Below, one piece after another: positions 1-64,000 of a stretch of DNA of 64,000 nucleotides. This stretch comes from Euglena gracilis (taxonomy: Eukaryota), in NCBI GenBank assembly GCA_039621445.1, contig CP154954.1, forward strand, positions 18,586,642-18,650,641, given 5' to 3'. How positions within the stretch are numbered: position 1 is the first letter of the stretch; each line of letters opens with the position of its first letter. A program made the translations under genes and the position numbers. Below the pieces are notes generated by a model that was not told where the DNA came from, did not search any database, and saw only the letters and a list, made by a program, of their open reading frames with translations.

Positions 1-2438
1 GGACACATCCCCACTGCAAGTTCGGTGGAGATTCCCGACCCTTCCCTCCCCTGCAGACCACTTTCCCTTCACCCACATGCCTTGCTAAAGTCCCACACTC
101 CCACCTTCCACCTTCACGCACATCCCTTGACAAACACCCCGGAAACACCCTCCTTCCCTGCGATCCTGCCCAGCGAAGGGACAGATCTCCCCTGAACCCC
201 CCATCATTTTTCCCTGCGCTCCAGCAAACGCCCAAAAAAACGCAAGTTCGAGGCGGGCCAACCACAAAAAAGTGCGTCAAAAGCCCGGGAGTGGCATAGT
301 CACCGGACAAAGCCGGAAAAACAGGAAAACCGGCCAGAGTTGGGGGAGTAAAAAAAAAAAAAAAAGAGAACCGCTGGGAGCTGTCGCAGTCGTGCTCCTG
401 TTTGCTCAAATTTATGGAACTGCCAGCAAAAAAAAACATTTCGTGCATGTCCGAAATTCAAATTTTCAGACATGGGCGCAAATTCGCACACCGACCAAAA
501 AATGCTAAAGTGCAGGTTATGCCGCCTACGTCTTATCACAATGTACTGCTTTATACAAGTGAACGTCATTTTCAGAGGCAACTTTCTTTGTTTTTGCTTG
601 AAGCTCAAAAAATGCACGTAATTGTATGGTGGCTTAATTTCCTCACAGGGTGTTTTTTTCAGAAATTTGCTTAACTGATTATGATCATGAGTATGAGTAT
701 GACTATGTTTACAATTATGATTTACCAATGGGGCAAATCCATATATTTCATTTGGGGGGGTTATAAAATTAAAAGTCACAAAAAAAACCCCAGAGAAGAC
801 CATTTTGATCTTTTTTTTGGAATTTTGAGTTGTTTCTTTTCCAAACCATTGCTTCCATCATTTCCCTGAATGCTAAATTTTCTTGAACTTTTTCAAAAAA
901 ATATTAAAAAAATAATAAACAAACAAATTGATAAATAAAATAAAATAAACAAATTAAATAAAATAATAAACAAACAAAATTTCCAATAATTGTTTTGCAA
1001 TTTTTGTCTCCCGCAATTTTTGCCTGCACTGTGACATCACTGAGAAGGCATTATTTCTCTCCTCTTGAAGAGTTTGTACCGCACAGAAGGACCTGTTTGA
1101 TAAAATTGTTTCACTGGGAATCACAGGCAAACAAAGGGCCCTCCCAGAGAGTCAGCCAGGCTATTGCAACCCCCCCCCTGCAGTGGGCCGTACCTAAATG
1201 ACGGCGCAAGGAGAGAGCGGGCTTGTCTGCAAGCCGAGAGGGAGGAGCAGGTGTTGCAGGACCTCCTCCCAACACACATGCGCACACACCCCAAATCCAA
1301 GTCTGTGGGGGGAAATCATCACTGAAAAAGGATTCCTTTGTCGCATATGACTTCACAAATGGTTAATCTTTTAGAGTGCAGTTGCACTTTCGCAATTCCT
1401 GAGTGAGACTTGAAAAGACTTCCAGCATGTTTTTAAATGTGGTTTCGTAAAACAATTTGTGTGATTTTTTGTGAAAAAACGACGGTATGTGGAACTCAAA
1501 GGCGAACTATGTCGAACTCGAAATAGGCTGATTGTATTTATTTTATTTTTGTTTTATCAGATCAAAACTGTTCTTTGAATTTCTGAAACAAACATCCAAG
1601 AAATCAAAAGCTAGCTTCAGAAATTGACACTCAGAAATTTTAAAGAATCACTGCCCAAAATCGTGCTTATTTTCAAATCGCATTCAAAAAAATCCTCCCC
1701 GCCTCTGTCAGAGCGGACGCCCTCCTTTTCCCCTGGGAAGGTTTCACTATTGGTCCAAATGTTAAGGCTCGGCAACCAAAAAGGCAAAAGGCCTATCCAT
1801 ACAAGCAGGGGGGTATTCAACGAGTGGGGTGCAGGACAGTAATCAGACTGGAACTGGCTGGTGCCTGACAGAGCGGTCCTTAAGCAAATGAATAAATACC
1901 TAAAACCTCTGCTGAAAATCGTCAGGAAAAATGGCTGGAAAAAATGGCCATATTCTGGCAAAAACAGGTAGAATCAGGGGAAAAAGTGACTTCTGGCATC
2001 CTTGGACCATCACCAAAACAGCCAAACTTCAAAAAAAATGAGTTTTTCAACTTTCTTGGTTTTTGACCCTGTTCGAGTCCCAGTTTGGCCCTGGTCGGCC
2101 CTTGGGGCTGGGGGGCGGTCCTTAAGGGGCTCCTTCACGCTTCTTCACAGAAAAAAATATTTGGCAGTATCAACCTATTAAAAAAAAGGGGGTCAAAAAT
2201 ATGCAAAACCCAGAAATTATGTAAAAAATATGCCCTTTGACTTCTTGAATTTGAACCCCAGATAATACATCCCCCTGGCCCCTGACTTCATGCCTGAATA
2301 ATACACCCCCCGGCGTATTATTTGGGGGGGGGGTACTCAAAACTTAAGACCACCAATGCACTGAAATAAGTGGCAGTCCGACAGAGCCTCTCATTTGCCC
2401 CATAAACCAGAGGTCAACCTCCCAGAGCGTCCACATGC

Positions 2439-2531
2439 CTTCCAGAACTGGATGTCGTTCTTAAAGGCCAGGAAGTCAAACACGGTGTGCAGCAGGGTGA
2501 CGAGCACAGTGAGCCCCAGCAGCCACGGGTT
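2439..2531 (-). CDS. CLPTM1: CLPTM1-family exon NPWLLGLTVLVTLLHTVFDFLAFKNDIQFWK
   Basis: Matches the CLPTM1/CLPTM1L motif NPxLLxxT..LH..F.FLAFKNDI.FW. 93 nt, followed by a GC donor (AAG|GCATGT). Downstream exons not identified. Confidence 0.93.
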
Positions 2532-3664
2532 GGGTGCAAGGCTGCGCATCCCGGCCGCCCCTGAACTTTGGTTCGTCGCAAAATGATTGGCAGGGAAGGT
2601 ACAAAAAGAGCTGGGCAGAAACTGAGGAGTTTCCAAAAAAAAATTCCCAGCCATTTCTCAAGCATTGCCCAGTGCGGGAGCCAGCAGGAATGAATTGACA
2701 GTCGAAAAATGAACTTTTCAGGCTTTCTTTTAAATGCCTTGGCACAATTTTGAACTGTTTCCTGAAATCTTCCAAACAGTAAACAAAAAATGGTCAATGA
2801 AAATGTCCACCATTGTCAAGGATAGTTGTGTTAAAACAACTTGTCTATGCGTTGCGAATAAGATGCATTTTGATTTTTTCAAAACTGTGTCTTTTCACTT
2901 TGATAAATCCACCTTGCCAGAACCTTGCAGCTCACATTCTGTCATTTCTTTTCAAGGATTGGCAAACCTGTTACAAACAAAATGCCAGAATTTCAGCTGT
3001 AAAGTGCAGTGACACCCCCCACTTATAAACTCCCAGGGTTCATAGGGTATCTGGTTTGGTTGGCAGCCGAAGGGGGGGGGGGGGTTATGAGAGGAGGGCT
3101 ATTGATCAAGAAATTGTTGGTGAAAATCCAACCCCCAAAACGACCCCTAAACTCCCAAATTGGCAAACTTTGGCAAAACTTGTCAAAAATGGCAGTTTTG
3201 ATGATGGCACATAAAAGTTGCCAAAAATCAATTCGGGGAGGTTTTGCGGCCGAAAAAAAATCGTGCTTGGCATCTTTCATTTTTCTTGCCCTGTGGGGGG
3301 GTGTAAGTCAAAATTTAGTTCGTTGGCCCGAGGGGGGGGGGGGTTATAAATGGGGGGGGGTACGGGTGGGAGTTTTTTTGAGTGGGGGACGTTATGCAGT
3401 ACTCTGTATATATGTATATATAATATAATATATACATATGTGTGTGTATATATATATATATAAGCAACGTCCTTGGACCACCTTGGGGATTTGCCCATCG
3501 GCCGGGCATATTTCCTTCGGGATCATCTCCCTCGCGCAATGGACATGATGGGGAACCTCAGGCCACACGTGTGCAGCATGGCTGCGACCCCATTCTCTCC
3601 CCCCCAAGCCATGCCCCAAAGGAACCCAAGACACGGGTCTCTCAGAGACGAGCACCCTTGAAAC

Positions 3665-3691
3665 GGTGTCCATCAGCATCTTCTTCACTTC
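3665..3691 (-). CDS. CLPTM1: CLPTM1-family micro-exon EVKKMLMDT
   Basis: TTGCAG acceptor. Joins in frame to NPWLL, giving the family motif EVKxMLxDTNP. Confidence 0.88.
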
Positions 3692-3890
3692 CTGCAAAGG
3701 GGCCATGGCCTGCCCGCCCTGGCACAGCGGCTGTGTGGTGCTTACCCGCCGCCAGACGTGTTTTCCAGGAGGACCCGTGGTGGTCAGCACACACCCACCT
3801 GCCCACCCACCCACCGCTTGGTCAATTTTGGGGTCGGCACAGGGATGTATGGGAAGCCCTGGGGGGGGGGGGTCCAACCCCCCTCCCAAC

Positions 3891-4305
3891 CAGGCTTTTG
3901 CTTAAGGACCTGGGGGGGGGTGGGTACTGTCTTCCCAATCGGTTAGACACTGGAAAAAGTGGACTAGCTAGACCCCCCCTCCCCCCAAGGGGGGGGGGGG
4001 GGTCTGGGGGTCCCCCAGACTGGAAGAAAATTTTTCCTCCGGCGCTGCGCGCCAGAGGAAAAATGAGGTTTTTAACAGGTTTTTGGCTGATTTTGTTCCA
4101 AAAATTCCCAAAAATGTCCAAAAACGGGCATTTTTGGCCATTTTTGGGGGTCCCAAAAAAATTTTGGGCGCTTCGCGCCGGTCACTGGGAAAAAAATTTC
4201 CACTAGCTAGCCCTGCTAGAAAACCCACTAGCCAAATTTGGACTAGCTGCAGTCCAGCCCTGCACCCGGGGGGGGGGGTACTGCAATCCCTTAAGCAAAA
4301 GCCTG
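3891..4305. mobile_element. MITE with CAGGC..GCCTG termini and 8-bp TSD (hAT-like)
   Basis: TIR CAGGCTTTTGCTTAAGG / CCTTAAGCAAAAGCCTG; flanks ctcccaac / ctccgaac (7/8). Confidence 0.8.
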
Positions 4306-5332
4306 CTCCGAACGCAAAGAGGGGGGGGGGGGTGAGTCGGACTCCCCCTCCCACAAGGGGCCGGGAAACTTTCAGTTCTGTGGGCGGTCAAAGGGCCACA
4401 TACCAGGCCAAAATTGTTGGAGAATCCCTGATACTTCTTTAAATAAAGAAATCGATCGTTTTTGAATTTTTTTTGACTTTGTTCATGGAAAACACCAAAG
4501 CATCCAAAAGTGTGCAATAAGCTTCAAAGTGAGGGGGGGAAAGCAATTGCTTGCATTTTTCGGCCCACAAGAAAATTCTTTGCCATTTTTAGAACCTGCG
4601 AACAAGGAGGGGGGGTGACCCCCCCCCCACCAGCTCACCCCCCAAGGACCAGGGTTTGTGTAGTGCTGAGCTCTTTTCCTGCCTGATGGTTGCAGGGAAC
4701 CCGGCCCGACCCGGCTGGACCGGTGGCCCGGCCCGCTCCCCAGGCCCGGCGCAGAGTCGAAACAGCGGGGGTTGGAGAATCCAACCAAGTTTGGACCCCT
4801 TGTTGGCTGAACAACTCGGGCATGGCGAGAGTTGGGGGTCAAACGGAGGTGATTTGGAAAGCTAAGACCCAGTCGCTCGCGGCTGGAAGAAATCTGGGAA
4901 CTGGGCTGGGGTTATGGTGATAATCCGAAGTTTTCATTCCCACCCAGGGGCGGGAGGGGGGGCAGGTCCCACCCCTCTTTTCCTTGGTGGTGAGATTTGC
5001 TCTTACTCTAAAGAGATAAGAGCCCCCTACCACCCTACCTCAGTGCCGACAGGCTGCCCATACATCCTCGAGTCGCTTCGCTCCTGAAAAATTGGCACTT
5101 CGCTAACCCCCCCTCTGTGGGAGATATACTCAGCCCAGCCACTTAAAAAAAAATTCTGGCCCTTCCTCCCTTGTTCGACAGCTCAGTCTGATACCAAACT
5201 GGCCAGGAAACGCATTCATTGGTTGGAAGGGTTCATTGTCGGGGGGGGGGGGGGGGGATCCCACACACAAAGCTGCTTGCAATCATATAATGAGCAGCGA
5301 GAGTCATCGAGGGGAAAGGGCGCCACACAAAC

Positions 5333-5383
5333 CTCATGGGCGCCGCCTAAGCCCATCGCAGCCTGCTGCTGAAAAGTCTGCTC
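5333..5383 (-). CDS. CLPTM1: CLPTM1-family exon EQTFQQQAAMGLGGAHE
   Basis: Continues KWQMLVAL in frame and ends at a GT donor (GAG|GTTTGT). Conserved at 40745-40795. Confidence 0.75.
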
Positions 5384-6037
5384 GGATCAACCCGGCTCTG
5401 CGTTCGCACGCTTTCAACCCTTCCCCCATATGCAGAGGGCCAGGGGGCAAACAGGGTTTGGGTCACCTTCTGGTGGGCATGTACATACTGTCATGGAAAT
5501 GGGTGTGTACATACCAGACAAGATGCAATGGATGCAGACAGTGGATTAATGTGCTGTATGCAGATACTGGATTATTGAGGGATTAGGGGAGATGCTTGTA
5601 GCCAATGGTCTAAAACTGGCTTTGGCCGACCAAAGTGGTTTTAAAGGGGCCCAAATGAGTCAAAAATGACCAGAAAACAATTAGAAACAATCCAATGCCA
5701 TAGAAGCAGCCGGGGGCTCTCCCGTTGAAATTGAGCCCTCCGAAGTGGAAAAGGCTGAACGAGGGTGCAGTGTGCAGTGTCTGGGTGGGGTGGGTGGGGG
5801 GGTTCAAAGCCGTTCCAACAAGTCTGTGAGGACCCCGCAGGAAGAACCTACAGCGATGGCCACCGCTGAACGGTCGAGGACTTGGTTTCCCCTCCCCACC
5901 CCCGCAGCTGTCCGGGAAGGCTTGATTGGGGGTTGGCCTGGGAGGTGGGGGGGGGGATCGTGGGGGTCCGAAGGGGGGGTCGGGGATTCCCATTCGGCCC
6001 CGCACCTCCGCCACCCCCGGCAGGGCCGGGTCGGCCC

Positions 6038-6142
6038 CAGGGCCACCAGCATCTGCCACTTCACCAGGCCGAGGGGGTCGTACGAAATGTTGAGCGGCAG
6101 CAGCTGGCCCAGCAGGCTGGCGTTGACCTCCACGAGGTGCTC
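6038..6142 (-). CDS. CLPTM1: CLPTM1-family exon EHLVEVNASLLGQLLPLNISYDPLGLVKWQMLVAL
   Basis: CAG acceptor; family-like LPLxISYxPL..KWQ. The 3' junction is ambiguous by 1 nt. Confidence 0.88.
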
Positions 6143-7419
6143 CTGCCGGGGGAAAGAAAGGCCTAGCCAGGCCGGAAACGCTGCAGGGGAGGGCCAGCAC
6201 GAAGCGGGGACATCCCCAAGTGGCAGACAGGACTGTCTGACTTGAGGCTAACCCAGGGCTGTCCGGGAGGGCCCGGTGGGGGGGGGGGTCCAACCCCCAC
6301 CTGGGAGCCCAATATGGTTTTGGAAACAGAACAGTACAGCTAGAACAGCCGTCCCCGCTTTTCTGAAAGGCGTGGTGGCAGGGTTTGCCAGAGGCGGCCG
6401 CCAATAATGGAAACAAATCAATATACACATTGCACATTACACAAAATACAATTTTTACACATTGTGGCCATTAATTACTTCTCAACCACTCACTCCGAAT
6501 TCTTAATCCCCCGCCAACTTACTGTGCAGGCCCTGTTGGCCCCAACGGGCCGGGGGACCAACAAGCTGCAAAGCCAAATGCCTTGAAAGGGGATAATTTT
6601 GGGAGGGTTAAAGGCCGAACCCTGTCTTTACTCCAGGCTCGCGAAAAAAAATTAACAATTCGCCAAGAGCCAGCACCAAAGACACGATGCTAAACTATTT
6701 TTTTTGCAGACCCTCAGCCAGTGACGTCAAACAACAAACCTTCCGATCTCTCTCATCACACCCTCCCTGACGACTCACTTTCCCAGAAACAGCTTACTGA
6801 TTTTGCTGTGTGCACTACAAAAATTTTATGGTACCAAAGTGATACCGCCATATGGAACATGTCGCAATTATGGCAGTTGTGGAGCAAACGAAGCATCATA
6901 ACCCCCCCCAATTGAAGCAGGGGGTGCGCTTTTTTGGACCCTGCGCTTCTAACAGCATGCTTTTATTAGGGGGCGCAGGTTTCGACTGTCTCTGGAGTTA
7001 GAGGCAGGCAAACTCAACGCATTCAGACATGACCAGGGGTTTCTTTAAGACCGGGGGTCTCCCCCCACCCACCCACCCACCCCCCCCCCCCCCCCCGGGG
7101 TGTCCCGGGGGACCCACCCACGTTTCCCCGAAAATGACCAAAAAAGCGAAGAATGCTAAAAATGGCGTATTTTCAAAAAGGATATCCCACCCCCCCTGGG
7201 GGGCCCCCGGGGGGGGGGGGGGGGGTCGGCCACTCACCACAGAGCAAGCTGGGCCAGAAGCGAAGTTAGCGCCGGCCATAAACAGACAAGAAGCCTTAGT
7301 GCAACTAAGGGGGGGCCTCGGCCGGACCCACCCACCCTACCCCCCCCCCGGGGTCCAAAACTAAAATAAAAAAAAACCTGGACATGACAAACATTCAATT
7401 GCACAAATTCAAAACACAC

Positions 7420-7539
7420 ATTCAACTGCCAGAACTCGTTGATGTACAGAACTGGGTACCAGTGCCCAGCTTCAAAGTCAAAGTGGATGAACTCCATAAG
7501 TTGTGGAGGTAGGTAAGCCGGCCGGTAGAAATTGAAGTC
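7420..7539 (-). CDS. CLPTM1: CLPTM1-family exon DFNFYRPAYLPPQLMEFIHFDFEAGHWYPVLYINEFWQLN
   Basis: AG and GT boundaries, 120 nt; family motif YP.L..NEFW.L. Confidence 0.92.
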
Positions 7540-7594
7540 CTGCAACAAAGGATGGGAGAACACTGTGTGCATGGGCATGCCTGAGTGTGAGTGT

Positions 7595-7938
7595 CATACC
7601 ATTGCTTAGCGACCATACCATTGCTTAGCGACCCCCGGGGGGGGGTCACTTTCCACTCCGAAAAAACCAGTCGGTCACTTTTTCCGAAAAAACCAGTCAG
7701 TCACTTTACCCCCCCCCCCGGGGGATCGGCCACTCTTCAGGAGGCAACAATGGGCAAAAAAGTCTCAAAAATCCAAAAAAATTTCCGGCGCCAGACCAGC
7801 CACTTTTTCCATTTTCGAGCCTACCCCACCCCCGGGGGGCGGGGGGCTCTGGGCCAAAAAACCAGTCAGTCACTAGGAAAAACCAGGCAGTCACCCCCCC
7901 CCGGGGGTGAGGTGGGACAGGTGCTAAGCAATGGTATG
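7595..7938. mobile_element. MITE with 16-bp TIR and perfect 8-bp TSD
   Basis: TIR CATACCATTGCTTAGC / GCTAAGCAATGGTATG; GTGAGTGT on both sides; internal AAAAAACCAGTCAGTCAC repeats. Confidence 0.85.
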
Positions 7939-7944
7939 GTGAGT

Positions 7945-7980
7945 GTGTGTATGTGTGTGTGTTGTGCGCGAGTGTGTGTG

Positions 7981-8012
<32 letters not shown>

Positions 8013-8043
8013 TGCATGCGTGCGTGTGTGCGTGCGTGCGTTG

Positions 8044-8080
<37 letters not shown>

Positions 8081-8096
8081 GTGCGTGCGTGCGTGC

Positions 8097-8127
<31 letters not shown>
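7945..8127. repeat. (GT)n/(GCGT)n compound microsatellite
   Basis: Read directly; copy at about 43955-44150. Confidence 0.95.
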
Positions 8128-8300
8128 AACGCGTGTTATGTGTATGTATGAAGGTGGGTGTGGCTGTGGGTGTGGGTGAACTTTCGTGTCTGTGCACGTG
8201 GATTGCATTCCTGATTATGGAGAATGAGATGCGAAAATGAAGTTTGAGGCAAGAGACCGGTTGTTCCTGGGGCTGGGATTCCAGCACAGGGAAGGGGCAC

Positions 8301-8435
8301 CTCTACGAGGGCAAAGGACAACGTCGGCTTCCAGTGGGGGACCCAGACGTCTGGCACCACGTCCTCCACGGCAGGCACGTCCTCAGCGGCAGTATCCCCA
8401 AACAGGTGCCGGGTTGCAGCAGCCGCCTGTGCAAC
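8301..8435 (-). CDS. CLPTM1: CLPTM1-family exon VAQAAAATRHLFGD...HWKPTLSFALVE
   Basis: HWxPxL...V motif and GT donor at 8300. The 5' boundary is inferred from the nonconventional acceptor CTGTTTAC|G. Confidence 0.85.
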
Positions 8436-10426
8436 GTAAACAGCAACAAAAATAAAACTCCATTTGACACGGGGTTCGCGCTGCACACTTTGAAACACAC
8501 ATTAAATTACTTTTGGGGGTTGGTGATGGATTATGAGGCTACGAACACCAGAAACTGGCGAGCAAACCTACAACCGAGAGGGTAAAGAAGGTGGGTCGAA
8601 ACCTCAACATCGGCCTCAGAGCCCGCATTCTCTGAAAAGGGTACTCTCAGGCAGTCTCCTTCGCACTTCACGCGTAAAAGTGGACCTTGTGTATGCAATT
8701 GTGCAACTAACAGGAAGAAAAAGCGGTTTTAGGGGTCGCTTTCAGGGGTTTTTGAACCTAAGTTAGTCCAAAAACATCGAGTTTGTTGTGGTGGATGACT
8801 CCCAATGCGTCAACAAAAGAAGGCTGTGAGAAACAGGGGTAGGTCTGGAAGTACAAAAAAAAATGTTTTGTGGTGGTTGGTTTGAATGCTGACCTTCAAA
8901 TTTGTGATCACTGCTGGCACGACGCGCCTTCTGTTGCCGAAGATGTGGACCGGTTTTTTCTGCCCCCTTTTCCAGAATGGGTTTTATGTGTCCAAGACAG
9001 CCTTCAATAAGCATGTTTCATGTTTTGGTACGGCCTACGCCCCCATACAGCATTTGAACAACAATTAGATTGTTCCAGCAGGTGATGGAAGGACGTCAGA
9101 ATTACCAGGGGTTTTTTGCACAAAAAGGTGTATTGGTTCACCAAAATATGTGGTCGCTTTCTGTTGTTGGTCAGACATGTAAATGAGATGTTTGACGAAG
9201 TGGGTGCAACAACCCTTCTTTGTCAGGCTGCGAGACAGCGGTACTCTTTTCATCTTTGACGGACGGATGGACAATGTGTAAGATGGTATAAAATGCCTGT
9301 GATGGGAACGTCAGAACGTAGCAGTTGGTTTAATTGTGCCTGTATTTCTTTGAAGGGAAACAACTCAGAAAATGGTTCCCGATGTGGAATGCGGGAATGG
9401 GGATGCGGGGATTTCAAGCACTTGCCCTTTGCCAGACACATCGCCATTGAAAAACAGAAGCACTTCGGGAAATTGTCAAAGAGAGTGGCATGGCTGACAT
9501 TCTCAACAGTTCAGCAGCATATTTCAAATTTCAGGCATCTCACTTTTTATTTACCGGCACCGCACCCCTCACTGGCCCTGCAATATAACCCCTGATTTTT
9601 GCGGACATGACGCTGCGCGCAAATTCTGCGTGCCGGCAGGACCTGTCTTGAGGCACCACAGTGAGGACAAAAAAGTTCAAAACAAAGCACGCAGCACGTG
9701 GGCAACAATGAAAAAAAAGAAAACAAAAAGCAGGTGTCCTTGTTTTGACTGAGGTGTGAGTACATGACACAAAGACCTTTTTTTTTCCACCATGTAAGGG
9801 AACATGGAAAATAGACCTGGAACTCACTTGAGTGCTTTGCGAGTGACGAAGCCGAGTCATCCAACGCTCAGTCACTCTGTCACTCTGCAAACACCTCTGT
9901 CCTCTGCCCTTCTTTCACGCCTCTCAACCCCATGGATTATCTTCCCTGATCCCTGTCTTGTGGTCCAGATGCCCATGCAGGAAAACACAACAAAAAATGG
10001 GGGTCCAGATTTCCACAAAGGGGGTGCTTCAAAAAGGGGCGTGCTTCGAGGGTGCCGGTGTCTTTTAGGGGGTGTTGCATGTGTTTGAAACTCATGCTCG
10101 GGCCGCGAAACATCGTCAAAAACGAGCCACCAGGGTGAAAACCCCAAAAAGTCATCTGCCAAAGGGGCATCTATCTACCAGGAATTAAAAAAACACAAAA
10201 CAGGAAATGTCACTTCTTTCAACAAGGATTGGAGTGCAAACAAAAAGTCATTTGCAAAAGAATTGCTAAAAAGTGCGAAGTAGGACACCAGAAAAATTCC
10301 AACCCAACCACCAGGTGGCAAAGCCAGTGGCCCAGACTGGGGAGAACCAGTGCTTATGGTGATTGGGTGTGGGAGATGGAGGGCTGGTGGCAAGCGGAAG
10401 CAAAGGGTTCGGGCACACTCCTGTTT

Positions 10427-10458
10427 GGGCAAAAACTTCACCAACGGGTGCACAGCGT
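10427..10458 (-). CDS. CLPTM1: CLPTM1-family micro-exon (H)AVHPLVKFLP
   Basis: 32 nt, restores the frame between neighbouring exons, with nonconventional intron ends on both sides. The duplicate has a synonymous TTT/TTC difference. Confidence 0.75.
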
Positions 10459-11839
10459 GTAGACAGGCTATCTTTCCTGATGGGGAGAACCCCTTTTTGA
10501 CAGAAGTGGTTCTCAAAAAGAATTGCATTCACAAAACAGAAGAAGCTATTTTGAGGAACCACACAAATCTCTGGCTAATTTCTGGCAAATGGTGTATTTT
10601 GCAAGAGGAGAAAATGTGGCTCCCCCCCTTATTGTTTTCCCTGACGATTGGGGGGTGGGTGCTAAATTCCCAATGAAACCAAATGCGCGCGGAAGATTCT
10701 TTCCTAGCGCGATTCTTTCCTAGCGCGCTGAAGGCGCCAGGAAAAAAGAGGCCGTTTGGGGGTGGGTTACTGACAACCCACCTTGTCACCAAGGAGGTCT
10801 GCGGAGCCCAAAGGGGTGACAAATAAGGATCACATTGCCGTTATTTTGATGGTTCTCATAAATGCACAATTTTTCCGTATTGACCATTTTCAATGGAAAC
10901 CGCACAATTTATTCTTGGGGGTTAAATGAAACAAAACCTGAGAGAGTTTTTTGTGTGTTAGACACACATATCACAGAGGGACATGTTAAAGTGGGTTCAA
11001 CAAGTTGGTGTCCACATCTAAAATTTCATTGACAAATCACATCTTCTTTAATTCAGAACAGGTCAAAATGAAATTTTCGAGGGTTTTACAGAATTAATGG
11101 AAAGTTCTGCAGAATGGTTGAGGTGTTGCAAAAAAATTGGCGCCTCCGCTAGCAAATTCCCCCCCACACACATGGGGTGCTTCCAAGGGAGATGGCAAAG
11201 TGGATGAGTTTTTGGATGTGCCTGGAGAGAGGGGAGGGGGCTGCGCCCCCCCCCCCCGGAGACCCCCCACCTCCCCCTCCCTCCAAATAAAAGTCAACAA
11301 GCATCTTTCAGACGTATTTTTGTGCCCATTACAGACACAACATTTCACAGCGATTCCGAACATGCAAAAAAGGAACAAGAAAAATTTGTTCAGGTTTACC
11401 CCCCCCACAAAGGCAAGAAAACGGGGGCAATTTTTGCAATATATGGGTTTTTCGTCTGTTCTTAGCAGATTCTTTATTCGTTCCATTCCGGGAAGAAATG
11501 TGATCAATTTTGAGTCATCATTGTGGTCCAATTCAAAAGTTCGCTTTTGAAAATTATGTGGAGCCAAGAAGGATCTGTGAGAAAATAATTTTGTTCGCAT
11601 ACGATTCCAGGGCCAATAGGAAAAATTTGGGACGCATGATTTTGTTGTAAAGCTAACTTGCATCACTTGTGTGAAAACAATTTTTCGAGGGGCAATAAAA
11701 CAAAGCAAATTTCCTATGTGAAATGGCAGAATTTTTCATTTTCTCTCAAGCAAAGCCAAGCCGACATACCTCCATCAGAAGCTAGAATGGGAAAAATGAA
11801 TTGAAAGAAATACACTTGGTACCCGAGAAATGCCTGGAT

Positions 11840-11915
11840 GGATGATCCTCTTCTCATCCGCGGCGGCCAACTCCGTCCCCTGCTGCGCAACGAAGATGTG
11901 CATCCAGAGTGACCC
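11840..11915 (-). CDS. CLPTM1: CLPTM1-family exon GSLWMHIFVAQQGTELAAADEKRII
   Basis: Completes the family motif NGSL..H.F with the upstream exon; 76 nt, phase consistent. Confidence 0.87.
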
Positions 11916-12214
11916 GTTTGCCAGGGCTGCACAGGAGGGCCAGCTGGGGTTCCCCCCCCCCTATCTCTGGAAAAAAATCAGTTTGCAAACTGCCCCCCCC
12001 CCCAACGCCCGAAAAAAACAAGTGGTCCTGCGAACCTCACAAAAGCAAAATTGCGCACTCAGAATGGCATCACCATTTGCAATTATGTGCTTTCGCCGTT
12101 CACAACAGCACAACCTAATGTTTTGTGTGCATTTGTCACCAGGGAGGTGGGGGTCGGATCCCCCCTTCCTAGGGTCCCCACCACCACCACAAGAAATCCC
12201 ATTCAGCCCTGCCC
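11916..12214 (-). other. Nonconventional intron retaining element TIRs (CAGGGCTG/CAGCCCTG) and an 8-bp TSD relic
   Basis: Minus strand reads AAC|GGG CAGGGCTG...CAGCCCTG GCA(A)AC|GGG; no GT-AG solution found. Confidence 0.85.
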
Positions 12215-12383
12215 GTTACCCGCCAAGTACTCATCCACAGGGACCTCCAGCTGGTAGGTGTGCTGCGCCTGGTCCTGTGCGGAGTCGAAGACGACCACAT
12301 CACGCCAGACGTGCAGGCTTGGGTCACCGAAGTCGACGGCCGTCCAGTTCGGGTCTCGTTTTAAGAAGAGCTGGACGTCCAAT
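12215..12383 (-). CDS. CLPTM1: CLPTM1-family exon LDVQLFLKRD...VPVDEYLAGN
   Basis: 169 nt open frame, phase consistent with both neighbours, conserved at 48242-48410. Confidence 0.83.
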
Positions 12384-13768
12384 GACGGCAGAGCGGTGCG
12401 GCAAGAGTTACCCCCCAAACAGGAGCGTGCAGGGAAAAAACCCGGGGAGTCCAGCCAGCCGGCTGGGAAAAGGTGCTGCCTGGAAGGGGAAAAAGTGAAA
12501 GCTAGCTGGACCTCTCCCCCAGGGGTCGGCTCCCCTCTGGCTTAAGAAACCCCCTGCCCCCAAAACCCAAGACTTTTGACAGGCGAGGTGGGACGTTCGC
12601 AACACGACCTCGCATCACAAGGTCCTTGTGTTTGCAAAAGTCATGCAAAAGTCGTGCAAAAGTATTTGCAAATTTTTTTTCTGCACGCTAGTTATGCAAA
12701 GTTGAACGTCCCCATTTTTGCGTTTCTTTGGAAGTCATTTCCGCTGGAAGACGTAGAAGACGCAAACAGAGATGCCTGCAGCTTGGGGCTTTGGTGTAAT
12801 TTCCTTCCGAAAACAAGGAAGCAAGGCCCAGGAGGAGGAGGAAACATTTTGCCAAATCATTTCCAACAGAAAATTAGAATATCCAGAATGAATTTCCAAT
12901 TATCAAGAATAAACCTGAAAAAAAAAATTGCAGCCTGCCCCCCCCCACCGACCCCACAACCTCTGACCGGGGGGGGGGGGTGTTCACGCACCCCCTGACC
13001 TGCAACCCCCGACCAGGGGCTGGTTGTACGACCAGGTGCCAAAAACCCCTATTTTTGCTACGTCAGCTACAATCCCCCAACCACGGGGGTGGGGGGGGGG
13101 GGGGCGTACGGACCCCCATGGGCAAGGGTAGGGGGTTGCAACAGTGTTCAAAAGATCCATTCCTTTCCATGGTTCTCCCAGGCTGCATGCCACAAAATGC
13201 TTTGTTAAAAAAAAAGTTGTGACCCTAAATTTTCATCAAATCAAAGGCCAAATTTTTTGAGAGGTTAGACGGTCCATTCCTCTGCAACAAACCAATCCAG
13301 TGTTCCAAGCAAAGAAACCATTTGAGCAGGGGGGAATGTGTCAGCCTGGCCTTGCGAAAAAATGCACAAAAATGTGCAAATATGCCAAAAAAATAAGCCA
13401 AATGTACAAAGTCTGGGAGAAAGTGCAGATTCAAAAAAATGCAAAAATTACCCAAAACACACGCAAAAAATGGCAGCAAATGTATAACAATCATATGGAA
13501 TTCTGATGAAAGTTTCAGTTTTCGAAAAAAAAGCAAAAAATTGTGCAAACCCGAAAATGCGCCAATGGAAGCGCCAGCAGGAATGAGCTACAATGATGGG
13601 GCTGAAACAAAACCACCGAAAAAAATGCGCCAGGAGCAAGAAAATGAGCTGAAACAAAAAAACTACAAAAATGCGCGAAAAAATGCGAATAAAAAATGCA
13701 ATGAGAAAAAAAATGCGAAACAACTTCCCTCCCCTTTATTGAGCTGAAATGTGAACACCAGCCTGACT

Positions 13769-13879
13769 GAGGCACCCTTCGCAAATAATGGTTCATACTC
13801 TCGTTGAACCGGTGATGGCTGGTGATTTGGGTTGTAGCGGCGTTCTCCAGCAGGTTCCTTTCTTGGCCAACAGGGGTTG
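13769..13879 (-). CDS. CLPTM1: Probable CLPTM1-family exon ...QREYEPLFAKGA(S)
   Basis: Ends at the nonconventional donor TC|AGTCAGG and gives PLFAKGASLDVQLFL, resembling the family's LFxKGxxLD segment. The 5' boundary (TTTCAG acceptor) is less certain. Confidence 0.6.
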
Positions 13880-15681
13880 CTGAAAGCAAGAAAACAACTT
13901 TACACATTTTCACTTCCGACGCTGTGCACAAGAGATGGCAAAAAAAAATTTTCTCTGTAAATTTGGGGATGGTAATTCCTAATTTGGTGTCAAATTCCTA
14001 ATTTTAGGTGTGGGGATTCCTAGTTTTTTTGATTTTTCCCCAAAAATTCGTGCTCGGTGATTCCTAATTGGCCGCCTAAAATGTGGTGTTCCCCCCGTGA
14101 CCCCCCCGTGACCCCCCCCCCCCCGGTGACCCGAACCACCCCCAGAGGCATCATGGATAATGGGTATACATTTTCTAAATTATATATTTTTTTGGTTCCC
14201 AATGATACCAGCCTTGTATCTGAATGTGTGTGAATTAAAAGGACAAGAGGAAAATCAGTTCTTTTCACAATTTGAAATTTAAGGTTCAATTATTTCATTG
14301 AATATTTTCATTTTGAATTTAAAATTTCTAAATTCAAATGACATGGAATGCAAAAAAATCTTGCATTTTTCATTTCTCAAAAATTTGATATTGCAAATTA
14401 ATCATGTCACGTGTGCCTGAAAAGGGACCTGCCTTCTGATCTCACGATCCGCAACACATTGCACCACAAACAAGAGAGTCAGAAGTTGACAGATACATCC
14501 ATTAATTACTGTCATCAACTGCAAGTAAAAAAGATTGTTGCCCGTTGGCTGAGTTTGGTCGTCAAAAATTCAAAAATGGGTTGGGTTATGGTGAATGATG
14601 AAAGCAAAAATTTGCAAATAGTGAGTGCCCAATTGTTTGTACCATCGATATTCACAGGAGTCTATTGTTTTCTTGGGGGAGGCAAAAATATCATTTCCAA
14701 AAGAAAACCATTCCAACATCCGAACAGCCCCTGCCAATCGGCCATTTATCCTTTTTTGAAGACGAGGGATGGGGATGTCCACCAGAAATGTTGACAAAAA
14801 AAACTCACTCTTTTTTAAGGATAGGCATTCTTCGGTGGATAGAGTTGGCATTTTTTCCCCGTCATTGAAGCCTGGAACTTAGAGTTGAACAATTTGTGCA
14901 GTTTGCACAGAGTCTGCACAGAAAAGCCTGGGGTCTTTTTGTGATTTTCTTTGATTTCCCATCATTTCGAGAAATAATAATAAAATACTTTTGAAAAAAA
15001 ATTGACCCTGAAATGACCGAAAAGCGGCAAAGCAAAAGAGGTGTGTTGGGACAGTATGAATTTGACTATGGCCATAAAATGGCCACAGTAGCCACGAACG
15101 ATGGGCGACCGCGGTGCCGTGGTCGTCCAGGACCCCCGAAAACCTTGGCCCAAAACACTGTTCTTGATCTGAAACCAAGGAATTTCCTAAGCCGGACCCC
15201 CCCCCCTGGGGGTCCAGCCAGAAAGCCCCTTTTTTTCCCACAGCCCCGCCCAGCGCGGCCTAAACCCCCCCCCCCCCGGTAATAAAGTTTTTGCAGCCCG
15301 GCAAAGCCAGGCTGGAACAAAAAAATCGGTGAAATTTTTGAAAAAGGGGGTCAAAAATGGCCAAGAATCCCTGTTCTTTTTATTTGGGGGGGGTTCACCT
15401 CAAAAAATTTAAATAAAAATAAAATAAAAATGCATCCCAGATTTGGGCCTGTTTCGGGTCAAAAAAAGGTGTTGGCTGGACCCTCCTCCAGGTCCAGGGA
15501 GGTCGTTCGAACCTGGCTGCTGGGCTGGACCTGGCTTTTTCCAGCCAGCCGGCCGGGAGAGTGGCGATGTGCTCTTTCTTTGGCTGGGGGAGCCTTGGAG
15601 ATATTCGTCCCATAGGGCTGCAAGGTCACCTAAAACCCCCCCCAAAAATAAACCCCCCCAAATACAACCCCCCCCCGATTG

Positions 15682-16786
15682 TGGAATCGTGTATGGAGGC
15701 TCTGGGTTCACATCCGAACCGGTGTCTTGGACACCGGTTCGGGCGGGAAACCGGTGACTTGGACTGAAGAAACAGGACAGAAATGCAAAAGGCCATCATT
15801 TGGAATTCGGTGCAAAGAGGTGCGAAACGACCAATAAGGCAAACCGGACAGTACCACAGCCGCAGCGCTAAAACGAAGGCAACTGTTTTGCCTGAGGGAT
15901 CAGACACGGCTAGTTATTTACCATCAGGGCACAGCCAGGACCCGTAACGGGGGGGATGACCAACCCTGCACAGGCGCAATGCGACGGCAAGTGGCAGACA
16001 TCGCAAACGACTTTACGCTTGCCGCCACAGAGGCCCATGGCACCCCCACAGTTTGGACAGTGGTCCGCATCCCCCAACTCCATCTTCGCTTTCATCTCCT
16101 TCGGAAGAGAAGCAGCATTGAAAAAAACACAAAGTTGTGGATAATGTGACTGCACCGAAGGCACAAACGAGCCAACATGGGAGGGCGCTTCCCTGTACAA
16201 CGCAGCCAAAGTGTTGACCATCGTGGTCAGCGTGGAAGGGAACCAGGACTGATCCTGCACCTTGGCATTAAAATAAACTTCTTCGCGTTGGGCGGTGGCT
16301 GCCTGTTGCTTCTCGTAACCGTGATCAAAGGACACGTGACATTTACCGTCCAAAGAGCAAATGCCAAGAGCCAATCGTCAAATGTTGCCCCACGCAGCTC
16401 GCAAACCTTTTGGAAATGCCGGGCAGCTGCCAGCACCACCATTTTGCCTTTCGCAAGACCACCATGGGGGCAACTGTTGTCAAATGTTTCCCCAAACAAA
16501 AGTGAGTGGGCTGCTAGAGGTGCGGCGGCGGCCTCAAGACTAGCCAAAGATTCTGCTGGGGTGGGGGGCAGCGCACTGGTGCACACGGTAGTAACCTGGC
16601 CGGTGTCATTAAGAAAAAACCTGCCAAGGAAGCAATACGTGACCGTGCGTCCCTAGACACCGGTTCGGAAGCCTCCGATACACGGTTTCAAGAACTGTGT
16701 CCAAGACACCAGTTCGGGCGTGAAATCAGTGACTAGGACACCGGGTTCACGCCCGACTGGTGTCCTTGGACACAGTTCTCGATATA
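15682..16786. mobile_element. TIR plus terminal-hairpin element carrying a PHD-like gene
   Basis: Degenerate TIRs (ggaatcgtgtatggaggc / gcctccgatacacggtttcaa), then a hairpin at about 16692-16778 and a CTCGATATA end. Same end structure as 29449-30403 and 32274-33225. Copy at about 51655-52757. Confidence 0.65.
15910..16586 (-). pseudogene. Frameshifted gene with a C-terminal PHD-like zinc finger
   Basis: CPNC..CDVC..HCAC in ORF 15910-16374; a shifted frame supplies WLCPD. An upstream part lies in overlapping ORF 16227-16586. Confidence 0.55.
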
Positions 16787-18154
16787 AATGGGTCTGACCA
16801 AATACAAACGCCTCCCCAAAATACGTGTCAGCTTCAGCTCCATCACCTCCTGACTCCTCGGATTCATCGCCTCCTGACTCCTCGGAAGTTCGTGATTCAG
16901 TGGCCTCGGCACTCGAACCGACCGAAATCGAGACACCAAGGGAGTCTTCGGAGAGATACTTTTTATTGGAAGCAAAACCAAGATACGCTCGCGATCGTCG
17001 GATCGGCCAGAATCTGAGTCGAAAATTGTGGTGATTTTTGGTGCTGCTTGGTTTAAGACACTTAATGAACCATAGAAAAACGATTTTTCTCTTCGAATCA
17101 ACGACCAGGGTCCAGGAGGGCACAAGAACTGTGAAATTAGGACTTCCCTGGGACAAGAAATGGGAGTACTGTGTGGTGCGGCTGAATTTGGTGGTGATCA
17201 CGAATCGTCTGATGAAAAGAGCTTTCGATTGAGGGGCAAGTTTGTACTGAACGATTGACACAGCCGGCGTCTGTCAAGGAATGGGCACAAGTCGATTGGG
17301 CGGTCGGGTCGACTAGTCGGCCCAACCAGTCGAATCGACTCGCTCCATTTGGGCACGGGTGGTCGAGTCGACTTTGGGCGGATGAGCCGACCAAGCCGAT
17401 CCGACCGCCCAACACAGTCCTTGCCCGCCCATGCGTGTTTTTAGCCCCCCCCCAAGAAAAAAATCCACCGATTGAAGTTTTCACATATTTGCTTCCATGG
17501 GCTGACCCAGCAAAGGAAGGGGCAACAGACAAGACTAGAAAGCCTTGGGAGAGGAGGTTTTCTTTACCAAGCACCCCTTGGCTCCATCGTGGCAGGGACG
17601 AATTGTACGCCGCCCGGGGGGGGGGGGGCAGAGTCAAGAATGCCGCTGAAAAGTTGGTGGATTCAACCACCAACCCGTATTGAAAAACAAGCGCAACCTT
17701 CCCAAGGGTTCATTTTTTCAACACAGACATAACTCCCTCCAATTGCAAACACCCCGGGGGCCTTGAAATGCTGCCTGAATATAAACATGGGGGGTTAAAC
17801 TTGACAGCATACGGACAAATGGTTCATCCGGCGGGGGGATACCATGTGGTTCCACCTGGGCCCCACTTTCGGGGAAAGTCGTGATCCTTCAGATAGGATC
17901 AGGGTCATGGCCGGACTGCTGTGGACTCTCTTTTTTTTTGGATTCCGGAAGAAGTTAATTTCCGGAAGGATTCCGGAAGAAGTTTTTGGGGATTTTTTCC
18001 CTTAAAAATTATCCCTGTTTGACACATGGCCTTGCCCATCGATTGAAAGCTCTCCTCAAGGGCTTTCGGCAGATGGCCACAGAAATGCACACTGCGCTCA
18101 TTTTCGGCGTGACATATTAATTTGAGAAAGCCCACCCTTCAGGCACCATACAGC

Positions 18155-19581
18155 CAGGGCTGGATACAGGTAGAGGTACAGGTTGCCAACACAAAAAACA
18201 TACCCCCCCTGACAGCACAAAAAAACATACCCCCCCCCCTTTTTTTTCAGTTTTTGTGGCAGCCATAACTTCGGCTGTGCACCATGTTGAGGTCTCGGAC
18301 ATACTCCATATTGTTGCCTGTGAAATACCCATCCAAAAATGTCTCTGTGCATTTTCCTCGATTCCCCCTCCACCCCGAGTTATGGGCCCCTCAAAAGTGC
18401 TCCGCACACGACAAGCGAAAATTTTTGAAAAACATGGATTTTGGGCCGGGTTGGAATAATAAACAGCTCACCACTCGGGAACCCTAAGGAGTTGGGCTCT
18501 GGAACTTGGTGGGTCGGATTGGCCATGAAATAGGCTTCAAAAAATATCTACATCAAAATTTGCCATCTCGACACCCAGAAAAAGTTATTTTATGGTTTTT
18601 AGGCCAGCTCAAAAAAAATTTAGCCCTTTTTGTGTGGGAAAACCTAAAAAATGTGTGTTTTTTTTTCCCACACAAAAAGGGCTAAATTTTTTGGAGCTGG
18701 CCAAAAAATAAAAAACTTTTCTGGGTGTCATATGGCAAATGATGATTTTTTGCCTTTTTCCTAAATCCGCCATTTTTTTTTTCAGCGTTCTGAGCACTGT
18801 TTATTTCCAAACCCGGCCAATCATCCAATCGAATTTTTTTCCGTTGTTGAGACCCATAAATGGGTGAAATCAGAAAAAAACATGAAAAAACAAAAAAGAG
18901 GGGATCAGGGAAAGGGCTGTGAAATGTTTTTTGTGTCAGAGGTATGTTTTTTTGTTTGGCAACCTATAGGAGTCCGACCACCATGACCCAACTCTTACCC
19001 ATATGTTTATACCAAGGCCCAAAATCCATGTCAAATTTTGCTTGTCTTTACACTTTTAGGGGCCCAAAAGGAATGAGAAAATGCACAGAGACATGGTGGT
19101 TTCAATTGCCAAGAGTATGTCACAAAATGGTCATGATTTTCCAAAAATGAAAAAAAATATTTTTGTGCTTTCATATGTTTTTTTGTGTGGCAGTAGAGGT
19201 CAAAGTCCTCTACCTCTATCTGACCCACTCTACCTCTTCTACCTCTACCATAAAATGTTATAACTGGCCCATAAGGGCCACAAAAGGCTCCATATGCCTA
19301 AAATTTGTCTAATTAGCATCTCAACACATTTTATTTAGATTAGGAATGAGAAAAAAAATCAGGATGGGTTTTTCAAATTGCCATAAGAGTTTGTCACAAG
19401 AATGGTCAATTTCTGATTTTTCCATAAAATTGCCTTCGTTCGACATATATTTCTTTGATAAGCCACTTTCCTTAAGGTTTGACATTGAGGTGACATAGAG
19501 GGATAGCAGAGGTAGAGGTGACCTCAACCTCTACCTCTACCTCTACCTCTACCTATATCCCTCTCCCTCTATCCAGCCCTG
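18155..19581. mobile_element. Element with CAGGGCTGGATA TIRs and a 7-bp flanking duplication; contains a fold-back region
   Basis: CAGGGCTGGATA / TATCCAGCCCTG; flanks atacagc / atacaga; (CTACCT)n near the ends. Confidence 0.75.
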
Positions 19582-22500
19582 ATACAGAATATCAATTAAA
19601 ACCTATTTCCTGGGCCCGACACCTGTCTTGAATTTCTACAGACACTAACGGATTTCAGGCGGAATCCGTTAGCGTAAAACAATTTCCAAGACAGGCGATC
19701 GTTAGTGTAAAACGATTTCCAACACAGGGATCCGTTGGTGTAAAATGATTTCCAAGACAGGCGATCGCTTTCATAAACAAAAAGGTCCTAAAAAGGCAAG
19801 ATGTGAGGAGCAAACAAAACACAGCTGAGGCAGCGGTGCTGTTGATCACGGTGGACGACGAAACGAAAGGGGGGACCCCGCATCGGTGCATATTTTTCAT
19901 AGAGCTCACGACAAACGACAGATTTTTTTTGCCCATCAACTTGGCTCAACAACAGGGATTTTTGTGGTCCTCCTCTGTTCCTCCTCTGTCAAAATCCCAG
20001 GTGCTATTTGTTGAGCAGTTTCCATGGCACGCACCCCTCTTTCACGTTTGAGCACTGCAGCAAATTCATTCAGCAACGGAAACGGTTCGCCCGCTTAGCC
20101 ATTAAGAACAAAAACTGAGGACAAGAAGAACATGTCACCATCGTCAAAGAGCAAACGATTTCCAAGACAGGGATTCGTTAGAAAACGGCCAAAACTCAAG
20201 CCAGGTGCATCGGTCGAATGAATTTTCAAGACAGGCGTGCGGGCCCAGACGAAAAATAGGTTTTAGTAAATCAACAGACACTACCCATTTCAGCAGGTGC
20301 GCCGAGACGCTCGCATCGCTCGCACGGCCCCGCGCCCCAGAAAAAATTTTTAGCGTCTGTTGATTTACATAGAAAGCTCTTTCCAAGACCTTTCAAATGA
20401 TGCCCACAGAGCTCAACCACACTTCGCAGGGCTCTGAAAATCGCCAATCGCATGTTCCGCCCTTTTTTTACAAATTCCAAATTCCACTGTTCCCCTGCAA
20501 TGTTACCCATGGATTGAAAGCTCTTCTCAAGGGCAACCGGAAGATGGCCTCGGGTTTCAGCCACACTGTATGGTGTTCTTATTTTCTAAATTCCCCCAAA
20601 ATCGCCAAAAGGATTTATTGCACAAAAATACTCCAAATACAGGTCAATACCCCCCCAAAAAACTACTCAGATAAGGTTGCCACATCTCAGCAAACCATTT
20701 GGACACTTTTTGGCACTTTTCATTTTGGCCGACTAAGTTCATTACGGTGCACCAGGGCTGGAGGTACAGGTTTGGAAAAACACCCATACGTATAAGTCCA
20801 CCACGTATACCTATACCTAACCTCCATTATTTTCCCTCAAAACCCTTTCATTACCAAACATATAAGAGATATAGGAGACATAGCTGGCATGTCCTCCTGG
20901 CAGCGGTGATGACCCCCAAGTCCCCAGAGTCATCGCATGATGGATGGTCAAACCTCAGAGAAGTCTGAGCTGCCCCCCGGAGGATTGTTCCCGGTTGGGT
21001 GGGGTGTGGGCTGGGCCGGGGTCGGCATTGGTTTCGCTTTTAGCGTACACGAAATCGCACAGCACAACAGGTGCGCACTGGTCGGCCACTCTGGAATCCA
21101 AAAGAATTTGACCCAAAACCGTGAAAAAAAGGCCAAAAAATTTTCCGGTGCCTTTGGCGCCGGGTCACTTTTGTGGTTTTTGGCCGACCCTCCCCGGGGG
21201 GGGGAGGGGTCCGGGCCAAAAACCCGTCCGTCACTCTGAAAATACCCTCCCCCCCGGGGGGGGCAGTGACTAAGTGATTATGTGTTCCGGACCCCCCCCC
21301 TCCAGCTTGCAGGGAGGGACCCCCTCCCACCTGAACAATGGCGCGGTCCTGGTGACTGGTTTTCAGGCCGCACAAAGATTCAGGCCGAAAAATTTTGACC
21401 CCAAAATGACCAAAAGCGCCATTTTGGGCACATTTTGGGCAAAAAAATGCCAAAATGAGACTTTTATAAATTTGACTTTGGACACCCCCCCACCCACTTC
21501 ATTGCTTTGCCCATATGAACCCTTCTAAAAACTTCAAGCTGGCTGTTTCACCTGTTCTTAGGTGTTGTTCGTGATAAAAAAATGCAATCCTGGAGTTCAT
21601 TGCGGAGAATGACTGCAATGGAAATAAAGACTTGGATGGCAAAGTCAGGACTAGACTTTGTTCACTACCAGTGATTTTCAACTTACGAGTAGGGGCAGGA
21701 AAAATTGAAGTAGTGGGGATGTGGTTTTTACCCTGAAGTGTGGATAGGACATATGCTTAATTATGGAGTGGAAGCCGCTATCTGGCGTCACTTTTTTGGA
21801 AAAAAAGTCATTTTTCAAAAAAGCCATTGGAGGGGGTGAGGGCAAAAATTGCTTGCCCCTCGCAGCCATTGTTTTTGAGCCACACCCTGCTTGGAGAAAT
21901 GAACCAAAATGGAAAAATGGCGGTTTCCTCATCGGTCGGGGGGGGGGGGCTCCTGGAAGCGTGCGTCCCGGGGGGGAGAAGGGTTTTTGCCCACAAACAT
22001 CGTCCGCCCCCCCTTGATGTTTAAGCGGCGTTATAGAGACCCCCAGGACCGGCGTCCCACCCGTTGGTGAAAGGCCCCTCCCAGACCAAGCTCCATGATC
22101 TGCAATTGCGTTTGGGTCACATGGGTTCATTTCCCGTTTGGGGGGGGGATTGGGGGTGTTGTGTGGGGGGGGGAAACCTCTGGCGGGCTCATGAAAAATG
22201 GTGAGTAAAAAAAAAAAAAAAAAAAAAACAACTCAATCTTTCATGCCGTAGAAAACTGGTAGATCAAAAAAAAAATCATGAGTGTAAAAAAAAAAAATGT
22301 TCCAAAGACGCAGTTGGATGGTAGAATATGCAAAAATGCAAAAAAAACTCTGTCAAAGCGTCGAAGGGAAATTTTACTTTGAGGGGGGGGGACACCCCCC
22401 CCCACACCCCCGTATGCCCTCCTTATATCGAACCCTGACGACCCCCCCCCTTGGCACCTCATTCAAAATCGGCTGATTTTCTGGCCCGGACTTCGGCCAG

Positions 22501-22871
22501 ACCGGAATGACGCGTGCCCCCCCCCCGGGAAAAAATGCAGGGATGGGTGAGATGGTCCGCCCAGTTGGCGGGCCAGCCTGCGGCCGGCGGGCCCGGCCTC
22601 TGGCCGGGCTGGACCCAATTTTATTTTACTCGACCCCCAGGGGGGGGGGGTTGTCCCACCCACAGGTTCATTTAACACTTGTGTGGTGGATTGGTTTTTT
22701 TTTATGGGTGGGTGGGTTAGGACCGCTGGCGTCTTTTTTAAAAAATTTTTTTCAAAAAAGCCATTGAGGGGTATGGGCAAAAAAAATTGCTTCCATTCGC
22801 AGCATTTTTTTGAGCCCCCCCCCCCCTGCTTGGTCAAAAATGGAACCAAAATGGAATGGTTTCTAATAAAA

Positions 22872-24028
22872 AAGGGGGGGGGCGGACGGCGGTTCCGTCC
22901 TTCGGACGGAACCGGCGTCCGGAACACCTGTTTTTGGACAGAACCGGCGTCCGCCCCCCCTTGTTTAAAGCGGCGTTTTAGAGACGCCGGGCTCAGGACC
23001 GAACCGGCGTCCCACCCTTCGGCCAAAGGACACTCCCAGGACCAATCTCCGACCACTGATCTGCAATGTCACACCACTTTGCACTTCACCAAATTCCGGC
23101 GATCGCGAGGGTATTTCTGGCTGTGTCAATCGTCCAGGTACAAAGTCACCCCTCAATCGAAAGATCTTTTCATCAGACAACTGGCGATCACCACCAAATT
23201 CAGCCACGTCGCCTGGAGCTCTTATTTTCTGTCACTGGGAAATCCTAATTTCACAACTCTGGTGCCCCCCAGGACCCCTCAGGTGGTCGATTCGAGGAGA
23301 AAAAACGTTTCTGTAGGGTTTATTCAGCATCTTCAACCAAAAGTCACTGAAGATTGCTACAAGTGTCGACTCAGATTCTGGCCGATCCGACGATCGCGAG
23401 CGTATCTCGGGCTGCGTGCAACGTTAGGGTACCAAGTTACCCCTCGGTCGAAAGTTCTTTTCAACAGACGACCAGCGGTGCTCATCAGATCTTTCCACGC
23501 CGCATGGTAACCCCCCCCCCTCACTTATAACCCGGGGGTTATAGGATCCTGTTTAGTGGTTGGCCCCGAGGGGGGGTTATAAGCGGGGGGGGGTTACAGC
23601 CTTGGCGGTTCTCTTTGCCTTCTCATGGCTTCCGGGGGGGGGGGGGGATACATCCGGGTTTAGTGCTTGGGCCCGGGGGGGGGGGTTATAAGTAGGGGGG
23701 GGGGATAGGGTGGGGGGGGTATAAGTGGGGGGTCGGGTTTGCTCTATTTCCAAATCTGGGCCAATTTTCACCAAATTTGGGCATCCACTCCACTGGTCCC
23801 CAAATGACAAAATTCATTGTCCTAGATGGTTGAAACAATATATCAGGACCTTAGGGCCACTTTTGGGCACTTTTGGTGACATTTTTAGGAATGAAAACCG
23901 GACGCCGGGTTTCGGACAAAACCGGCGTTCCTAACACCGGATTTTAGGACAGAACCAGCGTCCGGAAAACCCGTGGGGGGGGGGACACCAGTTCTGTCCT
24001 GAACCCGGCGTCTCAAACGCCGGTTTAA
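22872..24028. mobile_element. Non-coding element with TTAA-ended TIRs (22965-24028) and an external hairpin (about 22872-22962)
   Basis: TTAAAGCGGCGTTTTAGAGACGCCGGGCTCAGGAC vs GTCCTGAACCCGGCGTCTCAAACGCCGGTTTAA; GACGCCGG subterminal repeats. Related pieces at about 28365-28507 and 35250-35665. Confidence 0.7.
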
Positions 24029-24299
24029 GCAAGAAATTGTGAAAATGGAAAAAATGCCCAATTTTGGCCGTTTTTGTGGAAAGGGACCAAAACTCTTTGG
24101 TTTTTGAGTCATTTCAGTTCATTTCAGGTTCAACCTTGCGATCAAAAGGAAAGTTCGGACCATCGTTTTTTCCTTAGTTATTTGAAATTAATTACATAAC
24201 CTGAATTAACTTACACCAACCTTTATTAAAAGTTTTTTTTACCCGTTATTTTTAATCAAAAAACAAAAAAAAACAAATAAAAATGTTTTTTTTTATAGG

Positions 24300-24396
24300 A
24301 AAAGCGGGGTCCGATCACGATTCCCGGTGGAGAAACGGGGGGCGCCTACGGCGCCCCCCGTTTCTCCACCGGGAATCGTGATCGGACCCCGCTTTT
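24300..24396. repeat. Perfect hairpin, 47-bp arms with 3-nt loop (TAC)
   Basis: 24300-24346 is the exact reverse complement of 24350-24396; identical at 59277-59373. Confidence 0.97.
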
Positions 24397-24510
24397 TTCT
24401 TAAAACCGTTAACCAAGTTCACGGGCTTCCTCGCAGTAGGCAAGCGCTTCCTTACGAGATGCCTAGGGGGTCAAAAATCGCGTTTTTGGCGTTCACGGGT
24501 GAACTTTGGC

Positions 24511-24544
24511 CGTTCACGGGTGCCGTAGTGCGCACCCGTGAACG
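24511..24544 (+). other. Candidate recombination site, 13-8-13 (CGTTCACGGGTGC cgtagtgc GCACCCGTGAACG)
   Basis: Perfect 13-bp inverted arms around an asymmetric 8-bp spacer. Function is inferred. Confidence 0.7.
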
Positions 24545-24684
24545 AAATTTCCGTCCACAGCTGCCGTGCGTGCACCCGTGAACCGACCACGGTTGCGCAA
24601 GGTGTTACCCGTGATCGGAATTTGAATTTTTTGGGTTCTTTACATTTATGTTTCTGTCTGTCCTCTGCTTTTCCCCACAGTCCG

Positions 24685-26498
24685 ATGAAGCGTTTTGCCA
24701 ACATGATGGAAGCACAGATGCCCCGCCCCCCCAACGTAGATGAGTTTTTGGCTGTTTTACGTGGTGCCGGCTCCCTAGGAGCTGCTGCAGTGGTCAAAAT
24801 TGTGACCTGGGCCCCAAGAACCATGCCGCAGTAAAGTGTTTTTTGGAGTATATAGATGTTTGCAACCGGCATGGCGTTGTTTTTGGCTCTTTGGACGAAG
24901 TTTTGGTGGGATGGGCCAGATGGTGTGTTGATGCTCGTGAACTTTTCAAGACGCAGCAGGAAGCCGATGCCTGGGTCCAGACAAGGCAGGAGAAGGTAGG
25001 AAAAGATGGGCGCCTTCGCTCCATGCCAGTGTCCAGCTTTCGGACCTATGGAGGCCAGGCGCGCCGCTCGGGGGGGTCTCCCCCCCCCTGCGCGGCCCTT
25101 GCGCGGCCGCTCGCCCCCCCTGGACCCCCCCCTCCCCCCACTGTGCCTAGCATAGCCAAGAAAAAAAAATTTGTGAAAAAATCGCGACTTTTTTGAGGCC
25201 CAAAAATGACCAAAAATGACCATTTTCGGACATAAAATGCGGCCGGCCGCAGCCCAACCAAAAAAAATTTTGGTTGGGCCGCGGCCGCCGCGGCCCAACC
25301 AATTTAACATTTTGAAAGCCAAAATTCGCCATGGTTGGGCCGCGGCATTCCGCGGCCCAACTAAAACTCTGTTTTGGTTGGGCGACGGCCGGCCGCGGCA
25401 AATTTGGGGGCCGCACGCTCTGCGTGCGGCCAAAAAAGCACTTTCTTGGTCGAAAATGCCAAAAAATGGCAAAAAAAATGACCACTTTTTGGACCCGAAA
25501 ATCATCGATTTTAGGATGTGCGCCGCCCGCGCAAAAGCCGTCGGAACCCCCCCACCCCGCGCGGCCGCCCGCGCGGCCGCCTGCCCCCCCGCCCCCCCCC
25601 CCCTGCTGTGCCTAGCCTCCTATGGAAATGCTATAAGCAACATTTACAAGGCATTGGCTCCCGTTTATGCCATCATTGTACCATCGTCTGTGTCCCAGTT
25701 CCCGCAGTTCAATGCGTTGATGAAGCCACTCGTCACGCACGAAAGGGCCAAAAAAGCAATGGAGGCCAAGGGTGGGTTGACAAACACAGTTTTGCAGGCG
25801 GACGAGTTGCTCACAGTTTTGAAGGCTGCCGAAGGTTACACACCATTTTTGGTCCAAAGGAGGAATGTCCTTTTATTGGGGTACACCACCGGATACCGAG
25901 GGGAGGTTCTTCGTCGGTTGGTGGTCGAAAGTTTCAAGCCGCAAATTATGGACGGGCGAAAATTGTACAACATCGTCGTGGGCACAATGAAAAACTTGCC
26001 CGGAGACCTCAATCACGTCGATCACCAACTTTTCTCTTTGCTGATCACGTCTGGCGATGACCCGCGTACGTGCCCCGTTCAGGCAATCGACAGACAGGTG
26101 GCCATGTTGGAAGCGCACGGTGCTCCTCTGCCAGAAGGTGCACCAAATTTTTTGTTCTGTTCCGTGCGCAGTCTGAACGCCTGGACCCTGCCGCCAACCC
26201 CAATTTCGGGTGAATATTCTTGCGGCATCGGAAAGTGGGTGTCCAGGGTTTTGGCCAGACCGGTGTCCTTCAAGGACTTGTCCCGAAGAAGTGCCATGTC
26301 ACGGCTGGTAAACAGTGGGGACTCTCAATTTCTGAGTGCGCCAAAAATTTCCATGTTACCCCGGCCACAATTTCTGTCTACCACCGCTCAAGACTGGCTG
26401 CGCCCATGAAGGTCGCAAAGGTGCTCAGTGGGGTGAAGTCGGAGGGCTCTGTGCGACCAAATTGTTGGCAGCACGGACTCTGTCACCCGGGACAATGA
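24685..26498 (+). pseudogene. Tyrosine recombinase, disrupted
   Basis: Motifs LLLGYTTGYRGE (Arg), TMKN (Lys), CPVQAI, FLF, DLSRRSAMS and FHVTPATISVY (His, with Tyr 9 residues later). ATG 24685 follows a pyrimidine tract and AG. Stop/frameshift near 24833, MITE at 25050-25620, frameshift near 26320. Confidence 0.85.
25050..25620. mobile_element. MITE inserted in the recombinase gene, 3-bp TSD TAT
   Basis: TIR GGAGGCCAGGCGC / GTGCCTAGCCTCC. Removing it with one TAT restores SFRTYGNAISNIYK. Related copy at about 28517-28962. Confidence 0.9.
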
Positions 26499-26730
26499 TG
26501 TTGTTTCTATTCCACCGCATCTGGCGGTGGGCAGCCGGCGTACGGCCAAGGGCAAGGAGCGCGTGAAGCGTCCAGGGCTGACGTTTTTTTGGTTTTAAAA
26601 CAAAGCAAAAAAACTTTATGAATAAAAAACGGTTTAAAAACGGTTTTTTGTTCCAAAAAAGAGTGTTTTTATTTAAATAAAACATTGCAAATAGGAAAAA
26701 AACTTGTTTAAAAACACTTGTTTTAAAACA

Positions 26731-27388
26731 ATGCCTCAGCCCTGGAAGCGTCCTCGGACCCCGACGCCGCCGCCGTCCCCAAGCTTGCTGGAATCTCCTG
26801 ATTGGTACACCGGTTTCCCTCGAAAAGTTAATTTTCTGTTCTTTTTCTCAGTCTGCGTCCGGCACCACTGCCGATTGACGTGGATTCCGAGGAAGAGGAT
26901 CTCGACTTGTCCGAGGTGCTCACCCAACCGTCCGAAAAGGAGTGGCTCACGCCGGAGCAGCGCCGCGCTGCCGAGGCACAGGTTACAGAAATGCTTAAAA
27001 TTTTGTGTTGGTTCTTACATTTCTCCAGATCGTTAATCCGCCTCTAAAGCGGAAGCTGAAGTTGGAGGACATGGGTGCGGCCGACGACTGCACCAGCTCC
27101 TGCAGGAATGCGGCGAGGTGGTCGGCGTACCTGAACTGGCACGCAGACCCGGCGCCGGAAGGCGCCACCGTTATCCAAATTCTGTCTGCTGTCCCTTCCG
27201 TGTTCCCACCCGCACCCCCATCTTCTATTCCTTTGTGTCGGCTGTTTGGTGTGCGTGCTTTTAGTGACACGGATGTGGCTGCAGCCAAAAGTGTTCGTTG
27301 TTCCGTTTGTGGCGAGACGTATCATTTTGTGTGTGCTGAGTTGCGTCGCGCGCCGAAAAAAGCGTGGATTTGTCAGGGTTGTCGTTGA
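26731..27388 (+). CDS. 187-aa protein with C-terminal PHD finger (exons 26731-26804, 26852-26981, 27029-27388)
   Basis: Two 47-nt GT-AG introns give one continuous frame. CxxC..CSVC..HFVC..WICQGC; the first Cys pair is intact (CPRC) in copy 2 and mutated (CRLF) here. Confidence 0.85.
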
Positions 27389-27633
27389 GTTATCCGTCCT
27401 GTTGTTCCTCTGACCATGCCGAAAGGCATCGCGAGCATGTGCCTCGCACCGAAATTTAGTTTGCCGCGTGTCAATTCCCTATGCCACCTCTTGCATTCCT
27501 GCCCTTTCCTGCCCATTCACATCCTCTTCCCTACTGCGTAAATGTTTTTCCTTTTTTATGTAAAACTCCGTCCACGGCTGCCGTCTGTGCACCCGTGAAC
27601 CGACCACGGGTGCGCATATGTGAAAACGGGGTC

Positions 27634-27667
27634 CGTTCACGGGTGTCGTAGTGCGCACCCGTGAACG
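27634..27667 (+). other. Second candidate 13-8-13 recombination site, direct repeat of 24511-24544
   Basis: CGTTCACGGGTGT cgtagtgc GCACCCGTGAACG; 33/34 identical, same spacer orientation. Confidence 0.7.
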
Positions 27668-27768
27668 CACCCCGTTTCCTCACGTGGGGAAGCCCGTGAA
27701 CGGTTAACGGTTTTAAAAAAAACAAAAAAAACACCAGCTATGGTAGGAGGTGAGAAAGCCTATACCTA

Positions 27769-27987
27769 CCACCCCCCCCCATAATTGACACCCCCCCATA
27801 ATTGACACCCCCCCCCCGACCGAAAATTTTTTCAGCCGCTCGCGTCCACGGACCAAGGGGTTTGTCAGGAGTCCCTTGTATTTTGCCTTGTCCGTTCGGA
27901 CCCCCCCCCATAATTGACACCCCCCCATAATTGACACTACCTGGGGGGTTTGGAGGGTGTCGGGGGTGTCAATTATGGGGGGGGGGG
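27769..27987. mobile_element. TA-flanked MITE (Tc1/mariner-like)
   Basis: CCCCCCCCCATAATTGACACCCCC / GGGGGTGTCAATTATGGGGGGGGG with TA on both sides. Confidence 0.7.
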
Positions 27988-28066
27988 TATACCTATACCT
28001 ATACCTATACCTATACCTATACCTATACCTATACCTGTACCTGTACCTGTACCTGTACCTATACCT
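27988..28066. repeat. (TATACC/TGTACC)n hexamer microsatellite
   Basis: Read directly. Confidence 0.95.
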
Positions 28067-29448
28067 TCCAATATCCCTATATCCCTATATCCAGCCCTGG
28101 GTGCGCATTTTGGGCTCACACGGGATTTTGTGATTTTGGGTGTTTGGGCCATCCTTGCCTTGCACACAACGTTATTTTGGCCGGGGTCCGGGGGGTGTTG
28201 GGTGGTCGGCCCCCCCAATCGACTTGCGCCCATACCTTGAGATGAGCCGACACAGCTAGAGGTAAGCTCGTGATCGTCGGAATTTGGCAAAATGCAAATC
28301 AGCGAGACATTCAGATTAGTGGTGGGAGATTGGTCCTGGGAGTGTCCTTTGACTGAAGGTTGGGGACGCCGGTTTTGTTGTGAACCTGGCGTCCCAAAAA
28401 CGCCGCTTTAAGACAGGGGTGGTGGACGCCGGTTCTGTCGTGAACCCGGCGTCCAGGGACGCCGGGTTTACGACAAAACCGGCGTCCACCACCCCTTTTC
28501 TGATATAGTGTGCTCCGGAGGCTAGGCGCGCCGCTCGGGGGGTCCGGGACGCCCCCCCCCCCCCCCGCGCGGCCCCTGCGCGGCCGCCCGCGGCCGCTCG
28601 CCGCTCCCCCCCCCCCTGGACCCCCCCTCCCCCCACTGTGCCTAGCATAGTCAAGGGAAAAAATTTTGGTGAAAAATCGCGATTTTTTGAGGCCCAAAAA
28701 TGACCAAAAATGACCAGTTTCGGACACAAAATGGCAAATTTGGGGGCCGCGCGCTCTGCGCGCGGCCAAAAAAGCACTTTTTTGGTCAAAAATGGCAAAA
28801 AAAAAAAAAAAAATGACCACTTTTTGGACCCGAAAATCACCGATTTTAGGATGTGTTCCGCCCGCGCGGCCGCCCTCGGACCCCCTCCCCCCCCCCCCCC
28901 CCCCGCGCGGCCGCCCACGGCCGCTCGCTTCCCCCCTCGCCCCCCCCTTGTGCCTAGACTCCTTCTCCCTCTCGAGAGGACCACAATGTAATTTGTTGAA
29001 TTTTTTTGCAGTGCCTCCCATGAGAGCTCCGAGCAGAGATGTTGCTATTTTTGCGGACGAAATTTTGCATGCTCGCAACACGTCATTCACTTACATGCCG
29101 ACAAGCAACAACAGAGCAGGGTGAGCATCGCATGCCATTGTGGAAACTGCTGAAGTACTGAAGTAAGTAAGTAACGTGCACGACCTGGGGAGGTCCTCAA
29201 TGTGTTTATTCCACGCTTTTGCAGAGTCAAACGGTCGTCATCGGGGTGGTGACAAGGCACTCCAAAAGCCTTCAACCCCAACTAGGCAATGAAGGCTGTC
29301 ACAAGAATTTGATGCCGGGAGTATCTGGCAGTGTTCCAAGTGGTGGAATGGGGGGGGGCAGAAAAAAATGGAAGTTTGTTGTTGAAGTTGCGCTGCCTCC
29401 GGCGTTTTTCACCCAGCCATTTAGGGTACGGCAGGGCGCTCCGGGTGG

Positions 29449-30403
29449 TTGAAACCGTGTCTGGGGGCTCCGGTTTCATGCCCGAACCGGCGTCTGGGAC
29501 GCCGGTTCGGGCGGGAAATTTCTGTGCCGAACCGGCGTCCTGGACGCCGGTTCGGGCGTGAAAACGGCGTCTGGGGGACCCAAAATAAAAAGTGCCAAAA
29601 AGTGTCCCAAAGGGTTTGTAGACAGGTGGCATTCATATTTTAGCAGTTTTTGGGTGGTCTTGGGCCAAAAAATGGGATTTTTTGAGCAACAATTTCCTTT
29701 CGGCCAATTTTGGAGATTTTCTGAAATATAATACCACGCAGCATGGCAGAAATCTAAGGCCATCTGCTGAAAACCCTTGAGAAGAGCTTTCGATCGATGG
29801 GCAACATGGCAGCTGAAAAGTGGAATTTTAGATATGCAAATGGGGTCCGAAAAATGCGGAAAAATGCGATCGCTGATTTTGAGGGCGCTTTGCAATCTGG
29901 CTGAGTTCCGTGGGCACCAAGCGAAAGGTGTTGGCGAGACCTTTCGTTTGATATGCAATATGCAACCTGAGCTGTGGGATTTGACAAATTAGGATGTCAA
30001 ATTTTGGAAGACACGATCGCTGAAAATTAGCGCTGCATGCATTATGGCCGAATCCTGTGGCCATCTGTCGAAAGCCCTTTGAAAGAGCTTTCGATTAATG
30101 GGTAACATGCCTTCATAAGTATGAAATCTGCCATTTTTGACCGGCGGCCCATTTGGGCCAAAATTCCCCAAAACTGCCCCAAACATGGGTATTTTGGGCG
30201 AAATTGGCCGTGATTCCCTAGCCGCCGGTTCGGGCGTGAAACCAGAGCCCCCTAGCCACGGTTTCAAAAACTGTGTCCCAGACGCCGGTTCGGGCGGGAA
30301 ACCTGTGCCTGGGACGCCAATCCCAACCGAACCGAACCCGAACCGGCGTCGTAGGCACAGGTTTCCCGCCCGAACCGGTGTCTGGGACACAGTTCTCGAT
30401 ATA
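29449..30403. mobile_element. About 950-bp non-coding element, TIR plus terminal hairpin, copy A
   Basis: TIR TTGAAACCGTG...CACGGTTTCAA (29449-30267), hairpin 30269-30394, end CTCGATATA. Confidence 0.8.
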
Positions 30404-30786
30404 ATATATTCTGCCGCTTTTTACACTACGGGGGTGGTTTGGGACGAGGGGGAACACCCCCCTACGACTGAAGCGCCGGTGGGATAAAAATGTGCGACCC
30501 TGGCCCTTGTCACGACCTTCCCATGCACACACACCACAAGTTTTTCAAGCCCCCTGTAACCACAAATTGTGTTCTAAACGTTGGAGAGAAGAATTATTTG
30601 CAGGAGCGGCCAAAGAGCAATTCTGGAAAGCAGAATAGCAAGTGCAGGGATTCCCACGTCCGTTCCCGCAGGAATGTGGAAATAGTGTTTGCCGGGGCGT
30701 CAGCAAGTTCTCGGCAACAGGCGGTTGGAATGCAGCGCAGAGTGGGACAAGTTGGTGGACATGACCAGCTTTTTATCTTGCGTGCA

Positions 30787-31269
30787 TAGGGCTGTTTCGA
30801 TTAATCGATTAATCGATTAATCGTTCGTCATCGCCGATTAATCGAATCGTTCGGCCCATGGCGATTAATCGTTCATTGTGGATCTAAACCACAATAGGCA
30901 CAATATTTGTTGAAATCAACAAAAATTTGTGGGGTAGTCAGTCAGATAGCACACTACTTGCCGGTACACCATGAAAACTGTTGTTAAAAGTGGCCAACGA
31001 GTCAGCGAACGTGCCCATGAAACATCGCGCGATTCTGATTAGATACAGCAGTTCCTAATAAGCTTCACTCTGCCATGTCAACAGAGAATGAAACAAAATT
31101 TCGTCAGCGGGCACACAAAGAAATGGTCTATGTTCGATATTGGAATTTCTCAGGCAGATTTCATTATCAAAAATCGGAAGGGACCAATTAATCTTTAATT
31201 GTCCGAGACACCCCGATTAATCGTGATTAATCGTTCGCCAGCCCGAAACGATTAATTGGCACAACCCTA
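30787..31269. mobile_element. hAT-like non-autonomous element with 7-bp TSD
   Basis: TAGGGCTG / CAACCCTA termini, CGATTAAT subterminal repeats, GCGTGCA on both sides. Minus-strand GVPASSVLSD resembles a decayed hAT dimerisation motif. Confidence 0.75.
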
Positions 31270-31754
31270 GCGTGCACCTTCCTCTGACCGGCTGATGCCA
31301 CTGTTGCACTGGTGAAGCGATATGACAGACATGTTGCTCTACGGCGAAGAAAATGTGGTTTGTTTTTGCGTGTTGGCGCAAGGTGTTGCACAAGAGACCC
31401 TTGAAGCAACAGCCTCTGTCCGTATGGAAGTTGGTCAACAGAACACTTGCCGCAGAAGCAATGACAGAGAGCTCAGAAACTTGGAATTTCTGGCTATTTT
31501 TTGTCTCCATCAGTATTGGCAATGGAGGCTGCAGCATCCTCCATCACAGAGGACGAGGTGGTTGTGGTGGAACGTGGGCAGGAAGAAGGAGCGGAACCTG
31601 TTGTGGAGATCACCAGCTTGGGATGTTCGAAGTGCCAACGTACCGGCTTTTTCACAGCCACGTCAGTGCTTCACCTCATCATGGCCACGCAGGGACGGCT
31701 GGCCGACGGCGTGACGGAAGCCGGGTCATTTGTTCATCTGAATGAGGGTAGCAA

Positions 31755-32170
31755 ATGCCTAATTTGGTGTGCCAATTTGGAAATTTGAGAGGCAAATTCC
31801 TAATTTAGTGTGCCAATTCCTAATTTTGAGGACCAAATTCCTAATTTTATGTAAAAATTCCTAATTTTGAGTGGCAAATGCCTCATTTCCGGTGTAAAAA
31901 CACTGACATTTGAGTGGTAATCCCTATTTTGGTGTGCCAATGCTTGATTTTGAGTGGCAAATTCCTAATTGATAAAAAGGTTCCTAATTTTTAGTGGCAA
32001 ATGCCTAATTTGCAGGGGACAATGTCCAAATTTGGGTTGGCAAATGCCTGTTTTTAGGTGAAAAATCCATTTTTCGGGTGGAAAATGCACAATTTTTGGG
32101 TGGCATGAGTGGAAATGCATATCTTGGGGTGAAAATTGCTCAGTTTCAGCGGCTAATGCCTAAAGCAACA
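31755..32170. repeat. Degenerate ~21-bp tandem repeat (AAATTCCTAATTTTGAGTGGC-like)
   Basis: Recurring TTCCTAATTT/GCCTAATTT cores; a related stretch lies at about 13960-14085. Confidence 0.7.
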
Positions 32171-32273
32171 TGCTTCATGTTGAGTTCAGGTGCCAAATCT
32201 TAATTTCGGATGTTCATTTTGAATTAATTTTCAAATTCTACAAGAAGGGCTTCCTTGGGCAATTTTTTGTCAC

Positions 32274-33225
32274 TTGAAACCGTGCATGGGGGCTCTGGTT
32301 TCATGCCCGAACCGGCGTCTGGGACGCCGGTTCGGGCGGGAAATTTTCTGCCCGAACCGGCGTCCTGGACGCCGGTTCGGGCATGAAACCGGCGTCTGGG
32401 GGACCCAAAATAAAAAGTGCCAAAAAGTGTCCAAAAGGGTTTGTAGACAGGTGGCAATCATATTTGAGCAGTTTTTGGGTGGTCTTGGGCCAAAAATTGG
32501 GGGTTTTTGAGGAAAAGTTTACTTTTAGCCAATTTTGGAGAATTTCTGAAGTAGAATACCACGCAGCATGGCAGAAATCTAAGGCCATCTGCTGAAAGCC
32601 CTTGAGAAGAGCTTTCGATCGATGGGCAACATGGCAGCTGAAAAGTGCAATTTCAGATATGCAAATGGGGTCAAAAAAAACCGGAAAAATGCGATCGCTG
32701 ATTTTCAGAGCGCTTTCCACACTGGCTGAGTTCTGTGGGTACCAAGCGAAAGGTGTTGGCGAGACCTTTCGTTTGATATGCAATATGCAACCTGAGCTGT
32801 GGGATTTGACAAATTAGGATGTCAAATTTTGGAAGACACGATCGCTGAAAATTAGCGCTGCATGCATTATGGCCGAATCCTGTGGCCATCTGTCGAAAGC
32901 CCTTTAAAAGAGCTTTCGATTAATGGGTAACATGCCTTCATAAGTGTGGAATCTGCCATTTTTGACCGGCGGCCCATTTGGGCCAAAGTCGCCCAAAACA
33001 GCCCCAAACATGGGTGTTTTGGGCGAAATTGGCCGTGATTCCCTAGCCGCCGGTTCGGTCGTGAGTCCAGAGCCCCCAATACACGGTTTCAACAGCTGTG
33101 TCCCAACCGCCGGTTCGGGCGGGAAACCTGTGCCTGGGACGCCGGTTCGGGCTACCGCCCGAACCGGCGTCCCATGCACAGGTTTTCCCGCCCGAACCGG
33201 CGTTTGGGACACAGTTCTCGATATA
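32274..33225. mobile_element. About 950-bp non-coding element, TIR plus terminal hairpin, copy B
   Basis: Collinear direct copy of 29449-30403 with the same termini. Confidence 0.8.
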
Positions 33226-36200
33226 GAAACCATTTCACACAAAATTTGAGCCAAAATTTCACACAAAATTCGTCCATTATCAAGTAAATTTTGTCAGTTC
33301 GTTGAAAATGGGACACCAGTTGAGCAATTTTTAGTTATTTGAATAATTTGAAGACAAAAATCCTTTACAATGACTATAGAATGACCCAAAAACAGGCCGA
33401 AAAGGTCAGAATATGTCAAAAAAGTGCAAAATTAGCAACCTGACAAAAAGTTAGCGAAAAAATGACTTTAAATGGGCAAAAAATGCAGCCTCTACTAGTG
33501 ATGAACATGACCTTGAAGGGAGATTGATGACGAAATTGCTTCTTCATTGCAAGGCTCGGGACATTTTCCTGTGAGTCACACGGCTGGCCGACGGCTGGCC
33601 GACGGCAGGCCGACGGCTGGCCGACGGCGTGCTCCCCCTAAGTGAGGATTTTTCCCCCACCATTCTGGCCAAACGGTTTCGCAAACTGCCCACCAATCTT
33701 GTTTTTTCCAGCGGGTTGTTGCACTCGAGTGTTTAAAAAAAAAAGTCAAAAAAATCCCACACCAGTCAAATGAATTCCTGGTTCCCTTGGGGGTCGGCAC
33801 GCCATGGCGAGCAGTCCGGCTAGGGGGAGGGGAGGGGGGGTTTTTGGCGTGGCGAGGGGGTCCCGGATGGGGGGGAGGTGCTCGAGGGTTTTCCAAGAAA
33901 ATTTTCTTTGGCGCGGCTGACATGGCGTGGCGAGGGGGTCTGAAAAGGGGGGAGGGGGGTAAAATGGCGTGGCGAGGGGGTCGGTGAGGGGGGGGGGGGG
34001 GGGGTGTGCCAATTCCCCCCTGGTTCCCCATGGAAGCATTGGCCTGGTCACATTGCAGGCCATGGGGAAGGATGCTGCTATGTGCCAAGGAAACGCCCGA
34101 CAAACAGGCTCCGTCACTGGGTTGGCTGGTTGGGGGTGGGCGCACCCAGCCAATGATGCTGAAAATATCTCAGTGCTCTATTCCTGCTGACAGAGGGGAA
34201 TGGAATGGCCCTTGTCATGAGCCCAAGCCTGAACGCCGAGGAACCTGTGGGTGTGCTGTACGTCGAGAGACGCAATTGCCCCTGTGTATGGGCTGCTCCT
34301 AAGGATGGATGGAATTGGGGGAGGGGGGATTGAACTTTTTTTGTTGTTTTTTGGACGATTTTTGGATTTTCATTATGGGACCCACCCCTTCATTGACCCC
34401 CCCAACATCAATAGGGCCCACTCCATGGAGCTCTTTTGACTGATTGAGGGTTTTGTGCCCGAAACGGGGCGCCGGGGGAAGGGGGGGTAGGGTTGACGTT
34501 TTTTTGTTTTTTCTAAAAAAAAACATGAAAAAAAAATGCAAAAAACACGTTTTTTTGAAAAAGCAAAAATTGACCCTTTTCCTTGCGAAATCGCCATTTT
34601 TTGAGGAAAATTTTTCGGGTGTGGTTCGGGTCACCGGGGGGGGGGGTCACAGGCATGGGTGTGGTGCCAAAGGCTTTTTTAAGAATAAAAGACCATTCCG
34701 ACAATTCGACGCCGTCTGAAACGTCTTTTTCCGTCTTTTTCTTCGGGGGAAAAAAAACACGACAGTTTTAAACATTCGCGGCAATCGCGGACGGAAGGAC
34801 TTCCTAATTGGGAGCAAAACTGTGCTCTCCCCTTGAAATTCGTTGTTTTTCTTTGTCTGGAACTCAGAATCGAACTATTTGAAGGATAAGGAATATATTG
34901 ATGCAGGGTTTATTGAACGTCGAAGCAGGTTTGCCCCCCCCCCCGAAGGTGACTTTTGAAGAATTGTTCTCCTGGTCTTTTTTGGTGCATCTAGACCACT
35001 TTCAAAAATTTGCCATTTTTTCCAAAATACGCCCCCCTGGGTGTCAATTTTGAGTGCCACCCTCTTGTCTCTTGTGTGGCAGGTATTCTATTGTGCGTTC
35101 TGTTTTTCTATCATTTTCTGGCAGTCCATATGGTTTTCTGGTGGAGTTTTACATGAAGGAACTTTTGCTTCCATTTCACACAGAACACTTGCTGCAACTC
35201 TGTCTTTGACCCATGTTTTGGGAGTGTTTTCACCTGGCATTGTTTAATTTTAAGCCGGCGTTTGAGACGCCGGGCTCAGGACAGAACCGGCGTCCCCCCC
35301 CACGGGCTTCCGGACGCCGGTTCTGTCCTAAAGCCCGGCGTTAGGAACGCCGGCTTTGTCCAAAGCCCGGCGTCCGATTTTCATTGGCTGTGTCAATCGT
35401 CCAGGTATAAAATCACCCCTCGATCGAAAGCCCTTTTCATCAGACAACTGGCGATCACCACCAAATTCAGCCACGTCACCTGGAGCTCTTATTTTCTGTC
35501 ACTGGGTAATCCTAATTTCACAAGTCTGGTGCCCCCTGAGACCCTCAGGTCGTTGATTCGAAGAGGAAAAACGTTTCTGTAGGGTTTATTCAGCATCTTA
35601 AACCAAAAGTCACTGAAGATTGCTACAAGTTTCGACTCAGATTCTGGCCGATCCGACCATCGCGAGCCCACTGTGCCTAGCATAGCCAAGGGAAAAAATT
35701 TTGGTGAAAAAAATCGCGATTTTTGAGGCCCAAAAATGACCAAAAATGACCATTTTCGGACACAAAATGGTAAATTTGGGGGCCGCGCGCTCTGCGCGCG
35801 GCCAAAAAAAGCACTTTTTTGGTCAAAAATGGCCCAAAAATGGCAAAAAATGACCACTTTTTGGATCCGAAAATCACCGGTTTTAGGAGGCTCCCGGATC
35901 TGGCCTGGGGGGGGGGTTGTGGGCAGACCCTAGGGTCTGCCCACGGTCGCCAAAGGTCGCCAAAGGTCGCTATGGTCGACCCCCCCCGAGGCTGTGGAGT
36001 GGGCGGCGACCCTAGAAACTCCTTGTGGGCAGACCCTAGGGTCGACTTAGGGTCGGCCCACCCCACGACCTCCCCCCCCCCCTACAACCGTAGGGTCGAC
36101 TTAGGGTCGGCCCACCCCACGACCCCCCCCCCCCCTGCCAGCTCAGGGTCGACTTAGGGTCGGCCCACCCCACGACCTCCCCCCCCCTCCCAAGAAAAAA

Positions 36201-36551
36201 AACGAAAATTTTGGGAGGATTCACTACGGACGCTAGGAAATTCGCTTGGTCTGAGTTGGATACACCACCCAACAACAATGTAAAGCAAGTTCGGAAAGAC
36301 CAGGTAACCACCGCAGATGGCCGGTTTCAGTGAAAGACAACGTGTGACACATGGTGGCACTCAACGCCGACCACAACGTGCAGCGAACAGGAAGGGGTGT
36401 GTCACAGTGTGTCGTTGGGAGAAAGGAAGCAGCGACACAGAGGACCAACAAATAGGGTCAGACCATGGATCATCCGATGCAGTCTCCGCAATCCATCACA
36501 CTATGCTGATGGTGCCATCCTTGGGCGCTAAAACGTTTCGCAAAATAACAA

Positions 36552-38272
36552 AATAAACGGGCCCCAAAATAACGAAATCCCCGGTGCTGCCCAGGCGTTT
36601 TGCCGGGCAAACGCCTTTGCTGCCCAACTGTTTCAGCTCCCCAAAATAACAAAATCCCCTGTGCTGCCGAACCGTTTTCACAGCCAAACCCCTTAGCTGC
36701 CGAACCGTTTCAGGGCCCCAAAATAACAGAATCCCCTGTGCTGCCCAACCATTTTGGATGGCAAATCCCTTGCACTGCTGTCCCAGGCCTTGTGGCCCAC
36801 AGAGATGGTGGTCGGCAAGATGTCCTGGGCCGTCGTACTTGTTGAGTGGGCAGGGAACGAAGAGCTGGACGATGACGCCTGCTGGGGCGGGAGCAACGAG
36901 GACGGATGACCGGGGCACTGAATTTTGTCTGCCACCGTTTTTGCAGCCGAAATAACAAAATCCCTTGTGCTGCCCAACCGTTTTGCATGGCAAACCCCCT
37001 AGCTGCCGAACTGTTTCCGGGCCCCAAAATAACAAAATCCCCTGTGCTGCCCAACCGTTTTGCCAGGCAAACCCCCTAGCTGCCCAACTGTTTCCGGGCC
37101 CCAAAATAACAAAATCCCCTGTGCTGCCCAACCGTTTTGCCAGGCAAACCCCCTAGCTGCCGAACTGTTTCCGGGCCCCAAAATAACAAAATCCCCTGTG
37201 CTGCCCAACTCAAACACAGGGCCCGTCTGTTTGACAGCGAAGCTGTGGATGGCGTGGAGCCCGCAGCTGGCGACACCGGCAATGTCGAAGGCGGATGACT
37301 GGGGCCCTGAATTGTTCCAGAATGATTCAGAATCCCTTGTGCTGCCCAACCGTTTTGCATGGCAAACCCCTCTGCTGCCGAACTGTTTCAGGGCCCAGAA
37401 TAACAAAATCCCTTGTGCTGCCCAGCGGTTTTGCCAGGCAAACCCCTTAGCTGCCGAACTGTTTCAGGGCCCCAGAATAACAAAATCCCTTGAGCTGCCC
37501 AGCCGTTTTGCCAGGCAAACCCCCCAGCTGCCGAACTGTTTCAGGGCCCCAAAATAACAAAAACCCTTGTGCTGCCCAACCGTTTTGCATGGCAAACCCC
37601 TTTGCTGCCGAACTGTGTCAGGGCCCCAAAATAACAAAATCCCCTGTGCTGCCCAACCGTTTTGCATGGCAAACCCCTTTGCAGCCCAACTCAAACACAG
37701 GGCCCGTCTGTTTGACAGCGAAGCTGTGGATGGCGTGGAGCCCGAAGCTGGCGACACCGGCAATGTCGAAGGCGGATGACTGGGGCCCTGAATTGTTCCA
37801 GAATGATTCAGAATCCCTTGTGCTGCCCAACCGTTTTGCATGGCAAACCCCTTTGCTGCCGAACTGTTTCAGGGCCCCAAAATAACAAAATCCCTTGTGC
37901 TGCCCAACCGCTTTGCATGGCAAACCCCTTTGCTGCCGAACTGTTTCAGGGCCCCAAAATAACAAAATCCCTTGTGCTGCCCAACCGTTTTGCCAGGCAA
38001 ACCCCTTAGCTGCCGAACTGTTTCAGGGCCCCAAAATAACAAAATCCCTTGTGCTGCCCAACCGTTTTGCATGGCAAACCCCCTAGCTGCCGAACTGTTT
38101 CAGGGCCCCAAAATAACAAAATCCCTTGTGCTGCCCAACCGTTTTGCCAGGCAAACCCCTTAGCTGCCGAACTGTTTCAGGGCCCCAAAATAACAAAATC
38201 CCTTGTGCTGCCCAGCCGTTTTGCCAAGCAAACCCCCTAGCTGCCGAACTGTTTCAGGGCCCCAGAATAACA
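36552..38272. repeat. 77-bp tandem minisatellite with interruptions
   Basis: Unit GGGCCCCAAAATAACAAAATCCCTTGTGCTGCCCAACCGTTTTGC...AACTGTTTCA. Equivalent ORF starts at 37895, 37972 and 38049 show the 77-bp period. Confidence 0.93.
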
Positions 38273-38765
38273 ACCGTATCCCAACTGTAACCATAGCATT
38301 AACCCTGAAACGGCCGTGAACACAAACGAAAAAAGATTTTTCTTCTCATGAACATGCAACCCGCAGAAAATGGAATGCAGTCTGGCGTGATAAATGCCGG
38401 GCCCGTTTTTCAGCTGCGGGAGGCTCCTCCTCGGTGGACTTAACGACAGCATCCGGCCGTTCCAACAAATCCGAACCAGGAATTGGGTGCCCAGCGCCAC
38501 CACGAATGTTCCGGGAGCGTGAATAAGGGTTGATAAGGTTTCATAATTGTAACATTTCACGCAATTTTCCCCGGGGTTGTATAAAAGGGTGTGCATGGTT
38601 TGGTGGGGGGGGGGCGACGATTCCAAATCCTGAAACCAGGAACGCGGACGCCTTGGCACAGGGACACCAAACTCGTCGGCGTCACGTGCACGCTTGCGCA
38701 ACCTTGTGGGCAAGATGTATGTCTTTCCCTCCAGCAACGCCATGAGCTCCCGCGGGGTTGACATG
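38237..38765 (-). CDS. Hypothetical protein (MSTPRELMALLEG...)
   Basis: Open frame overlapping the end of the previous ORF and running into the 77-bp array; family not recognised. Confidence 0.3.
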
Positions 38766-39311
38766 GAAAGGGAGGACTGTGTGGAGACGGAGGGATGATT
38801 GTGAATCGGATTCCGCGCCATTCTCAGAGGCGTCATCGTCAGAATAATCGGCAGCAGGCTCCAGGTCGGCCTGCGATAGTACCAAACCCTGCGGCGCGGC
38901 ATGTGTGGTGCGGGCATCCCTCACAGCGGCGGCATGGACGTCTTTCAACAACTCCCTGATGTACCGCGCAACGGGGCGTGCCTTCCGGGTCCCCCCCAGG
39001 AGAACGACCGCGATCCAGTTCGCAACCAGCTGGTATCGGCCCATTTGCTCGGCCCCATTCTCTGATAGTGAAACCAGGGCGTCCCGTACGATCTTTTGTT
39101 CGGCCTCGCGATCCAAGGACGATTGCCAAATCAGCAAGATTGTGCGCCGCAGGTCCACTGCTCTACCAACGTTGTGGAGTAGAGGTTCATCAACAGTTGC
39201 ATGAAGTCGAACGTGGCATACACGCGCGCCACGTGGACGATGTAGCTTGGAGGGTAGGCGCCCTTGGCCAGTGCCAAGAAGACGAGACCTGCAGTGCGCG
39301 GTTAAACACAC
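38682..39311 (-). CDS. Hypothetical protein with acidic C-terminal patch, next to the gap
   Basis: 209-aa open frame of protein-like composition in non-repetitive sequence; family not recognised. Confidence 0.45.
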   Translation of the reverse strand: MCLTAHCRSRLLGTGQGRLPSKLHRPRGARVCHVRLHATVDEPLLHNVGRAVDLRRTILLIWQSSLDREAEQKIVRDALVSLSENGAEQMGRYQLVANWIAVVLLGGTRKARPVARYIRELLKDVHAAAVRDARTTHAAPQGLVLSQADLEPAADYSDDDASENGAESDSQSSLRLHTVLPFHVNPAGAHGVAGGKDIHLAHKVAQACT

Positions 39312-39324
39312 TACACCATGGTCC

Positions 39325-39337
39325 NNNNNNNNNNNNN
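39325..39337. other. Assembly gap (13 N)
   Basis: Read directly. Confidence 1.
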
Positions 39338-40744
39338 TACTGGCTAGCCAATCGGTTAGACACTGGAAAAAGTAGACTAGCTAGACCCCCCCTCCCCCCA
39401 GGGGGGGGGTCTGGGGGTCCCCCAGACTGGAAGAAAATTTTTCCTCCGGCGCTGCGCGCCAGAGGAAAAATGAGGTTTTTAACAGGTTTTTGGCTGATTT
39501 TGTTCCAAAAATTCCCAAAAATGTCCAAAAACGGGCATTTTTGGCCATTTTTGGGGGTCCCAAAAAAAATTTTGGGCGCTTCGCGCCGGTCACTGGAAAA
39601 AAATTTTCCACTAGCTAGCCCTGCTAGAAAACCCACTAGCCAAATTTGGACTAGCTGCAGTCCAGCCCTGCACCCGGGGGGGGGGGTGTCTTCCAATCCC
39701 TTCAGCAAAAGCCTGCTCCGAACGCAAAGAGGGGGGGGGGGGGGAGTCGGACCCCCCCTCCCACAAGGGGCCGGGAAACTTTCAGTTCTGTGGGCGGTCA
39801 AAGGGCCACATACCAGGCCAAAATTGTTGGAGAATCCCTGATACTTCTTTAAATAAAGAAATCGATCGTTTTTGAATTTTTTTTTGACTTTGTTCATGGA
39901 AAACACCAAAGCATCCAAAAATGTGCAATAAGCTTCAAAGTGAGGGGGGGAAAGCAATTGCTTGCATTTTTCGGCCCACAAGAAAATTCTTTGCCATTTT
40001 TAGAACCTGCGAACAAGGAGGGGGGGTGACCCCCCCCCACCAGCTCACCCCCCAAAGACCAGGGTTTGTGTAGTGCTGAGCTCTTTTCCTGCCTGATGGT
40101 TGCAGGGAACCCGGCCCGACCCGGCTGGACCGGTGGCCCGGCCCGCTCCCCAGGCCCGGCGCAGAGTCGAAACAGCGGGGGTTGGAGAATCCAACCAAGT
40201 TTGGACCCCTTGTTGGCTGAACAACTCGGGCATGGCGAGAGTTGGGGGTCAAACGGAGGTGATTCGGAAAGCTAAGATCCAGTCGCTCGCGGCTGGAAAA
40301 AATCTGGGAACCGGGCTGGGTTATGGTGATAATCCGAAGTTTTCATTCCCACCCAGGGGCGGGAGGGGGGGGGCAGATCCCACCCCTCTTTTCCTTGGTG
40401 GTGAGATTTGCTCTTACTCTAAAGAGATAAGAGCCCCCTACCACCCTACCTCAGTGCCGACAGGCTGCCCATACATCCTCGAGTCGCTTCGCTCCTGAAA
40501 AATTGGCACTTCGCTAACCCCCCCTCTGTGGGAGATATACTCAGCCCAGTCACTTAAAAAAAATTTCTGGCCCTCCCTCCCTTGTTCGACAGCTCAGTCT
40601 GATACCAAACTGGCCAGGAAACGCATTCATTGGTTGGAAGGGTTCATTGTCGGGGGGGGGGGGGGGGCGATCCCACACACAAAGCTGCTTGCAATCATGT
40701 AATGAGCAGCGAGAGTCATCGAGGGGAAAGGGCGCCACACAAAC

Positions 40745-49848
<9,104 letters not shown>

Positions 49849-52800
49849 CTGAAAGCAAGAAAACAACTTTACACATTTTCACTTCCGACGCTGTGCACAA
49901 GAGATGGCAAAAAAAAATTTTCTCTGTAAATTTGGGGATGGTAATTCCTAATTTGGTGTCAAATTCCTAATTTTAGGTGTGGGGATTCCTAGTTTTTTTG
50001 ATTTTTCCCCAAAAATTCGTGCTCGGTGATTCCTAATTGGCCGCCTAAAATGTGGTGTTCCCCCCGTGACCCCCCCGTGACCCCCCCCCCCCCGGTGACC
50101 CGAACCACCCCCAGAGGCATCATGGATAATGGGTATACATTTTCTAAATTATATATTTTTTTGGTTCCCAATGATACCAGCCTTGTATCTGAATGTGTGT
50201 GAATTAAAAGGACAAGAGGAAAATCAGTTCTTTTCACAATTTGAAATTTAAGGTTCAATTATTTCATTGAATATTTTCATTTTGAATTTAAAATTTCTAA
50301 ATTCAAATGACATGGAATGCAAAAAAATCTTGCATTTTTTATTTTTCAAAAATTTGATATTGCAAATTAATCATGTCACGTGTGCCTGAAAAGGGACCTG
50401 CCTTCTGATCTCACGATCCGCAACACATTGCACCACAAACAAGAGAGTCAGAAGTTGACAGATACATCCATTAATTACTGTCATCAACTGCAAGTAAAAA
50501 AGATTGTTGCCCGTTGGCTGAGTTTGGTCGTCAAAAATTCAAAAATGGGTTGGGTTATGGTGAATGATGAAAGCAAAAATTTGCAAATAGTGAGTGCCCA
50601 ATTGTTTGTACCATCGATATTCACAGGAGTCTATTGTTTTCTTGGGGGAGGCAAAAATATCATTTCCAAAAGAAAACCATTCCAACATCCGAACAGCCCC
50701 TGCCAATCGGCCATTTATCCTTTTTTGAAGACGAGGGATGGGGATGTCCACCAGAAATGTTGACAAAAAAAACTCACTCTTTTTTAAGGATAGGCATTCT
50801 TCGGTGGATAGAGTTGGCATTTTTTCCCCGTCATTGAAGCCTGGAACTTAGAGTTGAACAATTTGTGCAGTTTGCACAGAGTCTGCACAGAAAAGCCTGG
50901 GGTCTTTTTGTGATTTTCTTTGATTTCCCATCATTTCGAGAAAATAATAATAAAAATACTTTTGAAAAAAAAATTGACCCTGAAATGACCGAAAAGCGGC
51001 AAAGCAAAAGAGGTGTGTTGGGACAGTATGAATTTGACTATGGCCATAAAATGGCCACAGTAGCCACGAACGATGGGCGACCGCGGTGCCGTGGTCGTCC
51101 AGGACCCCCGAAAACCTTGGCCCAAAACACTGTTCTTGATCTGAAACCAAGGAATTTCCTAAGCCGGACCCCCCCCCCTGGGGGTCCAGCCAGCAAGCAC
51201 CTTTTTTTCCCACAGCACCGCCCAGCCGGGCCGCAACCCCCCCCCCCCCGGTAATAAAGTTTTTGCAGCCCGGCAAAGCCAGGCTGGACCAAAAAATCGG
51301 TGAAATTTTTGAAAAAAGGGGGTCAAAAATGGCCAAGAATCCCTGTTCTTTTTATTTGGGGGGGGGTTCACCTCAAAAAAATTAAATAAAAATAAAAATA
51401 AAAATGCATCCCAGATTTGGGCCTGTTTCGGGTCAAAAAAAGGTGTTGGCTGGACCCTCCTCCAGGTCCAGGGAGGTCGTTCGAACCTGGCTGCTGGGCT
51501 GGACCTGGCTTTTTCCAGCCAGCCGGCCGGGAGAGTGGCGATGTGCTCTTTCTTTGGCTGGGGGAGCCTTGGAGATATTCGTCCCATAGGGCTGCAAGGT
51601 CACCTAAACCCCCCCCAAATATACACCCCCCCAAATACAACCCCCCCCCGAGTGTGGAATCGTGTATGGAGGCTCTGGGTTCACATCCGAACCGGTGTCT
51701 TGGACACCGGTTCGGGCGGGAAACCGGTGACTTGGACTGAAGAAACAGGACAGAAATGCAAAAGGCCATCATTTGGAATTCGGTGCAAAGAGGTGCGAAA
51801 CGACCAATAAGGCAAACCGGACAGTACCACAGCCGCAGCGCTAAAACGAAGGCAACTGTTTTGCCTGAGGGATCAGACACGGCTAGTTATTTACCATCAG
51901 GGCACAGCCAGGACCCGTAACGGGGGGGATGACCAACCCTGCACAGGCGCAATGCGACGGCAAGTGGCAGACATCGCAAACGACTTTACGCTTGCCGCCA
52001 CAGAGGCCCATGGCACCCCCACAGTTTGGACAGTGGTCCGCATCCCCCAACTCCATCTTCGCTTTCATCTCCTTCGGAAGAGAAGCAGCATTGAAAAAAC
52101 ACAAAGTTGTGGATAATGTGACTGCACCGAAGGCACAAACGAGCCAACATGGGAGGGCGCTTCCCTGTACAACGCAGCCAAAGTGTTGACCATCGTGGTC
52201 AGCGTGGAAGGGAACCAGGACTGATCCTGCACCTTGGCATTAAAATAAACTTCTTCGCGTTGGGCGGTGGCTGCCTGTTGCTTCTCGTAACCGTGATCAA
52301 AGGACACGTGACATTTACCGTCCAAAGAGCAAATGCCAAGAGCCAATCGTCAAATGTTGCCCCACGCAGCTCGCAAACCTTTTGGAAATGCCGGGCAGCT
52401 GCCAGCACCACCATTTTGCCTTTCGCAAGACCACCATGGGGGCAACTGTTGTCAAATGTTTCCCCAAACAAAAGTGAGTGGGCTGCTAGAGGTGCGGCGG
52501 CGGCCTCAAGACTAGCCAAAGATTCTGCTGGGGTGGGGGGCAGCGCACTGGTGCACACGGTAGTAACCTGGCCGGTGTCATTAAGAAAAAACCTGCCAAG
52601 GAAGCAATACGTGACCGTGCGTCCCTAGACACCGGTTCGGAAGCCTCCGATACACGGTTTCAAGAACTGTGTCCAAGACACCAGTTCGGGCGTGAAATCA
52701 GTGACTAGGACACCGGGTTCACGCCCGAACTGGTGTCTTGGACACAGTTCTCGATATAAATGGGGCTGACCAAATACAAACCCTCCCCAAAAATAAAGTA

Positions 52801-54147
52801 TCAGCTTCAGGTCCATCACCTCCTGACTCCTCGGATTCATCGCCTCCTGACTCCTCGGAAGTTCGTGATTCAGTGGCCTCGGCACTCGAACCGACCGAAA
52901 TCGAGACACCAAGGGAGTCTTCGGAGAGATACTTTTTATTGGAAGCAAAACCAAGATACGCTCGCGATCGTCGGATCGGCCAGAATCTGAGTCGAAAATT
53001 GTGGTGATTTTTGGTGCTGCTTGGTTTAAGACACTTAATGAACCATAGAAAAACGATTTTTCTCTTCGAATCAACGACCAGGGTCCAGGAGGGCACAAGA
53101 ACTGTGAAATTAGGACTTCCCTGGGACAAGAAATGGGAGTACTGTGTGGTGCGGCTGAATTTGGTGGTGATCACGAATCGTCTGATGAAAAGAGCTTTCG
53201 ATTGAGGGGCAAGTTTGTACTGAACGATTGACACAGCCGGCGTCTGTCAAGGAATGGGCACAAGTCGATTGGGCGGTCGGGTCGACTAGTCGGCCCAACC
53301 AGTCGAATCGACTTGCTCCATTGGGCACGGGTGGTCGAGTCGACTTTGGGCGGATGAGCAGACCAAGCCGATCCGACCGCCCAACACAGTCCTTCCCCTC
53401 CCATGCGTGTTTTAGCCCCACCCCCAAGAAAAAAATCCACCGATTGAAGTTTTCACATATTTGCTTCCATGGGCTGACCCAGCAAAGGAAGGGGCAACAG
53501 ACAAGACTAGAAAGCCTTGGGAGAGGAGGTTTTCTTTACCAAGCACCCCTTGGCTCCATCGTGGCAGGGACGAATTGTACGCCCCCGGGGGGGGGGGGGG
53601 GCAGAGTCAAGAATGCCGCTGAAAAGTTGGTGGATTCAACCACCAACCCGTATTGAAAAACAAGCGCAACCTTCCCAAGGGTTCATTTTTTCAACACAGA
53701 CATAACTCCCTCCAATTGCAAACACCCCGGGGGCCTTGAAATGCTGCCTGAATATAAACATGGGGGGTTAAACTTGACAGCATACGGACAAATGGTTCAT
53801 CCGGCGGGGGGATACCATGTGGTTCCACCTGGGCCCCACTTTCGGGGAAAGTCGTGATCCTTCAGATAGGATCAGGGTCATGGCCGGACTGCTGTGGACT
53901 CTCTTTTTTTTGGATTCCGGAAGAAGTTAATTTCCGGAAGGATTCCGGAAGAAGTTTTTGGGGATTTTTCCCTTAAAAATTATCCCTGTTTGACACATGG
54001 CCTTGCCCATCGATTGAAAGCTCTCCTCAAGGGCTTTCGGCAGATGGCCACAGAAATGCACACTGCGCTCATTTTCGGCGTGACATATTAATTTGAGAAA
54101 GCCCACCCTTCAGGCACCATACAGCCAGGGCTGGATACAGGTAGAGG

Positions 54148-55094
54148 TACAGGTTGCCAAAAAAAAAAACGTCCCCCCCCGGGCGGCACAAAAAAACATC
54201 CCCCCCCCCCTTTTTTTTCAGTTTTTGTGGCAGCCATAACTTCGGCTGTGCACCATGTTGAGGTCTCGGACATACTCCATATTGTTGCCTGTGAAATACC
54301 CATCCAAAAATGTCTCTGTGCATTTTCCTCGATTCCCCCTCCACCCCGAGTTATGGGCCCCTCAAAAGTGCTCCGCACACGACAAGCGAAAATTTTTGAA
54401 AAACATGGATTTTGGGCCGGGTTGGAATAATAAACAGCTCACCACTCGGGAACCCTAAGGAGTTGGGCTCTGGAACTTGGTGGGTCGGATTGGCCATGAA
54501 ATAGGCTTCAAAAAATATCTACATCAAAATTTGCCATCTCGACACCCAGAAAAAGTTATTTTATGGTTTTTGGGGCCAGCTCCAAAAAAATTTAGCCCTT
54601 TTTGTGTGGGAAAACCTAAAAAATGTGTTTTTCCCACACAAAAAGGGCTAAAATTTTTTGGAGCTGGCCCCAAAAACCATAAAATAACTTTTTATGGGTG
54701 TCGAGATGGCAAATTTTTGTGTAGATATTTTTTGAAGCCTATTTCATGGCCAATCCGACCCACCAAGTTCCAGAGCCCAACTCCTTAGGGTTCCCGAGTG
54801 GTGAGCTGTTTATTATTCCAACCCGGCCCAAAATCCATGTTTTTCAAAAATTTTCGCTTGTCGTGTGCGGAGCACTTTTGAGGGGCCCATAACTCGGGGT
54901 GGAGGGGGAATCGAGGAAAATGCACAGAGACATTTTTGGATGGGTATTTCACAGGCAACAATATGGAGTATGTCCGAGACCTCAACATGGTGCACAGCCG
55001 AAGTTATGGCTGCCACAAAAACTGAAAAAAAAAGGGGGGGTATGTTTTTTTGTGTTGTCAGGGGTGGTATGTTTTTTTGTGTTGGCAACCTGTA
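54148..55094. repeat. Long fold-back inverted repeat, arms about 465 bp
   Basis: Identical translations on opposite strands (54255-54458 + and 54785-54988 -); centre near 54620. Confidence 0.92.
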
Positions 55095-58000
55095 GAGGTC
55101 AAAGTCCTCTACCTCTATCTGACCCACCTCTACCTCTACCATAAAATGTTATAAACTGGCACCATAAGGGGCCACAAAAGGCTCCAAATGCCTCAAATTT
55201 GGCAAGTTAGCATCTTAACACATCTTATTTAGGTTAGGAATGAGAAAAAATATCCGGATGGGTGGTTTCAAAATTGCCATAAGAGATTTGTCACAAGAAT
55301 GGTCAATTTCTGATTTTTTCCATAAAATTGCCTTCGTTCGACATATATTTTCTTTGATAAGCCACTTTCCTTAAAGGTTTGACATTGAGGTGACATAGAG
55401 GGATAGCAGAGGTAGAGGTGACCTCAACCTCTACCTCTACCTCTACCTCTACCTATATCCCTCTCCCTCTATCCAGCCCTGATACAGAATATCAATTAAA
55501 ACCTATTTCCTGGGCCCGACACCTGTCTTGAATTTCTACAGACACTAACGGATTTCAGGCGGAATCCGTTAGCGTAAAACAATTTCCAAGACAGGCGATC
55601 GTTAGTGTAAAACGATTTCCAACACAGGGATCCGTTGGTGTAAAATGATTTCCAAGACAGGCGATCGCTTTCATAAACAAAAAGGTCCTAAAAAGGCAAG
55701 ATGTGAGGAGCAAACAAAACACAGCTGAGGCAGCGGTGCTGTTGATCACGGTGGACGACGAAACGAAAGGGGGGACCCCGCATCGGTGCATATTTTTCAT
55801 AGAGCCCACGACAAACGACAGATTTTTTTGCCCATCAACTTGGCTCAACAACAGGGATTTTTGTGGTCCTCCTCTGTTCCTCCTCTGTCAAAATCCCAGG
55901 TGCTATTTGTTGAGCAGTTTCCATGGCACGCACCCCTCTTTCACGTTTGAGCACTGCAGCAAATTCATTGAGCAACGGAACGGTTCGCCCCCTTAGCCAT
56001 TAAGAACAAAAACTGAGGACAAGAAGAACATGTCACCATCGTCAAAGAGCAAACGATTTCCAAGACAGGGATTCGTTAGAAAACGGCCAAAACTCAAGCC
56101 AGGTGCATCGGTCGAATGAATTTTCAAGACAGGCGTGCGGGCCCAGACGAAATAGGTTTTAGTAAATCAACAGACACTAACGATTTCAGCAGGGGCGCCG
56201 GGCCGCTCGCTTCGCTCGCACGGCCCGGCGCCCCTGCTGAAATTGTTAGCGTCTGTTGATTTACATAGAAAGCTCTTTCCAAGACCTTTCAAATGATGCC
56301 CACAGAGCTCAACCACACTTCGCAGGGCTCTGAAAATCGCCAATCGCATGTTCCGCCCTTTTTTTACAAATTCCAAATTCCACTGTTCCCCTGCAATGTT
56401 ACCCATGGATTGAAAGCTCTTCTCAAGGGCAACCGGAAGATGGCCTCGGGTTTCAGCCACACTGTATGGTGTTCTTATTTTCTAAATTCCCCCAAAATCG
56501 CCAAAAGGATTTATTGCACAAAAATACTCCAAATACAGGTCAATACCCCCCCCAAAAAACTACTCAGATAAGGTTGCCACATCTCAGCAAACCATTTGGA
56601 CACTTTTTGGCACTTTTCATTTTGGCCGACTAAGTTCATTACGGTGCACCAGGGCTGGAGGTACAGGTTTGGAAAAACACCCATACGTATAAGTCCACCA
56701 CGTATACCTATACCTAACCTCCATTATTTTCCCTCAAAACCCTTTCATTACCAAACATATAAGAGATATAGGAGACATAGCTGGCATGTCCTCCTGGCAG
56801 CGGTGATGACCCCCAAGTCCCCAGAGTCATCGCATGATGGATGGTCAAACCTCAGAGAAGTCTGAGCTGCCCCCCGGAGGATTGTTCCCGGTTGGGTGGG
56901 GTGTGGGCTGGGCCGGGGTCGGCATTGGTTTCGCTTTTAGCGTACACGAAATCGCACAGCACAACAGGTGCGCACTGGTCGGCCACTCTGGAATCCAAAA
57001 GAATTTGACCCAAAACCGTGAAAAAAAGGCCAAAAAATTTTCCGGTGCCTTTGGCGCCGGGTCACTTTTGTGGTTTTTGGCCGACCCTCCCCGGGGGGGG
57101 GAGGGGTCCGGGCCAAAAACCCGTCAGTCACTCTGAAAAAACCAACCCCCCCGGGGGGGGCAGTGACTAAGTGATTATGTGGTCCGGACCCCCCCCCTCC
57201 AGCTTGCAGGGAGGGACCCCCTCCCACCTGAACAATGGCGCGGTCCTGGTGACTGGTTTTCAGGCCGCACAAAGATTCAGGCCGAAAAATTTTGACCCCA
57301 AAAATGACCAAAAGCGCCATTTTGGGCACATTTTGGGCAAAAAAATGCCAAAAATGCAAAAAAAGACTCGGTGCAAAGCGTCGGAAGGGAAAATTTGACT
57401 TTGAGGGGGTGGGGACATCCCCCCATCCACACCCCGTATGCCCTCCTTATATCGAACCCTGACGACCCCCCCCCTTGGCACCTCATTCAAAATCGGCTGA
57501 TTTTCTGGCCCGGACTTCGGCCAGACCGGAATGACGCGTGCCCCCCCCCCGGTAAAAAATGCAGGGATGGGTGAGATGGTCCGCCCAGTTGGCTGGCCAG
57601 CCTGCGGCCGGCTGGCCCGGCCTCTGGCCGGGCTGGACCCAATTTTATTTTACTCGACCCCCAGGGGGGGGGGGTTGTCCCACCCACAGGTTCATTTAAC
57701 ACTTGTGTGGTGGATTGGTTTTTTTTTATGGGTGGGTGGGTTAGGACCGCTGGCGTCTTTTTTAAAAAATTTTTTTTCAAAAAAGCCATTGAGGGGTATG
57801 GGCAAAAAAAATTGCTCCCATTCGCCGCATTTTTTTGCGCCCCCCCCCCCTGCTTGGTCAAAAATGGAACCAAAATGGAATGGTTTCTACTACAAAAGGG
57901 GGGGGCGGACGGCGGTTCCGTCCTTCGGACGGAACCGGCGTCCGGAACACCGGGTTTTGGACAGAACCGGCGTCCGCCCCCCCTTGTTTAAAGCGGCGTT

Positions 58001-59661
58001 TTAGAGACGCCGGGCTCAGGACCGAACCGGCGTCCCCACCCTTCGGCCAAAGGACACTCCCAGGACCAATCTCCGACCACTGATCTGCAATGTCACACCA
58101 CTTTGCACTTCACCAAATTCCGGCGATCGCGAGGGTATTTCTGGCTGTGTCAATCGTCCAGGTACAAAGTCACCCCTCAATCGAAAGATCTTTTCATCAG
58201 ACAACTGGCGATCACCACCAAATTCAGCCACGTCGCCTGGAGCTCTTATTTTCTGTCACTGGGAAATCCTAATTTCACAACTCTGGTGCCCCCCAGGACC
58301 CCTCAGGTGGTCGATTCGAAGAGAAAAAACGTTTCTGTAGGGTTTATTCAGCATCTTAAACCAAAAGTCACTGAAGATTGCTACAAGTGTCGACTCAGAT
58401 TCTGGCCGATCCGACGATCGCGAGCGTATCTCGGGCTGCGTGCAACGTTAGGGTACCAAGTTACCCCTCGGTCGAAAGTTCTTTTCAACAGACGACCAGC
58501 GGTGCTCATCAGATCTTTCCACGCCGCATGGTAACCCCCCCCCCTCACTTATAACCCGGGGGTTATAGGATCCTGTTTAGTGGTTGGCCCCGAGGGGGGG
58601 TTATAAGCGGGGGGGGGTTACAGCCTTGGCGGTTCTCTTTGCCTTCTCATGGCTTCCGGGGGGGGGGGGTATAAGTCACGGTTTAGTGCTTGGGCCCGGG
58701 GGGGGGGGGTTATAAGTAGGGGGGGGGTATAGGATGGGGGGGTTATAAGTGGGGGGTCGGGTTTGCTCTATTTCCAAATCTGGGCCAATTTTCACCAAAT
58801 TTGGGCATCCACTCCACTGGTCCCCAAATGACAAAATTCATTGTCCTAGATGGTTGAAACAATATATCAGGACCTTAGGGCCACTTTTGGGCACTTTTGG
58901 TGACATTTTTAGGAATGAAAACCGGACGCCGGGTTTCGGACAAAACCGGCGTTCCTAACACCGGATTTTAGGACAGAACCAGCGTCCGGAAAACCCGTGG
59001 GGGGGGGGACACCAGTTCTGTCCTGAACCCGGCGTCTCAAACGCCGGTTTAAGCAAGAAATTGTGAAAATGGAAAAAATGCCCAATTTTGGCCGTTTTTG
59101 TGGAAAGGGACCAAAACTCTTTGGTTTTTGAGTCATTTCAGTTCATTTCAGGTTCAACCTTGCGATCAAAAGGAAAGTTCGGACCATCGTTTTTTCCTTA
59201 GTTATTTGCTGTTTTTTTACCGTTTTTTTTAATAAAAAAACAAAAAAAAACAAATAAAAATGTTTTTTTTTATAGGAAAAGCGGGGTCCGATCACGATTC
59301 CCGGTGGAGAAACGGGGGGCGCCTACGGCGCCCCCCGTTTCTCCACCGGGAATCGTGATCGGACCCCGCTTTTTTCTTAAAACCGTTAACCAAGTTCACG
59401 GGCTTCCTCGCAGTAGGCAAGCGCTTCCTTACGAGATGCCTAGGGGGTCAAAAATCGCGTTTTTGGCGTTCACGGGTGAACTTTGGCCGTTCACGGGTGC
59501 CGTAGTGCGCACCCGTGAACGAAATTTCCGTCCACAGCTGCCGTGCGTGCACCCGTGAACCGACCACGGTTGCGCAAGGTGTTACCCGTGATCGGAATTT
59601 GAATTTTTTGGGTTCTTTACATTTATGTTTCTGTCTGTCCTCTGCTTTTCCCCACAGTCCG

Positions 59662-61466
59662 ATGAAGCGTTTTGCCAACATGATGGAAGCACAGATGCCC
59701 CGCCCCCCCAACGTAGATGAGTTTTTGGCTGTTTTACGTGGTGCCGGCTCCCTAGGAGCTGCTGCAGTGGTCAAAATTGTGACCTGGGCCCCAAGAACCA
59801 TGCCGCAGTAAAGTGTTTTTTGGAGTATATAGATGTTTGCAACCGGCATGGCGTTGTTTTTGGCTCTTTGGACGAAGTTTTGGTGGGATGGGCCAGATGG
59901 TGTGTTGATGCTCGTGAACTTTTCAAGACGCAGCAGGAAGCCGATGCCTGGGTCCAGACAAGGCAGGAGAAGGTAGGAAAAGATGGGCGCCTTCGCTCCA
60001 TGCCAGTGTCCAGCTTTCGGACCTATGGAGGCCAGGCGCGCCGCTCGGGGGGGTCTCCCCCCCCCTGCGCGGCCCTTGCGCGGCCGCTCGCCCCCCCTGG
60101 ACCCCCCCCTCCCCCCACTGTGCCTAGCATAGCCAAGAAAAAAAAATTTGTGAAAAAATCGCGACTTTTTTGAGGCCCAAAAATGACCAAAAATGACCAT
60201 TTTCGGACATAAAATGCGGCCGGCCGCAGCCCAACCAAAAAAAATTTTGGTTGGGCCGCGGCCGCCGCGGCCCAACCAATTTAACATTTTGAAAGCCAAA
60301 ATTCGCCATGGTTGGGCCGCGGCATTCCGCGGCCCAACTAAAACTCTGTTTTGGTTGGGCGACGGCCGGCCGCGGCAAATTTGGGGGCCGCACGCTCTGC
60401 GTGCGGCCAAAAAAGCACTTTCTTGGTCGAAAATGCCAAAAAATGGCAAAAAAAATGACCACTTTTTGGACCCGAAAATCATCGATTTTAGGATGTGCGC
60501 CGCCCGCGCAAAAGCCGTCGGAACCCCCCCCCCCCCCCCCCCCCCCCCCCCAACGCCCCCCCCCCCCCCCCTGCTGTGCCTAGCCTCCTATGGAAATGCT
60601 ATAAGCAACATTTACAAGGCATTGGCTCCCGTTTATGCCATCATTGTACCATCGTCTGTGTCCCAGTTCCCGCAGTTCAATGCGTTGATGAAGCCACTCG
60701 TCACGCACGAAAGGGCCAAAAAAGCAATGGAGGCCAAGGGTGGGTTGACAAACACAGTTTTGCAGGCGGACGAGTTGCTCACAGTTTTGAAGGCTGCCGA
60801 AGGTTACACACCATTTTTGGTCCAAAGGAGGAATGTCCTTTTATTGGGGTACACCACCGGATACCGAGGGGAGGTTCTTCGTCGGTTGGTGGTCGAAAGT
60901 TTCAAGCCGCAAATTATGGACGGGCGAAAATTGTACAACATCGTCGTGGGCACAATGAAAAACTTGCCCGGAGACCTCAATCACGTCGATCACCAACTTT
61001 TCTCTTTGCTGATCACGTCTGGCGATGACCCGCGTACGTGCCCCGTTCAGGCAATCGACAGACAGGTGGCCATGTTGGAAGCGCACGGTGCTCCTCTGCC
61101 AGAAGGTGCACCAAATTTTTTGTTCTGTTCCGTGCGCAGTCTGAACGCCTGGACCCTGCCGCCAACCCCAATTTCGGGTGAATATTCTTGCGGCATCGGA
61201 AAGTGGGTGTCCAGGGTTTTGGCCAGACCGGTGTCCTTCAAGGACTTGTCCCGAAGAAGTGCCATGTCACGGCTGGTAAACAGTGGGGACTCTCAATTTC
61301 TGAGTGCGCCAAAAATTTCCATGTTACCCCGGCCACAATTTCTGTCTACCACCGCTCAAGACTGGCTGCGCCCATGAAGGTCGCAAAGGTGCTCAGTGGG
61401 GTGAAGTCGGAGGGCTCTGTGCGACCAAATTGTTGGCAGCACGGACTCTGTCACCCGGGACAATGA
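59662..61466 (+). pseudogene. Tyrosine recombinase, disrupted (copy 2)
   Basis: Same motifs and the same three disruptions as copy 1. Confidence 0.85.
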
Positions 61467-61699
61467 TGTTGTTTCTATTCCACCGCATCTGGCGGTGGGC
61501 AGCCGGCGTACGGCCAAGGGCAAGGAGCGCGTGAAGCGTCCAGGGCTGACGTTTTTTTGGTTTTAAAACAAAGCAAAAAAAACTTTATGAATAAAAAACG
61601 GTTTAAAAACGGTTTTTTGTTCCAAAAAAGAGTGTTTTTATTTAAATAAAACATTGCAAATAGGAAAAAAACTTGTTTAAAAACACTTGTTTTAAAACA

Positions 61700-62357
61700 A
61701 TGCCTCAGCCCTGGAAGCGTCCTCGGACCCCGACGCCGCCGCCGTCCCCAAGCTTGCTGGAATCTCCTGATTGGTACACCGGTTTCCCTCGAAAAGTTAA
61801 TTTTCTGTTCTTTTTCTCAGTCTGCGTCCGGCACCACTGCCGATTGACGTGGATTCCGAGGAAGAGGATCTCGACTTGTCCGAGGTGCTCACCCAACCGT
61901 CCGAAAAGGAGTGGCTCACGCCGGAGCAGCGCCGCGCTGCCGAGGCACAGGTTACAGAAATGCTTAAAATTTTGTGTTGGTTCTTACATTTCTCCAGATC
62001 GTTAATCCGCCTCTAAAGCGGAAGCTGAAGTTGGAGGACATGGGTGCGGCCGACGACTGCACCAGCTCCTGCAGGAATGCGGCGAGGTGGTCGGCGTACC
62101 TGAACTGGCACGCAGACCCGGCGCCGGAAGGCGCCACCGTTATCCAAATTCTGTCTGCTGTCCCTTCCGTGTTCCCACCCGCACCCCCATCTTCTATTCC
62201 GTTGTGCCCGCGGTGTGGTGTGCGTGCTTTTAGTGACACGGATGTGGCTGCAGCCAAAAGTGTTCGTTGTTCCGTTTGTGGCGAGACGTATCATTTTGTG
62301 TGTGCTGAGTTGCGTCGCGCGCCGAAAAAAGCGTGGATTTGTCAGGGTTGTCGTTGA
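61700..62357 (+). CDS. PHD-finger protein, intact C4HC3 pattern (copy 2)
   Basis: CPRC..CSVC..HFVC..WICQGC with the same two 47-nt GT-AG introns. Confidence 0.87.
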
Positions 62358-64000
62358 GTTATCCGTCCTGTTGTTCCTCTGACCATGCCGAAAGGCATCG
62401 CGAGCATGTGCCTCGCACCGAAATTTAGTTTGCCGCGTGTCAATTCCCTATGCCACCTCTTGCATTCCTGCCCTTTCCTGCCCATTCACATCCTCTTCCC
62501 TACTGCGTAAATGTTTTTCCTTTTTTATGTAAAACTCCGTCCACGGCTGCCGTCTGTGCACCCGTGAACCGACCACGGGTGCGCATATGTGAAAACGGGG
62601 TCCGTTCACGGGTGTCGTAGTGCGCACCCGTGAACGCACCCCGTTTCCTCACGTGGGGAAGCCCGTGAACGGTTAACGGTTTTAAAAAAAACAAAAAAAA
62701 CACCAGCTATGGTAGGAGGTGAGAAAGCCTATACCTACCACCCCCCCCCAGAATTGACCCCCCCCCATAATTGACACCCCCCCCCCCGACCGAAAATTTT
62801 TTCAGCCGCTCGCGTCCACGGACCAAGGGGTTTGTCAGGAGTCCCTTGTATTTTGCCTTGTCCGTTCGGACCCCCCCCCATAATTGACACCCCCCCATAA
62901 TTGACACTACCTGGGGGGTTTGGAGGGTGTCGGGGGTGTCAATTATGGGGGGGGGGGTATACCTATACCTATACCTATACCTATACCTATACCTATACCT
63001 GTACCTGTACCTGTACCTGTACCTATACCTTCCAATATCCCTATATCCCTATATCCAGCCCTGGGTGCGCATTTTGGGCTCACACGGGATTTTGTGATTT
63101 TGGGTGTTTGGGCCATCCTTGCCTTGCACACAACGTTATTTTGGCCGGGGTCCGGGGGGTGTTGGGTGGTCGGCCCCCCCAATCGACTTGCGCCCATACC
63201 TTGAGATGAGCCGACACAGCTAGAGGTAAGCTCGTGATCGTCGGAATTTGGCAAAATGCAAATCAGCGAGACATTCAGATTAGTGGTGGGAGATTGGTCC
63301 TGGGAGTGTCCTTTGACTGAAGGTTGGGGACGCCGGTTTTGTTGTGAACCTGGCGTCCCAAAAACGCCGCTTTAAGACAGGGGTGGTGGACGCCGGTTCT
63401 GTCGTGAACCCGGCGTCCAGGGACGCCGGGTTTACGACAAAACCGGCGTCCCCCACCCCTTTTCTGATATAGTGTGCCCCGGAGGCTAGGCGCGCCGCTC
63501 GGGGGGTCCGGGACCCCCCCCCCCCGCGCGGCCCCTGCGCGGCCGCCCGCGCGGCCGCTCGCCCCCCCCCCTGGACCCCCCCTCCCCCCACTGTGCCTAG
63601 CATAGTCAAGGGAAAAAATTTTGGTGAAAAATCGCGATTTTTTGAGGCCCAAAAATGACCAAAAATGACCATTTTCGGACACAAAATGGTAAATTTGGGG
63701 GCCGCGCGCTCTGCGCGCGGCCAAAAAAGCACTTTTTTGGTCAAAAATGGCCCAAAAATGGCAAAAAATGACCACCTTTTGGACCCGAAAATCACCGATT
63801 TTAGGATGTGTTCCGCCCGCGCGGCCGCCCTCGGCCCCCCCCCCCCCCCCCCCCCGCGCGGCCGCCCACGGCCGCTCGCTTCCCCCCTAGCCCCCCCATT
63901 GTGCCTAGCCTCCTTCGCCATCTCGAGAGGACCACAATGTAATTTGTTGAATTTTTTTGCAGTGCCTCCCATGAGAGCTCCGAGCAGAGATGTTGCTATT

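Follow-up and report, generated by a model that had tools for sequence, protein, structure and literature searches.

Nonconventional introns, reported to make up 71.8% of all introns in Euglena agilis, share in euglenids a consensus pairing between positions +4..+6 and -8..-6 (Milanowski et al. 2014/2016). Their splicing code, 5'-N3CDG-/-CH'GN5-6|R, has been defined by knock-in mutagenesis (Nomura et al. 2025; PMC12501133, in excerpt): the 5' spacer is fixed at 3 nt, the 3' spacer measures 5 nt and may be longer by one base, and CAG, CTG and their pairing are needed for splicing. A MITE origin was put forward by Milanowski et al. 2014 (PMC3935182, in excerpt), at a time when, as published, euglenid genomes were without any identified transposable element. 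The excerpted text of PMC12501133 repeats the MITE suggestion and describes flanking direct repeats as abundant, 84.4% of introns being 'slidable', and a 2024 review describes TIRs at +4..6/-8..-6 and 'TSD-like' repeats in these introns (PMC11282704, in excerpt). One recently gained example, intron 4 of gapC in Euglena agilis ACOI 323, carries an 8-nt direct repeat that was read as a product of break repair (PMC4770533, in excerpt).

The intron analysed here, of non-spliceosomal type, lies in a CLPTM1-family gene on the minus strand of a 64,000-nt stretch of Euglena gracilis nuclear DNA (the window, to which all coordinates refer), where it is present in two copies. It probably derives from a small DNA transposon, non-autonomous and with inverted ends, that made an 8-bp target-site duplication (TSD) in a conserved exon. 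In its working it is identical to other euglenid nonconventional introns, with borders other than GT-AG, CAG at +4..+6, CTG followed by 5 nt (copy 2) or 6 nt (copy 1), a purine next, ends that pair and a slidable junction; what is unusual is the surviving scar, with flanks that agree at 7/8 positions, and the eight inverted bases that it has in common with elements that are not intron-like. It resembles gapC intron 4, as described in the excerpted source, in that both are nonconventional and carry a direct repeat of 8 nt at the junctions, but the gapC intron is absent from other strains and was attributed to break repair, whereas here matching elements with inverted ends lie nearby. The introners of Micromonas and Aureococcus (PMC11282704, in excerpt) offer a parallel to the proposed origin, in that an exon receives a DNA transposon with inverted ends, and the transposon leaves on splicing together with one copy of the duplication, which restores the mRNA. 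Introners, however, have GT/GC-AG borders, are removed by the spliceosome and co-opt one splice site from the duplication, whereas the borders here are noncanonical and their position depends on the distance to the paired ends.

Table. Features of the intron, its host gene and the elements with related ends (window coordinates; a point in the strand column means no strand assigned).
Feature	Position	Strand	Remarks
5' part of CLPTM1-family gene	8300..14519	-	six exons, five introns seen (X15 contig)
Upstream exon, CLPTM1-family gene	12215..12382	-	...EYLAGN...; RNA and protein match
Downstream exon	11839..11915	-	G-SLWMHIF...; RNA and protein match
Nonconventional intron, copy 1	11916..12214	-	299 nt; GGG-CAG...CTG-GCAAAC, then exon G
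Same intron, copy 2	47944..48241	-	298 nt = 3 + 290 + 5; flanks 7/8
290-bp core, copy 1	11922..12211	.	bounded by perfect 8-bp inverted repeat CAGGGCTG / CAGCCCTG
Left flank repeat	11913..11921	.	CCCGTTTGC, 9 nt in copy 1; 8 nt CCCGTTGC in copy 2 and DNA run X13
Right flank repeat	12212..12219	.	CCCGTTAC
172-bp MITE-like element	26573..26744	.	CAGGGCTG ends; perfect 8-bp duplication GAAGCGTC (8/8)
415-bp MITE-like element	3891..4305	.	17-bp perfect inverted ends CAGGCTTTTGCTTAAGG, starting CAGGC
1427-bp element	18155..19581	.	ends CAGGGCTGGATA; long inverted arms; flanks share ATACAG
CAGGGCTGGA end pair, same family as 18155 element	20753..28099	.	7.3 kb apart; interior composite

Sequence data over positions 8200-18100 comprised two raw RNA-seq runs (X21 and X24), a set of contigs probably derived from RNA (X15) and a DNA contig set (X13). 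A joint from 11912 to 12212, which skips 299 nt and leaves 6 nt that fit on either side, occurs in all three of the RNA runs examined (X15 being probably RNA), supported in X21 by 18 reads with 14 start points, in X24 by 3 reads and in X15 by a single 1592-nt contig. No contig of X13, the sole DNA run examined, contains it. None of the placements within the 6-nt slide gives GT-AG borders, and no back-joint at the intron, such as would come from the spliceosome-independent excision as circular RNA that characterises the class, is found among the joints listed; inside this slide the borders of copy 1 were set by the published code. The segment 11916..12214 is removed from the mature mRNA as an intron, and the spliced product reads ...EYLAGNGSLWMHIF....

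Other joints on the same X15 contig (8425 to 10420, 10457 to 11839, 12382 to 13768 and 13845 to 14435) delimit the remaining introns seen in this part of the gene, which runs on below 8300. The 5' end of the transcript is at 14519, where the contig stops with a short loose tail that reads on the minus strand as a T-run ending in C, as does the end of the Euglena spliced leader; the tail may come from that leader. A frame farther downstream in the gene matches the Pfam family CLPTM1 (PF05602, E 6.8e-6), and Pfam gives no match on the two exons that adjoin the intron. The sole close protein in a large database, P0001 (source name EG_transcript_7062, 579 aa), agrees at 188/189 residues with the protein that the six exons encode once joined, including those encoded across ...EYLAGNGSLWMHIF... 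and the residues GNGSLW, and its identity across the junction confirms that junction independently. In an alignment of 37 of 120 listed homologues (P0001-P0030 and seven chosen for spread), GNGSLW of Euglena falls within a conserved N-G-S/T-L-aromatic motif of CLPTM1. Of the 37, 35 cover the junction and not one shows a gap there; it follows that the mRNA retains just one copy of the repeated 8-mer and is free of any scar. The first-pass annotation, made from the letters alone, had called this a nonconventional intron whose splicing takes out 8 flanking nt and restores GNGSLW, with the junction in cDNA as the check. That description is borne out by the RNA joint in X21, X24 and X15, by the borders and by the transcriptome protein: removal of the core with 8 nt of flank (9 in copy 1) leaves the exact conserved coding sequence.

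Every element of the published code is present in the 299-nt intron. The borders read GGG-CAG...CTG-GCAAC|G in copy 2 and ...CTG-GCAAAC|G in copy 1, with a purine first in the next exon and the extra base of copy 1 within the tolerance of the 3' spacer. Three of the other four introns of the gene (589, 1385 and 1381 nt, each with a purine next) also fit the code and the fourth, of 1994 nt, does not. The ends of the 299-nt intron form eight perfect pairs, with a terminal helix of -7.4/-8.6 kcal/mol in a test of 10 + 10 bases; in the same test terminal helices range from -3.4 to -9.2 kcal/mol, inside the -10 to -2 kcal/mol reported for E. gracilis nonconventional introns (PMC11170887, in excerpt). 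The unconstrained fold of the intron with its flanks (-121.6 kcal/mol, z -0.08) leaves the ends unpaired in the MFE structure, and such a fold is uninformative for a sequence so rich in runs of G and C.

The core of copy 1 begins with CAGGGCTG at 11922-11929 and ends with CAGCCCTG at 12204-12211, and that of copy 2 (47949-48238) has the same ends, CAGGGCTG at 47949 and CAGCCCTG at 48231; the core is 290 bp long in both, and the perfect ends attributed to both copies in the first-pass annotation are there. The inverted repeat is perfect over 8/8 bases and then fades, to 9/12 over the first 12 bases. Because both copies lie inside one 25-kb segmental duplication (3925-29049 against 39338-64000, identity 97-98.7%), they represent one insertion and not two. 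Between the genomic copies the exons differ at 1/572 positions, the introns by 0.3-7% and the 299-nt intron by 3.7%; the exons are therefore so nearly identical that RNA cannot tell which copy is expressed.

On the plus strand the core of copy 2 is flanked by CCCGTTGC and CCCGTTAC, which agree at 7/8 positions, and that of copy 1 by CCCGTTTGC and CCCGTTAC, with one extra T, as had been noted at first pass. This T, at 11917, is absent from the DNA run X13 at a depth of 41/41 and is either specific to the copy or an assembly error. Random pairs of 8-mers from the window have a mean identity of 2.0 and reach at least 7/8 at a rate of 0.00105. The intron was chosen after inspection of the window, which makes the chance figure of 0.001 somewhat flattering. 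Since the spacer bases are reported to be free in sequence as far as splicing is concerned, their agreement with the exon bases is not accounted for by splicing. In X13 there is no DNA joint that would represent an allele with the site empty.

A repeat of this length could also be produced by repair of a double-strand break, the intron then being filler DNA and the flank repeat a microhomology or a staggered-end fill-in, as Milanowski et al. 2016 suggested for the gapC intron. This has already been proposed for the 8-nt repeat at a young intron (PMC4770533, in excerpt), and two indels between the duplicated copies, of 870 bp and 286 bp, are flanked by repeats of 8-9 nt and 12 nt and have no CAG/CTG ends. 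Break repair nevertheless leaves unexplained why the perfect inverted ends of the intron are identical to those of other elements, and why exactly 8 nt recur at three units: the intron (7/8), the 172-bp element (8/8) and the 415-bp element, whose flanks CTCCCAAC/CTCCGAAC agree at 7/8. We consider it very improbable as the origin of this intron.

The other elements were found through the shared terminus and by a scan. Counted over both strands, the 8-mer CAGGGCTG is found 20 times in the window where 2.63 would be expected, an excess of about 8-fold in a count that 0/100 shuffles reach; with the duplication counted once, there are five forward and five reverse sites. Besides the intron it stands at 18155/19581, 20753/28099, 26573/26744, 6254 and 4262, all of which recur in the second copy of the duplication, and it bounds at least four sequence types other than the intron. 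Pairs of CAG...CTG 50-3000 bp apart with inverted ends of at least 10/12 were collected over positions 1-39337. Two of the 44 pairs, the 172-bp and 415-bp elements, have flanks of at least 7/8, compared with 0/44 in each of three control registers; five more rows, at 5-6/8, all belong to a single 77-bp tandem array and do not count as independent. When all perfect 8-bp inverted pairs are taken (22,015, or 3,713 after filtering), flank identity is the same as in the control register. The termini at 6254 and 4262 are orphans, with no partner end found that has a fitting 8-mer. The 870-bp and 286-bp indels had been considered as empty and filled sites, and were rejected for their lack of CAG/CTG ends.

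The first-pass annotation had pointed to the elements at 18155-19581 and 20753-28099 as free elements with the intron's termini. They do carry the 8-mer, with ends that read CAGGGCTGGA... followed by repeats like GGTAGA/GGTACA, but neither has an 8-bp duplication. Their flanks agree at 6/7 positions in a 7-nt register (ATACAGC/ATACAGA for the former, GGTGCAC/GGTGCGC for the latter) and, by hand count, at 0/8 and 1/8 in the 8-nt register, so that this family either makes shorter duplications or each member has lost a base. The 7.3-kb interior of the second holds no DDE transposase; it contains a PHD finger and a frame that a language-model search placed with eukaryotic tyrosine-recombinase proteins (0.97), which we treat as a lead only. 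Of the two elements nearby that do have 8-bp duplications, it is the 172-bp one that bears the terminus of the intron.

Dispersed copies of the intron body, suggested at first pass as something to look for, did not appear: blastn finds no further copy of the 290-bp core in the window beyond its duplicate, and only marginal short matches at 6254-6302 (E 0.48 and 0.037), the end similarity to 6254 extending over 28 nt at 82% (E 0.48). DNA word depth in X13 over the bin that holds the core is about 41, equal to that of the single-copy flanks, while other bins reach 62,000, depth in this measure not being copy number. When metagenomes were scanned with the 20-nt left end, two matches came up, in contigs of 68% and 57% G+C and similar over 20-27 nt only; both are taken as chance.

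It has to be asked, then, whether splicing itself could have shaped what looks like a transposon. The perfect inverted bases number only eight, three of them and their pairing are needed for splicing, and selection for splicing could maintain them, which counts against a transposon origin. On such a convergent account the splicing machinery moulded the CAG...CTG ends and lengthened them to 8 bp, the other sequences that share CAGGGCTG are introns, former introns or instances of a code optimum, and the flank repeat is due to chance. It agrees with the requirement for CAG/CTG and pairing (PMC12501133, in excerpt), with the start CAGG of all three other nonconventional introns of the gene, and with the lack of a dispersed core copy in the window and of a transposase in the 28 frames scanned. 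The spacers, however, agree with the exon bases at 7/8 although they are reported as sequence-free; duplications of 8/8 and 7/8 are present at the 172-bp and 415-bp elements, and a 17-bp perfect inverted end at the latter, none of which splicing needs; and it is the full 8-mer CAGGGCTG that is over-represented. We regard convergence as improbable, and a transposon origin as the better account of the intron.

The class of transposon is a separate matter. Typical features of hAT elements are an 8-bp duplication and the terminal motif YARNG (PMC3014272, in excerpt). The CAGGG of the intron ends fits YARNG, and the CAGGC of the 415-bp element does not. As in hAT MITEs, the intron combines an 8-bp duplication and CAGGG with short inverted ends and no coding capacity; it differs from them in that no linked hAT transposase and no multi-copy family are seen, that its sisters at 18155 and 20753 have 6/7-nt repeats, and that the 415-bp element has CAGGC ends. 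Pfam was run on 28 of the 132 stop-to-stop frames of at least 100 aa over positions 1-39400 and gave one PHD finger but no transposase, neither the RNase-H-like DDE enzyme with a dimerisation domain that mobilises hAT elements nor any other, and a PDB sequence search with a 399-aa frame gave no match. With no transposase found, 'hAT-type', the term used at first pass, is a label of resemblance and not of membership: the duplication and the YARNG ends uphold it, and the scanned frames and the Merlin families of E. gracilis do not. The element is hAT-like on two of three criteria.

A transposon from another superfamily with 8-bp duplications, such as Merlin or one as yet undescribed, would serve equally in the proposed origin, and we think this rather unlikely. 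Two Merlin families have been described from E. gracilis, 'both generating 8-bp TSDs' (PMC8101967, in excerpt), no hAT domain appeared in the 28 frames scanned, and a 3' spacer of 5-6 nt would suit duplications of 8-9 bp, a length known for Merlin. Merlin inverted repeats, however, have a conserved terminal 5'-GG-3' (same source, in excerpt) and the intron ends start CA, while CAGGG and the duplication length are both those of hAT elements (PMC3014272, in excerpt).

With a transposon origin, a non-autonomous element with CAG ends would have inserted between the N-G and S codons, at a target that was a single 8-mer of the GTAACGGG type, and duplicated it. In the pre-mRNA the ends CAGGGCUG / CAGCCCUG are able to pair, and the nonconventional system would cut 3 nt ahead of CAG and 5 nt past CUG (6 nt past it in copy 1), taking out the element and one duplication's worth of flank and leaving the mRNA as if there had been no insertion. 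That a core bounded by CAG...CTG loses exactly one 8-bp duplication when cut 3 before and 5 after is a matter of arithmetic. Any split a + b that equals the duplication length would let the leftover bases rebuild one intact target site; with a + b = 8, exact restoration would be confined to elements with 8-bp duplications, and those with 5 or 11 bp would merely stay in frame. If the introns come from transposons, the equality is for this reason unlikely to be a coincidence, and we infer both that the intron had such an origin and that the spacing 3 + 5 equals the duplication length on that account.

A bolder reading, speculative but not far-fetched, extends this to the whole system: the 3 + 5 geometry of nonconventional splicing may be an RNA-level mirror of an 8-bp staggered cut, most such introns may come from one class of CAG-ended transposons with 8-bp duplications, and the machinery may be a dedicated eraser that takes out every insertion along with just one duplication. 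If so, it would explain how about 70% of Euglena introns built up harmlessly inside coding exons, and the tolerance of 5-6 nt would correspond to duplications of 8-9 bp.

The MITE origin, the TSD-like repeats and the 8-nt repeat in a young intron have all been published; what seems to be new is the equation 3 + 5 = 8 = one duplication, which is plausible. We did not find the equality of the 3 + 5 spacing with the duplication length stated in the main texts, supplements aside, of PMC12501133, PMC11282704, PMC4770533 and PMC3935182, nor in those of PMC11170887, PMC12621601 and the preprint 10.1101/2025.04.23.650285. None of these euglenid intron and genome texts names hAT, and a literature search returned no link between a hAT TSD and introns in Euglena. 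The locus, which holds a known type of intron in a good state of preservation, supports the published transposon hypothesis and bears on both the origin of euglenid nonconventional introns and the mechanism of their removal. It unites an RNA-verified nonconventional intron, small elements with its exact 8-bp terminus and two elements with clean 8-bp duplications, and gives a first local view of matching elements with such duplications.

The first-pass claim that the 3 + 5 rule is the footprint of an 8-bp TSD is sound in its arithmetic, and its general form was tried on four introns here. It predicts that flank identity peaks at exactly 8 nt from CAG and CTG, which can be checked on hundreds of thousands of annotated introns; such a peak would account both for the odd 3/5 spacing of the code and for the tolerance of insertions in conserved codons. 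Within the CLPTM1-family gene, the four introns that fit the code have flank identities of 7 (copy 2), 5, 3 and 2 of 8, against the chance mean of 2.0, and a second nonconventional intron keeps 5/8, a value that is reached or exceeded by chance at a rate of 0.034.

The CLPTM1-family gene that carries the nonconventional intron lies in a direct-orientation duplication of ~25 kb, whose two copies are 97-98.7% identical and are separated by ~10 kb. It is because of this duplication that the gene and all the CAG-ended elements, the transposon-like units with CAG...CTG inverted ends, occur twice. Divergence between the copies amounts to 1 in 572 nt in the exons and to 0.3-7% in the introns. One 870-bp piece is exclusive to copy 1, flanked by CCAAAATG and CAAAAATG, and one of 286 bp is exclusive to copy 2, flanked by the 12-bp repeat GGTCCAACCCCC; CAG/CTG ends are absent from both of these inter-copy indels.

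Coordinates of features in and around the duplicated copies
Feature	Position	Counterpart	Strand
Duplication, copy 1	3925-29049	39338-64000	
870-bp piece, copy 1	21455-22325	57342-57353	
286-bp piece, copy 2	41701-41987	6299	
1427-bp element	18155-19581		
Inverted arms, alignment row	18177-18746	55094-54523	
CAGGGCTGGA ends	20753 and 28099		
399-aa open frame	25210-26409		+
C-terminal 272 aa	25591-26409		+
PHD-finger frame	26999-27388		+
Orphan CAGGGCTG end	6254-6310		
Tandem array	36500-38300		
High-copy repeats	16806-17467, 13827-14157, 14820-15481		
Microsatellite	7939-8127		
Variant sites	8388, 8393		

Two CAGGGCTGGA ends enclose both a 399-aa open frame and, downstream of it, a second frame that contains a PHD finger (E 2e-5). 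Searches of Pfam and of PDB sequences gave no match to the 399-aa frame, and its C-terminal portion clusters in the protein atlas with eukaryotic tyrosine-recombinase (Crypton-like) proteins (score 0.97), a grouping that we take as a lead only.

In the 1427-bp element the two inverted arms, each ~570 bp long, are ~94% identical, which makes the unit nearly one long hairpin. At the orphan CAGGGCTG end, the initial 28 nt are 82% similar to the left end of the intron (E 0.48) and are followed by a 21-nt motif 90% similar to intron positions 224-244 (E 0.037); as judged from these similarities, both with marginal E-values, this region may be a remnant of an element related to the intron.

The tandem array has a period of ~77 bp, a unit similarity of 84-97% and CAGGGCCCCA in every unit, and is the source of spurious CAG...CTG pairs in our scans for inverted ends. 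Summed word depth in the DNA run X13 reaches 9,000 to 62,000 over three segments, compared with ~30-45 in the DNA around them. All three are repeats of very high copy number, within and next to introns of the CLPTM1-family gene. A GT/GC-rich microsatellite of ~190 bp presumably also lies within an intron of this gene, and PMC11170887 describes intronic tandem repeats of such kind for E. gracilis.

At the two variant sites, RNA reads and the DNA run X13 both show A at 8388 and C at 8393, in place of the G and T of the two genomic copies, which suggests a third allele or a strain difference. These variants correspond to the sole residue difference from the transcriptome protein P0001.
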